Assembly: GCA_019828565.1 (NCBI GenBank)
Contig: JAHDYR010000019.1
Coordinates: 117,984 to 181,983, forward strand
Length of the DNA: 64,000 bases
Reading direction: 5' to 3'
Source of the DNA: Carpediemonas membranifera BICM
Lineage: Eukaryota; Protista; Fornicata
This document shows positions 1 to 64,000 of the stretch, piece after piece; position 1 is the stretch's first letter; each line of letters opens with the position of its first letter. The notes below the pieces were generated by a model. The model had not been told where the DNA came from. It searched no databases and saw nothing but the letters and a program-made list of their open reading frames with translations. Both the position numbers and the translations under genes were made by a program.

Positions 1-998
1 TTTTCGCACTGAATGATGGCCTCAAGCACCATGGGCGGAGTCTTGGGTGGAAGCAGGTACGGCGTGGACATCAGCAGCAGGTGCGGCACAGCGGTGGGGG
101 CGTTGGCAAGGGCGGATACGAGTGGGATGTAGGAATAGCCGATGAGCTCGCTGTGGCCTGATCTGCCCATGGAGTAGCGGTCCCAGACGGTGAAGGAGAT
201 GTACTGGTCCATCATCCAGCGGCACATGTCGGCCGTGTTGCTCGTTGGGAAGTTGACCTTAAGCTGCACCCTCGTCTCCCACATGGGGTTGTTATCGTGC
301 ACGAGAATGGCCGTCTCGGCGGTGGAGTTGCCGCAGCGGACTGTGATATAGGGGTCGAAACCATCGAAGTGCACCCCAGCCTGCCCGACTGCCTTGGGCC
401 GTGAGTAGAAGGCGGCGTTGTAAGCGCCCTTGATGAGGATCGAAATCACACGGAAGTGAGGCGCCGGAAGGTTTTCGGGGATCTGGATATCGTCAAAGAT
501 GTCCTGCACATGAGAGAAGTCTGCCAATACGTTCTGTTGGGTGATATGATCGCGCCCCTTGTAGTAAATGCGGACAACCTGCGTCAGCTCCTCCGACGTC
601 AGCGCCATCTGGCCAGTCTTCAGGATACGGACGAATGTCTCGCGGTCTAGCGCACGGCCGTACTTGTTCTTGAAATGCTCGAAGGAGGACCTACATCGAA
701 CCTTCTCCTTCTCGAGCAGCATCTCGTATTCGCCGACAAGCTGAAGGAAATCCTCGAAATCGAGCATGTCATCTCCATCTCGGTCATACTGCCGAATGAG
801 ATCGAGCGCTTCGTCCATCGTCTTGTATGGGCCAAGGAAAGGAACCATTCGGTACAAATCTTCTGTGGTCAGCAGAGATGTTCCCCTGCGCGTGAACTGA
901 TCAAATAGTAGGTAAAAGCGATTCACCTGATAGTAAGAGAGATGCGACATCTCGGGTATTCCACCAGGCGGATCGTTGTGTTGCCATAAACTGCACAT
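1..998 (-). CDS. EF-hand + C2 domain Ca2+-binding protein (3' end runs off the window)
   Basis: Manual translation from ATG at 998 gives an EF-hand loop YDRDGDDMLDFEDFLQLV and C2-like FDPYITVRCG...NNPMWE...ISFTVWD. Absent from the ORF track, presumably because no stop lies inside the window. Confidence 0.75.
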   Translation of the reverse strand, partial: MCSLWQHNDPPGGIPEMSHLSYYQVNRFYLLFDQFTRRGTSLLTTEDLYRMVPFLGPYKTMDEALDLIRQYDRDGDDMLDFEDFLQLVGEYEMLLEKEKVRCRSSFEHFKNKYGRALDRETFVRILKTGQMALTSEELTQVVRIYYKGRDHITQQNVLADFSHVQDIFDDIQIPENLPAPHFRVISILIKGAYNAAFYSRPKAVGQAGVHFDGFDPYITVRCGNSTAETAILVHDNNPMWETRVQLKVNFPTSNTADMCRWMMDQYISFTVWDRYSMGRSGHSELIGYSYIPLVSALANAPTAVPHLLLMSTPYLLPPKTPPMVLEAIIQCE

Positions 999-1218
999 TG
1001 CAAAATTCTTCTAACTAACGACTGTGCCGATACTGGCGCCTCTTCGGGGCTCTGCAGCATCATACGCGCCAGACTTCTCGTACTTCCGACCTGCACTGGC
1101 TGCCGACAGGTCTGAGGTGGTATGGTCCGATGGACATAAATGGCTCATGCATATAAAGCTATAAATTCACGCAAGTGTTGCCTCGGTCATACAGGCACTA
1201 GACTGAGCTAGCGGACGA

Positions 1219-1419
1219 CATTGCTGGGTGGTCTCGCGTGCAGGTTGCGGAGCGGTGGGAAATTCCTCAGCGGAAGCGCCAGTCTCTGGCTGTGCCTCTC
1301 CGGGGCTTCCTGAGGAGGGCGATGGCGAGGGGCCTGGATTGGTGCCGGCGTGACCGGGACCCTCGAAGCGAGGATGGACATATGCTCGTTAAACGCAACC
1401 TCACGACTATTCTGGCGTG
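1219..1419 (+). ncRNA. Candidate structured non-coding RNA, family unassigned
   Basis: Nested helices 1223-1233/1405-1416, 1238-1249/1394-1404, 1250-1254/1383-1387, 1264-1269/1311-1316, 1272-1277/1305-1310, 1278-1282/1286-1290, 1326-1331/1360-1365, 1333-1337/1354-1358. Non-Watson-Crick pairs within these helices are G-U on the + strand. No credible ORF. Confidence 0.35.
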
Positions 1420-1660
1420 GATTCAAAGCCATGGGGAGCAATCTCGGCGTCATCAACGGTTTGGATGAGGACGGCTTTGTTGTAAATCCTCTGACGACCC
1501 CTGGCCGTTGGCGGCGAGCGCCCGACCGGTGAGCCCGTCCCCGAGCATTCTTCTGACTCGGAGGAGCACACAGCTGAAGACTGGCGCCCCATCCCCCGCC
1601 AATAGTTGACCATCACCACTACCATAAACTATAAACGCCTCATGTATTTACCCCGCCCCC

Positions 1661-2800
1661 TCACTTGGGCAGGCATCCCTCGCACATGAGTCTGCCATCG
1701 ACGACGGCGACATCCGCATGGAAGATTCCCGCCTCATCCGGGACCAGCGGGAGCTCCTTGCCGCACACGGAGCACTCAATCGCGATGACATCGTCAGTAC
1801 ACAGGCCCTGCCCTACCAAAGAGGGCAGCGAGTGCCGCGACACCGTAGGCTTGTCCTCAACAGCTGCGGCGACCTTGCGGGCGGGCACGTCGTCCGGCTG
1901 AGTGCGACTAACCCAGTCGTCGTAGTCCGGGATGACGGTGGCGGCCTCATACGACGTGTGGCCCCGAACATCGAGGTCATGTTGCTCGAGACAGATGTCA
2001 ACCTCGCCCTGTGTCGCATACGCTCGGCCACAGCGCTCGCATAGGCGCTTACACGCAACAAGTGCCTCGAGCGCTACGAAATCCTCACCCTTGGAGACCT
2101 TCTTCTGCACTGGCCGCCGCACGGCCTGCGGCTGTGCGTGGGCCGCGACCATGCCCGTCTGTGCCTGCATCACGGCGGTGTTGATCGACGCTATGAGGCC
2201 CTGGAACCTCCGGACGCCATCAGGGCATATGGTGACGGCAGGGGGGGCGAGCTTGTAGTTCCCGGCCAGCTGGAGCAGCACCATGTCCAGACCTGTGCTC
2301 GCAGCCACCTGTCTGAGGAATGCGTCGTTTACCACGTTCGCGTAGGCTACGTGCCACCTCTGGATCGTTCTGATGAGGAAGCGGAGGGGTTGGCGGTTCG
2401 CCGGGACTGACCCATCGCCCTCGTAGCCGAGCATCGTGCCGTTAAGCGCGGAGATGAGTTCTTGGAGCTTGTCTGAGAGGTCCAGGCGCTGGGCACCGTC
2501 CATTCGACGCAGGATGTTGTCGGCAATGTATGTGAGCGCGACAGAGAGCCAAGCAGCACGATTTCTGGATTCAACTTCAGTAATTTCTGGATTATATGCC
2601 CTGATAGCATCAACAAGCGTGTGTTCTGTGAATTGAGTGATCAGAACGATGAAATCAGTCAAGGACATGCCAGATTGTGTGATTCCAATGTTCTCCAGCT
2701 CTGTGAACGAGTTGATCTGGTTTTCCAAGATAGGAGTGCTGATAAAGATCGACAGAAGCTGTCTATACCAATCCTCTACCAAGTTCTTCGGAATTGGCAT
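1661..2800 (-). CDS. PCF11: Divergent Pcf11-like mRNA cleavage/polyadenylation factor (CID-like N-terminus, two C-terminal zinc modules)
   Basis: CID-like ALTYIADNILRR; CERC-x12-C-x3-H; DDWV; then CSVCGKEL...AVVDGRLMCEGC, matching the Pcf11 C-terminal layout. Likely start MPIPK at 2800; the ORF extends to 2878. Confidence 0.6.
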   Translation of the reverse strand: MPIPKNLVEDWYRQLLSIFISTPILENQINSFTELENIGITQSGMSLTDFIVLITQFTEHTLVDAIRAYNPEITEVESRNRAAWLSVALTYIADNILRRMDGAQRLDLSDKLQELISALNGTMLGYEGDGSVPANRQPLRFLIRTIQRWHVAYANVVNDAFLRQVAASTGLDMVLLQLAGNYKLAPPAVTICPDGVRRFQGLIASINTAVMQAQTGMVAAHAQPQAVRRPVQKKVSKGEDFVALEALVACKRLCERCGRAYATQGEVDICLEQHDLDVRGHTSYEAATVIPDYDDWVSRTQPDDVPARKVAAAVEDKPTVSRHSLPSLVGQGLCTDDVIAIECSVCGKELPLVPDEAGIFHADVAVVDGRLMCEGCLPK

Positions 2801-2990
2801 TTGTAGCAGAGAGCATAAAATGCACCCTCCCGAATCACTCTGGAGTGCTACGCCGCACTGGCTTACAACGATGCCCATCAGAAGTTGACCATGACAGAGG
2901 TGGAGAACCTCCGCGCCACGCGTGCTCCCATCCGTGAGTCGAGACAGATGGTACCCCGAGTCTCTCCTTATACAGAACTCGCACGAGGAC

Positions 2991-3119
2991 CTGCGAGGAT
3001 CTGACGGCGTCTCTCTTGGCGGGGGTCGCGATCACCCTGCCCTCCGCGGTGACGGCCGACCCGGCGAGCCATCGCCAGGCTCGGGGGAGGCGTCCTGCTA
3101 GTCACGCAGCATCTCGCAG
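2991..3119 (+). ncRNA. Second candidate structured RNA (rod capped by two hairpins)
   Basis: Helices 2991-2997/3113-3119, 3002-3005/3101-3104, 3006-3015/3085-3094 (3 G-U), 3023-3028/3057-3062, 3032-3036/3048-3052, 3065-3070/3078-3083. The region is GC-rich, so chance folding is possible. Confidence 0.25.
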
Positions 3120-3303
3120 TGACATATGCCTGCCTGTGAGGGCAAACACATTGATGCCGCAGTCAAAATGATAGTCACTTCGCTAGGGGTGTTCGCGGCA
3201 CTGTGCTGTTGGGCCCCTGCACTTGGCCGACCTCCTCCTCGATGAGGCGGGATTGCTTGATCACCGTATAGTCAATTTAAATATACTGCTCATTCCCACT
3301 GAG

Positions 3304-4577
3304 CTACCTGATGACCTCATCAGCCATCCGGGTCATGATCAGCTTGTACGCCGCCCGGAACTCCGCCTCCTTCTTGTTACGGCCCAGGGCAGACGCCCTC
3401 AGCACCTCGCGGTTGGTGGGGTTCGAGACCTTAACGGTGCTGCTGAACCGGGGCGCGTGGTCAGGCGCGCTGGGGTCCATCTTGCGGCGGGTCTCGTAGA
3501 GTGGCAGGTTTAGGCCGTTCTTCTGGCAGTATTCGTTAAGGACGCCTATGTAAATACAGTAAATGGGCGTGTGTACATACCCTTGTAGTTGAGCCCCATC
3601 TGGTAGCCGGGACTGTTGCGGGGGATGTCGTTCATGATGTCCGCATCGAGTGACGAGCACCCAGAGCTAAGGGACGTCCCAGAGGCGTATGAAACCTCAG
3701 TTCCCTCCGTCTCAGAAGCCGTGATGTAGCCGGGGGCGACGTGGGGTCCCCCGGCCCGTCCGACATATGGCCCGCGTGGCTCTGCCTTGACTGTGGCGTG
3801 GCTGTACTGCGCGTAGCGTTGCGCAACGAACTCGGGTGACACGGGCGGCGGCGGGCCTGCCCTGCCAGCGGGGGCAGCGGCTACACGTGGGGGGTTCACG
3901 GGAGCGTCCCAAAAGTTAAAGTCATCTTCTCCTGGGTTAGCCACAACTGGAGCACGGCGATCAGCGTTATGCCGAGGGTTTTGAGGGGGAATTCCCTTAA
4001 ATTCCGGGTAAATATCGAGGCGGACGATTGCGTCCATCAGTCCCGACATACCTCCGCTGTCCGCCTTCAGCAAGAAGTAGAATAGCTTGGGGAATCGGTC
4101 TTGCAGGTTAAAGGTGGACAGCGGAAGTACGTCGGGCTGACTCAAGGCCCCGAAGACCTTGAACATGCCCGCCACGGTGTCGATCGAGTACTGTCGGGTT
4201 ATCTGCATCACATCCAAATTGCATTCCATTGCCAACAATGCAAGGGCAGTATTATAGATAATCTTACCAGTTGTAACCGCATTAGGGCTTTCAGCATCAA
4301 AGGCTGCTCGAATTAAGAAATCGCTCCATTCAATCCTGAAAAAATGGCTCAATTCGAGCTGTATCTGCATAAGTAGATGGGTTCTGCGTGAATTCACAAA
4401 CTTGATGATGATCGCCTTGCATTCTGTTGTGCTTGTCTGGATTTGAGCTGCATGTCTCGCATTATTAGCACAACTTGAACCGTATGTAACACAGTAAATC
4501 AGAAAAAAACTTGAAGCTTCGAGCAAGAATTGCTGTGATATGTGCTTTACTGAGTCAAGTTTCTCTGATAACACCAT
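3304..4577 (-). CDS. Orphan protein with a C-terminal dsRNA-binding motif; exons 4577-3581 and 3545-3304
   Basis: Removing the 35-nt intron joins two ORFs into NYKGVLNEYCQKNGLNLPLYE...PDHAPRFSSTVKV...ALGRNKKEAEFRAAYKLI, a canonical dsRBM. Confidence 0.8.
3546..3580 (-). other. Spliceosomal intron, 35 nt
   Basis: GTATGT...TTTACATAG; removal restores the dsRBM first helix. Confidence 0.85.
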
Positions 4578-4916
4578 CGCATTTTTCGGAAATATGACCC
4601 AATCAAATAAAAAACTGATGGATGAATGTTAAACCCCCTACTTTCGGGACTTGCGAGCCAGGTCTGTCGTTGGCTTTGTCGACGAACTGTGATGAAACAG
4701 CTCAAAATCTCTGAGGTCCCGCTCGGATTCACGTCCTTGGTGAGCCTGGCGGTCCTGGGCGAAATGGGTGCGATGATCATTGGGAAGTGGCGCAACAGCC
4801 TCCGTTCCTGCGCGAACTTTTAACCTTCACCGCCACCCAGCATGCATGGCATCGCTCAGTGCTCACATGCGTCGGGTCTACTTTAACATTAAACTCTACT
4901 GTACACACATCCGTCA

Positions 4917-7900
4917 TCACCTCTTGCTCTTGCCCGCCATCATCGACCTGACGCTGAACTTGGAGAGCTCCTCACGCACCTCACCCGGGATGTTCGGGCC
5001 GAGGCGGTCAGTAACGGTGGAAAGAACGCCCCGGAGCTCGGAAAGCGAGCCGTTGAGCGCATTGATCTCGATGCTCTGGAGATGCAGCTTCTTCTCCTGG
5101 TTGGCTGTGATTCCCTTGAGATTGTCGAGGTCGGCCCCGACAATCTTCGCCGCCTGCCTCAGCCCGTCGCTCAAGGTCTGCGCATCGGCCCGTAAACTAG
5201 CAAGCTTCTTCTCCAGACTCTCCTTTTCAGCTCTTTCCATCTCTAGCTTCTGCTTTGTTGTCGAAAGCCGCGTCTCCAGCTCTGTCACGAGCCCTTGTGT
5301 GTCCCGGGCCTGCGATAGAGCCATGCCCTGCTCATGGTGGAGCGAATTGATCTCGTCATATTTCCCAGCCAACGCTGTGAGGACGTACGTCGACCGCTGA
5401 AGCTCGGCCTGTAATGTGTTGATTGTCTCAAGATAATTGCCAGCCTCAGCCTGCATGGCGCTCATCTGGTGGCGTACGGCCAGGATCTCGTCCTCCTTGT
5501 CGGCATACTCGAGGAGGAGGTCGCCCATCTCATCGTTCTCCCTCTTCATCTCAGCAAGCTTGTCCTCGACGCGTCGGCTTGCTTTGCGCTGCTCAGCTAC
5601 CTCCTTCTCAGCCACCGCCCGCTGCTTGTCGAGCTCCACCAGGCTCGCGCTCGTCTCCTTTACCCTCTGTGTGAGTCGGGTGATCTCGGTCTCGTGGCTT
5701 GCGCACTCCGCCTTGGCGGCCTCGAGCTTGCTCTCAAGTTCGCTGACCTGGCCTATCACTGCCGTCTTCTCCATCTCCGACCTCTTCCCGGCGTCAAGCT
5801 GCTGCTTATCACTGTCATGACGTTTCCGGAGCTCTTGGTTCTCGGCATACTGCTTCTGGTACTCAGCGTAGAGCATTTCGGTGTACTCCTCGAGCTCAGC
5901 CAGGCGTGTGGCGGCCGTCTTCTCCTCTTCAATTGTGTTTGAAAGCGTGCGGGCCTCGTCCGTTCTCTCCTCGAGCTGTTTCTTTAGCTCGCTGTTCTTC
6001 TCCTTGACTTTTTCGAGCTCGGCGACCTGGCGCTCGAGAGAACGTATCATCGAGTCCTTCTCGGCCGTTGCCTCGTGGAGGGTGGCGAGCTCGGCGTTAC
6101 GGCGCTCGGCCTCATCGTCGAAGGTCGCCTTGACACGCGTCACCTGATCGGACATCGTGCTGCAGTTGGAGCGCCACTCAGCGACTGTCGCCTGCAGGTT
6201 CTCGATCTTCTCGGCAGCGTTGGCAAGCTCCACCGTCTTGCGCTGAAGCTCTTCCTCCTGTGTCTTAACCTGCGTGGTAAGCGTGCGCAGACGCTCGCGC
6301 GTCGCGTCAGTGTCGGCGCTGACCTCGGTGAGGCGGACGGCGCTTCGCTGCGCCTCGGTTGTGACGGAATTTAGCTCGGCGCGGATTGCGGCAAGCTCCT
6401 TCTCAGCGGCGTCCTTCTCGTCAGAGACCTTCGAAAAGCGGGCGCTGAGTGCGTTGAAGTCGTTCGTCAGACTGTCGGCGCGGGTGCGGAACTGTTCCGA
6501 CTCGACCTTGTGCTCGTTCGCCTTGTCCGCCAGCGCGTTCCGCTCGTTAGACAGGCGCTCAACCTCCTTCGACCGGAGCTGCAACCGGCGCTCGAGCGTG
6601 TCGACGTCGGCATCGCGGTCCCTGAGCTTCTGTGCCAGCTCGCTCACCCGCGCGTCGGTGAGGTCGACCTTCTCGCTCTGCTGCAGCAAGCGCTCCCGGG
6701 CAGCCTCGAGCTCGGTCTCCATCTTCTCTGCACGCATCGACAGCTGGCGGTAGGCGATATGGGAATTGTCGCGCTCCTCGGTCAGCTGAGAAACCCTCGT
6801 CTCGAGCTCAGTGGCGACTCCAATTGCCTGCGTCTTGTCACTCGTGCATGCGGCGAGCTTCTGCTGTGTTGTCTGGAGCTGGCTCTCGAGCTCACGAACG
6901 TGGTGGCGGTAGGCTATGATTTGGTCACGATACTGCCCATCGTCTTCGCTGTGGGCCTTAACGGCTGCCGAAAGCTGTTCGACTTCGGCTGACTTCTCGG
7001 CAAGTCGCTTCTCGAGGTCTGCCTCGCGATCCTTGTGCCTTTGCTCCGCATCAGAGTTGTTGGCGCTCGTACGCTCGAGCTCGGCGACCTGGCGCTCGAG
7101 AGAACGTATCATCGAGTCCTTCTCGGCCGTTGCCTCGTGGAGGGTGGCGAGCTCGGCGTTACGGCGCTCGGCCTCATCGTCGAAGGTCGCCTTGACACGC
7201 GTCACCTGATCGGACATCGTGCTGCAGTTGGAGCGCCACTCAGCGACTGTCGCCTGCAGGTTCTCGATCTTCTCGGCAGCGTTGGCAAGCTCCACCGTCT
7301 TGCGCTGAAGCTCTTCCTCCTGTGTCTTAACCTGCGTGGTAAGCGTGCGCAGACGCTCGCGCGTCGCGTCAGTGTCGGCGCTGACCTCGGTGAGGCGGAC
7401 GGCGCTTCGCTGCGCCTCGGTTGTGACGGAATTTAGCTCGGCGCGGATTGCGGCAAGCTCCTTCTCAGCGGCGTCCTTCTCGTCAGAGACCTTCGAAAAG
7501 CGGGCGCTGAGTGCGTTGAAGTCGTTCGTCAGACTGTCGGCGCGGGTGCGGAACTGTTCCGACTCGACCTTGTGCTCGTTCGCCTTGTCCGCCAGCGCGT
7601 TCCGCTCGTTAGACAGGCGCTCAACCTCCTTCGACCGGAGCTGCAACCGGCGCTCGAGCGTGTCGACGTCGGCATCGCGGTCCCTGAGCTTCTGTGCCAG
7701 CTCGCTCACCCGCGCGTCGGTGAGGTCGACCTTCTCGCTCTGCTGCAGCAAGCGCTCCCGGGCAGCCTCGAGCTCGGTCTCCATCTTCTCTGCACGCATC
7801 GACAGCTGGCGATACGCTGCCTGCGAGTTCGATCGCTGGTCGGTCAACTCAGCGACACTGTCCTCGAGACCACGAACAGACGTATCGAGCTCCTCTGCCA

Positions 7901-8432
7901 GCGACGTCTTCTCCACCAGCTTCTTACTCAAGTCAGCCTCTCTCGCCTGCGACTTCTGCTCGGACTCGGTCAGCTGTGTCACAGAGGCCTGGAGCTCGGA
8001 CACTTGCTTCTCAAGGGACAGGACGAGGGCATCCCGCTCTGTAGCAGACTCCTTCAACGCGGCAAGCTCTGTGTTGCGGCGCTCTTTCTCGTCTTGCTCC
8101 TTCTCGTGGTCGTAAATGGCGTTCTTGAGCTGTGTCTGAAGAGCCGAAACCTTGCTCTCCGCATCAGCAGCCCGCGTCTTCGTTTCAGCGAGCTGAGATG
8201 TACATTCTTCGCTCATCTTCTTGAAATGGAGCACATCCTGCTCTGTCTGCATGAGTTCTTGCACGAGGACCTTCATATCTTGCTGTGAGCGCCGAAGCTG
8301 CGCCCAGAGCTCACGAGATGAGAACTCAGACACATGGGATCCTCCAGAGAGCTCTAGTGCGCGTTGTGCTGGCGCTGTTGTCTCGGTTGAGGACATTCGA
8401 AGTCGAAATTCCGAGACAAATGATCCCGTCAT
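4917..8432 (-). CDS. Large coiled-coil protein (1171 aa) with an internal duplication
   Basis: E/K/Q/L/A-rich heptad sequence throughout; no globular domain recognised. Confidence 0.85.
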   Translation of the reverse strand: MTGSFVSEFRLRMSSTETTAPAQRALELSGGSHVSEFSSRELWAQLRRSQQDMKVLVQELMQTEQDVLHFKKMSEECTSQLAETKTRAADAESKVSALQTQLKNAIYDHEKEQDEKERRNTELAALKESATERDALVLSLEKQVSELQASVTQLTESEQKSQAREADLSKKLVEKTSLAEELDTSVRGLEDSVAELTDQRSNSQAAYRQLSMRAEKMETELEAARERLLQQSEKVDLTDARVSELAQKLRDRDADVDTLERRLQLRSKEVERLSNERNALADKANEHKVESEQFRTRADSLTNDFNALSARFSKVSDEKDAAEKELAAIRAELNSVTTEAQRSAVRLTEVSADTDATRERLRTLTTQVKTQEEELQRKTVELANAAEKIENLQATVAEWRSNCSTMSDQVTRVKATFDDEAERRNAELATLHEATAEKDSMIRSLERQVAELERTSANNSDAEQRHKDREADLEKRLAEKSAEVEQLSAAVKAHSEDDGQYRDQIIAYRHHVRELESQLQTTQQKLAACTSDKTQAIGVATELETRVSQLTEERDNSHIAYRQLSMRAEKMETELEAARERLLQQSEKVDLTDARVSELAQKLRDRDADVDTLERRLQLRSKEVERLSNERNALADKANEHKVESEQFRTRADSLTNDFNALSARFSKVSDEKDAAEKELAAIRAELNSVTTEAQRSAVRLTEVSADTDATRERLRTLTTQVKTQEEELQRKTVELANAAEKIENLQATVAEWRSNCSTMSDQVTRVKATFDDEAERRNAELATLHEATAEKDSMIRSLERQVAELEKVKEKNSELKKQLEERTDEARTLSNTIEEEKTAATRLAELEEYTEMLYAEYQKQYAENQELRKRHDSDKQQLDAGKRSEMEKTAVIGQVSELESKLEAAKAECASHETEITRLTQRVKETSASLVELDKQRAVAEKEVAEQRKASRRVEDKLAEMKRENDEMGDLLLEYADKEDEILAVRHQMSAMQAEAGNYLETINTLQAELQRSTYVLTALAGKYDEINSLHHEQGMALSQARDTQGLVTELETRLSTTKQKLEMERAEKESLEKKLASLRADAQTLSDGLRQAAKIVGADLDNLKGITANQEKKLHLQSIEINALNGSLSELRGVLSTVTDRLGPNIPGEVREELSKFSVRSMMAGKSKR
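6013..7811. repeat. Direct repeat of about 737 bp (6013-6749 and 7075-7811, offset 1062 bp = 354 codons)
   Basis: The two copies read identical by eye and give identical translations. Confidence 0.9.
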
Positions 8433-8516
8433 CCAAACTTATAAAAATCGGCCATACCATCGCGTAAAATGACCCCCAACAAGCAGTAAGAGTAACGCCT
8501 TTAGTATCCACCCCTC

Positions 8517-9851
8517 TCACATGTTCTTCGCCTCGTTCTTCTCAAAGCTGGGTATGCTGTGGGAGTGCCCGACAATACCGCCAGCCAGCCGCAAGCCGGC
8601 AATAAAACACACCGCAAGAAGAATCATTGTCGCAAGGAACGACAGCCCGAGAGTCTTCCAAAATGTCAGCCATGCCACGCCTACATGCCGCTCAATCAGG
8701 GGATCGACGACACAAAGACCCCAGCCAACTGTCGTTGAAGAAATGATGTCGTCAAAATCATCTAAACTGCACACGACTCCACCGCAAGCCGTGATGGGCA
8801 TCGTGTCGCCGTTGAACCGGAACTTGATGTAGTACTGTTCCCGCTCTTCAACTCCGACAATGGTTGGGTCTTGCCAGAGTTCCAGCTCTAGGTGCGAGCC
8901 GAAGTCCGTCTCGGCGGCGTCGTCGCCCCAAAGACCAAGCAGAGCAAGCATCGTCTCGACAGTAGTGTCGTGGCCCGAGTAAATGACCATCTTCGCCGTC
9001 GGCTCGTCTGTGAGGGCGGAGTAGACCATGTCTCTCCACGAATTGATCATGGGCGATCCCTTCATACGCGTTCTCTGGTCTGACACTCCGGCCCCGATCT
9101 TTTCGTGCATTTTAAGGCGGTGGATATCCATGATAACCTCGAAGTCTGCCTGAGTGATGACAGGCGGCAGACCGCAGCCCTGGGTGATACCACACCGCAG
9201 AGGGTCCGACAGAAGGCCGATGTCGGCGGCATGGAAGGTGGATCCGACGTAATCTTCGAGCTCCGCCTCCTTCTTGATACGCTGGAGGAACTCGTAGTAC
9301 TGCTCCTCGACTGCTTCCCAGGACTTGGAGTGCATGGCGTTCGTCCGCATGTCCTCAAGGACGGGGCAGTCGGCCTCGGGGTGGAAGAGCCGGTCCTCGT
9401 CGTCCTCCTGTATCCAGGGAGTGCCCAGGTTTGACCGAATAGGGACGGGCTGCACCTGGTCTGGGAGGGTGTCTGACCCCGCACCCGGCGGGTAGAGTCC
9501 GGTGAGGACGCTGTAGGCTGACATCACCGTGCGGTCGGTGCCACTGGACCGTATGAGGATTTCTGAGTTGTTGTACTTGGGCGACAGCAGCTCGTGCTCA
9601 GTGACGTAGAGGGCGTTGTAGTAGAGGCCGACGTCGTACAGCTGCTGCTGACCGAGTGGCGTAAGCTGGCCTCGACGCCTTGGACCTTCTGACCACTTGC
9701 AAGTGTCCATGTGATCGGGGAGGAAGTGCAGTGGGGAGCGAGCACCGTGTCTGAAGAGCGCTATGGCTAGTTTCAACTCATCGGCGCGTGCAGGGGAAAC
9801 AAGACACGCGATGAGAAGAAGAATGCAGATACGAGACACACGAAGACTCAT
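8517..9851 (-). CDS. Histidine acid phosphatase, lysosomal type (signal peptide, C-terminal TM helix)
   Basis: RHGARSP and YSGHDT catalytic motifs, GQLT..G..Q, RSS..DRT..SA; hydrophobic N-terminus from Met 9851; TM segment near the C-terminus. Confidence 0.92.
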   Translation of the reverse strand: MSLRVSRICILLLIACLVSPARADELKLAIALFRHGARSPLHFLPDHMDTCKWSEGPRRRGQLTPLGQQQLYDVGLYYNALYVTEHELLSPKYNNSEILIRSSGTDRTVMSAYSVLTGLYPPGAGSDTLPDQVQPVPIRSNLGTPWIQEDDEDRLFHPEADCPVLEDMRTNAMHSKSWEAVEEQYYEFLQRIKKEAELEDYVGSTFHAADIGLLSDPLRCGITQGCGLPPVITQADFEVIMDIHRLKMHEKIGAGVSDQRTRMKGSPMINSWRDMVYSALTDEPTAKMVIYSGHDTTVETMLALLGLWGDDAAETDFGSHLELELWQDPTIVGVEEREQYYIKFRFNGDTMPITACGGVVCSLDDFDDIISSTTVGWGLCVVDPLIERHVGVAWLTFWKTLGLSFLATMILLAVCFIAGLRLAGGIVGHSHSIPSFEKNEAKNM

Positions 9852-10397
9852 TGCCCGCGTCAGAAGGCAGCGTGCTTGACCGTGACCGTTCATTGAACCG
9901 ACGACGATCGGAATGACACTAATCTGCGAATGAAAGAAGGCGACGCAGGCAATTTCGACGGAGTTCAGTGCGCCTCAGCACACGCATAGGACGATAAGCC
10001 GACTGTATCCTGTGCTTTTTGGGCTTTTGCCGCGTTTCAAACGTGACCAACGCGATGGTTCCACTTGGTCAACGAGCGAGTGGGAACGGCCAGCACGGCG
10101 AAGACCAAGCCTGTGCCCAAGGGCAAGGGCAGCGTGGCCGCTCTGGTCACCTTGATGCATACCGGTTGATGGTGGCGAGGGCACAACAGTGAAAAACAGG
10201 ATTTATTACCGACTGATGTTGAAGGTCGTGAGGTCCCTGTTTCAGATGGGGGCGCGGTTCATCGGCCTGAAGAGCCCAGGGCAAAGGGATCAAAGATTGT
10301 AAAAACTGACCAGTTGCTGAGTCACTGCTCGCCACACTGTTCATGCATATAAAGGTTATAGTGCTTCCATGTAGACGTAAAAATGACGATCGCACAC

Positions 10398-11210
10398 TCA
10401 CTGGAAGAGCATCAGGTCGAGCGGCTCAAGGCCGATGTCGAGCGTGGGCATCTGAAGCTCGGATGTCGGCCCACACCGCGGCACGATCGGCGAGAACTCC
10501 GGCATGAATAGCGACAGTCGAGCCCGGCCACTGCGCTCCATCATTTGATAGACAGCCCGTGTTGCCGGAGTCGCAACTGCCGACTCAGTTCTGACTCCAG
10601 TGCCGAAATTCGAAGAGTGGCTAGTAGTTCTTTTCCCTCTCATCGGAGTCGGCCTCGTCGGAGTCATCCCGAGTCTGATCGCGGGAATGCCCAGGTCTGG
10701 AGGCTGTTTGCGGGTCACCCCGAGCGGATCATGGGACTTGCACGCCTGCACACACTCGGAGACCGGGTCGTGGCTTTCAGGGGACGTAATTGGTGCGAGC
10801 TCACCTGCATCGAGGTCCTGCTGGACCCAGGTGGGGATGGTCTGGCAGAATTCAGCGGATCCAACCATGTCACGCTGAGAAGGGAAGGGGATGGCTGGCG
10901 CAAGGCGCGGTGTCTCGAGATCAAAGGACGACATCGCAGCAATGACATCGGGCGTGCTTGTGCCGAACCGAAAACCGCCAAAGCCGAGCTGGCTGCTCTC
11001 AATGAACGTAAGCTCTTGAGAATCGTTGAATGAAGGCTGAGACTGCGAGGATCGCGATGAATCGGTGCAGGAGATGTTCTTCTCGTCGAAAAAAGGCGGG
11101 TTCACAATAGACTCGTGAATGGGCGTAACGAGCGAGTGCTGCGTGTTCTTGGCACTGACGCATGGCTCGAGGAACATTATGTCCTCACGATTCTGGTAGT
11201 TCTGGCTCAT
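10398..11210 (-). CDS. Hypothetical S/T/P-rich, probably disordered protein
   Basis: Long ORF from the first ATG (MSQNYQ); no domain recognised. Confidence 0.55.
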   Translation of the reverse strand: MSQNYQNREDIMFLEPCVSAKNTQHSLVTPIHESIVNPPFFDEKNISCTDSSRSSQSQPSFNDSQELTFIESSQLGFGGFRFGTSTPDVIAAMSSFDLETPRLAPAIPFPSQRDMVGSAEFCQTIPTWVQQDLDAGELAPITSPESHDPVSECVQACKSHDPLGVTRKQPPDLGIPAIRLGMTPTRPTPMRGKRTTSHSSNFGTGVRTESAVATPATRAVYQMMERSGRARLSLFMPEFSPIVPRCGPTSELQMPTLDIGLEPLDLMLFQ

Positions 11211-11422
11211 TCGGACAATCGCGCAATTGCGCCAAGGCCGTTGAAGATGACAACCGGAGTCGAACGACTCGGCATTCAGATTAATCAGTTGATTAGTACT
11301 AGCGGTGAATGACCAAATGACACATGCATGGTCTGTGTGGCGCAGCAGAGCTCCGGTGACACGGGTCAGCAACCCATACCGCCGTCATGGGCCAGCCATA
11401 CTCCATCGCTGGATTTATAGCC

Positions 11423-12298
11423 CTACACGTCCTTCTTCACCGGTGGGAGCCACTCAATCTCCTCGACGGTGTATGTGATGAATGGCGACCTCCAAGGGAG
11501 AGCCCAATACTTGTCGTGGTCCTCGTACTGAACAACAAAGCCGTACATGCCCTTGTACTTGGTAAACGCGGCGATGAATGCATCGAGGGACTTGTACTGA
11601 TCGATCTGGAACAACTCGTAGAACTTTTCGATGCGCTCGGCCCAGACTGGCGAGTCCATGCTCACTTCGAACGGCTTCTTCGTGATGTAGTACACGTAGT
11701 CGCGGGTGGGGCGGGTCTTGTAGTCCCAGGTGACGTGGAGCCGGTCCATTTCCTTGAGAACGTCCTCGGCATAGTCCTGGCAGGTGTTGGCCTCGAACCA
11801 CGTGGTAGACGGGTCGGGGGCCGTGTCGATTGCTCCGAGCAGACGGTAGTAGCTCATGGTGGTGTTGTAGTTGGCGGAGTAGGTGTGCACTTGGTTGAAT
11901 TGGGTACCGCTGATCTCGGCGACGTACGTGACGTTGTCCCACAGCGTGTGGTTGATACCGTTCTCGATGTGGATCTCAAGCTTGTCGTTCCACTGAACAG
12001 CCTCCTCGGCGGGCAGGGAGGTGTTCACTGTGGGGAACACTGCGTGCGTGAGGTTGTTCGCGAGGAGCTCGAATGTGAACGACCGGGAGCCGCCAATTTC
12101 CACGAATCCCATGCCAGCGTGGTATGCACCGATGGCTTTGGTGATATCACCGACCTGCTTGTCGAGAAGAGGGTCGAGCATGTAGAAAGAAGCCCAACGG
12201 GACGTAGGCTCCACATCAACCCACGGAACATCGTGGATGATGGCTAAAGCACCGTAAATGAAGCAAAGGAGAACGAGAGTGACGCCCTTGCCAACCAT
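11423..12298 (-). CDS. CLN5: CLN5 homologue (lysosomal BMP synthase, NlpC/P60-like Cys-His-Glu enzyme)
   Basis: Signal peptide. Colinear matches to human CLN5 as recalled: YHAGMGF~MHDAIGF, TFE~TME, VAEISGTQFNQ~VATISGNMFNQ, TWFEANTC~TWFDSYDC, IEKFYELF~IKRFYYPF, YWALPWRSPFITYTVEEI~YWFLPMKFPFIKITYEEI. Several N-glycosylation sequons. Confidence 0.9.
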   Translation of the reverse strand: MVGKGVTLVLLCFIYGALAIIHDVPWVDVEPTSRWASFYMLDPLLDKQVGDITKAIGAYHAGMGFVEIGGSRSFTFELLANNLTHAVFPTVNTSLPAEEAVQWNDKLEIHIENGINHTLWDNVTYVAEISGTQFNQVHTYSANYNTTMSYYRLLGAIDTAPDPSTTWFEANTCQDYAEDVLKEMDRLHVTWDYKTRPTRDYVYYITKKPFEVSMDSPVWAERIEKFYELFQIDQYKSLDAFIAAFTKYKGMYGFVVQYEDHDKYWALPWRSPFITYTVEEIEWLPPVKKDV

Positions 12299-12592
12299 GC
12301 GAGGTCAAAACGAATGGCTTTAAAGTGTCACCGATCTCAACACGAGATTGCATCCGCCGTATCGACAAGATTTTCTGCCTGATTGTTAACCCAATCGGAC
12401 TGTCCCGCCGCCACAACCTCGCGTGCCAGTCCTTCCAGGCCGGAAGGCAGTCGGACTTGGCAAGCACCAATGCTCCCAGCGGCCAAACCCAGGCTAGGTG
12501 CGGTTTGTACAGCCAGACATCTCTCGGATATCGGTAAATCTCCGGCCAGCCTTGCCAGCATTTATATCAGGTCGACAGAGCACCGTGCCGTG

Positions 12593-13810
12593 TCACCCCA
12601 CGAGCAGACCGACGCTGAACCCGAGCCCGAGCTCTCCCAGCGGGCCGACAGCGTCACTCACCGCCCGGCCGGCCATCTGCCGCATGCTCTCAGCGACGTC
12701 GGCGGGCACGTCCCGCAATGCCGCGGTGAACTCGGCCCGGAACATGCGAGTCACGCCGCGGGTCCATGCGCTGGTCATTGCCATGGCGGGTGTCGCTACG
12801 CGGGCAGGGTATGTCTTGTGTTCACTCGCGAGGGTGGGGCAGAACAGGATCTCGGCCTGCAGGGCTGTGGTTGTGAGGGTCTCCCGCAGTGCAGACACGG
12901 CCTCGGTGACAAACGCCGCCCTCGTGATCTTGTGGTGCGACGCCTTCCGCCTCAGCTGCTGCAGTGTCTCTCTCAACGAGTCCCGCCGGCACCCCAGGAG
13001 GACGGCCGCCTCGGACTGGGCGTCGGTCGTCGGCCGCAGCTGCCGCAGCCGGGAGATGGATGCAATGACCCGCAGCGGGTCGTGCGTGCTGCCGAGGAGG
13101 GCTTCGATGGCCGAGACGCACTGGTCCCCAACCGCATCCAACTCTGCGCGGAAGTGCTTGATGAAGTCCCGCTGCCGCACGACCTCGGATGGCTCAGGTC
13201 GGCCCTCAATCAACTCTGTCAGCCGGTCGGCGATGGCAGTGCCGTCTGCCAGGGCAGCGAAGAGCTGCTGGACGGTGTCGTCGTCGGGGTCCGCTGGGTC
13301 CGCCCCAAAGGACGCCGCGTACAGCGCACGGGCCCTCTCTGGGATGCCCAACACGGCGTTGATGTCGGTGATGGAGCTCCGGATGGCTGCGACCGTGTCG
13401 AACGTGCGGTGCATGCGGGAGAGCATCGTGGGTAGCCGGGCGATGTTGCTGCTGAGCCCAGAGGTATGTTTCACAATCCCAGCTGCTGAGAGAGCTTTTG
13501 GCTGGTTCAGGTCCTTTGCGGAGATCCGCATGATCTCTGGGCGGAGCCCAATGCGGTCCACTTCCCGTTTAAGGTCGTAGATCCGGGAGTCGTAGGCGTC
13601 GAGACTCGAATAGGCGCGCATGGATTCAGGAACGCTCTTGTACTCATTCACCAGCTGAATAATCCAGGAGTCCATGTAGCGGCCCTGTTCGTCTGTCAGT
13701 GAAATGACGTCGTCATCCGTGCGAGCCTGTTTCGGGTGTAGGCCCCTATAAAGCCGGCTGTAGCGTGTGTGTCTTCGGGCGTAGGGCTGACATGATGATC
13801 TGTGCCACAT
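12593..13810 (-). CDS. Helical hypothetical protein, possibly a Vps51/CATCHR-type tether subunit
   Basis: 405-aa ORF. Coiled-coil N-terminus ending INAVLGIPERARAL weakly resembles Vps51 LQFLFELPSRL. Start uncertain. Confidence 0.5.
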   Translation of the reverse strand: MWHRSSCQPYARRHTRYSRLYRGLHPKQARTDDDVISLTDEQGRYMDSWIIQLVNEYKSVPESMRAYSSLDAYDSRIYDLKREVDRIGLRPEIMRISAKDLNQPKALSAAGIVKHTSGLSSNIARLPTMLSRMHRTFDTVAAIRSSITDINAVLGIPERARALYAASFGADPADPDDDTVQQLFAALADGTAIADRLTELIEGRPEPSEVVRQRDFIKHFRAELDAVGDQCVSAIEALLGSTHDPLRVIASISRLRQLRPTTDAQSEAAVLLGCRRDSLRETLQQLRRKASHHKITRAAFVTEAVSALRETLTTTALQAEILFCPTLASEHKTYPARVATPAMAMTSAWTRGVTRMFRAEFTAALRDVPADVAESMRQMAGRAVSDAVGPLGELGLGFSVGLLVG

Positions 13811-13919
13811 GCCATGTACAACATGTCACTCGCGTCATCATGAGGGGATTCCCCCACCGCACCGCCAGTCGCCCATCGTCAATAACGTTTATAAGGCTGG
13901 GACACACACCCTAACCTGC

Positions 13920-15423
13920 CTATTTGTCCGCGAGCCAGGTGTGGTCCGCGATGAGGGTCCAGAGACACGATCCGCTGATGCCAACAGTCATGGTCAGTGT
14001 GATGAGCGTGACACAGATCTCCTTGAGGTCCTTCGGGATCGAGGTCGAGTGCATTACGAGGTAGAATGTGTTCACATAAATGCACCCACCGAGGAGACCG
14101 ACAAAGAGCATGGAGGGGAACTGCACCCACATCGTGAAATACTTGAACTTGAAGTAGTCTTGGGCGTTCCAGATCAGGAAGTTGAGGAACTGCAGGAAGG
14201 TCAGCACCTCGATGCACTTGAACTTGAAGAAGCTGAGCGACGACCGGCTGATCAGAACACCGAACTGGTACGCGAACTGCAGGGCAATGTAGTCCTCCTC
14301 CGCGTGGGGGTCATAGAGCGGCTCGGCCTTGGCGGCGTTACCGACACTGACGCCGTACTCGAAGAAGTAGACCAGCATGATCTGGAGCTCGTAGCGGCGA
14401 CAGACCCACGCTGCCTTGGCCACGCGGCCGAAGAACACGCCGATGTTGTGGAAGAAGAGCTTGAGGCTGCCCTGAACGCCGAGTCTGGCGAGCTTGGCGC
14501 TGATGTCTTCGGCCTTGAGCGCGGTAGTCTCCTCGAAGTGCCCGTCCGCCTCCAGGTCGAGCAGGCCTTCCATCTCCCTCTCCCCGATGTGGTCGACCTC
14601 CCCTAGGAGGTACTCGTCGCCCTTGATCTCGTCATACTCGTCGAAGGCGGAGACGTGGTGCGTCATCTGCATGGGCGTGTCCGAGTTACGGCGCGTGTGG
14701 GCGATGGACTGGCCCAGCGAGCCTGTGCCAGAGCCGCTTACGCCGATGAGGGCAGCCTCCCGGTCGTCATCGGCAAGCTCGGGGTGCTGGGCCATGCTGT
14801 CGGGTTTACGAAGCAGGAGGAAGCAGATGACGAACGGGACAGAGAGGGTCGACATGCAGACGAACGTCACGACCAGTGGGACGTCGAGGAAGGTCAGAAT
14901 GAGGAAGAACAGCGAGGCCGCGACCCCGGCCAGGCCAGTGCCGCTGCTGTAACCGGCAACAGACTGCGGTGTGAAGTGGCGGACGTGCGCCAGGAGGATG
15001 GACTCACCGAAGGAGAGGGAGGCGCCGACCACGACGATGGAGATGAGCGCGACGTTGAAGTTCCCGATGACGGCGGCAAAGGCAATCATCAGGGGACCTA
15101 CCAGCATAAAGGTGGCGTTAAGGAAGATGCGGAGAAGGATGGGCACCCGCTCAAGCAGGATGTTGAGCGGGCGGACGACAAAGCCGGCCGCGATATTGGC
15201 CCAAGGGATCTGTGTGAGAAACGGCACCGGCGCGTGTATGACAAACAAGAGGAAGCTGGTTCGTGGCGTTAAAGTCATCAGCGAGTTTCTTTGCCGCGCT
15301 CAGCACGGTAGTGTACAGGAAATAGTTCAGCATCCCTAATGCGAAGAAAAGGGCGAAATTGGCCATATAATGCTTGTCATATGATGCTCCAGAGCCATCA
15401 TTTGTAACAACACCGCCGCCCAT
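13920..15423 (-). CDS. CLN3: CLN3/battenin (Btn1) lysosomal MFS-like protein; exons 15423-15247 and 15209-13920
   Basis: FFALGMLNY..YTTVLSAA, GYSSGTGLAGV, LVYFFEY, YQFGVLISRSS, GLLGGCIYVNTF are CLN3-family motifs. A 37-nt intron joins the two ORFs in frame. Confidence 0.93.
15210..15246 (-). other. Spliceosomal intron, 37 nt
   Basis: GTTTGT...CTCACACAG; joins QLPL|IPWANI. Confidence 0.85.
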
Positions 15424-16547
15424 GTTTGATTAAGCGTCAATAAGCCGTTACGGATGGGATACTACGAATTCGACTGCTTCCCGAGTCTCGGCGGGTCGCG
15501 GAACAAGATACGCAAATCTTCTGATCAGGAAGATAGATGGACGTGAAATGCCATACTTGCTCGGCGTACATGCATACCTGGCCGTTTAGCCAAGTCTCCA
15601 ACTTTCCCAGTCTCGGGGCAGCAGTCTATAAAAGGTCTCGGTCGAGATCGACGCGTCCAAGCGCAGATACGGTATGATAGACTTGCGATGAGTGCAGAGC
15701 TCGCTTGAACCAACAGGTCCGTGACCTACATGTGAAAAAGTTGCGAACGACAGGGGCGGGTCACAGTTTTAAAAGTGAGGTCAGTCCAAGACTACTATTG
15801 TTGTTGAAACATTCACGGGTGGTCATGCCTTGTATTCGTTGCCGAGCTGGGTAGTTGTGACAATGGGCAGATCTGACAAATCAGAAATTCGGACGAAAAT
15901 GACCCCCCAAGGGTGTGAATCCAATGGGGGCTTCACGCCGCGGGCTGCCCTCCCACATACACTCGCTCACCGCCAGCAGCTGCTAGGTCGTCCAAGTGTA
16001 TCATCTAGGCTCACTGTCCTAGGTCCATCTGATGTCGCGCGGCAGTCTCACACCGCCCACGCACTCCCAGCTATGACCTGGGTTCCGCACCGTACAAAGT
16101 GGCGCGGATGTCCCGGTGTGCAGCAAGGGCCACAGGCCAATGCAATACCACGGGTCCGAAGACACCATGGCGCACAGCTTGGATTTTGACATCATAAGAT
16201 GGTGGCGGACTTATCTTGTGCCGCTCCAGGGTCCCGTCGGCGCACCTGATTGATGTTGGTTAGTTCGGCACCATGAAGTGACCGAAACGGAAGAAATAGA
16301 ATGAAAAATAAGATCGAGACATGTGGATAGAGCATTGAGCACGAATTCAGCACAAAAGATGCATGGACAACACCGATGGCGCAATGCTGGCAACTCCGCG
16401 TAAAAAAAAGGTGCAGGTTAAACTCCGTCCCCTCATCCAACTTGGGTGTGCCAGCATATGCCTGTCGTGATGGCTGACGCTCTAACCCTATGCAGCGCAC
16501 GCGTCGTCGCCAGTTTAAGTCAAGTTGCAAAGTCCGAAAATTTGTAG

Positions 16548-17055
16548 ATGACGCTGGCAGCACCTACAATTCTTATTCCCAGGTACTATGCTCAGCTCAC
16601 TGTTGACATATCCACCGTAGTAGCGCTGAATTTCGTCGTGGTTCTTATCGTCACCGTTTGTTCGCTCAGCACTATTGACACAGCTCGTTTCCGTGGTCCC
16701 CTCTGTCGATGCAACCGATCAGCGCACCATACCGTCACTATTCTTCAGTTTCCTATTCGCCTGCATCTGGATTATTGCCGAAATCGTCCGCCTGCGCTTC
16801 TGTGCCATCGGCAACAAGAGCGAACGGCTGCCCGTGCTCACATTCGGCCTCGTAATCTCCCTGATCCCCCAGCTACCGATCCTGCTCTTCTTCCTGGTGC
16901 TTTTCCCCCTGATGGTCGGCTGGAGCACCCCTATGTTCATCGCCTCATTGCTCGCCATCCTGGCTGACGTGCTCGGCATGCTGCCGCTGTACCTCAGTCT
17001 TAGACGACTGTCCATGGCGACTGCCGAGGTCGTCAACCTGCTCGGGCTGCACTGA
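16548..17055 (+). CDS. TMEM17: TMEM17-family ciliary transition-zone membrane protein; exons 16548-16655 and 16684-17055
   Basis: AEIVRLRFCAIGNKSERLPVL...LIPQLP matches the Transmemb_17 signature; four hydrophobic segments after splicing. Confidence 0.75.
16656..16683 (+). other. Spliceosomal intron, 28 nt
   Basis: GTTTGT...TTGACACAG; in-frame join. Confidence 0.8.
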
Positions 17056-17422
17056 GGGCTGGGTGAGGGTCGCTGTGCCAGGGAGGACGTCCGCTCCTCT
17101 CACTGGCCATCCGGCTCCATCTACACTTATCCCCGCTAACTGGCGGGATTACTTGCTATGGCCGCAGCTGTGTAAATACTCCACTGGGACCACCCAGGTT
17201 CTCATGGTGTTGGTCGCTGGTGACCACTAGTCCATTATCTATGATACTTTCTTGCCCTGACCGACCAGCACGCCGTAGGAATGTCCCTGACTCGCCCTGT
17301 ACGATACGTACGATGGAGATTGACAGCCTGTGAGGAGTATCAGTGGGTGCGGTCACGGTGGAAACGTTGTCCTATGGAGTCGGGTCACAACCATCGACCA
17401 CCAGAGAAGCTCGTTAACAACC

Positions 17423-18904
17423 ATGGGAGCAGCCGATTCATCTCACATGGACACAAAAGCTAAGCTGATTACCGCATATCGCATTTCTACAACAGCTACG
17501 GCGATGCTTTCAGGAGATGTGCCGAGCCTCATCAGCCACGCCTACACAAGACACTTTCGCACGAACATACCATCAAGTAACGATATAGTGCTCGATCCTC
17601 CATCTCATGAAGACGAAACGCTCGAGGGTGTTCGCTCCATCCTCTCCCAAGTCCCTCCTCTCACGAAGAAGGCGCAGACCCTCCTCGACCGCGCCCGCTC
17701 GATCCTCACCAGCGGCCCCCCGCTGTCCATGAACGTCGAGCTCGCGGATGGCGAGGACCTCCCACCCTGCCTCTTCACACTCAACCAGGGCGCGGTGTGG
17801 GCGTGTCTGGTTGGTGGCGGGGCCAACCCCGACCTCGAGGACAGGGTGCTGGAGGAGGCTAGAGCGAAGCAACCTCATGGGTCCGAGATGCACGACAAGA
17901 TCCGCAACGCTCTAACGCCCGAAGGAAAATGCCTCTGGTTCCTCTGCCGCAAGTTCTTCTTTACGATGAACGTCGCCGAGAAGGACGGCGAGTGCTATCA
18001 CTACTCTCCGCGAGTAAGATGCTACCACCACCGCATGTACATGGGCCGACTCTTCATGCTCAACCCGCAGCGTTACACCGACTTCACCAGGGCCAGGATG
18101 CCCAAGGGCATGTGGGGCTGGGGCTTGGATCAATTGGGGCAGCTGGGGGTCGATTCAGATGACTTCGTCGACCCAACCCGCCTCACCTTTGACGCCTGCC
18201 TCAAGGTAGCCAAGTTGGAGTCCAGCCTGCCCGCCTGGGGCAAGCACCGGATGGTTACTGGCTTGGCGCTGACCGGGCTCGGAACAATCATACTCACCCC
18301 AGTTGGCACTGTCATGGCTGGTGAAGGGGCCGAATGGTTCCTGGGTCCTGGGGAACATAGTGGCAGATTCCACCCGGTCCCTCTTCCTGACGGCTTTGTC
18401 CCAGATCACATGATGCATGACTTCTCTGTTTTCATCCTCTGTATGGGCAGTCGTCAAATGGTTACCGGTTACAATGTCTGCGGCAAGTTGGGACTAGGGC
18501 ACGAGAGTGATATGGCCGGATTTGTCGTGCTGCCCTTCAGGGTCGAACATATCATCATTTCCGGTACTGACTACCCATACACCAACTTCCTCTGCGGCCG
18601 CCAGCTTCTCTTTGCGGGCTGCGTTCTCGACCACATCGCCCAGGCCGGTCTACTTCCTGGGTTCCACAAGGATGACATATGCCCCATGGCCACCCCTCTC
18701 CGGTTCCCAGAGAGGGTCAAGGGGTGGCGCCTTGATGATGACTCACTGGCGTGGGTCACTGAGGGCTGGACGCGCTACTGCAGCGGCCGGGATGTCCGAT
18801 TCAATGTTCCTTTCGAGGCGACTGCGGTGTATAATAACTACTTCCGCCACTCGTCTGGCCAGTGGTCAGAATGTCGGGCGTGGTGGATGGTGTTGCTCAG
18901 ATAG
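17423..18904 (+). CDS. RCC1-like repeat protein, probably with a 3' frameshift
   Basis: WGWGLDQLGQLG and GYNVCGKLGLG RCC1-type motifs; MGAADS start; an alternative frame after about 18866 continues to TAG at 18982-18984. Confidence 0.7.
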   Translation: MGAADSSHMDTKAKLITAYRISTTATAMLSGDVPSLISHAYTRHFRTNIPSSNDIVLDPPSHEDETLEGVRSILSQVPPLTKKAQTLLDRARSILTSGPPLSMNVELADGEDLPPCLFTLNQGAVWACLVGGGANPDLEDRVLEEARAKQPHGSEMHDKIRNALTPEGKCLWFLCRKFFFTMNVAEKDGECYHYSPRVRCYHHRMYMGRLFMLNPQRYTDFTRARMPKGMWGWGLDQLGQLGVDSDDFVDPTRLTFDACLKVAKLESSLPAWGKHRMVTGLALTGLGTIILTPVGTVMAGEGAEWFLGPGEHSGRFHPVPLPDGFVPDHMMHDFSVFILCMGSRQMVTGYNVCGKLGLGHESDMAGFVVLPFRVEHIIISGTDYPYTNFLCGRQLLFAGCVLDHIAQAGLLPGFHKDDICPMATPLRFPERVKGWRLDDDSLAWVTEGWTRYCSGRDVRFNVPFEATAVYNNYFRHSSGQWSECRAWWMVLLR

Positions 18905-19670
18905 TATGGAAGATTGATTCGCCGGTTCGGAAGTCGTTCATCGATAATATTGTCCCAGTCGACATCGATCCGTGGATCGATTAGGGTTCATCCTCAGCTC
19001 ATACGCATAAAATGCTTGGCCCAAGAGTTGGTCCATTCGTTAATATCATTGAAAATGGAGCATTCGGTCGGTAATCAAGCCTTGTTGCAATGGTTATGCC
19101 ATTGGGCGCGGGCTGACGATGGAATGAGTCAAACTGAGTCGTAATCTTCGACTTCAGAAATTTTGGTTGGCAGTTTAAAAAATTAAGATGGATCATCTAT
19201 CCCGTACGCCCTTCAATTTTGATGCAATCGTGTGAGTTTCAGCCCTCTCCGACCTCTACTCGTCATGTTCGATGTCCATCGAAACTAAGTTCGGGTCGAC
19301 TCCAAACGCATACTTCCAGTGTGCGCCCGCTGGTAATGGCCCGGATCCAGATGTTAGAGAACTATACAAGCTTTATGGCAGAGCGACAGCGATTCGATGG
19401 TTGTAGTCGAGGTGACAGTATCGCTCAGCTTTGGACCCGCAGTCTCGGGAGGATTTCGAAAGTCAGGTGAACATGCCGCCAACCAAATTGATGGCCGATA
19501 TAGCTTCGGGATGGCCTATGAATCATGCAGTCACGCACAATTTCGCGCGATAAAGCATGGGGGACATGGGTCTGACCCAGACTTTGTTGTCTGGTTAACC
19601 ACGAACAGCCGATGACCACATCATCCTCACCGAGTTACCCAACTTCCACAAGCATCGGAATATGTCACAT

Positions 19671-21347
19671 TTACTCCCGCCGGACGCTCCCTCTCGAAGA
19701 GCTGCGGCCCATGGCCGAGCTGCTCCGGGACCCGCCCCGAACCTTGCCCGTCTGGACCTCCGCGTCCACCGGGACCACAGGGTCCGTCTCAAGGCCCTCG
19801 TCGACCCGATCGCCCTCGAGGACGCGCTTGTCAGCCTCAGTAACAGCCGCGACCTTCTCCGCGAAGTCTGCCTGCAGGTCAGACATGGTCTTGGCAACGT
19901 CGGCACTGAGCTCACTCACCATGTTGCGACCGACGTCCCTGACAGTCTTGCTGACGTCGCTGAGTCCATCAGTTGATGTGATCAAATCGAGCAAGGCCAG
20001 CTCCACAGCCCTCTGGTCGCCACCCACGGCCGCCTGGTATACCGGGCTCTCACCGCCCATCGCCTGCGTCGTCAGGCTGGTGGTCAGCGCAGCCGTCGAG
20101 TCAGCCAGCAGCTTGGTCCGGTAGTGCACATCCCGCCTGGCCGCCAGCTGGGCAGCCAGCACCTGCCGCTCCCCGTCGAGGGTGAGTGCCTCCTGCCTCT
20201 CCCGGGCCCGGCCGATGAGGTGGGCGGCGAACTGGCGGACCGTGGCGTCTGTGTCCCTGTTGCACGACGAGACCTCCATGTTCAGCCGGGCCAGGTGGTC
20301 CAGCAGCGCCACCTGGAGGTCGAACAGCTCGGTCGCCTGGATGGCCTTCACCGACGTGGGCAGCTTGGCCTGGATCGGCCCGATGATGCTTAGGGCATCG
20401 TGACAAGCGTCGGCCCGCTCCTCGTGCTGCTCTCTGAGGTCTGCGATCTCACCCCGTAGCATGGCGATGCGCTTATTCGCCACCTCCATGCGCTTGACAA
20501 GATGGGGATCTTCTTCCTGGTCGCCCGTCTGGAGCATGCCCCCAACAGTGGGAAGCACGCGCTCCACAGCGGGTGCGGGTGCCGCAAGCACCGTAGCTGG
20601 TGCCTCCTCGACAGCCAGCTTGGCCATTGCCAGCGCCGCCTCCGTGTCAGCCGATAGTTCTGAGATGTCCGGGTCGAACGCCCAGGTCGGGTCTGGGGGC
20701 GGGCCCGTGGCCAGAGAGAGCCCGGCCTTGTCGCAGGCCGCATCCACTGCGTTGGACTGGGTCGACGAGACGTCATCCGGGGCAGAATAGGCAGAGAGGC
20801 CGGCGCCCAGCGCAAGGTCGAGCTGCATCGCCGTTGTCAGCACGCGGAGGGTCGTGTCGGAGGCGGGGGCCCGTGCGAGAAGTGGCGACTCGGTCAGGCG
20901 GGCCTCACGGAGAAGAAGCAGCTCGTTGGCCTCCTCAAGCTCGGCGATCTGGGCACGTGCGAGAGCAAGCGCAGCCTCGTTCGAGTCAGCCTCCATCACT
21001 TCTTCCTCGGTCTCGGAGTCGTCTGTGGCGAGCGCAGGGGGCTTGTTCTGCTTCAAAACGGCGAGCATCTTCTCAAGAAGTTCAGCCTTGAGGGCGAGGA
21101 GCATGGAGAACCTCGTCTGAAGCCCAGGGAGCGTAGAAATGTAGTCAAGCATGCGCCTTGCGCTCGGGACCTGCTGACCGTACGAATACTCGATGATGTC
21201 CCGTTCAATTTGCTCAATCTCGAGGTTGAGCTGCTGCATGGACTCCCGAGACTCATCGCGGGGTATATGCGGGCTCTCTTCGTAGATTCTGATGGCCCTG
21301 TACAATTGAGACAGCTCCGCCTGCAGATCTTGGAACTCTGTGGCCAT
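19671..21347 (-). CDS. Hypothetical Ala/Glu/Leu-rich coiled-coil protein
   Basis: Long ORF with coding-like GC3. Likely start MATEF at 21347; the upstream ATG at 21461 lies only 12 bp from the previous stop. Confidence 0.7.
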   Translation of the reverse strand: MATEFQDLQAELSQLYRAIRIYEESPHIPRDESRESMQQLNLEIEQIERDIIEYSYGQQVPSARRMLDYISTLPGLQTRFSMLLALKAELLEKMLAVLKQNKPPALATDDSETEEEVMEADSNEAALALARAQIAELEEANELLLLREARLTESPLLARAPASDTTLRVLTTAMQLDLALGAGLSAYSAPDDVSSTQSNAVDAACDKAGLSLATGPPPDPTWAFDPDISELSADTEAALAMAKLAVEEAPATVLAAPAPAVERVLPTVGGMLQTGDQEEDPHLVKRMEVANKRIAMLRGEIADLREQHEERADACHDALSIIGPIQAKLPTSVKAIQATELFDLQVALLDHLARLNMEVSSCNRDTDATVRQFAAHLIGRARERQEALTLDGERQVLAAQLAARRDVHYRTKLLADSTAALTTSLTTQAMGGESPVYQAAVGGDQRAVELALLDLITSTDGLSDVSKTVRDVGRNMVSELSADVAKTMSDLQADFAEKVAAVTEADKRVLEGDRVDEGLETDPVVPVDAEVQTGKVRGGSRSSSAMGRSSSRGSVRRE

Positions 21348-21472
21348 CAAGATTCCAGGTTTTGTTGTGCTGGAAAGGCGCTGAGTCAAAAAGTCGTGCC
21401 GGCTGAGCAGGTAGTAAGCGCTCCTTGCCCCCTCCCTGACCCATCCCATAGCCCCACTCATTCATTTACAGC

Positions 21473-22135
21473 CTACCCCTCCCGGGCTACCTCCAGTACC
21501 TTATGCAGGAAGTCCCGCAGCACACCCACGTCCTCGGTGCTCTCCACGTCGAAGTCGACTGTATGCGAGGCACCCGCGGTCATGTCGTCATCACTGACTC
21601 CCTTCCTCGACAGATAGTAGTACACGCACCTCGCCTTCTGCTGCTCGTTCATCTTGGACATCTTGTGCGCGATTAGCTGGATCTCTGTCGCGGTAAGAGG
21701 TCTGATCTTTTCAAGCGAATGGTCGAAGTCGCCAGCGATAATGAGTGCCTCTTGCTTCAGCGTCATCGGTATCGCTTCAATCTGGGTGAGCTGCTCTTGT
21801 GCGAAGGCCTGACAGGACTGTGCAATGACGTAGTATGGGTTGTCTGGTCCGTTGTACTTCATTGAGTTGGTGAAGATGAGGTCCATGTCCTGGACAAACT
21901 CGAAGAAGAACTTGTACACGCTCTCACGGAGGTTCTTTCGCAAGGTACCGAGGTCCATTGGACGCTGAATAACCTCTAGATAGTCAACGAGCCCGAGCTC
22001 CTTGTGATTAACCGGCTGGGCAAACTCTCGGCCGTATTCATGGTTCGTTACCTTCTCAATGATCTCTACCAGTGCAGTACTGATGCTTTCAGTGATGGGC
22101 GTCGTGGCGATGGAGGGCACGGCATCGTCGCTCAT
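21473..22135 (-). CDS. Single bromodomain + ET-like domain protein (GTE/BET-like)
   Basis: FAQPV...DYLEVIQRPMDLGTL...DMDLIFTNSMKYN bromodomain; C-terminal LTATEIQLIAHKMSKM...VDFDVE is ET-like. Confidence 0.85.
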   Translation of the reverse strand: MSDDAVPSIATTPITESISTALVEIIEKVTNHEYGREFAQPVNHKELGLVDYLEVIQRPMDLGTLRKNLRESVYKFFFEFVQDMDLIFTNSMKYNGPDNPYYVIAQSCQAFAQEQLTQIEAIPMTLKQEALIIAGDFDHSLEKIRPLTATEIQLIAHKMSKMNEQQKARCVYYYLSRKGVSDDDMTAGASHTVDFDVESTEDVGVLRDFLHKVLEVAREG

Positions 22136-22343
22136 CTCTGAAAGCCATTTATGATCATATAAATCGATATTGGCGTTTGAGAGAGTACAGTGCCAGCTGG
22201 GAAAGGTAGGGTATACTCTAGACACGAGGAGGTCATGCTTGTGTGCTCACCTGGCCCATCAGGGATACATTGAAACCGACCCGATGAGAAAAGCCTTTAT
22301 AGGAGGCGACAAGCTCTTACGCTGTCGCCAGAGTATCATCACA

Positions 22344-24035
22344 TCACCGCCGCCCATCGTTGTGCTGCAGATCAACTATCAGATGCCGCACCTTGTTCAC
22401 CGCGACCTCCATCTCCGACGACGCTGCGTCAGACGAAGTCTTGAACTCATGCAGGTAGTGGGACCTCCGCTTGTGTTCCGCGTCTATGTACAGCACAGTT
22501 TCGTCCGCGCTATTGATGACCACCTTTGTGTGGTTGGGGAAGTTCACCTGCAGGGTCCTATTCGAGAATCTAAAGACAAGCTGGCTCGACGACGTGCGCA
22601 TGTACTTACGCACGTAAACGAGCGGGGAGTCAGGGGATCGGAACTTGTCCGTATTCCGGACACGCACGTCCTGCGACACGGGGAACATCGTGTGCTTGTC
22701 CAGGTAGTCGGTAAAGTACTTGAGCAGCGAGTACTTCTTCCGTAGCCTGTGTGTGGGCGACTCGAGGTTTGTGCGGTCAGGGTACAGCCGCTCCTGAGTC
22801 TCACGGAGGGCCCCGGGGTTGGCTGGGTCGGGTTCCTTCTCGTGGTACTCGAAGAACGTACGGTCGGCGGAGTAAATGATCTTGCTATGATCGTTGAAGT
22901 AGACACCGACAGAGCCGGAGGCGAGCTGGTAGCCGAAGCCGTAGCGGTTAGTGTAGTCGACCCAGGAGACGAGGAAGTCCAGGGGCGGCGGGGCAGTTGA
23001 CCCGACCTCGCTCGAGAAGTTGGGGCACGACGTCATGACAGAGCTGCTAAGAGTGCGGGGAATGAAGCCCTTGAACCACTCGTGCTCAAGGATCGCCTCG
23101 AGCGAGGGCCGCTTGAATGGGTCAAGGACGAGGATGTCCTGGATGAGGGACTTGGCCTCGTTCGATATGCGGGGCAGAGAAGGGAAGCCAAAGTCTATCG
23201 ACATGATGCGTTTGTAGACGGCCTTTGGGTCGGTCGACTCAAACGGCGGCTTGCCAATGAGCATCGTGTACATGATCACACCGATGGCCCACACATCAAC
23301 CTCAAAGGAGTGGCCGAGCGGCTGCATGTCGCGAGGCAAGGGGGCGTCGGGGTATTTCGCCTGGAACTGCTTGGCGCGCTTGTTCTCCATGTGTGTCTGC
23401 AAAACTTCGGGTGCCATGTAATTTGGGGTGCCGCACATAGTCTTGCGACGCTCGTCACCACTGGTGAGCTTGACGGCGAGACCGAAATCTCCAATCTTAA
23501 CCTGCATTCCCTCGGCGAGGAACAAGTTGCCGAGTTTCAGGTCGCGGTGAACGATCATATGCCGGTGGAGGTGGCGCACACCGTCGATAGTCTGCATCAA
23601 GAAGTATCTGGCCTCAGGTTCGGTGATGGACTTTCGGGACTTGAGGAGGTCGTTGAGGCACTTGTGCTTACACTTCTCGATTAGGATGTAGACATTGACC
23701 TTGTCCTCGAAGACAGAGTTGAAGCGCACGATGTTGGGGTGGGTGGCAGAGGTTGAGGCGATCTGGCGGTGAATTTTGATCTCAGAAATTAACTTCGCGC
23801 GCTTCGTCTTGCTTAGGTTCGTCTTGTCGACGATCTTGGCCGCCTGGTGCTTGCTATAAGCACCATCCCACACTTCGTAGACTTTGGCGAAGCCTCCTTT
23901 CCCCAGAAGATCGCCCTTGGTGTAAGTGGCACCGGTCTTGGGATCCTTGATGTAATGCTTAGAAGATGGATATAATGCGCCATTTGGAGTGTTCTGACCA
24001 AGTGCTGGAGCTAGCGCAGCCCTTGTATCACTCAT
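22344..24035 (-). CDS. PLK1: Polo-like kinase
   Basis: LGKGGFAKVY, HRDLKLGN, IGDFGLA, CGTPNYMAPE, GHSFEVDVW; polo boxes WVDYTNRYGFGYQL and LQVNFPNHTKV. Confidence 0.96.
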   Translation of the reverse strand: MSDTRAALAPALGQNTPNGALYPSSKHYIKDPKTGATYTKGDLLGKGGFAKVYEVWDGAYSKHQAAKIVDKTNLSKTKRAKLISEIKIHRQIASTSATHPNIVRFNSVFEDKVNVYILIEKCKHKCLNDLLKSRKSITEPEARYFLMQTIDGVRHLHRHMIVHRDLKLGNLFLAEGMQVKIGDFGLAVKLTSGDERRKTMCGTPNYMAPEVLQTHMENKRAKQFQAKYPDAPLPRDMQPLGHSFEVDVWAIGVIMYTMLIGKPPFESTDPKAVYKRIMSIDFGFPSLPRISNEAKSLIQDILVLDPFKRPSLEAILEHEWFKGFIPRTLSSSVMTSCPNFSSEVGSTAPPPLDFLVSWVDYTNRYGFGYQLASGSVGVYFNDHSKIIYSADRTFFEYHEKEPDPANPGALRETQERLYPDRTNLESPTHRLRKKYSLLKYFTDYLDKHTMFPVSQDVRVRNTDKFRSPDSPLVYVRKYMRTSSSQLVFRFSNRTLQVNFPNHTKVVINSADETVLYIDAEHKRRSHYLHEFKTSSDAASSEMEVAVNKVRHLIVDLQHNDGRR

Positions 24036-24502
24036 ACTGGCGGGAATTCGTTCAGCGCAATTTTTTCACGCCGCAAAGATTTCGCGCGTTCCGACTCCCC
24101 CGTTAATCTGCTGGCGGCCGACACGGGAAACCCCCGGCAAGCGGCGTGCCTTCGGCCATGAGAAGCTATAGGGTTCGTTTTTGTCTCGACCTCATAAAAT
24201 TTTGGCAAAATTTCTAAACCAACTTCGGAGATTTCGGGGCATACCTCTAGATTTGATGAACATGCCGATATTTGATCCCATTAGAGTCACATCTGATGCA
24301 GGTTTCGGCTGCAACTCAAAAAAAATTTTGCTGGCAGATTTCGCTCAAGACAGCGAGGACTGCATCATGAAATTTCAAAACGTAAACTGACGACAATTTG
24401 TTGCTATTATCCTCCAATATAGAGCATGTAGGGGCTAATTCCACTCACCCCACCCCATTCGCACTGCCTCCCATGTCATCAGCATGCGCAGTTTACGAAT
24501 AT

Positions 24503-25417
24503 TTACAGCATCTCGCGGGGGTCGATCTCCGCAATGTTGATGTTGAGGGGCCAGTTCTCCTTGTGCTGGTTCCTTCTATGAGTACGCACGACAGCCTCCT
24601 CCGACTTGGTAAAGACGTCGAGCGCCTCCGGGGTCAAACTGGCCTTCCACTCGGCCTGCTTCACCTCACTGCTGGACCTGTACCAGTGGTAGAGCTCGAC
24701 AAAGTCATAGGTGCAGCCCAGCTCGGCCTCGTCAGTCTGGTCGTCCCACAGGTCAGCCGAGGGCGGGGCGTTCAACACGAGCTCAGGGACACCGAGCTCG
24801 GCGCCCACCTTGAAGACCTCGGACTTGTGGAGGTCGGCGATGAGCTGAATATCAGCGCACCCGTCGCCAGCCTTGGAGAAGTAGAGCAAGAACCCATCCT
24901 CATCGTAGTTACCCGTGCCCAGCACAATGGCAGGCAGGCCCTGGGATGCAAGCACCTGGGCAATGTAGAAGTTGACGGGCGTCCTCATGTATGACCGCAT
25001 CTGCCCATCGATGAAGGAGTTGCCCTCGAAGCCGAGGGCGTCCTGGACGAGCCCGCAGACCTCAGTGTGAACCTTAGATTGGTCCACGGTGACGATCTCC
25101 ACGCCAAACGCCTTAGCGACGTCGTAGGCGCGGTTCTGAATCTTCGCGGTCGAGTGAATAGGCTGAGCGATGGCCAGCACCTTGGCAATGGGCGAGTCGG
25201 GCATCTTCGAGGCATAGGCTGCAAGACCAAGTGTTACTGCGGAGTCAACACCGCCAGAAGTGGACACTACGGCGGCGCGGAGGCCGTGCTGGCTCATGTA
25301 TTCGTTGAACATGGTGCACTTCCTTTCGACGAAGGCCTTGGCATCAAAGCCGCGCTCCTTGCGGTACTCCTCGAGTGCTTGCTGCAGGGCAGGGTGAAGG
25401 GTGGCGATAGACACCAT
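24503..25417 (-). CDS. nadE: NH3-dependent NAD+ synthetase (single domain)
   Basis: SGGVDS PP-loop, GTGNYDE, YFSKAGDG, DLHKSEV, PSADLW..QTDE.ELG; no glutaminase domain. Confidence 0.93.
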   Translation of the reverse strand: MVSIATLHPALQQALEEYRKERGFDAKAFVERKCTMFNEYMSQHGLRAAVVSTSGGVDSAVTLGLAAYASKMPDSPIAKVLAIAQPIHSTAKIQNRAYDVAKAFGVEIVTVDQSKVHTEVCGLVQDALGFEGNSFIDGQMRSYMRTPVNFYIAQVLASQGLPAIVLGTGNYDEDGFLLYFSKAGDGCADIQLIADLHKSEVFKVGAELGVPELVLNAPPSADLWDDQTDEAELGCTYDFVELYHWYRSSSEVKQAEWKASLTPEALDVFTKSEEAVVRTHRRNQHKENWPLNINIAEIDPREML

Positions 25418-25528
25418 TCTGTGTTCTTTGGTTGGTATGTCGTTGCTTGAAAAGGTGAGATTCGGATCGAATCAGGGTGCTCGATCCAGTCCCAAATCGT
25501 CCCTAAATAGACTTTATACGCCCCATTC

Positions 25529-26542
25529 TTACGCCGTATCAACGTCCAAGTGCTTCACAACGTTCTCAGCGATGTCAATCAGAGCCTTGGGGCCGCCAGT
25601 GGGCTTGTCACCCGCGACCTCGGCCCAGGATGAGCCCTTGTCGCACGCCTCAGTGAGCACGCCGTCAAGGGGGATGGCGCCAAGGAAGGGGACGTTCATG
25701 TCGGCGCACATCTTGGCTGCTCCACCGGACGTGGGCTTGAAAATCTGGTGGACCTTGTCGCAGTTGGGGCAGACAAAGCCGGACATGTTTTCGACCACGC
25801 CGATCACGGGGAGGCCGACCTTGTGGCAGAAGTTGATCTCCTTGCGGACGTCGGCGAGGGCAACCTCCTGAGGTGTGGTGACGATGATGGCGCCGTCAAT
25901 GTCGGGGAGGTACTGGACGATGCTCATGTGCTCGTCACTGGTGCCCGGGGGCGTGTCGACGATGAGGTAATCGAGCTGGGACCAGTACACGTCGCGGAGG
26001 AACTGCTTGATCAGCCCGTTCTTCTTGGGACCGCGCCAGATGACGGCGTCGTTCTTGGAGGGGAGCAGGTAGCCGATGGACATCACGGCGAGGTTCCTGT
26101 CGGGTCCGACGTACACGGGCTGCCAGCCCTGGGCCGTGCGCTCGACCTCTTCATCCATGGTGCCGGTCAGCGTGGGTACAGAGGGGCCGCAGATGTCAAT
26201 GTCGAGCAGGCCAACCTGCACATCAGGGTCACGGCTCAGCGTGTATGCCAGCTGGGTAGAAACAGAGCTCTTGCCGACACCGCCCTTGCCAGACAGGACG
26301 AGGATCTTCTTGCCGATGTCCTGGAAGCGCTCAGCGATCACAGCAATGTCGGGATCAGGGCCCTGGGCCTTTCCAGAAGCACATTTCGCCGCATTAGGGC
26401 AGCCTGCGCACGCAGAGGCCTTGCCAGCGTCCTCGCCGCTCGGACCGGGACAAACTTCTTTCTTCTCTTCAGGGGGGGCAATAGGGGCGCTACCGCAGCT
26501 CCCAGCATTTGCACAACCAGCGCATTTTCCGTCACAGCTCAT
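25529..26542 (-). CDS. NBP35: Cytosolic Fe-S assembly scaffold Nbp35
   Basis: CPG-x11-CAGCP-x4-C N-terminal motif, [48 protein letters not shown]. Confidence 0.96.
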
Positions 26543-26756
26543 CTTTCAACTGTCACGCAAGGGTGCACGACGACGATCAAAACGGGATCTGATTGATCGG
26601 ACATCCGTGGCACTACCATGGGCATGCGGCCTGCATCAGCACCACTGCTTACCCCGCAGCGAGCCTGCAACCAGCCAGGCTCGCCCGTCTATTATCACAT
26701 GGCACGAAAGCCTTTATATCACATTAGCCTGCCAGTGGTACTAATAAACACAACGC

Positions 26757-29419
26757 CTACAGCTCCACCTCCTTGCTCCGCACCGTTGTCTCCAGCTTGA
26801 ACCCGCCCCCGACAAACTTAGGCTGGGCGGGGTCCTGCTGCACGACGTAACCCTCGTCCATAGTGCGCCGGGCCGCGCTCTGCTCCTTCCGCTTCTGCTC
26901 GAAGTACTTCTTCTTGATGTCGTGGGACTCCTTTGTGAGCTTGGCGATCTCGTACTTGTACTCCGCCACCTGCGTCTGGTACATCGTGAGCTCGGACGCC
27001 ATGCTCTTGAGCTGCTTGTTCTTCTCCCGTAAGTTAGTCTGGTAGATCGACAGCTGCTCAACGACCTCGGGCCCGGGCTGGCGGGCAAGAAGCTTCTGGA
27101 GCTCAGTGAATGCCTTCTCGCGCTCGTCGATGATAAGCTCCTTCTCAGCGACCTCCTCCGTCTTCTTGAGCAGCCGCTTCTGGAGGGTATGGATCTTCTG
27201 GATCATTTCATAAACTGCGGGATCAGACCCCTCAAGCTTCCGCCAACGGTGGACGTTCATGGGGTTCTGGAGTTCCTCGGACATCGCCTTGACCTTGGCG
27301 CGCTCCTCCAGCAGCTCCTTCTGGATTCTGATGACCTCTGTCTTGTACCCGTCGATCTGGTTGGCCGCCTTCGAGTAGACGTTGAGCTCCCGCATGACCG
27401 AGGCCAGCTTGATCTTCAGCAGACGGATGTCCTCGACCCGCTCCCTGTACTGCGCCTCGCCCTTGGCCAGCGTGCTCTGCTGGATCTTGATCTTCTCGTA
27501 CAGCAGCGCGAGCTCGTCGTTGCGGCGGATGAGCTGCGTTCCCAGGATGTCGCGCTCGCTGATGACCTGCTCGAACTCCTTCTGCTGCCGGCCCCGCTCG
27601 TTGTCGGCCTCGTTGATAATGAGGTTGAGCTTGGCCATCTCGGCCTTCTGAGCGGCGATCGTCTGCTCCGCCTCCTGGATCTGGCGCTGGATCCGCCCAA
27701 TCTCGGCCTTGAAGCTGTCCCGCTCCTTCTCAGCCTTCTTCCGCTCGTAGTACTCCTGCACGAGGGCACTGTCCTTCGCCTTGATCTCTTCCTTAAGCTG
27801 CTCGATCTGGTGGTTCATAATCTTGAACTTCCGCTTCATCTCGCTCACCTCGTCCTGGCTCTCGATCAGGTTCTTCGAGTACAGGTTCCGGTCAGCTCGA
27901 ACGGCCTCGTACAGCGTCTGCTGCTGCTTGAGCTTCTTCTCGGCCTCGGCGATCTTCTTCTGGAGGTCCTGGATGGTGTTCTCGCGGACCTTGACCTCCT
28001 CGAGCGCCTGGAGATACTTCTGGTTCGCCTCGGTCGCCTTCTTGTTGTTGAGCTCACGCTCCTGCTCGAGGACGAAGATCATCTTGCGCTGCTTCTGCGC
28101 CTCGTTCTTGTATGCGGAGATCTCCTGGTCGAGGTTGGCTGCCTGGTTCTCGGCGATCTTCACGAGCTCGGCCTGCTTGGAAGTGGCGGCGTCGGCCTGG
28201 CGGACATTCTTGTTGAGGAGCTCGCGCTCTCTCGCCAGCACGTCAGCCTGCTGCTTCTGCTTGTCGGCGTCGCGCGTGGTCATCTTCAGGTCCCGCTCGA
28301 GCCCGACCACGTCTGATCTGAGCGCCTCCCGCCGCTTCTCGAGGTCTGCCTTGTCCTTCTCGGCGCGCTGGATGAGCAGCTTTGTCGTGGCGAGCTCCTT
28401 GTTGACCCGGCTCGTCTCCTGCTTTGCCAGACGGATCTGCTGGTCCTTCTCCTTCAGCTCGTTCTCCCGGGCCGCGAGCTCAGCCTCGAGCGTGCTGTTC
28501 CGCTCGTTGAGCTGGTTAACCTGTACGTGGAACTCGTGCACAGTGTCCTCCTTGCCCTTGAGCTCCACCTCGCGGCTGTGGATGTCGTTCTCCAGGCGCT
28601 GAAGCTCCATCTTCATGCTGTGCGCGGCGTCGGCGTTCGACCGGATAGTGTCCTTCTTCTCCTCGATCTCCTCCTGACGAAGCTCGAGACGCTTGCGGAG
28701 GTCGGCCATATCCTTGTCGAGCACCTCCTTGCGCCACTGCTCGCTCTTGAGCTCCTGCTCCTGTCGCGTTACAAGGTCCTTGAGCGTCTTGATTTGTGCC
28801 TCGAGCGGCACCTTCTCGTCCTCCAGCTCCCGGACCCGCTCGAGGTAGTTGGACAGCTCCTGCCGCAGCTCCATGATCTGCTTCACCTTCGAGTCCCGCT
28901 GCTGGATGAGCTCGTCCTTCTGCTTCATCAGCTCGGCCACGGTGTTCTCCTGCCCGAGATTGATGCCGGCTCCTTGCTCGACGAGCTTGGTCAGGTTGGC
29001 GATCTCGGCCTTAAGGTGTTGGACGGTCTCCCTGGAGCGAGCCTCCTTCTCGCGGGAGGCATCGAGCATGCTGTAGGCCTGCTCGATCTCCTTCTTGAGG
29101 CTGGAGATGGCGTTCCAGTCGTCCTGCGAGATCTTCAGCGCGGACTTGACCTTGGAGGCGTTCGACGCAATTTCCCCGCCCAAAGTCTTGATTCTACTAA
29201 TCAGGCGCTTCTCATTCTCGTGAGACTTCTTCAGCGCACGGTGCATCTTCTCATATTCCTTCCTGAAATGCTCTAGGGAGTCGTCACCGACTAGTTCAGC
29301 AATCACCTGCGTAAGCCCTGGAAATGAACGAAGGAACGAACGTTATTGAAGTCCTTCTCAAGCTGTTCAATGGCCCTAGTTTCAATCGAGAGCTCTGGGG
29401 CCTTATCCTCTCCCGACAT
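26757..29419 (-). CDS. CFAP58: Cilia/flagella-associated protein 58; exons 29419-29342 and 29306-26757
   Basis: LYEAVRADRNLYSKNLIESQDE, ERDILGTQLIRRNDELALLYEKIKIQ, PMNVHRWRKLEGSDP; spliced N-terminus LEKDFNN|VIAELVGD. Confidence 0.93.
29307..29341 (-). other. Spliceosomal intron, 35 nt
   Basis: GTTCGT...CTTACGCAG; links the ATG at 29419 in frame. Confidence 0.85.
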
Positions 29420-29765
29420 TCCACTTTGGCACGCTCGTAGTTTGTTTGTGTCTTAAAGTGCGGTGGCCATGGTGGAGACACACTGCCGTTGGGGTAGAAG
29501 TAGTTCTGCCGTTGAGGTGCTGATTGTAAACATCCGTGTTGCTGGGCTTGTCAATCTGTTTGTTGCGAAATCCGATCAAACAGAGATTTGATTGGGGACC
29601 GGCGACATGGGTGTCGCATGCTCAAACGGTCCATGTGCCCTGTATCAGCACCAGGAAGCTTGTTCTAACAATAGACTACCGCACTGACTGCAGGTCGTTT
29701 TCGTTCACGCACATGGTCTCGCCACGCAGAATCACGCCTATAGGCTATCTTTATTATCTTCCGAT

Positions 29766-32700
29766 TCAGTCGCTCCCTCCCTCAACGTTGACGTCCTCAG
29801 CGTCGACCTCGACTGCAGGCTCTTCAGCGACACCGTAGTTGACCACCACCTCCTCCTCGGCATCAGAGGTCGAGACCGAGCTGACACTCTCCGGGACAGC
29901 AGGGTAGGCCTCAGCCTGGCCTCCGACGACCTCGTCCTCCTCATGCTTGAGCTGGTCGGCGATGGGGGCCCACTTTTCCTTCTTAGGGCGGCGGGCAGCA
30001 CCGATCTTACCAAGGAGCTTGGCGAGGGGCGCAGGGATGGGGACCAGATGCTGGATGAAGCCGATGGGGATGGACAGGAAAGCGATGGCGATGGTGTACA
30101 CCCACTCATGGGGCTCGAGAAGGTGGACGCGGACGGCGTACGACCCGAAGGCGACGATGAGAACCTGGAGCACGACGGTGGCGACCATGACGATGATGAA
30201 CATGGGGCTCTTGTGGATGTTCTGGAGAATGTTCCAATCCAGCCAGGTGATCTTACGGGCGTTGAGCTCGTTGAACAGCTGGCTAAAGACGAACGTGTTG
30301 AAGATGATCGTATCCTTGCGGTAGACGACGGTGTCCGAGTCGTAGAAGAAGCTCAGCACGGGCGCGTCGCGGAGATACTGGGCGTTCTTCTGGCCGTCAG
30401 GCAGGATAGCCATGAAGACGAAGAGCACGACCAGTTGGAACACAGACTGGAAGGCGATGTTCTTCCACATGTCGGGCGAGATCAGAGCCTCGTAGCGGCC
30501 GTACGGCTTGCGCTTGAGGAGGCCCTCATGGGGCCCCTCAGTGGCGAGGGCGAGGGCGGCGAGGGTGTCCATGATGAGGTTGACCCAGAGAAGCTGGACA
30601 GCGCCGAGGGGAGACTCGCCGAGGAAGAGGGCGCCGGTGAAGGCGATGACGAGGGCTACGACGTTGACGGTGAGCTGGAACTGCAGGAACTTCCGGATGT
30701 TGTCATAAACTGCACGCCCCCATAGGATGGCCATTTCGACAGAGTGGAAGTTATCGTCGAGCAGGATGATGTCGGAGGCCTCCTTGGCGACCTCAGTGCC
30801 GCTGATGCCCATGGCAAGGCCGACGTCAGCCTCCTTGAGCGCGGGGGCGTCGTTGGCGCCGTCGCCCGTGACAGCCACGACCTCGCCGAGAGCACGGAGC
30901 CTGGTGACGAGCTTGAGCTTATCAGAAGGGGTCGACCTGGCGACGACCTGGAGAGTAGGGATGACGGCGTCGAGCTCGGCGTCCGTCATGCGGCGGAGCT
31001 CGGGCCCGGTGATGGCAGTGCCCGTCTCGGTCAGGATGTTGCAGGACCGGGCGATGGACTTGGCGGTGAGGATGTTGTCGCCCGTGACCATGCGGACCAT
31101 GATGCCCGCCATCTGGCAGCGGCGGACGGACTCGGGCACCTCCTCGCGGAGGGGGTCCATGATGCCAGTCAGGCCGACGCACGTGAGCTCCTTCTCGTTG
31201 AGGTCTGAGTCGTTAAGCTGCTCGGGGGTCTGGCCCGGCTCGATGTCGCGGTATGCAAGGATGATGGTGCGGAGGCCGTTCGAGGCGAGGCTGATGATGG
31301 CCTCGTCGATGGACTTGCGGACACCATCGGTCATGGGGGCGACCTGGCCCTGCTCGTCGAGGTACGACGTGCACAGGGAGAGCACCATCTCAGAGGCGCC
31401 CTTGCAGAAGATGCGGGGGCCAGCGTGGGCGGTGAAGTCGCGGGCGGCCTCCTCGTAGCTCGACTGGGTCATGTCGACGACCTTGGACATGCGCTTACGG
31501 TCAGAGTTGAAGTCGTACTCGGTGATCTCGGACGTGGCCTTGCGGACGGGGACGTAGTCGAGGCCCCAGTTCCGGGAGAGCTGGAGGAGCGCGCACTCGG
31601 TCTTCGAGCCGACGAACTCAGGCTGGCCGGCCTCGTCGACCTGCAGGAAGGCAGTGCTGTTGACTGCGGAGCCGACACCGATGTGGGCGACGATGGACGC
31701 GGGGAGCTCGTCGCGGGCGGGGACTCGGTCGAACAGTCTGCCCGCGAACCAGCCCTGGGTGACGGTCATCTTGTTCTGGGTCAGGGTGCCTGTCTTGTCG
31801 GAACAGATGTTGGTGGCGCCGCCCATGGTCTCGCAGGCGTTGAGGTGACGGACGAGGTTGTTGTCCTTCATCATACGCTTCATGGAGTAGGCCAGTGAGA
31901 TCGTCACAGCGAGGGGGAGGCCCTCGGGCACGGCGACGACGACGATGGTGACTGCGAGGATGATGAAGTCGATCCAGGCGGTGAGAGATGAGGCGTGGAA
32001 GGTGCCGTTGTCGATGATGACCTTCTTCACGATCTCCTTGTACGCCCAGCGGATGCCGAGGACGAGGACGGTGAAGAGTGCGGTGCCGGCGCCGAAGTAC
32101 CCGATGAGCTTGGCGAGGGAGTCGAGCTTGTTCTGGAGGGGAGTGGGCTCGGGCTCCTTGACGAGGGAGGCGAGGGTCCTGCCCCACTCAGAGTGGATGC
32201 CGACGTTGGTGACGACCATGGCGCCGTTGCCAGTGGCGATGGTGCAGCCGCACAGCATGAACGGCGAGCTCTTCGGGTCCTTGTTCACGGTGACGGACTC
32301 GCCCGTGAGAGCAGACTCGTCCGACTCGAGGTTGATGGCGCGGATGAGGACGCCGTCGGCGGGGAGCTGGTCGCCCTGCTGGAGGTCGACGACGTCACCA
32401 ACGGCGAGGTCGTGGATGTTGATAGTCTGCTGGACGCCCGTGCGGATGACGGTGACCATACGGTCCTCCTTGGCAGCGTTCAGCTTGCGGAACTGGCGCT
32501 CCTTGGACCAGTCATTGAAAGCAGTGACAGTGCAGACGATGACGATGGCGGCGAGGATGGCGACACCCTCGATCCAGTCCCAGTTGCCCTCGCTGCCCTC
32601 GTCCTCCTTGGGGATGAAGGAAAGGAGGAAGGAGATGATGGCGGAGATGATTAGGATGATGAGGATCGGGTCCTTGAGGCACTCGAGCCAAAGACGAATG

Positions 32701-32942
32701 AAGGACTTGCTCTTGGGCGTGGCATGGACGTTGCGGCCGAAAGCGGAGAAACGATCAGCGCATGCATTGTCAATATCAATCTGGCCAAGACCATCTTCAG
32801 AGGTCTTCAGCTTCTCGAACAGGACGGGCAAGCCGCCAAATTCCTCGAGCTTCTTGGTCCCGTTCTCACGGGACTCCATCAGCTCATCTAGCTGTTCGAC
32901 TGTTACACCAAAAATCGACGCTTCATGGCTATCTGCGTCCAT
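29766..32942 (-). CDS. PMCA: P2B-type (PMCA-like) Ca2+-ATPase
   Basis: DESALTGES, VVAVPEGLPLAVT, CSDKTGTLT, VTGDN, TGDGANDAPAL, FLQFQLTVNV, QLLWVNLIMDTLAALALATE. Confidence 0.96.
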   Translation of the reverse strand: MDADSHEASIFGVTVEQLDELMESRENGTKKLEEFGGLPVLFEKLKTSEDGLGQIDIDNACADRFSAFGRNVHATPKSKSFIRLWLECLKDPILIILIISAIISFLLSFIPKEDEGSEGNWDWIEGVAILAAIVIVCTVTAFNDWSKERQFRKLNAAKEDRMVTVIRTGVQQTINIHDLAVGDVVDLQQGDQLPADGVLIRAINLESDESALTGESVTVNKDPKSSPFMLCGCTIATGNGAMVVTNVGIHSEWGRTLASLVKEPEPTPLQNKLDSLAKLIGYFGAGTALFTVLVLGIRWAYKEIVKKVIIDNGTFHASSLTAWIDFIILAVTIVVVAVPEGLPLAVTISLAYSMKRMMKDNNLVRHLNACETMGGATNICSDKTGTLTQNKMTVTQGWFAGRLFDRVPARDELPASIVAHIGVGSAVNSTAFLQVDEAGQPEFVGSKTECALLQLSRNWGLDYVPVRKATSEITEYDFNSDRKRMSKVVDMTQSSYEEAARDFTAHAGPRIFCKGASEMVLSLCTSYLDEQGQVAPMTDGVRKSIDEAIISLASNGLRTIILAYRDIEPGQTPEQLNDSDLNEKELTCVGLTGIMDPLREEVPESVRRCQMAGIMVRMVTGDNILTAKSIARSCNILTETGTAITGPELRRMTDAELDAVIPTLQVVARSTPSDKLKLVTRLRALGEVVAVTGDGANDAPALKEADVGLAMGISGTEVAKEASDIILLDDNFHSVEMAILWGRAVYDNIRKFLQFQLTVNVVALVIAFTGALFLGESPLGAVQLLWVNLIMDTLAALALATEGPHEGLLKRKPYGRYEALISPDMWKNIAFQSVFQLVVLFVFMAILPDGQKNAQYLRDAPVLSFFYDSDTVVYRKDTIIFNTFVFSQLFNELNARKITWLDWNILQNIHKSPMFIIVMVATVVLQVLIVAFGSYAVRVHLLEPHEWVYTIAIAFLSIPIGFIQHLVPIPAPLAKLLGKIGAARRPKKEKWAPIADQLKHEEDEVVGGQAEAYPAVPESVSSVSTSDAEEEVVVNYGVAEEPAVEVDAEDVNVEGGSD

Positions 32943-33339
32943 AACGGCTGTGTAGCGGCCTTGGGATTGTGTGCCTTATTCTGCACGCCATCGCCGATTT
33001 CGTCGATTTTTCTCAACTTGTCATTTCTCAGTCTTGGACAATGCGCTGGCTATGCCACCATAACTATGGGATGAATGCGTGCTCGGGAGTTCGGGCGAGC
33101 GTGTTGACTCCTTGGAGTCGCCACAGAGTCGTTTTTGATTCGTGCTCAAGACTACTTTTGACAAATTCTGAAGATTCTGTGATAGCTTTGGACGGTCTTC
33201 AAGCTCGGCAGTACTCAGCATACACTAATGACTCACTCAGCCCAGTATTAGATTCTGGCATCCGCTCAAATTGGTGAGTGAGTCAAATCTTTTTTGGGAC
33301 GAACTCGATCTTCACGAGTGGAAGTTAGGCAATCATCTA

Positions 33340-34068
33340 TATGTTGTGCGCACGGTACAAATCAGACATAACAAGGTCTTGCTTGTCCGATTCTGGCCTG
33401 TCAGACCCCCTCGAGGCAGTCCCCCTCGACCAGGAAGGAGGGGACTCAATGTCGACGGAGACTCTGGTCCCGGAGACCATGATTCCCGCGGGCACCCCGA
33501 GAGCGCTGCTGACGGAGTATACCATCCATCGGCGAGGTCACCTCCACCGAAAAGGTTGATGTCTGGTTGACTGTAGTAAGAATAAGAACCACCGACCGGG
33601 ATACATTCACCGGACGATCTCGTTCCGCACCGGTCTGGGTCAGGTATTCTGACTGGCATGCTGGCTCAGAGTCAGTCAGGGAAAGTGCCCACAATGCTTG
33701 AGTTCTTCTGCTCACACAGAAATGACGACCTACCGGCCAGAGCCCTTCCAGTACCCATCGCAGACAGCAAGAGAGACTTCGACGCACAAGCAAACTACAA
33801 AGCAAAGCAATATAGCCGCTATAGCGTCGATCTCGTCATTCTGAACATGGCTCCGGATGGCGCCAACTTAGACACAGTCGCCAACAAGCTTCACAACAAA
33901 CTCAAGACTGCCATCGGTCCTAAGCCTTCCAAGAAGTCCTACATCAAGTACGCCATCGCTGAGCGCTTCCTCCAGGCAATGGTCACCTGCGTCCACAACT
34001 ACAACGCCATCGCACACCGGGACCACGCGTACTGCCTCGCCCATGACATCCCCTCCCATGACTACTAG
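33340..34068 (+). mobile_element. Degenerate 3' remnant of an RLE-type non-LTR retrotransposon
   Basis: ORF 33658-34068 reads LEFFCSH...AQANYKAKQY...LVILNMAPDG...ERFLQAMVTCVHNYNA, resembling the end of a restriction-like endonuclease (K..xY, hydrophobic-x-G, terminal helix-NA). Upstream frames are broken; no RT, TSD or poly(A) seen. Confidence 0.4.
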
Positions 34069-34353
34069 TTCACGTCTACGTCTCCACCAATCTCAACCTT
34101 TACGTGAGCAATCATAAATTGGATAAGTCAGAAGCTCGGAGTCTTACTACGTGACTCTTCTTCATGCCACTCTGCTCGGCACTGGGTCGGGCAACCGAGC
34201 ACAAAATTCCTGCTGGACGTACAAGTAGCAGGCGCAGCATGACGCCCTCGAGTGCCCAGGTTTCCGGCTATCGTGGTGCATTCTGTGGCACAATATCCGT
34301 GGCCAAGTCTTTGTTCGCTGCATAACCATTCCTATCAGGATAACGGCATAGGA

Positions 34354-37300
34354 ATGAGCATTCAGAATGACAAGACGTCATACGAAGACACAAATACGCC
34401 AGTTACGGGCAAATCAGAGGCTGAACTCACGTCTTTTCAACATGAAGGCGACGATATCAACCAACAACACAACAATAGATCCACACAAGACAATAACAGT
34501 AGTACAGATGATAATCTCTCCCTGCATGTCCCTGCAACCGTCCCACCGGTTCCCCCACCGATGCCTCCATCCCAGAGCCCGACATACGCCAAGACCAAAG
34601 GTCCAAGGGACAACCAGTCGCTGATCGACGCCTCGGCGAAGGGCGATGTTGCCCTGGTTGGAGCCCTGCTCCTTTCCAAGGCTCACCCCGACCTCCGCGG
34701 CCTTGCTGGGCGGACTGCCCTCATCGAAGCATCCGCAGGTGGAAACATGAGGATCGTCGAGCTGCTGACGAATGATGGGGCAGGGATTAACCTGCAGGAC
34801 GAGGACGGCTGCACTGCCCTCATGGCAGCGTGCGAGAATGGCCACGTGGACGTTGTCAGGGTCCTTCTCGATAGAGGTGCCGACTGCACAAAGGCCTTGC
34901 TCTCCAATGGCCGCACCGCCCTGTACCTCGCCTCGTTCTTTGGTCATGCCGACATCGCCGAGCTTCTGCTGGATGCGGCAGCCAATATGGTCGACGTGAC
35001 CAATAAGGATGGCAAGTCGCCCCTATACGCCGCTTCTGTCAGTGGGCATGCTCGCTGTGCAAGACTCCTGCTCGACCGTGGCGCCGACGTCAGTCATCCC
35101 TCAGACCTGCATGATAACCCGCTCATCGCCGCCGCATGTTGGGGTCATGTCGAGATCATCGAATTGCTCCTCGATGCTGGAGCGATCCTCGACCTGCAGA
35201 ACGACGAAGGATTCACGGCTCTCATGCTGACGTGTTTAGGGAGCCACGCCGAGTGCACCAGATCACTGCTTGCTGCCGGGGCGGACTGCACCAAGGTCCA
35301 CTCGAGTGGCTGCAGCGCACTCTGTATTGCAGCCGAGAACGGGTTTGTAGAAATTGCAAGCCTGTTGCTGGACGCCAATAGATCAATGGTAGACATCGCC
35401 GACAACGACAGCTGGTCTCCTCTCTTCTGGGCCGCGGCTGAGAGCCACCTCGACCTCGCCCGGCTCCTCCTCGAGCACGGTGCGAACCCCAATCACCGAG
35501 CCAATGACGGCCGTACGCCTCTCATGGCAGCTACTCTAGACAACAACGTCGAGATCATCGAACTTCTCATCAAATGTGGTTGGGCCGACCTCAGCATGCG
35601 AGATGGCAACAGTCTGACAGCCCTGGACCTCGCTTGTATCAGGGGTCACGTCGAGACAGTCACCGTACTCGTCGAGGCTGGATCGGAATACTTGTCAACG
35701 CCAACCCCGCTTGTCTTAGCCGCGTTTCACAACCAGGTCGCCATTGTCGAGTTGCTGCTCAATGCTGGGGCGACCCTCGACCTGCAGAGGAAGGATGGAA
35801 GGACTGCGCTCATGGTAGCCTGCGTCAACGGACACGCGGACAGTGCGGGCTTTCTCGTCAGTGCCGGCGCAGACTGCACCAAGGTTTCTTCCACCGGCGC
35901 CAGCGCTCTGTACCTTGCTGCCCTCTTTGGTTTTGCTGGCATCGTCAAGCTGCTGCTGGACGCCAATCAATCCATGATCAACGTCGCCAATAAGGATGGC
36001 TCGACGCCTCTACATGCATCAGCCGATGGTCATATAGACGTCGTCCGTCTCCTCATCGACCGCGGGGCCAATCTAGACTGCCGCGCCAATGACGGCCGGA
36101 CCCCGCTCATGGCCGCTGCAATCAATAACCACGTTGAGATCATCAAGCTGCTCGCCGATTCCGGGGCGACCCTCGACCTGCAGAGGAAGGATGGAAGGAC
36201 TGCGCTCATGGTAGCCTGCGTCAACGGACACGCGGACAGTGCGGGCTTTCTCGTCAGTGCCGGCGCAGACTGCACCAAGGTTTCTTCCACCGGCGCCAGC
36301 GCTCTGTACCTTGCTGCCCTCTTTGGTTTTGCTGGCATCGTCAAGCTGCTGCTGGACGCCAATCAATCCATGATCAACGTCGCCAATAAGGATGGCTCGA
36401 CGCCTCTACATGCATCAGCCGATGGTCATATAGACGTCGTCCGTCTCCTCATCGACCGCGGGGCCAATCTAGACTGCCGCGCCAATGACGGCCGGACCCC
36501 GCTCATGGCCGCTGCAATCAATAACCACGTTGAGATCATCAAGCTGCTCGCCGATTCCGGGGCGACCCTCGACCTGCGGGAAACGGACGGCACGACGGCC
36601 CTCACTAACGCCTGCATCAACGGACACCGCAGCTCTGTGCTGGCGTTGCTCGAGGCTGGGGCAAGCGTGTCATTCGCATCTGTGTATGGAACATGCCTCA
36701 AGACGGCCGCTGAACAAGGATATGACGACATCATACTCATGCTCCTGCAATACGGCGCCGATGTTAATGCAGCTGGGGGGTTCAGAATAACCGCACTTCA
36801 CGCGGCGGTAATGGCGAATAGGACCTCCTGCGTGCGTCTATTGCTTCGGGCCGGGTGTAATGTCAACGCCCGCGATCGATTAGGGCGCACGGCAACGTTC
36901 ATGGCCGCACACGGCGGGAACGACGAGATCCTCGCCATGCTCATCGCGGCAGGCGCTGATGTGACCATCCCTGCTCGATCAAGCCTGCTCGGCCGGGCCA
37001 GACGCCCCAGAAAGATCGCCCAGGCCAAGGGCCACGAGCGCTGCGTCGCCCTGCTCGACAAACCTGCCCAGTGCGGCCCGCTCGACTTCGACGTGGGCTC
37101 GCTCCAGTTCCGTTCGATCCGCCCCCCGCCGACCCGGGCCATGCTGTGGGATACGAGTATGAATGCCATGCAGTTTTCGAGAGAGGTTTTTTATCATGGA
37201 GACGCCCCTTTGGCCACTGGTTTATTCACATTTTGGACTGTCTATCGAGCATATATTATCGAGACGGTGACTATCACGGTCGGTCCGCTTATGGAATACT

Positions 37301-39771
37301 TGGAACAACGATATAACGGCCAATCCCCCTTGCAAGATGCTGCCAGGAGTGGAAACATCGACCTCCTTCGCTACTTTGCCACGACATCGCCGGGCAAGAT
37401 CAACTGTACCGACAACAACGGCCGGTCGCCCTTGTTCACTGCCTCCCAGCACGGCCACACAACCTGCGCCCAGTTTCTTATCGACCATGGCGCCGACCCA
37501 AACCAGTGTTCAAAGACTGGATTTACCTGCCTGATTTCCGCGACGATTGAAGGGTTTTCAGACGTTGTGCGAGTCCTCCTCGTCGGCGGGGCAGACCCCA
37601 CCAACGTTCTTCCTAACGGCCGCAGCGCCCTGCATGTGGCCGCCCAGAATGGCTTCACCACCATCATCAGGCGGTTACTAGGAAATGAGCCCAAGCTGGT
37701 TGATATAGTCGACTCGTACGGCAAGACCGCCCTCATCTATGCCTGCTCGAAGGGTTACGCTGAGACAGCCCAGTTGCTGCTTGACGCTGGCGCGAATGCG
37801 AGTTACAGCTGCAATTCCGGCACGTGTCTTAGCTATGCCGCTCATTTTGGCCACGCAGACCTCATCCTGTTGCTCTTGCAATGCGGAGCCGAGGTCGATG
37901 CTCTGGTAATGTCTGGGAGTACTGCCTTGCATAAAGCCGCCCAGGCAGGCCGAGCTTCGTGTGTCCGTCTCTTGTTGCAAGCCGGCTGCGACGTCAACGC
38001 CCGCAGTCGGTCGGGATCCACCGCCGCCCTGCTCGCGGCAGAGAAGGGCCATTTCGACATCCTCAGGCTGCTTATCGGAGCCGGCGCTGACATCACCATA
38101 CCGCGTGGTGACCGCAAGGCCCGGGACGTCGCCCGATCTAATGGTCACGGCGACTGCGTTTACTTGCTCGACAACCCCGACCAGTTCCCGGTCGACATCA
38201 AGCCGGGCTCGCTAGTTATACATCCCAGGACCCAGCGTCCAGCCAAGACCAGGTCTACCGGAGACGTGCCAGTCGATGACACGCATGCTACCCTGCCGAT
38301 GAAAGCAAAGCGTGCACTGTATGTCGAGGCCAACCTACGCCGAACCCGCCGTCTCTTGGCTGAGTTCAAGTCGACCTCGACCGCCAAAGTACTGGAGGCA
38401 AACCACAACAGCACCCGGCTACTTGAAGCCGACCTTGCCCGACTCAGTCCGGTCTCCTCGCTTCACATGGATCCGATGCCCCTCCTAGAGGGGCGGGTGC
38501 GGGAGGCGCTGGAGAGGAGCGACACCATGCACAGCTTCGTCGTCCGCGGGGATGTCCGTCGGATGAGGTCGAGAAAGCTGCTCCGGAGCGGCAAGTTCGG
38601 CCCCGTAGTCCTCAACTGTCTCGACTGGGAGGGCCGGTCGCCCCTGTACAACGCGTTCGTGCACAACCAGCCGCAAGCCTTCGCTGCTCTGCTCAAGGCA
38701 GGGTGCCTACTCGACGACGCCTTCCCGGACGGCCACCCACTGCTGGCCGTCATCACCAAGCCCGCGATACTGGACGAGATGCTGATGGCGAAGGTCAACG
38801 TCAACGTCATCAGCCGGGGCACCACCGCGCTCGTCGCAGCCATCCAGGGCGGCCACGTGGACTCTGCCCGAAAGCTGCTCTCCCACGGGGCCGACCCGCT
38901 CCTCCCGGCCGACGGAGTCAACGCGATGCATGCCATTCGAGCCTTCCCCGACACAGTCGTGGCCAAGGGGCTCCTCTGCCGAGCCCACGGCATGCACCCG
39001 CACCTGGTCGATGCGGCTGTGGCAGACCCCCCTCCTGCCCCGCCAGTGGCCCCCTTCCCTGTCATCGCAGGGCACGACTCTGAGTTGCACGATGGCTTCT
39101 GTCTCGGCAACGCGAGCTATCGTAACAACGCTGGCGGCGGTGACTGCGCCTTCTTCGCTCTCCACAACCTTGACCCAACCATCTTCAGCGGCTATCTAGA
39201 ATGGACCCGCGCCGCCGCCCGGGCACTGCTGGGGAGCTACAGTGCCCCTATCGACCTGACCGAGACGGGGTACACCCACGAGGAGCTCCGCGGGATGTTC
39301 GAGGGTAAGAACTTCGTCAACCTGCCCGCACTCTGGGCGATCCAGCTGTACCTGTCGGGGCGGGTCAGAGCAGAGACCGTCGGCCAGTTCGAGCTGATCC
39401 AGTATGCTTGTGCCTCTGCTGGCAGCAGCGTGCACCGGTCCATCGAGCGCTTCCACCTCGAGCTGTCCGACGACATGCTTGTGCTCCGCTGCACCTGTCT
39501 TGACCAGTACGCCGTCTCGCGCTTTGTCGCCTTCGCCGAGGGCGTCGGGTTCTCCCACGGCCACTACTTCAACGTCTACCCCACAGCAGACGTTCCCCGC
39601 CACGCCGGGTGGCACAGACCGGGGTCTGAGCAGCAGCATGTGTCAGCCGATCGTGGCGTTGAATCGGACGAGACGGTCCATGACAACCACGAACGGGTGT
39701 GGCATGGGAAGTACGGCAACTTCTGGTTCGCCCGACACCACCCGTACCCGGTGCCCCTGCTCCGGCCATAA
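34354..39771 (+). CDS. Giant ankyrin-repeat protein with a C-terminal OTU-like cysteine protease domain
   Basis: Roughly 30 G.T[AP]L..AA..G ankyrin repeats; C-terminal NNAGGGDCAFFAL (Cys loop) and SHGHYFNV (His loop). First ATG at 34354. Confidence 0.85.
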   Translation: MSIQNDKTSYEDTNTPVTGKSEAELTSFQHEGDDINQQHNNRSTQDNNSSTDDNLSLHVPATVPPVPPPMPPSQSPTYAKTKGPRDNQSLIDASAKGDVALVGALLLSKAHPDLRGLAGRTALIEASAGGNMRIVELLTNDGAGINLQDEDGCTALMAACENGHVDVVRVLLDRGADCTKALLSNGRTALYLASFFGHADIAELLLDAAANMVDVTNKDGKSPLYAASVSGHARCARLLLDRGADVSHPSDLHDNPLIAAACWGHVEIIELLLDAGAILDLQNDEGFTALMLTCLGSHAECTRSLLAAGADCTKVHSSGCSALCIAAENGFVEIASLLLDANRSMVDIADNDSWSPLFWAAAESHLDLARLLLEHGANPNHRANDGRTPLMAATLDNNVEIIELLIKCGWADLSMRDGNSLTALDLACIRGHVETVTVLVEAGSEYLSTPTPLVLAAFHNQVAIVELLLNAGATLDLQRKDGRTALMVACVNGHADSAGFLVSAGADCTKVSSTGASALYLAALFGFAGIVKLLLDANQSMINVANKDGSTPLHASADGHIDVVRLLIDRGANLDCRANDGRTPLMAAAINNHVEIIKLLADSGATLDLQRKDGRTALMVACVNGHADSAGFLVSAGADCTKVSSTGASALYLAALFGFAGIVKLLLDANQSMINVANKDGSTPLHASADGHIDVVRLLIDRGANLDCRANDGRTPLMAAAINNHVEIIKLLADSGATLDLRETDGTTALTNACINGHRSSVLALLEAGASVSFASVYGTCLKTAAEQGYDDIILMLLQYGADVNAAGGFRITALHAAVMANRTSCVRLLLRAGCNVNARDRLGRTATFMAAHGGNDEILAMLIAAGADVTIPARSSLLGRARRPRKIAQAKGHERCVALLDKPAQCGPLDFDVGSLQFRSIRPPPTRAMLWDTSMNAMQFSREVFYHGDAPLATGLFTFWTVYRAYIIETVTITVGPLMEYLEQRYNGQSPLQDAARSGNIDLLRYFATTSPGKINCTDNNGRSPLFTASQHGHTTCAQFLIDHGADPNQCSKTGFTCLISATIEGFSDVVRVLLVGGADPTNVLPNGRSALHVAAQNGFTTIIRRLLGNEPKLVDIVDSYGKTALIYACSKGYAETAQLLLDAGANASYSCNSGTCLSYAAHFGHADLILLLLQCGAEVDALVMSGSTALHKAAQAGRASCVRLLLQAGCDVNARSRSGSTAALLAAEKGHFDILRLLIGAGADITIPRGDRKARDVARSNGHGDCVYLLDNPDQFPVDIKPGSLVIHPRTQRPAKTRSTGDVPVDDTHATLPMKAKRALYVEANLRRTRRLLAEFKSTSTAKVLEANHNSTRLLEADLARLSPVSSLHMDPMPLLEGRVREALERSDTMHSFVVRGDVRRMRSRKLLRSGKFGPVVLNCLDWEGRSPLYNAFVHNQPQAFAALLKAGCLLDDAFPDGHPLLAVITKPAILDEMLMAKVNVNVISRGTTALVAAIQGGHVDSARKLLSHGADPLLPADGVNAMHAIRAFPDTVVAKGLLCRAHGMHPHLVDAAVADPPPAPPVAPFPVIAGHDSELHDGFCLGNASYRNNAGGGDCAFFALHNLDPTIFSGYLEWTRAAARALLGSYSAPIDLTETGYTHEELRGMFEGKNFVNLPALWAIQLYLSGRVRAETVGQFELIQYACASAGSSVHRSIERFHLELSDDMLVLRCTCLDQYAVSRFVAFAEGVGFSHGHYFNVYPTADVPRHAGWHRPGSEQQHVSADRGVESDETVHDNHERVWHGKYGNFWFARHHPYPVPLLRP
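35767..36577. repeat. Exact tandem duplication of a 396-bp (132-codon, four-ankyrin) unit
   Basis: ggggcgaccctcgacctgc recurs at 35767, 36163 and 36559; the two full units read identical. Confidence 0.9.
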
Positions 39772-39977
39772 CCGCGCCTGACCTCCGTATCCCCGCTTGA
39801 TCGGACGCAGGCCGACAGCCTAGGCGAATAAAGATTCCCTTACCATACAGAAGACGATTCCTGGGAGAGAACGCGACTCGACACTCATCTCTGACTCGGA
39901 GAATCCTTTGGCTAGATTTCTTTAGATTAGATAAATCTCTTCTGACCACAGCCATCACATCTTTACTCTCCGTTCGG

Positions 39978-40694
39978 CTATCCGGCGTTGCTCTTTCCGA
40001 TGACACTCTTCATCACAGTCCCGATCTGCTCGAGCAAATCCCCCCCATCGCGGAGCAAGGACGTGTACAGCTTCGACCTATCGTCCCTCGCCTTGGTCCC
40101 AATGACCCCCGCGACCATGTCGATCCTACTCTCGAGGTGGCCGAGAGCAATGTACCCTGCCAGCGCCTTCTCGAGCACGGCCGGGTCCACGCCGAATGTA
40201 GACGCCATACGATCGATAGAGACGTTCTGGTATGCGACCAGGAACTGCTTGAACGCCTTGACGCGGCATGTGTGGAGGTAGTGGGCGGCGTGTGGTGCCA
40301 GGCGCTCGTCCGTCCGCATCCAGAGCGAGAAGTACTCAAGAAGCTCCACAAAGCGCGCATAGTTGCACTCATACAACGAGGACATGAATTCGCCGACGAG
40401 GGGCTCCGACTCGGAGGTGACGGCGATGACCTCGGGGGACTGGATGAGCTTCTCCTTCAGCTCGGCGCGGTCGAGGGTATACACACCGCACAGGCATGTG
40501 TACTTGATCATTTGTTCGAAGGACATGGCGTCTGTGGCATTAAACGTCTCTAGAAGTGAGATTAGAAGGGTTGCTGCCTTCTTGAAGTTACGGCGCTTCA
40601 TGCAGTCCAATGCTTCTATCGCCTTCTGTCTGTTCTTCTTCTCGAAGTCTGTAGTTTCGTTCTCAACGTTGTCAGGAGTCTTCTCGGCCGGCAT
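39978..40694 (-). CDS. RPN7: Rpn7/PSMD6-like PCI protein, N-terminally truncated
   Basis: DFEKKNRQK...RNFKKAATL...TF...YT......LDRAELKEKLI.SPEV, LYECNY..F, FLVAYQNVSI..MA..FGV, RIDMVAGVI; only 238 aa. Confidence 0.75.
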   Translation of the reverse strand: MPAEKTPDNVENETTDFEKKNRQKAIEALDCMKRRNFKKAATLLISLLETFNATDAMSFEQMIKYTCLCGVYTLDRAELKEKLIQSPEVIAVTSESEPLVGEFMSSLYECNYARFVELLEYFSLWMRTDERLAPHAAHYLHTCRVKAFKQFLVAYQNVSIDRMASTFGVDPAVLEKALAGYIALGHLESRIDMVAGVIGTKARDDRSKLYTSLLRDGGDLLEQIGTVMKSVIGKSNAG

Positions 40695-40899
40695 TCGTGA
40701 GTTCTCTTATCGATGTCATGACCCTTGCCATTTATCGTTTATCGTTCGAGTCAGAGGCCCTGCCGGCAGTCATGTAACGCTGGGAGAGCACGAACTAAGG
40801 TCACTGGAGCCTCTCCCCTGATCTCGCTTCTCCCGCCTCTTCCATGACTCTTCTAACAACAGTCATTTTTCATTGAAGCCACCTCTATCCGCATGTTTT

Positions 40900-42540
40900 T
40901 TACTTCCTCTTGATGAGCACGCTGGTCTTCACTGTCTTGTTCACGACCTTCTTCGGTTTGTGCTTCTTCTCGCTCTTCCCGGCCTTTGTCTTGCCCTTGG
41001 GCTTGGCCAGCAGCCCCAGGCCAGACGCCTCCTCCTCCTCGTCGGCCTCGTCCGTCTTCCCCGTAGCCTTCATCAGGAGCCTCTTCACCCGGCCCGTCTT
41101 CTCCTCGTGCGCGGCCTTGACGTGTGCGTACCGGTTCCGGACCCGCTTGGTCGCCAGCGCGAGACGCGCCTCCTCCTCTTCGGAGTCTATGTCCCCGACG
41201 TCTGCCTCGAGGTCCTCCTCAGGGACGACGAGCGCCACACCGTCCGAGGTGCGGTAGCGAGCCTCCTTGAGCCGCTCGGCCCAGGCGGTGGCCCACCGGG
41301 CGCGGACCTCCTTGAACCTCTCAGGAACGTGGGTGATGCTCGTGCCGGAGGTGAAGTCCTCGAACGGCGAGAGGTGCGGCGGGGCGGCCTGGCCGTTGCT
41401 GTACTCGTCGAACGGCATCCTCATGCGGAAATTGATTGAATCAAAGACCCACTGGGGGAGGATCGACTCTGGCGTGTCTGGGCGTTCGCTGACCACCGTT
41501 GACCGCTCAGTAGGCTCTGAGACAACAGTCCCGCCGCACGCCCTGATAGCGAGAGCGACAGGCTTGGTCGGGACGCCCCTCGAGAGGAAGAACTCCATGC
41601 CGTTGAGCAGGCCGGGCAGCTGGACCGTGTCCTCATTCTCGAGCAACTGCAGCAGCTGCGGGGCGTACTGGGGGTCCTCGGGGTCCATACTTCCGAGCAG
41701 CTCGACCGTCCTAGTGCGGTCGGCCTCGGCGTCCGTGGCGTCATCGGCCGAGTCGGTTGGCGCAGCGAGGGTGATGGCGTCGAGCCAGGCGCCGTTCTTG
41801 TCCTTCTCCGCGTCCACGGCCGGGGGGTAGGCCACGCCGCGGCGGGTGTAGAGTCTGTAGAGCACGAAGCCCGCGAGGGTGGTGTAGAACTCGAGGAACG
41901 TCTCCATCACCCGGTAGTCAACCTCGTCTGTCTGCTCCTGGGAGAACTCGTGGGGCATGACCCACGTGATGGGTGTCCCGTCGAGGTCGACCTGCATGTA
42001 CACGCCGCGGATGGACACAAAGGACTTGGTCAGGATCTTGGTGGAGGCGACATACGCCTGCCACTCGCGGCTAAGGCGCTGGCAGGTCATGATCATCTTG
42101 TTCTGGACGTTGTCGCTCGAGTACATGGTGGCGAAGAGGTGCACCATGTTGAGCGCGTCCGACATGTCGCGGAGGGCGTCGTGGAATGACGGGTAGCGCT
42201 CGCGGATGAGGTGGTCGAGAGTGTAGCGAGGCATCGCATCGGCAAGCTGATCGGCGTGCTCAGTCTCCTTGCGGGCGTCAAAGCGGGCGACCTTCTTGAG
42301 ATGGGCCTTGATCGAGCGGAACTTGTCCATAAGAGGCTCGTTTGCAAGCCACTGGATATCTGTGGTGAGATAGTACGTCTTCCCGATGACTTTCTCCTTG
42401 ATGTGAGGCGGATCTCTGGGGAATATGCCCTTGAGGATGCACAGGCGGCGGAAATCCGAAAGAGAGAGCTGCAAGTACTTAAGCGCCTGGTTACGGGTCA
42501 TGTACGACGAATGCCTTTTCTCCTGCTTCTTAGCGCCCAT
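40900..42540 (-). CDS. PES1: Pescadillo/Nop7 (60S biogenesis, BRCT domain)
   Basis: YMTRNQALKYLQLSLSDFRRLCILKGIFPRDP, LDHLIRERYPSFHDALRD, VDYRVMETFLEFY, PQWVFDSIN, PPHLSPF. Confidence 0.96.
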   Translation of the reverse strand: MGAKKQEKRHSSYMTRNQALKYLQLSLSDFRRLCILKGIFPRDPPHIKEKVIGKTYYLTTDIQWLANEPLMDKFRSIKAHLKKVARFDARKETEHADQLADAMPRYTLDHLIRERYPSFHDALRDMSDALNMVHLFATMYSSDNVQNKMIMTCQRLSREWQAYVASTKILTKSFVSIRGVYMQVDLDGTPITWVMPHEFSQEQTDEVDYRVMETFLEFYTTLAGFVLYRLYTRRGVAYPPAVDAEKDKNGAWLDAITLAAPTDSADDATDAEADRTRTVELLGSMDPEDPQYAPQLLQLLENEDTVQLPGLLNGMEFFLSRGVPTKPVALAIRACGGTVVSEPTERSTVVSERPDTPESILPQWVFDSINFRMRMPFDEYSNGQAAPPHLSPFEDFTSGTSITHVPERFKEVRARWATAWAERLKEARYRTSDGVALVVPEEDLEADVGDIDSEEEEARLALATKRVRNRYAHVKAAHEEKTGRVKRLLMKATGKTDEADEEEEASGLGLLAKPKGKTKAGKSEKKHKPKKVVNKTVKTSVLIKRK

Positions 42541-42662
42541 TGCAGCCTGTTTCTGGAGACTTCGAACTCGTCTTGAAAACGCTGTTATGTGAGGTCACAT
42601 AAATGAGGAACAACCAGCCGAGCCTCTCCGCCCATGCCTTCCACCGCCGCCAGCAATCCTAT

Positions 42663-43853
42663 TTACTTCCACAGCATCTCCTGCGAGATGTCCTTGTTCT
42701 TGCTCTTATTCATCACCTTGACGGCCGCCTGAACGAAATCGTCCTGTGTCACGTACACTCTCCTCTCCCTCAGCGCAAACATGCCCGCCTCGGTGCACAC
42801 CGCCTTCATATCAGCGCCTGACGCACCGCCCATGGTCTCGGCCACGGCCTTGAGGTCGACCCCGCGGCGGACGTTCATCTTTCTCGAGTGGATCCTGAGG
42901 ATGTCGAGCCTGGCCTCGTCAGACGGGTTGGGGAACTCGATCTTACGATCAATACGGCCAGGGCGAAGCAGAGCTTCATCGAGGATGTCGATTCGGTTGG
43001 TTGCCATCAGAACCTTGATGTCCTGCTTCGACTCGAACCCGTCGAGCTGATTGAGTAATTCAAGCATCGTACGCTGCACCTCCGAGTCACCGCCCTTCGA
43101 GCCCTCGACACGTCTGCTGCCGAGGGAGTCGATCTCGTCCATGAAGATGATCGAGGGTGCATGGGCGCGGGCCATTACAAACAGCTCGCGGACCATGCGG
43201 GAGCCCTCGCCGATGTACTTCTGCACCAGCTCGGAGCCGGAGACACGGATGAACGTGCAGTCGGTGCTGTGGGCGACGGCTCGGGCGAGCAGCGTCTTAC
43301 CCGTGCCGGGCGGGCCGTACAAGAGCGCGCCCTTGGGCTGTGCGATGCCCAGGGCCTCGAAGAGCTCGGGCTGCTTGATGGGGAGTTCTACCACCTCGCG
43401 GATCTCCTTGATCTGCTTGTCGAGGCCACCGATGAGATCGTACGTCGAGTCTGGGACCTTCTCGACCTTCATCAGCGAGACAAGGGGGTCCACCTTCGTC
43501 GGGAGAACCATGTGGAGTGTGTATGAGTCGGAGCGGAGTGCTACACGGCTGTGGACGGTGAGGTCGGATGTATTGATCTTCTTGTCGATGTCGACAATGT
43601 ACTTCTCATCCTGGCCAGTCTTCACCAGAGCCTTGCGTCCATCCATGATCTTGATAACCTCACCTACAGAGGAGCTTGGCTCTTGGAGGAGGCCGATCTC
43701 TTCTGTCAGGAGCTGTACTTGTGTATTCAGCTCGTTTCTCTGTGCTTGCAGCCTGGAAAGGTTTGTTTCCTTGACCTTCTTAAGTTTTTGAAGCTCTTGG
43801 ATTCTTCCATCGAGATATGTATCAGCGGTAAAGCCACCAACTTCTTCTACCAT
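42663..43853 (-). CDS. RPT6: 26S proteasome AAA-ATPase Rpt6
   Basis: [73 protein letters not shown]-terminal LWK. Confidence 0.97.
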
Positions 43854-44020
43854 GAGTTTTGCCGTCGTTTGAGGATGACACGGTGCAGTTTAAGGAACGA
43901 ACATCAATCGTGTGAAAACGGGCATGGGGTCTGGTATCTGCAATATGGTGACGGGGATGGCATTTCAGCCACGTTTTTCTTGATAAAAATGCGCTTTATT
44001 TCATTTCCGGAATTGAGTGC

Positions 44021-44551
44021 TCATGCGACGCCGAGGAACGTGCAGCAAAGCTGGATGCCATGCTTCACGATCTCAACACGGTCAATCTGAACACGGATCT
44101 GCGTCCCAACCTCGACGAAGATGTCCTCGTCGCGGGGGTCGACGAACTTCATCGCACCTTCAGCGTCCTTGACGACTTTGAGCTGCTCGGCGATGTTGTT
44201 GCATGTGCCGTGGAACGTATCCTGGACCAGGAACGCCACGTGGAGAGAGGAGACGAGTGTTACCTCGCCGACGAGCTCGTCACCCTCGGCGGGAGCGAAG
44301 ACGAGGAAGCGGCATGAAACGTCAACGGAGATGGTCCCGAGGCAGTCGGAAATGGCGTGCTTTGCGGTAACGAAGCGGACATCGTCGAAAGCGACCGGAA
44401 TCCCGGAGAGCTCCTTGGAGTATTTGAAGATCATGCGCGTGAGGGAATCCACAACACCTTCCATCAAATCGTCTGCATACCGAGGATGAATGGACAGTGT
44501 GAAAGCGGCATCAACCATCTGATAAAGCGAATCTGGAAGCGGGCCCTCCAT
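44021..44551 (-). CDS. RPA43: RNA polymerase I subunit A43 (Rpb7 family)
   Basis: LSIHPRY...EGV...L...IFKYSKELSGIPVAFD, FLVFAP..GDEL.GEV..VS..HVAFLV..TF; likely start Met 44551. Confidence 0.8.
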   Translation of the reverse strand: MEGPLPDSLYQMVDAAFTLSIHPRYADDLMEGVVDSLTRMIFKYSKELSGIPVAFDDVRFVTAKHAISDCLGTISVDVSCRFLVFAPAEGDELVGEVTLVSSLHVAFLVQDTFHGTCNNIAEQLKVVKDAEGAMKFVDPRDEDIFVEVGTQIRVQIDRVEIVKHGIQLCCTFLGVA

Positions 44552-44749
44552 AACTACGTTCCTCACTCTCCAAAGCGATTTATCGTTTACGACTGTGCCA
44601 AACCATAAATGGCCAGTCGTTGCAGAATGTTCATCTATCATGCGTCTAATCGTAGTTCTCGTCACTAGCACGACCATTGCCTCCTTCACATAAGAACCTC
44701 GTTTACACGCGAGCGCTTGCCCGCTTACTATAGTGCCAACAGAGACGAC

Positions 44750-45906
44750 TCATGACTCGTCGTCGATAGATATTGCCCGCCCGCCCCTTGCCATCGGCAT
44801 CGGGTCGAAGTATGCCCATGCCCGGGGTGTCTCCCCGTCCAGGTCAACGTCAACAGTTGCTATTTGACTCCGGGATCTCAGTCCTGGTCCGGCAGACCTC
44901 TCCATGCGGTCTAGCCTGTCTTCCGCGGCGGGCTGCGGTGCGGAGTAGTCTTTGATGGTCTTGAGCCGCCGATCGAGCGCTTCCAGCTCCTCCCTGAGAC
45001 GGCGGGACTCAGGGTCATCCGCGTCGACTCCCCTGCCGGTGTACTGCCGGACAATCCGCCGCATCTTCGGACTCGGCGCCCTGCGGCTGAAGTGTGTCCC
45101 GCGGTCGTCATAAGAGTATTGCAGCACGCGGGGCAGCGGCGACACAGCTCGCCCCGGTCCCCGTCTCATAGTGGGCGACCTGTTCCTCCTGGGATCCCGG
45201 TGGACTGGCACCTGTCGGACCCTCAGCAGGCCCGGGTCCTTGCGTGGGTCGGGAGCCTTGCCGGGCGGGTACCGGATGGGCGACACCGGACGCGGGATCT
45301 GGGACACAGCGGCGTCCTTGGGTAGTCTGGAGTACCGCCTGAGCACGTCCACGTCGGACACCACGAGCTTGTTCGAGTCAACTGACTCCGTGTCCGAGGG
45401 GACCGGCTCGGAACCGAGCATGGATAGGTTCAGGTCGGGGGCGTCGAGAGTGTTCTTCCGCTCGGCCGCGCCGCGGGCTGGTCGGGCGGGGGGGAGGTCA
45501 AACATCGTCGACAGCTCGGCGTCTGACTCAGCGTCTGAGTCGGGGAAGTACGGGGTCTCCACACGCGGTGTGAGGGTCATTGTTGACCACACAGTGGACT
45601 CTGAGGACACGGCGGCGAGCCTATAGGGCGGCTGGTTCGAAGATTTGGCAGGGAAGAGTGGGTTTGGCCTCGCGTTGGCTGATTGTGCGGTATTGGCGTC
45701 ATAGTGATCATCTTGCATGCTATTTCTTCGATTGCTCCTGTCAGAAGGTGCAGTATTCCGCCGAACAGTATCGAAATCTTCGAGGCCATCTAGCACGTCA
45801 TCATTATTGTATGAACGCGTTCGTTTCTTCTGTGTAAAGACGTTCATATAGCGCATATAGCAGTACATACTGCCGTGCATCCAGCAAAGATGCTCAAAAG
45901 TCCCAT
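44750..45906 (-). CDS. Hypothetical disordered P/R/S-rich protein with a possible lipidated N-terminus; exons 45906-45871 and 45829-44750
   Basis: A consensus 41-nt intron gives MGLLSIFAGCTA|KKRTRS. A further in-frame ATG lies at 45957. Confidence 0.65.
45830..45870 (-). other. Predicted spliceosomal intron, 41 nt
   Basis: GTATGT...TTTACACAG, a full match to the consensus from the other nine introns. Confidence 0.7.
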
Positions 45907-45986
45907 TTGACCGGGAAGACGAGTAGCTTGGGTTATACTGCGAAGTGTCGAAACCATGGTCTGGGCGAAATATAGTCGTTTATACG

Positions 45987-46764
45987 TTAGATAGTGTCGA
46001 AGCCACCGACGTTCGTGTCGAACGGCTCCTCGTCGGCGTCGAGGCTCTTGTATCCGACGCCCTGGCGACCCTTCATGAAGTACAGGCCGCCAAACACACC
46101 GCCGCCAATGAGCGCGACACCCACGACAACAAGGATGAGCACAGCTGAGAATAGGAGAGAGATGCCGATGATGGCGGCGACGAAAGCCACAGCGTTCTTC
46201 AAGAACGACATGACGGCCGAGGTCGAGCTCGTCTCTGCGCAGCAGGCCGCGTGGTAGACCGAGAAGAAGTTCACCTCAGTGGTGGTACCCTCGTCGAACC
46301 CTTCAAACTCGATGCGGGGGTCGCCCTTGCGAGTCTTGTCGCAGAACATAGTGATGTGCGTCTGCGCGATCTTCGTGGCGCCAATGGCACGTCCGTTCAG
46401 GTAAATTAGCGTAAACTGCGCTTCTGCATTCTCCGTAGGGCCGGGGGCGAGCTGGCTGTCGGAATACAGGCCAAGCGGGTAGTAGTTCTGCATTCCAGCA
46501 ATCTCTTGCTTGCATGCACCCTGGCCAGAGCACTGGGGGGCACCTACGGTCACTGGGCCTGTATAACACGCATATTCAATGTTACATACCGCAGAAGTTG
46601 ATGAAATAGTCATAGACGAGAGCGGTGTCGGGGATGTACCAGCCGGTGTCGCTGTGGAGCTTGTCGAGGTTCCACTTCTTGCCACCGAGCTCATATGTGC
46701 AGCTGCTAAGCACTGCGGGCACGAACGACAGCACAAGAACCGCAGCGATCAAGGAAATGCGCAT
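45987..46764 (-). CDS. MRH-domain type I membrane protein (Atg27/CD-M6PR-like); exons 46764-46590 and 46558-45987
   Basis: Signal peptide, C..WNL..L, YFINFC|GPV, C....ACKQ, LIYLNG, THITMFCD, HAACC, TM segment, cytosolic YKSL sorting motif. Confidence 0.8.
46559..46589 (-). other. Spliceosomal intron, 31 nt
   Basis: GTATGT...GTTATACAG; restores INFCG. Confidence 0.85.
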
Positions 46765-46904
46765 TCTTTGCGAAAATGACTTGACTTGCTCGACTCTCGG
46801 CCGGCAGTAGATGCTCGGAATCGCAGTCTCACAACCTACCCCACTCAAAATGGTGTTAAGGATACATGTTTATATCACACCCAGCGCTTACCGTCAGGCT
46901 GGAC

Positions 46905-48830
46905 TCAGTTGGTTTCCATACCAGCCGCAATGTTGCTCTTGATTGCGAACTTCACAAAGTCCTCAAGCTTCTCCTTCTCCATTGCCTCAGAACGCCGGGC
47001 AATCTCCTCTGGACTGATCTTGACTGGGGGCTGCCCGGGCTTGGGCTTGGGCGGTACGAACACCGCCTTCTGTCTGAGGTTGGGCGAGAGCTTCAGCACG
47101 TGGGTCACGCCCTTCTCGTCGCCAGCCAGGATGACGGGCGTAGTGTCGCTGAACGCGATGGTGGTGACCCGGTGGGGGCAGACCGTGTGCTGGCACACAG
47201 GCCGGTATCTGTTGATCGCGAGGTCATAAACTGCGATTTTCCCATCAGCCCTGGCGATGGCGAAGACAGTGGACGTGGCAGGCGACCAAGCGACCGAGTG
47301 GACCGGCACATCGAGCTCGAACCTGGCGATGGGGGCGTCTCTCTTGGAGTCCCAGAGCACTACGGCCCAGTCCTCCGCCGCGGAGAGGAAGAGGTCAGGC
47401 ATCCACCGGTTCCAGCTCAGACCGGACACGGGCAGGGTGTGGCCCTTGAACTCCCGCAGATAGTGGGTCGTGTACGCCTTTGAGCAGAGCAGGATTGTGC
47501 CCGACGACGTGCCGACCAGATAATGGTGGTCAGACCCGGGGTTGAAGGCAAGCACCATGCCGCCGTCGTGCAGGGACAGCTGCGAGGCCCGCTTGATGTC
47601 TGTCTTTGCCACCGTCCAGCAGGCCGCGGTGCCGTCAGTCGAGGTCGAGTAAATGTCCATCCCCCGCCCCACAGAGTCGGCCCAGAACGTCACCGCCCAG
47701 GCCGCCTCAAGGTGCTTGCCGTTGCGGGCTGTCGACCTGGCCAGCGGTTGGGTCGGCGTGTCGGTGGGGAGCGCGGGGGCCCGGGCAATGTCGTAAACTG
47801 CGATTTCTCCGGAGTAAAGACCCGCGGCGAGTTGGGATGGTGCGATGGGGTTCCATGCAACACTGCAGATGTTTGCGGGCGTGACGATGACGGCCTCCGG
47901 GTAGTGGGGGCGGGTCAGGGAGAACACGGCGATGAACGACTGGGGGTGGGCGCCCTCGAGCAGGAAGGCGCGGGTGCCGTATGCCACGGCAAACAGGTCG
48001 GGGTGCTCGGGGTGCCAAGCGACGTCCGTCACGGCCTTGGATGAGGCGCGATCGTACTTGAACTTCCAGAGAGGGAGCATGGAGCCGCGGCTGCGGTCCT
48101 TGGCGTCTGCAGGGTTCTCGAAGAACTTATAGTCGGCGATGACCGAGCTCAGCGTGTTCTGGGAGATCATCCGCTCCATGAGGTGAAGGGGGCCCAGGGC
48201 CTCGGTGCCCAGCTCCGCCTTGGTGCCGTGGGGCTCGGTGGACGGGAGGACGGTAACGTCCGTGCTGGCTGTGTCGGCAGAGGCAGCGGGAGCGGCCTCC
48301 TTCCGGCGGGCGTCGGCCATGTACGCGTCATAAATGACGGACTGGTCGACTGTTCCGCGGACCTCGATGATGCGGGGGGCCTCTGTCGTAACGTTCTTAT
48401 CCTTGTACGGATAGGTGAAACACTGCGTTGCCCGCTCACTGAAGTTGAACCGGTTGCGGAGGACGGTGTCGCCCTCGGGGGCCTCCGACACATCGTCCGC
48501 GGCATCGTCCTGCTTGGTCTCCTTGTCGCCGGCCTTCATGGCGAGATACTCCTCCTCCTGCTCGGCCTCGGCGCCACTCTGCCCAATGAGGATCGTGTCC
48601 TGGGAGAAGTGGTGGATGTTCTTGTCCGTGTTCGTCGAGGCAACGAAGTGTTGTTCATTGAAGTTGAACAGGATGGTGTTGTCGGGCGCCTGGGGGTTAT
48701 CGCTGCGAAGCATGCGAGTGATTTCCTCCTCGAGCTCCTTCGGTCCCAGTTGCAACTGATCCGCCGGCTTGATTACTTCTGCGGGCTTTTCAACGACCTT
48801 CTGGGCCTTCTTTCTTGCTTTAGGTGCCAT
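46905..48830 (-). CDS. DNAI1: Axonemal outer-arm dynein intermediate chain (IC78/DNAI1-like, WD40)
   Basis: LEEEITRML..DNPQAPDN, LRNRFNFSERATQ, MERMISQN, LPLWKF, DLFAVAYG, CSKAY, LKLSPNLR. Confidence 0.88.
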   Translation of the reverse strand: MAPKARKKAQKVVEKPAEVIKPADQLQLGPKELEEEITRMLRSDNPQAPDNTILFNFNEQHFVASTNTDKNIHHFSQDTILIGQSGAEAEQEEEYLAMKAGDKETKQDDAADDVSEAPEGDTVLRNRFNFSERATQCFTYPYKDKNVTTEAPRIIEVRGTVDQSVIYDAYMADARRKEAAPAASADTASTDVTVLPSTEPHGTKAELGTEALGPLHLMERMISQNTLSSVIADYKFFENPADAKDRSRGSMLPLWKFKYDRASSKAVTDVAWHPEHPDLFAVAYGTRAFLLEGAHPQSFIAVFSLTRPHYPEAVIVTPANICSVAWNPIAPSQLAAGLYSGEIAVYDIARAPALPTDTPTQPLARSTARNGKHLEAAWAVTFWADSVGRGMDIYSTSTDGTAACWTVAKTDIKRASQLSLHDGGMVLAFNPGSDHHYLVGTSSGTILLCSKAYTTHYLREFKGHTLPVSGLSWNRWMPDLFLSAAEDWAVVLWDSKRDAPIARFELDVPVHSVAWSPATSTVFAIARADGKIAVYDLAINRYRPVCQHTVCPHRVTTIAFSDTTPVILAGDEKGVTHVLKLSPNLRQKAVFVPPKPKPGQPPVKISPEEIARRSEAMEKEKLEDFVKFAIKSNIAAGMETN

Positions 48831-49080
48831 TAGCGTCCTCCGTCGCTATCGTCGTATTTTGAGTCCAGAAGTCAGCTACAAAGAGCATGGTCGTGCAGGG
48901 CGGGAGGGGGTCAGGCATGTGTTGTCCTTGAGCTGATGCTACCCAGGGCAATGTAGTCATTTGAATTCATCCATGCAGCCTCGTTAGACTTCTAGAATGA
49001 ACATTATCGTCCAAAAAGCCAATGCCATTTCAGCGCTAGACACCCTTTACACTCTAGTATCAACGCTACCATTGTCGGCA

Positions 49081-52000
49081 TCATAGCTCCTCCATCTCTG
49101 GGAAGCACTCGAGAAGGCCCTCGAGCGTGTCGTCGTCAATCTCATCGCGGGTCATAGATTGGAATAGGAGATCGAACTGTCGGCGTATGCTGCTCATTCT
49201 GATAATCGTCCTGAAGAAATAAATGAAATAAAATACTGCAAGGAGGACGACGAATGCCGCAAAAATTAGCACAATATTCGTCTGTGTGTCGTTGATCTGG
49301 GAGATGAAGCGCCCCCGCATGTTGTACTGGAGCCAGTAGAGCCCCCCGCTCATGCTCAACACGGCCGTGTCGTTGAGGAATGCTTGGCCGGGGGCACTGG
49401 TCAGCCCGTCGTCAAGCTCGGCCAGCGCCAGGTCCGCGAAGGAAAGGTAGGCCTGAGCGAGGGCGAGCAGGCCCTGGCGAGCCTCCACGGGGCGGGTGTC
49501 GAGGCATGCGTCCGTGTGGAGCCTTAGACATTCCTTCGAGTGGAGGAGCAGCTCGATCTCGTCCTCGTTGTAGCCAGCCATCCAGTTGTCCGTCGCCATG
49601 ACGTGGGTCAGCCCTGTGGCGAGGGTTTTCATCGTCTGCCGGCCGTCTGCCCATGCCTCCTCGACGATGGCGAGGTCTTGGTTCAGACCGGCGAGGTAGG
49701 GGACGAACTGGCCGAGCACTGTGAGGTCGGTCCCAAACAGAGCCGCGGCCGTAGCAGTGCTCATGGGGGCGTCCGCGGCGCTCCAGGTGGACGCTGCCTC
49801 GAGCTGGTTGAGGTGGGCGAGCAGGAGGAGGGAGCGGTACTGTATGAAGATGTTCTCTGCGGTTTGGGTGATATCACTGGTCTGGAACAAGGCGTACCAG
49901 ATGAGGGCGACGAAGAGGAGGGCGAACGTCAACAGCCACAGCGAGAGCAGGGGCAGCTGGCGGATGGTGAAGGACACGCGGATGTGTCTTGCCCGCATCG
50001 CCCGAGTTCGGCCCGAAGAAAGATTCGGCTCGGGCTCCTCTACCACGCCTGCAAGCTTCACCGGCCCTGTCCGGACACTGTGGCTCGTCAGGCTGGACTT
50101 CCGGGTCCCGTGTCGTGAGGGCGCCTCGTCGGTGGATGAGCCCGTCGCCCCGGCGTCCCACACCATCGTGGTGTCGCTGTCGAAGGGTGACGCGAGCGAC
50201 TCAACGTCGTCATGCGACTCGTCCGGGTTGATCAGTTGAATGGAGCTAAACTGCACCTGACTCTGTCTGGGTTGACCCGGATCCGAACCGAGGAGGTCGA
50301 TAAGGCCGCCCGTGTCACTGTCAGAGTCGTTGAAATCTGAGACGGGTTGGCCTTGGGCCGCGTCTGTGAATCCGGCGAGTCTTCTCTTGCGCACGGCCCG
50401 CTTGGACCTCGACCGTTCGTACTTCAGGATGAGTTTGTCAAGTAATGTTGTCGGGACGCTGCTGAAGAGCTGGATGATATGGGCGTTGAACATGGCGTCC
50501 TGGGCCATCGGCACGATGTACAGCACGCCAGCAACAACCACAAAGCTAGCGAGGAAAATGACAAAGATGACTGCGAATGTCGTGAGTTCGACGAGGGGGA
50601 AGATCTGTGACATCTGGAACACGGAGTCCGCCACCTCGAACAGTCCATCCAGGGCCGTGTCTGCGAGGGTGTATTCGATCCCGAGGAGGTGGTCGGTCAG
50701 TTCAGAAGTGCAGGTTAAGACAGGATGGGGGTCGGCGGACGCCCGGGCGGCCTGGAGACAGAAGGTGACGTCCTCGGCGGCATAGACGGCATGGGAGATG
50801 AAGGAGTAGATGGACACCTCGTCGACCGAGGAGATAGCGCCCGCCGTGAACGTTGTTTCGTTGATTCTGCCGGAGATGAGGAGATCCTCGAGGTTGTATG
50901 CTCGCCGCGTGAGCGTCTTGATCACCGTGTTGATCGTCTTCGTGTATGATGACTCCGACACTGCGATGACGGTCCCATACGGATCCTCCTGCATCATCGT
51001 CCAGTCCTCAGTCTCGTATACATAGAGGAAGTTATGATATGTACCGAGGGCAGCGGATATGTAACTCTCGGCCAGCTCCTCGGTGACAGCCTTCCAAAAG
51101 GGACCGGCGCACTGCACAGCCGCTGCCAGAGTCACCGGCGACCCCTCTCTTAGGGTCGAAAGGCCCAGGCCGACCATCTGAACCCCAGTGGCGACACCAG
51201 AGGCCATGACCAGCTGCCACGAGATGAACCGACACAGCTGCAGGGCCGCGGCAACCATGAGTATGGCCGTGCTGAACAGCACTGCGATGAGGACGACGGA
51301 CCCGAGGGCACGGGTGTGCATCGAGACGAAGTTGGCGCTGCGACGGTGCAGGTCGAACATCGGCACCCTCGCTGCAGTCCTGCGGCGGCTGATCGCCCCG
51401 TGTTCGTTGCCTCGCACGACCTCGAGCTCGTCGGCCTGACCCTCGAGCGAGCAAACGTATTCAGCGGAGACGTCATCGCGGTAGATCATCCGGATATACT
51501 GAATATACGACCGCAACACGCGGGGCGTAGGGTCCTTGAGCATGCGGGCGTACAGCTTCTCCGTGGCAGTCAGCATGCTCTGGATACGGCGGATATGCCT
51601 CAAGAAATCCCTGAGTCGGCCAAGAGTCATCTTCTGGCTCTTCTGTGCCTCCACCAGTGTCCAGAACGACGCCAATGCATCTGTAAGCCTCCTCTGACTC
51701 CGGTGCAGCGTGTTCATGTTCCTCTGGGCCTCCACTTGTCCGACTGCGTTTGAGTCGCCGTGAAGAGACGAGGCGTACTTGCCGCATATGAAGTAGAAGT
51801 ATTGAGCGTCTATGGCGGTGAATGGCGCGTGGAAGACGTGTGAGGTGCTGTTGATCACGCTAGTGAGCGTCCTGCTCTTAAAACATGCGATAAAGTGCAC
51901 GTATGCCATCGTACTCAGAGCTGAACGACGCCATCTGGTCCGGGAGAACTGGAACAGCCGGATACACGCATCGATCTCCCGCTGCGTGGTCTCCTTGGCC

Positions 52001-52353
52001 TGTGCGATGTCCTCGCGCCAGTCCTCGGGGAGCAGGTCGTAGTCGATGGTACCGCCGTCAGTCATCCCGCCGTCGAACTCCATGATGGAGGTCGGCACGC
52101 GCCTCTCTATGTTCCTAATAACGCTCTGTTGCCGTCTAATGCGTCTAATCGTGCTCCTGAGAGCGATCTCCGTCTGGAACGGCAGCAGCATGGGCAGTGC
52201 CGGTCTGTTGGCCATCAGGGCTGTAACGTCGGTCGTATCGGCCGGCAGGGCCATCACACGACGGTACTTACCCACTGGGATCTCGAGCAGGAACATGTGC
52301 AGTGCGGGGAGGGCGCAGACGACGATGACCACGCCCAGGGCTACAGGCAGCAA
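49081..52353 (-). CDS. Multi-pass membrane protein resembling TmcB/TmcC-type sensor proteins; 5' end uncertain
   Basis: FW..V...LYARML..P.PRVLRSY.QY...IY.D helical motif followed by two TM-ectodomain-TM modules. The ORF starts at TTG; first ATG at 52296; an in-frame stop lies about 80 nt upstream. Confidence 0.6.
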   Translation of the reverse strand: MLPVALGVVIVVCALPALHMFLLEIPVGKYRRVMALPADTTDVTALMANRPALPMLLPFQTEIALRSTIRRIRRQQSVIRNIERRVPTSIMEFDGGMTDGGTIDYDLLPEDWREDIAQAKETTQREIDACIRLFQFSRTRWRRSALSTMAYVHFIACFKSRTLTSVINSTSHVFHAPFTAIDAQYFYFICGKYASSLHGDSNAVGQVEAQRNMNTLHRSQRRLTDALASFWTLVEAQKSQKMTLGRLRDFLRHIRRIQSMLTATEKLYARMLKDPTPRVLRSYIQYIRMIYRDDVSAEYVCSLEGQADELEVVRGNEHGAISRRRTAARVPMFDLHRRSANFVSMHTRALGSVVLIAVLFSTAILMVAAALQLCRFISWQLVMASGVATGVQMVGLGLSTLREGSPVTLAAAVQCAGPFWKAVTEELAESYISAALGTYHNFLYVYETEDWTMMQEDPYGTVIAVSESSYTKTINTVIKTLTRRAYNLEDLLISGRINETTFTAGAISSVDEVSIYSFISHAVYAAEDVTFCLQAARASADPHPVLTCTSELTDHLLGIEYTLADTALDGLFEVADSVFQMSQIFPLVELTTFAVIFVIFLASFVVVAGVLYIVPMAQDAMFNAHIIQLFSSVPTTLLDKLILKYERSRSKRAVRKRRLAGFTDAAQGQPVSDFNDSDSDTGGLIDLLGSDPGQPRQSQVQFSSIQLINPDESHDDVESLASPFDSDTTMVWDAGATGSSTDEAPSRHGTRKSSLTSHSVRTGPVKLAGVVEEPEPNLSSGRTRAMRARHIRVSFTIRQLPLLSLWLLTFALLFVALIWYALFQTSDITQTAENIFIQYRSLLLLAHLNQLEAASTWSAADAPMSTATAAALFGTDLTVLGQFVPYLAGLNQDLAIVEEAWADGRQTMKTLATGLTHVMATDNWMAGYNEDEIELLLHSKECLRLHTDACLDTRPVEARQGLLALAQAYLSFADLALAELDDGLTSAPGQAFLNDTAVLSMSGGLYWLQYNMRGRFISQINDTQTNIVLIFAAFVVLLAVFYFIYFFRTIIRMSSIRRQFDLLFQSMTRDEIDDDTLEGLLECFPEMEEL

Positions 52354-52782
52354 CCGGTACTCGGCCAGGAATTGCTGTGGGGAAAAGAACTCGTCATTTC
52401 GCCAAAAGCGTTCAATCTTAGCGGCTGGGCGGGATCAGACCTTGTATGGGGCGACAGCCGACGCTCTCAGCACCTGTTTTGCTTGGGGTCAGGCTGGGGA
52501 CCGGTATTTCCACAAGGAGACACTACCCTCACTTCAAGCTCAGACTCGGGCGTTTAAACAGTAATAAGTAGCCCCCCCCCCACATGCGCACGGGTTGGCT
52601 CGGCCGATAACTGTGTCAAGCCAGTTTTTTCGCAGCGTCGAAGATTTCGAGATTTCTGTGGTAACTTTTGGTGACAATCAACCTCGGCACATTCCTTAAA
52701 TCTCGCGGTATTGGCTCTCTTATGACGCAGACAGATCCCCCAGTAGCGCGCCTTTATCAATTGAACTCGTATCCCTCGCCAC

Positions 52783-54336
52783 TCATACGAAAGAAAGCCG
52801 CCCCTCCTCGACGTCGACCATCTCATCACGGTCGTCCAGCCCGAACTCCTGAAGCAGCCGCTCCGCCTCGATCCTGATGCTCGCCTTGGGGTTCGACGCG
52901 AGAAGGGATATGCGGTCGACCCCCTTATACATGTGCAGGAGGTCGATAAATGGGTTCACCGACGGGTCTAGCGAGCCGCACGCCGTCAGAATGTTCCTGA
53001 TACTCTCGAGAACCACGACGTACCAGGCCGAGCTGCGGCCGGGGCTGGGGGCGAGGCAGTCGCACAGCAAGCGGATGAGACCGTGGTCCGAGGCGGCTGT
53101 GGTCAGCTGGGACAGAGACGCGTTCATCGTAAAGTTCCGGATGAAGAATACCGCCTCCCGCCGGATGGCGTGCGACCCCTGCTCTACCAGCCTGGTGACC
53201 ACGGGCAGCACGCCCTCTGCCAGGGCGGCCGTGAGCTGCGACTGGGTGCCGGCAGCAACGTTGGAAAGCGCCCACAGAGCCTCCCTGACAATAGGGTCGG
53301 GTCCCGTCGAGACGACCTGGGCGAGGGCGGGTAGACCGCGGGCACTGATGACGAGGTCGACAAATGAGTCGTCGTCTGCGGACGTAACATTGCCCAGGAT
53401 ACGAATGGCCTCTGCGGCAACCGACCGGGGAGCTGATACCATGGTGACAACAAAGGGGATCATCCCTGACCGGCAGACCGCAGCAATGTCCGCGTCGTCC
53501 CCCGCACAGCAGAACCCCACGGCGCGGAGGACGTCGGACAGGGCGTTGTTCACCTCGGGATCGCCCAGAGTGTGGTCCAGCCGCCCGATGAGACGGCCCA
53601 GTGCGGGTAGGGTCTCGTGGAGCTGGTCCCGGGCCGCCCTGGACTCCGGGGGGAGCTGCTGGGCGATACAGCCGACTGCCCAGGTCAGCGTGCGGCTGCT
53701 CTTCAGAGAGGGGTTCGCGTCGAGCAAACTGACGGCGCGGGGCACAAACCCGTTGGCGATGATGGACTCGGCGAATCCTGCCTTGAGGTCGCACACGAGG
53801 TTGCCGAGACACCAGATAGCCTGTGTCGCTACAGCGTCGTCCGAAGAGTCCATTGCTCTGAACAGGACAGGAACAGCACCCGCCCCGACGACCTGGCCGG
53901 AGTAATCGTCTGATGAGCACAGGTTCGTGAGCAACCAGGCGGACTCGAGTCGCAGTCGGGGCGACGGCGCCGTGTCAAGGAGGTTCACGGCGATAGGGAG
54001 GATTCCCGCCCGGAGGATGGCGTCGAAGATCACCGCGCGGCTGAGGGATGCGGCCAGGCGTACCTGGAACGCTGCCTGCAGCTGGGCAGTGTGGTCGTCG
54101 CTTTGAAGACGAGTAGCGCATTCGAAGAACTCGTCGTCGGTGTCTGGACGCGGAAGATTGGCAAAAATGCTTTCATCGATGTCCTCTACCGCAGAAAAGT
54201 CTTGTTCAGCTGATATGCATGCGACAGCAACAAAAGTCTCTTCTCGCTTCTGCTTCCGAAGAGTATTGATATCATTCTCCCGGTTTTTGCGTCCACCAAC
54301 AGCATCGAACCCCTTCCTGACATTCCGATCAGCCAT
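52783..54336 (-). CDS. KPNA: Importin-alpha (divergent)
   Basis: IBB-like RKNRE....LRKQKREE; ARM repeats ESAWLLTN, QAIWCLGN, IRILGNV, EALWALSNVAAG. Confidence 0.85.
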   Translation of the reverse strand: MADRNVRKGFDAVGGRKNRENDINTLRKQKREETFVAVACISAEQDFSAVEDIDESIFANLPRPDTDDEFFECATRLQSDDHTAQLQAAFQVRLAASLSRAVIFDAILRAGILPIAVNLLDTAPSPRLRLESAWLLTNLCSSDDYSGQVVGAGAVPVLFRAMDSSDDAVATQAIWCLGNLVCDLKAGFAESIIANGFVPRAVSLLDANPSLKSSRTLTWAVGCIAQQLPPESRAARDQLHETLPALGRLIGRLDHTLGDPEVNNALSDVLRAVGFCCAGDDADIAAVCRSGMIPFVVTMVSAPRSVAAEAIRILGNVTSADDDSFVDLVISARGLPALAQVVSTGPDPIVREALWALSNVAAGTQSQLTAALAEGVLPVVTRLVEQGSHAIRREAVFFIRNFTMNASLSQLTTAASDHGLIRLLCDCLAPSPGRSSAWYVVVLESIRNILTACGSLDPSVNPFIDLLHMYKGVDRISLLASNPKASIRIEAERLLQEFGLDDRDEMVDVEEGRLSFV

Positions 54337-54463
54337 GCTGTCTGTTTCAGCGACTGATACACATGGCTTCGCATAATTCGCGTAGACGAAACAGATATGT
54401 TTAAACGTCAGAACGCCAAGACCCCAAGACTGAAGCCCGCATCGTCCTCTGTATCATGTTTAC

Positions 54464-55307
54464 TCACCCTTCATGTACCTTCTGGACCAATACCAGACCC
54501 GCCCTGACGGCAGGAATGCTGAACTTCAGCTTGTCCTGGCCCACCGTCCGCACGAGCACGTAGTCCTGCGCCACGGTCACAATCTGGCCGGAGTAAGAGA
54601 CGGGGTCAGTGTCAGGCCCGCCGACCGTCTCCCGAAGCTGGGTGATGATGATGCTGTCGCCCCTGGAGAACCGTTGGCCGCAGATCATGAGCTCCAGGGA
54701 CCTCTTGTCTGATGTGATATATACAAGCTTCTCGATGGTGTCCAGGCCGGGTTCTCCCCTGCGGATGGCCTTGAGGTCCTCGTGGATCTCCGTCTGGGAA
54801 AAGGGGTCGATGCTCACCCATTCCTTGTAGGACTTGGTAGTTGAGCGGGTGGACCTGCGCCGTGGCGCCTCTTCGTCGGCCTCTGCCTTGACAGGAACCT
54901 CGGGGAGCGCCTTTCTGAAGCTGAACTTGTGGAGCTCCTCTGCATACGACCGCCGGCTTTCGTTGATCTGCTGCAGTACGACATTCTTAACACGGTTCCT
55001 GGAGGTGTCGTAGTCCTCGTCGATTGCCTTGCGCTCGGCCCTGTACTGCCGCATGAGGAGCTCCGTGTCGGCACGCTGGGCGAGATCCAGGACCGACATC
55101 TCCCGCTCATGCTCCCTGGTGGCTTCATCGACCAGGGTTTGAAGCTCAAGCGATTCATTCTGAGTAAAGGCGTCGTTGTGCACCTACGTTCAAGATTCTC
55201 CCGACCTGTTCTGTGATACTCTTACTGTATTTCTCAAACAACTTTCTCTGAAGCTCTGCGATCTGTTTCCTCTTACTATCATCTTCTATCACCTTTGTAT
55301 CTGCCAT
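54464..55307 (-). CDS. SDS3: Sds3/BRMS1-like Sin3-HDAC complex subunit; exons 55307-55188 and 55159-54464
   Basis: N-terminal coiled coil, EIHEDLKAI motif, C-terminal beta-rich module GQRFSRGDSIII...GQIVTV....VLVR....KLK. Confidence 0.65.
55160..55187 (-). other. Spliceosomal intron, 28 nt
   Basis: GTAGGT...TTTACTCAG; links the ATG at 55307 in frame. Confidence 0.75.
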
Positions 55308-55807
55308 TAGGTCCTGCTAGGCGGGAGTGCAGCGATATGCACAAATTGGCAATGGAAGTCGCGATCCCAAATCATCAAAGAGTCGTCAAGTCATCTCACA
55401 TCTCAGCAGCAGTCAGAGAAATCTCAAGATCAACGTCGACGTCGGCATCATGTCAGGCTCCAACAGTAGTACAAGCCATTCGTGTCCAACCTGGCCAGTC
55501 ACATTGCCCGGACTCAAGCCTCAGGGTCGGGCATAGCAGCGGTAACTGCGGAGAATTACAGCAAGTCTGAGGTAATGAATCGTGCCAGACCAAGAGCACT
55601 GGTTTGCTGGTCGGAATATCTTGCGAGAGACGCCGTGACACTGCATCAGTCAGATTACTGCAGTGCATCATTGCTTTCCCTATAATTATACTCGTATCAA
55701 CGCTCGTCGTACTGTAGAGTGTGCCAGTTCCAAGGTAATTGCCTCATCCAAAATGATCGGATCATTTTTTTCATGAAAAAAGACTGAGAACGCTCGTTCG
55801 AGAAAAC
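55308..55807. promoter_or_regulatory. Divergent strand-switch region, probable bidirectional promoter
   Basis: 500-bp gap with no credible ORF between head-to-head Sds3 (-) and RPL36 (+); A/T tracts near 55765-55781. Confidence 0.5.
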
Positions 55808-56049
55808 ATGCCTTCCCAGCGTGCTGCTTTCCGTAACACTGTTGTCCGCGAGATCGTTGGCTTCGCTCCCTACGAGCGCCGTGCCCTTGAGGCCCTCAAG
55901 ATTGGCAAGGACAAGCGTGCCCTTAAGTTCCTCAAGAAGCGCGTATGTTTCACTCTTAATAGGTCTTTACATAGCTCGGCACCCACTCCCGCGCCAAGGC
56001 AAAGCGTGAAGAGCTCAGCAAGGTTCTGATGCACCAGCGTGCTCACTAA
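55808..56049 (+). CDS. RPL36: 60S ribosomal protein eL36 (69 aa); exons 55808-55942 and 55975-56049
   Basis: [33 protein letters not shown]|[14 protein letters not shown]. Confidence 0.95.
55943..55974 (+). other. Spliceosomal intron, 32 nt
   Basis: GTATGT...TTTACATAG; restores KKRLGTH. Confidence 0.92.
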
Positions 56050-56362
56050 GCGGTATTAAACGACGGTTCGTTGTGGCGTACAATTTGTAGCGCCACTGAG
56101 AGACTCCTGAGGGAGTTTGTGGCACACCTGATGGACTTTATCTTTCTTTGAGATGGCGAGTATGTCATGTCATGTTCATCGTCGTTGCCTGTCGGCGGAT
56201 GAATGCTACTCGCTGAATGTGTAAGGAGGGCCTAAGAAATGCATCTATCACGCTGAGAGAGAAGACAAGGCTACGTCTCGGGTGGCCGGGTCCATTTATA
56301 TGAGCGATAAATGGGTTTGTTCGTGAGGTTGGTTGCACGCTGAAGCGTAGAGAACTGCTGAG

Positions 56363-57043
56363 ATGAATCAGAACACAAATAACCACTCCGATGAAGTGAT
56401 CTGGAACGTTCTGAAGCATAGCTTTTGCTCACACATGGTGAAGACGAAGAAACAGACGTTGTGCCGCTATAGGTACAATGTGAGCGGCGTTTGTGATAGA
56501 AAGAGTTGCACTCTGGCTAACGCGGAGTATGCTACCATCCTAGAGGAGAAGGGCAAGCTCATCCTGTTTGTGAAGGCCGCCGAGCGTGCTTACAATCCCG
56601 CCGATATGTGGGAGCAAACCGAGCTCTCCACGGACCTGGAGGAGGCCAAGCAGCAGATCACGACCGAGGCAGGGCATCTGGACCAGTATATTATCGATAA
56701 CCTCCACAACCGGTTCGAGCGCCTCACCGCCATGCTCAAGAGGATGAAGTCGCTCAAGAACAAGGTCCAGCCCAAGCTCGTCGCCATCAACAAGAAGGTC
56801 GAGCGTCGTGAGCGGACCCGGCAAGCCAAGGCGCTCGTTGCTGCCAAGATCGAGGGCGGCATCAAGAGTGAGCTGCTCGCCAGACTCAAGGAGGGGTCGG
56901 CGTACAACGACATCTACAACTTCCACAAGGAGGCGTATGCTGATGAGGAGGAGGAAGAAGACGCCGGGTTTGACCAGGAGTTTGTCGGGGAGTTTGAGTA
57001 CGAGGCCGAACTCGAGGACATGGAGGACACCCTCCAGGAATAA
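56363..57043 (+). CDS. MAK16: MAK16 60S biogenesis factor
   Basis: SDEVIWNVL..SFCS, CRYRYNVSGVC.RKSCTLAN..YAT, KKVERRE..R..KAL.AAKIE..I..ELL.RL, acidic tail. Confidence 0.93.
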   Translation: MNQNTNNHSDEVIWNVLKHSFCSHMVKTKKQTLCRYRYNVSGVCDRKSCTLANAEYATILEEKGKLILFVKAAERAYNPADMWEQTELSTDLEEAKQQITTEAGHLDQYIIDNLHNRFERLTAMLKRMKSLKNKVQPKLVAINKKVERRERTRQAKALVAAKIEGGIKSELLARLKEGSAYNDIYNFHKEAYADEEEEEDAGFDQEFVGEFEYEAELEDMEDTLQE

Positions 57044-57146
57044 GTAAACATATGCGGTTCAGACGACACGGCGTCCCAGAGCAGGGATCCAACGACGACT
57101 GGTGATCGATTTGCCAGTTTTGGCCACAAAATTCGTCATCATACAA

Positions 57147-59042
57147 ATGTCTGTGAGACTGGAGCTAGAGCACGCTATAGGGCTTTCTTCAATCGCTAAT
57201 GTGCTAAAAATCCATCCTGATGGCCAACATTTGATCTATCCCGCCTGTGGAACAGTAATCATCAGCGACATGCTTGATCCTACCGATCAGGCGTTCATGA
57301 GAGGCCACAACGACCACATCACATGCCTTGATGTGTCCAGATCCGGGAAATTCATTGTTACTGGCCAGGCTGGCTACGATTCGGACGTCATTCTGTGGGA
57401 CTACGACAAGAAGACGATGCTCAGCCAGCTGTCGGAGCACGATAACGGCGTCAACGCAGTATCCTTCGCCCCCGATGAGCGTTTCTTCGTTTCCGTCGGC
57501 TGTGTCCACGACCGCAAGCTCATTGTCTGGGAGACTGCGACCGGCTCCATCGTCGCCATCACCGGCGTGAACTACGACGTCAAGGTTGCCTCCTTCCTCG
57601 GCCGCACGGTAGATCTCAAGGGCAGGCCCCAGTCGACCTACCGCATCGTCACCTGTGGCAGCGAGGGCCAGCTCGACGAGTGGATCCTCAACCCGGCTGA
57701 CGGGACCATCGCCCAGAGACCCATGGGCACCAGGTCGGTCCAGCGGTCCTTCCTCTCAATCCAGGCCAGCCCGGACGGCCAGCACATTTTCGCTGCGACG
57801 TATAGTGGAGATGTACTAATTTTCTCGGTTACCACGGGCAAGCTGGTCCAGACAGTGCCTGTGTCCGACGGCGAGGCGAATACTATCATCGTCGAGCCTA
57901 TCGGACATGCCGCGAACGAGCCGTCCGATGCCACCGAGCGTTTCTACTACCGCACATACGCCGCCGAGGGCCAGGCGACGACCACGCTTTCCGTAGCAGG
58001 TGGGGATGGACTGGTCTACACGTACGAGGGCCACCCCGGAGCGACGTGGGTTAAGGTGGATGCCGTCGCCGTCGATGCGGGGGTCACCTCACTGTGCAGG
58101 GACCCCACCGGCGGCTGCGTCGGCTGCACCAAGCGCGGCACGATCTTCCGCATTGACGTGGACGGTGTCGTGGACACCGTGGCCGAGAACCACACGGGTC
58201 CCATCGTCGGGTCAGCCTTCCTCGACCAGACGGAGGAGCTCTTCGTCGCCGTGTCGGAGGATAAGACCGCCAGGGTCTGGGATCTTGCAGACTACGGCGT
58301 CGCACTCACCGTGCGGCTGCCGTACGTCCCCACATGCGTCGCCATCGCCGACATCTGCATCCTTGTCGGCTTCGAGAACGGATGCGTCGGGTGCTACGAC
58401 GCAGAGACCGCTGAGGAGCTTTGGACAGTCGCTGACGCGGACCCACAGGGCGTCACGTCCATCGCAGCCAACGCCAGGGACGCTGTCTTCGTCACAGGCG
58501 GCCGCACGGGCGATGTTCGGCTTTGGACATTCCGTAGGGCCCTCAAGTTCAGCGCCAAGGAGCATCGGGGATCAGTGACCGACGTGGTACTGCTCAACGA
58601 CGGCCAGCACGCCCTGACATCCGGCCAGGACCATAGCCTCATCCTATGGGACCTGGCTCGCGGTTGCAGAGTCAAGCAACTGCTTCTCAAGTCAGGCAGC
58701 GTCAACGGTATCGCGTTGGGCCAGGACCAGCGGTATGCCGTCTCTATCGGATCAGATCGCCGTATCCATTACTGGGATCTAGCCAAGGAAACTCCGATCC
58801 TGGTCAACGGGGCACACGACGCCGAGATCACGGCCGTGGCTCGTGTCAAAGATCTCGTCGTGACCGGTGACTCGGATGCGACTGTGCATTTATGGGAATG
58901 GGACGAGCGTGACCCGCCGACGGAGCCTCTACAGGCCGTCCGAATCCACTCGGCCGCTGTGACGTCGATCATCGGGCAGGGTGACGTGGTGGTGACTGGT
59001 GGTGCTGATGACAACCTCATGGTCTGGCGTATTGTGGAATAA
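57147..59042 (+). CDS. CFAP52: CFAP52/WDR16-like WD40 flagellar protein
   Basis: LELEHAIG...HPDGQHLIYP..GTVII...QAFMRGH...CLDVSRSGKFIVTGQ; many WD repeats. May be a paralogue. Confidence 0.7.
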   Translation: MSVRLELEHAIGLSSIANVLKIHPDGQHLIYPACGTVIISDMLDPTDQAFMRGHNDHITCLDVSRSGKFIVTGQAGYDSDVILWDYDKKTMLSQLSEHDNGVNAVSFAPDERFFVSVGCVHDRKLIVWETATGSIVAITGVNYDVKVASFLGRTVDLKGRPQSTYRIVTCGSEGQLDEWILNPADGTIAQRPMGTRSVQRSFLSIQASPDGQHIFAATYSGDVLIFSVTTGKLVQTVPVSDGEANTIIVEPIGHAANEPSDATERFYYRTYAAEGQATTTLSVAGGDGLVYTYEGHPGATWVKVDAVAVDAGVTSLCRDPTGGCVGCTKRGTIFRIDVDGVVDTVAENHTGPIVGSAFLDQTEELFVAVSEDKTARVWDLADYGVALTVRLPYVPTCVAIADICILVGFENGCVGCYDAETAEELWTVADADPQGVTSIAANARDAVFVTGGRTGDVRLWTFRRALKFSAKEHRGSVTDVVLLNDGQHALTSGQDHSLILWDLARGCRVKQLLLKSGSVNGIALGQDQRYAVSIGSDRRIHYWDLAKETPILVNGAHDAEITAVARVKDLVVTGDSDATVHLWEWDERDPPTEPLQAVRIHSAAVTSIIGQGDVVVTGGADDNLMVWRIVE

Positions 59043-59962
59043 AGAGCTTTTTCTTCTTCTCCGGGGATGCTCTTTTGGGACGTTGATTGTTTATCTCTCG
59101 GGATGCAAACTGTGCTTTGTCCAATGCACTGATGAAGCATGCGGGTAACCCATGGACACCTCATCGGGTGTCCAAGGAAGACAGCCAAATACCTTCCAAT
59201 CACATGAGGCCATTGAAGATTCCCATTTTTTATCAGTGGTTCTGACTCTCGCCAGTCAATACAGGCTGGGGTTGTCAGCACTTCTGAACCGACTGGACTT
59301 GGTAGATGACGGGGGTGACATTAAAGTCTGATCGAGTCGAAGTGTTTGATATCCAGTCGGCCGACTCAGTGACAAGCAGCAATTCCGGAGAGAACTTCGA
59401 GCGAGATTGAACTCAAGAAGGACCCGTGTCACCCAATGTCTCAAGTCATGACATCAATGTGAGTCAACCGGATCATTGGAATTTCATCATCATGACAATT
59501 TTGGTTGGCGAACTTCATGAACGAGCCGGCCTACAAAGACGCGAGGTTACTTGCCTCCAGCTGCCCTCACCATGGTCCAAAGGCATGCCTAGGACATGGA
59601 ATGTGGACGTAGGTAAGGTCCCCTTTGACCAGTCGGGCAACGAACGGTTGGGTTGCCTAAACTGCTGAGAATCACTTGATCACCGAAATCATCGTCTGAG
59701 CAACTCTGTAATCAGCAACCATGGTCCTGCCGAGCATCTTCAAAAAGTCTGCTGTTTTCCCGTCGCGACCACCGTTGACCTTTCCGATAACTTGTCTTCC
59801 GATTTTGAGCGCGGCGAAAATTGGCAGCTACCCTTTCCATCATTTCTGCGTCTTTCCAGGCGGCTGCCGGGCGGTATCGGCTGACGAGTGGAGATTTACG
59901 GATTCTTTTTCTTCCTGTCGACTCCATCTGAAGTTACTCACAAAGAGCGAGCTAGTGACGAG

Positions 59963-61150
59963 ATGGGAGCAATGAAGAACGTGCCTACCGATCTCATCAT
60001 CAATGTTGCCTTTGCTGCTGGCCTCCTGTTCAACGGATGCTTCTCTACTATCTCTAGTAAGACCGCTTACCAGAGTTTTGCTGTTGGCATCGATAACGAG
60101 CGCCACGCTTTCAGCAAGCCTTGGTTCCAGACTCTCCTCATGTTCCTGGGCATGCTTGTCCTCCTTGTGATGTTTGTTTTTGAGAAGGTTCGCGAATATT
60201 ACGGCTTCCTCCACGCCGAAGACTTCAAGCAGAAGAACGCTGCTTTCTGGAAGTACATGGTCAAATCTAGCATCATCTTGATGGCCCCCGGCCTCTTCGA
60301 TCTCACCGCCACCGGTATCTCCTCTATGGGCCTCGCCAACCCTGAAGTTTCCTCCTCGGTCTACCAGATGCTTTCGGGCGCTGTCATGGTCTTCTCTGGT
60401 CTCCTCTCCATCATCTTCCTCAAGACCAAGCTCGCCTCCTTCCAGTGGATCGGCATCGTCTGCTGCTGCATCGGCCTCGCCCTCGTCGGTCTCGCTTCTT
60501 TCCTTCCCAAGCTCCTCTTCGGCGACGGCATCGGCGACGCCAAGTCCCTCTTCATCGGCATGTTCGACATCCTCCTCGCCCAGTTCCTGTGGTCCTGCCA
60601 GTTTGTTGTTGAGGAGTTCCTGCTCCAGACACTCGATGCCTCTGCCGCCCAGGTTGTCGGCATGGAGGGCCTCTATGGCACCATCATCATGTCCGTCCTC
60701 GTCCTGCCCGCCCTCAACATCCTCCCCGGCGCTGACGCCGGCAAGCAGGAGAACACGCTCGACACGTTCGTCATGCTGTGGAACCAGCCGCTCATCTGGA
60801 TCCCCAACCTCATGTTCCTCCTCGTAATCATCGGATACAATTGGTGCGGCCAGAGCGTCACCAAGCGGCTGTCGTGCGTCCACAGAACCATCCTCGAGGC
60901 CTGCCGTAGCCTCTTCGTTTGGGTCGTGTCGGTCGCCATCTTCTATTTCTGCAAGATCTTCGGCCTTGCCTCCTTTGGCGAGGGCCTGACGCTCTTCTCC
61001 ATCATCCAGCTGGCCGGGTTCATCGTACTGACCATCGGATCCCTCGTCCACAATGAGGTTATCAAGATCCCGGGGCTGCACTATGGCGAGGGCAGCTCCG
61101 CCGGAGACAAGGAGCCGCTCGTTGAGGAAGACGAGACCGCTCTTGAGTAA
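59963..61150 (+). CDS. SLC35F6: SLC35F6-like DMT-superfamily transporter
   Basis: FSKPWFQTLLMFLGM, PGLFDLTAT, SSVYQMLSGA, QFVVEE, VVGMEGLYG, SVTKRLS...RTILEACR. Confidence 0.85.
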   Translation: MGAMKNVPTDLIINVAFAAGLLFNGCFSTISSKTAYQSFAVGIDNERHAFSKPWFQTLLMFLGMLVLLVMFVFEKVREYYGFLHAEDFKQKNAAFWKYMVKSSIILMAPGLFDLTATGISSMGLANPEVSSSVYQMLSGAVMVFSGLLSIIFLKTKLASFQWIGIVCCCIGLALVGLASFLPKLLFGDGIGDAKSLFIGMFDILLAQFLWSCQFVVEEFLLQTLDASAAQVVGMEGLYGTIIMSVLVLPALNILPGADAGKQENTLDTFVMLWNQPLIWIPNLMFLLVIIGYNWCGQSVTKRLSCVHRTILEACRSLFVWVVSVAIFYFCKIFGLASFGEGLTLFSIIQLAGFIVLTIGSLVHNEVIKIPGLHYGEGSSAGDKEPLVEEDETALE

Positions 61151-61279
61151 AGGTGCCAAATTATTATCACATTCTGGGGGTTTGAAGGGTTGCGGACATG
61201 ATTTCGGGATTCTTCTTGTGCGGAATTGTCAGATTTGACACATCATCAAACAACGAGTAGCTCTCGCCATTGACCGATT

Positions 61280-62006
61280 ATGAATCAGAGCGTGCACGAT
61301 GGACTTGATGCGCATGATGAAGCACAGATGAACACATACTCACAGTTCGCATCCGTTCGGAGGAAGCGGACAAAGAAGGAGATCGACGCCACGTTCCAGG
61401 CGTTCACGTCTGACGAGTACGTACACCCCAGTTCTATTACACAGGATCACAGAGGACTTCTACTCACGCGATGACTGCATTGATACTCTCATCCCTGCAC
61501 TGAAGGAGCAAGTCCAGTCAAACCTTGAGGCTGAACAGGACGCCCTGTGGCGCTCCATCGGCGTACTCCTCAAGAACCTCCTCACACAAGCCAGCGCCCA
61601 CGGAAACCCCCTGGAGATCGACGTCACGCGCCTGGAGGACATGAAGGACATGCAAACAATCCAGCTCAACGGCACTGCGTCGCTAGCACCGCTCAGGAGC
61701 ACGTTGCCGTCACTCGGCCGTCCGGACACGAAGGTGTACGACAGGATTAACGTGCTTCAGGACGAAAACGCCCGCCTGAAGAAGGAGCTGCAGGGTGTGT
61801 CGGCCGAGAACACGGAGGGCGCCGCCGACCGCCAGAGCATGGCAGATATGCTGAAGAACAGCGAGGCGGAGGTCCAGGCGCTGAAGAAGGAGATGGATAA
61901 GCGTCTCCAGGAGCAGAAGCAGTTCCAACTGCTGCAACAGATGCTCAAGAAGAAGAGCGAGACCATCAAGGAGCTCCAGGCTAAGCTGGACGCGGTGCAG
62001 CTGTAA
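61280..62006 (+). CDS. LZTFL1: LZTFL1/BBS17 BBSome regulator; exons 61280-61416 and 61445-62006
   Basis: Y.QFA..RR.R....ID..F, then after splicing ITEDFYSRDD...LLKNLL.QA......LEIDVTRLED and a C-terminal coiled coil QFQ.L.QML.KK...IKEL. Confidence 0.8.
61417..61444 (+). other. Spliceosomal intron, 28 nt
   Basis: GTACGT...ATTACACAG; joins two ORFs in frame. Confidence 0.85.
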
Positions 62007-62165
62007 GATACGGATAAACACACGGGATGAGGTCGGCTGGAGACTACCACTGTGGGCTAGGGCGACAGCGGTAGGGGGCTAGTATACAGACTAGATGGGT
62101 GATGGGAGAGCTGTACATCTCATTTATGGTTCATATAACACTTTCGGACGACCAGAACAGACGAC

Positions 62166-62876
62166 ATGGTGAACTTCATCTCGCCCTCTATCCTGTCTAG
62201 CGACTTCGCCAATCTTGCTGAGGAGTGCTATAATGTTCTCAACGCCGGTGGCGACCGCCTTCACGTCGATGTTATGGTTTGTCCCTTTGATTCTCCAATA
62301 CTCACCTAGGACGGCCATTTTGTCCCTAACCTCACACTTGGAGCGCCCATTCTGAAGTCTCTCGTCAAGCGGATGAAGGAGAAGTATGCCACGAACGCGT
62401 ACTACGACTGCCACCTCATGGTCGCCGAGCCCGAGAAGTGGGTCAAGGACTTCGCCGCAGCCGGCGCTTCCATGTTCACCTTCCACATTGAGGCCACTAA
62501 GGACCCCGTGGCCCTTATTCAGACGATCCGTGGGCACGGCATGGCTGTCGGTGTGTCCATCAAGCCCGGCACCCCGCTCTCCGTTACGGCTGGCTTCGGC
62601 AAGACCGACATCCTCTCCATGGTTGACCTTGCCCTCGTCATGACTGTTGAGCCCGGGTTCGGTGGCCAGTCATTCATGGGTGACATGCTCGACAAAGTCC
62701 GCGAGATCCGAAAGCGTTACCCCGACCTCGAGATCCAGGTCGACGGCGGCGTCTCCGTAGACACCATCAAGCAGTGCGCTGAAGCTGGTGCCAACAACTT
62801 TGTGGCTGGTACTGCCATCTTCAAGGCCGAGGACTGGGCTGCGACCATCGCCGAGATGAAGGCTCTCGCTAAGTAG
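62166..62876 (+). CDS. RPE: Ribulose-phosphate 3-epimerase; exons 62166-62276 and 62310-62876
   Basis: [19 protein letters not shown]|[32 protein letters not shown]. Confidence 0.96.
62277..62309 (+). other. Spliceosomal intron, 33 nt
   Basis: GTTTGT...CTCACCTAG, interrupting the conserved HxDxMDG motif. Confidence 0.92.
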
Positions 62877-63019
62877 ATCTTGATGTTTAAAAGTTTATTA
62901 CTGCTGCGCTCGATTGCTCGGCTGACGAATCGCTCTTCCAGATGGTCGCGATTGGTACCGATTTGATGGCGTCAAGCAGCAGCGATTGCAAACGCTCTTG
63001 TCGAATCGAACTTACGGCC

Positions 63020-63766
63020 ATGGCGCGAACGTTCAAGGAATGGATTCGCTTCCTCGTGTTTTGGATTGATTTTGGCTTCCACTACCAGGTTTTGGCAACG
63101 GTGCTTTGCATTGCGCTCCTTCCTTTCCGTGGGGCTCGGAAAGCAACAATTGCGACACACAAGATCATCTTTAGCTGCTATTGGCCACAACTCACAGTTG
63201 TGAACGGTACTTTGGATGATTTCGAGAAGTTTGAAGGTGTCGTCGCAAGTTGCCACAAGGGCTTCTTCGATTTCTGCATCGGTGGCATGTACTCGAGTGC
63301 TTTCGTCGGCCGCATGCTCGCCGCCATCTGCGTCCCGTTCAACTCCGTCCTCACCTTCCTCGGCAGTGGCATGTACCTAGTCATCCGCCGCGGTAAGTTC
63401 CAGGAGGACCCGAACGCCCTCGTCAACAAGGTCAAGAAGTTCCTCGAGGACTATCCCAGGCTCCTGGTGTTCCCTGAAGGCCATAGGTTCCAGCAGCGCG
63501 GCCTTCTCCGGCTGAGGACCGGGTTCATCAGGATTTGCTACGGTCTGGGCGTCCCAGTGATGGTTGCCCCCATGGAGGGCAGCCAGAACATCATCAACGA
63601 AAAGACACTCACTATTCGCCGCGGGATGCCGCTCGTTCTTGTGCACGGTGGCGTGGTGAGCCCGGAAGACTATGATGACTGGAAGCCTTTCTATGAGGAG
63701 TTCAAAACCAGGTTCGAGAGGGCCTACGACGAGGCCTGCAGAGTCTACGATGAGCTCACGGCCTAA
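63020..63766 (+). CDS. plsC: PlsC-family glycerolipid acyltransferase (LPAAT-like)
   Basis: HxxxxD motif (CHKGFFD), VIRRG, LVFPEGHR, LRTGF; N-terminal hydrophobic segment. Likely start Met 63020. Confidence 0.85.
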   Translation: MARTFKEWIRFLVFWIDFGFHYQVLATVLCIALLPFRGARKATIATHKIIFSCYWPQLTVVNGTLDDFEKFEGVVASCHKGFFDFCIGGMYSSAFVGRMLAAICVPFNSVLTFLGSGMYLVIRRGKFQEDPNALVNKVKKFLEDYPRLLVFPEGHRFQQRGLLRLRTGFIRICYGLGVPVMVAPMEGSQNIINEKTLTIRRGMPLVLVHGGVVSPEDYDDWKPFYEEFKTRFERAYDEACRVYDELTA

Positions 63767-64000
63767 ATCGGCAGGCGGCGACTTATATTTTTAAACGAGT
63801 GTTGAGGCTTGCCCAGAGGATGAAAGCGTTGCAAGAGCTGGCAGGAGAGGACGATAGTCGCAAGGTCGGCTGAACACTCGGGTAGAGCTGGTGCGATGGT
63901 GCGTGTACGTAGCCGGGTATGTATTCGTGTATACTGATTGTCACAGGGCGGCGACTGTAGATGAGTCAAGCGACGGAATTCGGGAAATTCTCAGCAGGCA

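Follow-up and report, generated by a model that had tools for sequence, protein, structure and literature searches.

Neighbouring CLN3, CLN5 and acid phosphatase genes in Carpediemonas membranifera probably represent a neutral, lineage-specific adjacency

In mammals, CLN5 makes BMP and releases glycerophosphoglycerol, the export of which needs CLN3 (PMC13661276, PMC13692256), and CLN3 is required for the lysosomal clearance of glycerophosphodiesters (cited in PMC13692256, PMC13661276). The functional link between the two proteins is unusually direct, one being an enzyme and the other being needed for export of the by-product of that enzyme (PMC13661276). Catalysis by human CLN5 involves His166, Cys280 and Tyr258, with Glu183 supporting the histidine (PMC9012467). 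An earlier reading of the DNA studied here, made from the sequence alone (hereafter the sequence-only reading), had described the mammalian CLN5 and CLN3 biochemistry in these terms, and the literature upholds it (PMC13661276, PMC13692256). It had also proposed that closely spaced CLN3, CLN5 and acid phosphatase genes form an ancient or convergent BMP/glycerophosphodiester module, adding that it knew of no description of such a cluster; none turned up in the literature searched.

The window, i.e. the whole stretch of DNA analysed, consists of 64,000 nucleotides of contig JAHDYR010000019.1 of C. membranifera BICM (positions 117,984 to 181,983). On its minus strand, in order of coordinate, are the genes for an acid phosphatase, a disordered orphan protein, CLN5, a helical orphan protein and CLN3, with intergenic gaps of 212-504 bp across the five-gene stretch. 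Matches to Pfam profiles placed CLN3, CLN5 and the acid phosphatase at the positions and on the strand which the sequence-only reading had given, with one gene between CLN5 and CLN3 and the acid phosphatase two genes past CLN5, all within 7 kb, and the family assignments for which it had sought HMM confirmation were borne out (scores below). Eight genes in a row, and some 25 of the 31 genes of the window (approximately 80 %), are on the minus strand, so the shared orientation of the cluster genes is uninformative. Like the metabolic gene clusters of eukaryotes and their neighbourhoods of co-expressed genes, the locus brings together functionally linked, non-homologous genes within a few kb of one strand, but unlike them it has neither conservation nor a shared transcript, and two unrelated orphan genes are interspersed. 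Other pairs of this sort, Rpn7/Rpt and Mak16/WDR3-like, were also present in the window.

The gene at 11423..12298 on the minus strand codes for a CLN5 orthologue of 291 amino acids, identified by Pfam PF15014 (63.7 bits, compared with the curated cut-off of 27), by phmmer, which retrieved the human CLN5 structure 6R99, and by an AF2 model (pLDDT 91.2) for which 6R99 was the only significant PDB match in Foldseek (E 5.8e-17, TM 0.71/0.73). According to the model, the protein has the CLN5 fold, with a papain-like core related to N1pC/P60. Residues H60, E77, Y151 and C173 align with human His166, Glu183, Tyr258 and Cys280, respectively, and H60, Y151 and C173 are invariant across 36 homologues. 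As in human CLN5, a lysosomal BMP synthase and cysteine S-depalmitoylase, PF15014, the fold and the catalytic residues are accompanied by a signal-like N-terminus and several N-x-S/T sequons (five in C. membranifera). The two proteins share only 18 % identity in the structural alignment, and the C. membranifera protein is shorter (291 compared with 407 amino acids), lacking the extended N-terminal strand of the human protein. Besides C173 it has just one cysteine, C12, which belongs to the leader, and since the mature protein thus has a single cysteine, neither of the human disulfides (Cys119-Cys208 and Cys126-Cys214) has a counterpart; these two N-terminal disulfides are a trait of the human structure and do not define the CLN5 family. 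The protein would be a lumenal, glycosylated cysteine transacylase with an active site that appears intact from its sequence, and by analogy with mammals it may convert lysophosphatidylglycerol to BMP, releasing glycerophosphoglycerol.

CLN3 is encoded on the minus strand by two exons, exon 1 at 15247..15423 (59 codons, including a conserved N-terminal motif that matches CLN3 profile positions 2-27) and exon 2 at 13920..15209 (429 codons and a stop), separated by a GT..AG intron of 37 nt at 15210..15246. The intron is supported by RNA, as one contig joins 15209 to 15247, skipping a segment whose ends read CT..AC on the plus strand, and RNA contig 13939-15209 has its end at this junction. The exons were searched separately with the profile, PF02487 giving 146.6 bits on the open frame 13920-15278 with exon 2 alone, and the full-length test was made with the public 488-amino-acid Cln3 of C. 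membranifera (P0107), which scored 164.6 bits over profile positions 2-388 of 395 and aligns to both exons of the window; the query for the database word search was residues 270-452. The profile match of exon 1, the RNA-supported intron and the 488-amino-acid protein together show that the end of the gene had been correctly placed at 15423. The protein resembles human CLN3 and yeast Btn1 (battenin) in matching PF02487 from end to end, including the N-terminal motif of exon 1, but differs from them in a long, acidic central insertion and in the presence of a second, old CLN3 paralogue, on contig C31, with approximately 45 % identity. No lysosomal neighbours were found around the C31 paralogue. 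By analogy with the mammalian protein, the CLN3 of the window would be a multi-pass membrane protein necessary for glycerophosphodiester export.

The third endolysosomal gene, at 8517..9893 on the minus strand, codes for a histidine acid phosphatase of the lysosomal/prostatic type with 458 amino acids, which matched PF00328 (His_Phos_2) over the whole profile (positions 1-354, 100.6 bits). It shares with histidine acid phosphatases of the ACP2/ACP3 type the His_Phos_2 domain, the RHGxRxP and HD catalytic motifs (RHGARSP at residue 48 and GHD at residue 308) and best matches among solved structures to prostatic acid phosphatases (E 1e-28). Read from its sequence, the protein has a hydrophobic leader at the N-terminus and, at the C-terminus, a single membrane span followed by a short tail, an arrangement which we take to be the topology of ACP2. 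The leader and the C-terminal span would fit a secretory or endolysosomal route, and the protein may accordingly be described as a putative type-I membrane-anchored histidine acid phosphatase. It differs from the ACP2/ACP3 type in that no obvious tyrosine-based sorting motif was seen on inspection of its 22-residue tail, and in being one of approximately eight His_Phos_2 genes in the genome.

The two genes lying between these three were nominated as candidate partners by the sequence-only reading, a proposal which their distribution does not favour. The gene at 10398..11210 (minus strand; own RNA contig 10227-11231) codes for a Ser/Pro-rich, predicted disordered protein of 270 amino acids with no Pfam match at E<=10, and its Atlas model (pLDDT 0.38) had no informative neighbours. 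Its family has three members, all in this genome, the paralogues being on contigs C39 (63 % identity) and C2 (43 %). The gene at 12593..13675 (minus strand), whose open frame continues to 13810, codes for an all-helical protein of 360 amino acids from the annotated start. It had no significant Pfam match, none to the Vps51, COG or exocyst families even at E<=10, and no homologue beyond this genome in a word search. Its language-model neighbours were COG7, COG4, Vps51 and Dor1 (0.87-0.93) and its AF2 model was poor (pLDDT 48); it may be a tethering-subunit-like (CATCHR; Vps51/COG type) protein. Contig C63 holds an expressed copy with 94 % identity, the similarity being limited to window positions 12588-13708, i.e. 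the coding region with 33 and 5 nt, and pN/pS was approximately 0.16. A poly(A) remnant, sought as a sign of origin as a retrocopy, was found in neither copy, and either of the two may have been the source of the other. Both intervening genes thus belong to families found only in Carpediemonas and have copies elsewhere in the genome, and as lineage-specific, multi-copy orphans they are poor candidate partners.

RNA evidence came from the assembled contigs of one sample, those of CLN5 being from four runs. Each of the five genes had its own transcript and no contig bridged two genes; all five were expressed in the same culture. The CLN5 mRNA (11406..12315, minus strand; contigs in four runs) is monocistronic, with a 5' UTR of 17 nt and a 3' UTR of 17 nt followed by a poly(A) tail, seen in the contigs as loose poly(T) ends preceding 11406 on the plus strand. 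Contig depth was 2173 for CLN5, compared with 127-177 for the others, i.e. about 12 times that of the CLN3 contig. The stretch consists of five independent monocistronic genes, three of which are ordinary orthologues of endolysosomal proteins.

The sequence-only reading had pointed out that many paralogues would make the adjacency expected. Copy numbers were low: in the 24,237,836 bases (69 contigs) of the genome searched, CLN5 was the sole match to PF15014, and there were two CLN3 genes, so these two in particular would not be expected to be neighbours. For a genome of 8300 genes (PMC8516963), CLN5 would fall no more than two genes from a CLN3 with a pre-specified probability of about 1e-3, a value that holds for the named pair, which was itself selected post hoc; for an acid phosphatase within three genes, a further chance of about 6e-3 applies. 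Among approximately 16,600 gene pairs at such spacing, one or a few comparable pairs would be expected per genome when looked for after the fact. Genes for distinct proteasome and CCT subunits were never closer than about 20 kb, and there is therefore no general clustering of partner genes for these two complexes.

The closest relative compared was GCA_002919055.1, very probably C. frisia, the assembly of which has an N50 of 9.5 kb. Its orthologues are on different contigs, CLN5 (P0002, 46 % identity) on PPCM01000833 and CLN3 (P0108) on PPCM01000472; P0108 scored 385 bits with the CLN3 of the window, compared with 159+82 bits for the C31 paralogue. The 5 kb upstream and the 10 kb downstream of this CLN5 contained no CLN3, no CLN5 was found within 10 kb of this CLN3, and no other gene of the window occurred on either contig. 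Because the assembly is fragmented, linkage over more than about 15 kb is still possible in this species. Background synteny with GCA_002919055.1 was near zero around both genes, so the observed pattern is also just what a cluster formed since the split would give. An RCC1-like gene was considered as a conserved neighbour, since one adjoins the CLN5 of GCA_002919055.1 and another lies beyond CLN3 in the window, but the two share 30 % identity over 84 amino acids only and differ in orientation relative to CLN5, and they were not accepted as synteny. In more distant genomes, CLN3 was absent from the surroundings of CLN5 at two loci of Anaeramoeba flamelloides and in Polysphondylium, Acytostelium, Tieghemostelium and a metagenomic eukaryote, and CLN5 was absent near the CLN3 of Balamuthia. 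The loci were checked by called genes and by tblastn of the raw DNA, except for Tieghemostelium, which was checked by called genes only. In total, seven CLN5 loci in six other organisms were without CLN3 in the sequence around them, and three other CLN3 loci were without CLN5. The conserved synteny that an inherited module would lead one to look for was thus found neither in the congener nor in Anaeramoeba, the three dictyostelids, Balamuthia or the metagenomic eukaryote.

The location of five genes on one strand with short gaps of 212-504 bp could suggest that the co-oriented genes are transcribed together as a polycistronic, operon-like unit. This explanation was rejected as scarcely credible: most genes of the window are on the minus strand in any case, and joint transcription is excluded because every gene has a separate contig, none joining two, and the CLN5 contigs reach no further than 17 nt upstream of the ATG and have their own poly(A) tail 17 nt past the stop. 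Only marginally less improbable is an ancient eukaryotic BMP/glycerophosphodiester module, in which Carpediemonas would have kept a linkage of CLN3 and CLN5 that already existed in an early ancestor. All that speaks for it is the adjacency itself and the great age of both families among eukaryotes, and no linkage was seen in the congener or at any other locus examined. Human CLN3 is on chromosome 16 and CLN5 on chromosome 13, and their being unlinked also counts against inheritance of the module. Given separate transcription and a neighbourhood shared with neither the sister species nor the other protists examined, a lineage-specific accident is likelier than an ancient module. The ancient or convergent module of the sequence-only reading therefore did not withstand the lack of conserved synteny, the separate polyadenylated transcripts, the very different contig depths and the orphan neighbours.

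The closeness of CLN3, CLN5 and the acid phosphatase is most probably a neutral, lineage-specific adjacency and not an inherited or selected BMP/glycerophosphodiester module, a reading to which we would give a probability of roughly 0.65. The closeness would be specific to the gene order of C. membranifera, stemming from neutral rearrangement and local gene duplication. The analysis shows which genes these are, that the catalytic residues of CLN5 are conserved, how many copies there are, that transcription is separate and that synteny is absent, and the biochemical activities and the neutrality of the arrangement are what we infer. Since the adjacency is not expected from the low paralogue counts, some weight, clearly the smaller share, goes to a functional neighbourhood, in which a rearrangement after the split would have put the three genes into one chromatin or regulatory domain, kept for co-regulated endolysosomal lipid turnover. 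The chance of about 1e-3 for the exact pair, the endolysosomal nature of three of five consecutive genes, the direct pathway link in mammals and the expression of all five genes in one culture are consistent with such a neighbourhood. It is opposed by the absence of any conservation that would indicate selection, by separate transcripts with contig depths more than 10-fold apart, and by the post hoc selection of the pair out of approximately 16,600 closely spaced ones; the Rpn7/Rpt and Mak16/WDR3-like genes show that such pairs are easily found in the same window. The recent 94 % copy elsewhere of the gene between CLN5 and CLN3 likewise counts against it and indicates that the locus is in flux. 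That a recent rearrangement in C. membranifera has indeed created a co-regulated lipid-turnover neighbourhood of acid phosphatase, CLN5 and CLN3 appears doubtful, slightly more so than the functional alternative as a whole. If true, it would be a rare case, in a free-living metamonad, of an enzyme gene located beside the gene for export of the by-product, and if the linkage were selected it would provide independent evolutionary support for the recently proposed mammalian CLN5-CLN3 BMP cycle and would point to new partners.

Apart from the meaning of the adjacency, C. membranifera, a metamonad that is free-living and anaerobic and has a reduced gene set, retains two CLN3 paralogues and a minimal, disulfide-free CLN5 which, judged by its residues, is catalytically intact. 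Their retention in such a gene set suggests that CLN5 and CLN3 are an old pair and have been kept widely, and C. membranifera supplies a compact CLN5 for biochemistry. CLN6 gave no match anywhere in the genome in a search made without a positive control, and approximately eight TLC/CLN8-type genes were found, all of them on contigs other than that of the cluster.

The stretch from 8517 to 15423 carries five open frames, all on the minus strand. Pfam identified an acid phosphatase of the His_Phos_2 family (8517-9893, 100.6 bits), CLN5 (11423-12298, 63.7 bits) and CLN3 (frame 13920-15278, 146.6 bits), and gave no significant match for the two genes between them (10398-11210 and 12593-13675). CLN3 is split over two reading frames, the upstream one (15151-15423) covering CLN3 profile positions 2-27. 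A 37-nt GT..AG intron was read from the sequence at 15210-15246, and the splice joint 15209/15247 was found exactly in an RNA contig. The 59 codons of exon 1 and 429 of exon 2 give 488 residues, the same length as the public C. membranifera Cln3 (P0107); the exons were profile-searched separately and P0107, used for the full-length test, matched the CLN3 profile end to end (164.6 bits). By Pfam, intron and RNA joint, all gene coordinates of the sequence-only reading were correct. It had also rightly placed the DNA in a deep-branching protist, a metamonad, the database protein identical to the window CLN3 being named "Batten's disease protein Cln3 [Carpediemonas membranifera]". The GC content of the window is 58 %; the genome was described as 24.2 Mb in 69 contigs with 57.1 % GC and 8300 predicted proteins (PMC8516963), and its total is 24,237,836 bases in 69 contigs.

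In the alignment with human CLN5 (6R99), His166, Glu183, Tyr258 and Cys280, which form the human catalytic centre (PMC9012467), correspond to H60, E77, Y151 and C173. Across 36 aligned homologues, no columns other than H60, Y151 and C173 are invariant. The AlphaFold model was confident (pLDDT 91.2), and 6R99 was its sole significant PDB match (E 5.8e-17, TM 0.71). Besides a hydrophobic leader, the protein carries five N-x-S/T sequons. C173 is the lone cysteine of the mature part, and both disulfides of human CLN5 are therefore missing from the Carpediemonas protein. Dictyostelid CLN5 proteins (373-393 aa; loci L010 2891-4166, L021 10001-11390 and L022 10001-11246) have an additional ATG27-family match that is absent from Carpediemonas and human CLN5. 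Alongside the motifs RHGARSP (residue 48) and GHD (residue 308), the acid phosphatase has a leader, a single membrane span at its C-terminal end and a tail of 22 residues; among relatives of solved structure, prostatic acid phosphatases match it best. By motifs, leader, membrane span and relatives, the earlier label "lysosomal-type" is fair, the localisation being only predicted. The acid phosphatase, CLN5 and CLN3 are real, intact, expressed and ordinary members of known families.

The two intervening genes had been put forward as candidate partners of CLN5 and CLN3. The 270-aa product of 10398-11210 is Ser/Pro-rich and predicted to be disordered; the search gave no informative neighbours, and paralogues are found on contigs C39 (63 % identity) and C2 (43 %). 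The annotation of the 360-aa gene, 12593-13675, begins at the 46th codon of its open frame, and a word search with the product found no homologue beyond the C. membranifera genome. Its protein-language-model neighbours were COG7, COG4, Vps51 and Dor1 clusters (0.87-0.93), Pfam at E ≤ 10 gave no match to any of these families, and the structure model was unusable (pLDDT 48). Contig C63 carries a 94 % identical copy, the similarity being confined to the coding region and a further 33 and 5 nt. Both copies are expressed, as one RNA contig had 57 C63-specific differences and another was exact to the window. The pN/pS of the pair, approximately 0.16, indicates purifying selection. On these findings both genes are lineage-specific, multi-copy orphans; position is their sole tie to CLN5 and CLN3, and the proposed partnership was not upheld. 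For most 20S proteasome and CCT subunits, too, there are two or three copies whose profile scores are identical; they are placed on separate contigs or lie locally in inverted or tandem arrangement (for example C2:103902, C1:1358731 and C40:82523; C63:514027-523753; C39:669924 and 680218). This points to widespread recent duplication or to uncollapsed copies in the assembly, and the duplicate of the 360-aa gene on C63 is in keeping with it.

A single 2017 sample, sequenced in four small runs, provided the assembled contigs from which expression was assessed; these contain RNA, since the spliced CLN3 joint and poly(A) tails are present. There was one RNA contig per gene and none bridged two genes. 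The CLN5 mRNA begins at 12315 and ends at 11406, its poly(A) tail following 17 nt past the stop codon. CLN5 had a contig depth of 2173, CLN3 one of 177, the 360-aa gene approximately 150 and the 270-aa gene 127, and CLN5 was the only gene assembled in the three smaller runs. These data argue against joint transcription and similar steady-state levels, contig depth being a rough measure. Beyond position 12315, where the CLN5 transcript starts, contigs of two runs shared 22 additional letters, absent from the C. membranifera genome at up to 2 mismatches and probably a library adaptor. A TATAAA-like motif is found 5-30 nt past the stops of CLN5, the 360-aa gene and CLN3 (11400-11422, 12560-12592 and 13880-13919), as well as in the C63 copy, and may be the C. 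membranifera poly(A) signal.

CLN5 is single in the genome, CLN3 has two copies (approximately 45 % identical) and there are approximately eight His_Phos_2 genes. With 8300 genes, the chance of CLN5 lying within two genes of any CLN3 is approximately 1e-3 if the pair was named beforehand, and that of a His_Phos_2 gene within three genes of CLN5 approximately 6e-3. Such values would be impressive only for a pre-named pair, and CLN3-CLN5 was noticed afterwards. The genome holds approximately 16,600 gene pairs at this spacing, and about four such pathway pairs would be expected by chance, an uncomputed estimate assuming two close pathway partners per gene; allowing for the post hoc choice, the cluster is statistically unremarkable. 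How related neighbours arise by chance is illustrated in the window by an Rpn7-like PCI protein and a proteasomal Rpt AAA ATPase one gene apart, with Pescadillo between (39978-43853), and by Mak16 directly adjoining a WDR3-like beta-propeller protein, both of ribosome biogenesis (56363-59042). A GH38 mannosidase or GDPD-domain gene is close to CLN5 in dictyostelid loci chosen on other grounds. Distinct 20S proteasome and CCT subunits were never less than approximately 20 kb apart, so neither of these two complexes shows a general tendency for partner genes to cluster. The co-orientation stressed earlier is real but uninformative, since approximately 25 of the 31 window genes, including eight consecutive ones around CLN3-CLN5, are on the minus strand.

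The closest database CLN5 is P0002 (46 % identity), found in assembly GCA_002919055.1 and in run SRR4018424. This assembly (55 % GC) is very probably Carpediemonas frisia, of which a metagenomic bin has been described (PMC5437931, PMC8516963). Its CLN5 is on an 18.8-kb contig with WD40, RCC1-like, La, CRAL-TRIO/PH, NOG1 and ribophorin genes. Its CLN3, P0108, scored 385 bits against the window CLN3 and 159+82 bits against the paralogue on C31, scores that mark it as the orthologue of the former, and is on a separate 36.7-kb contig with TPR, AMPK-beta, metallophosphatase and L13e genes. When all open frames of the window were compared with both contigs by tblastn, nothing was matched beyond CLN5, CLN3 and generic ankyrin/RCC1 repeats; any CLN5-CLN3 linkage there spans more than 15 kb with other genes between. 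No CLN3 was found within 10 kb of CLN5 in two Anaeramoeba flamelloides loci, Polysphondylium violaceum, Acytostelium subglobosum and Tieghemostelium lacteum, nor anywhere on the contigs that carry CLN5 in a metagenomic eukaryote, and no CLN5 near the Balamuthia CLN3 or the C31 paralogue. Raw-DNA tblastn confirmed these absences at all loci save Tieghemostelium.

The cluster is real in the gene order of C. membranifera. It is not conserved, not co-transcribed and broken up by unrelated orphans. The closeness of CLN3, CLN5 and the acid phosphatase is best read as a neutral, lineage-specific adjacency (probability about 0.65). In mammals, CLN5 turns two lysophosphatidylglycerol molecules into BMP and glycerophosphoglycerol; the latter leaves the lysosome CLN3-dependently, after which, in the ER, CLN6 epimerises it and CLN8 re-acylates it (PMC13661276, PMC13692256). 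The biochemical premise of the sequence-only reading, BMP synthesis by CLN5 and CLN3-dependent export, is sound, and a CLN5-CLN3 physical interaction has been reported. A recent functional neighbourhood, in which the genes would be co-regulated, seems rather unlikely. Far less probable still, even taken jointly, are an ancient module, contradicted by the missing linkage in GCA_002919055.1 and all other loci examined, and an operon, against which speak the separate RNA contigs, none of them bridging, and the poly(A) tail of CLN5 itself. The convergent module offered as an alternative would have to occur at least once more, and the loci examined gave no further case. That no description of such a cluster was known to the sequence-only reading agrees with the literature search, which found no paper on CLN3-CLN5 genomic linkage.

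No CLN6 match was found in the C. membranifera genome in a search run without a positive control, and the approximately eight TLC/CLN8-type genes are all on contigs other than that of the window. A PlsC-type acyltransferase (PF01553, 34.6 bits) at 62942-63766 on the plus strand was rejected as a cluster member, being approximately 47 kb from CLN3 and thus too distant. Between CLN3 and a divergently oriented RCC1-like gene, nearly 2 kb (15424-17329) contain no open frame with a Pfam match, an unusually long spacer for such a compact region. On the minus strand, 4917-8432 encodes a 1171-aa coiled-coil protein in which a segment of roughly 250 residues seems to be repeated exactly, as if duplicated within the gene very recently.
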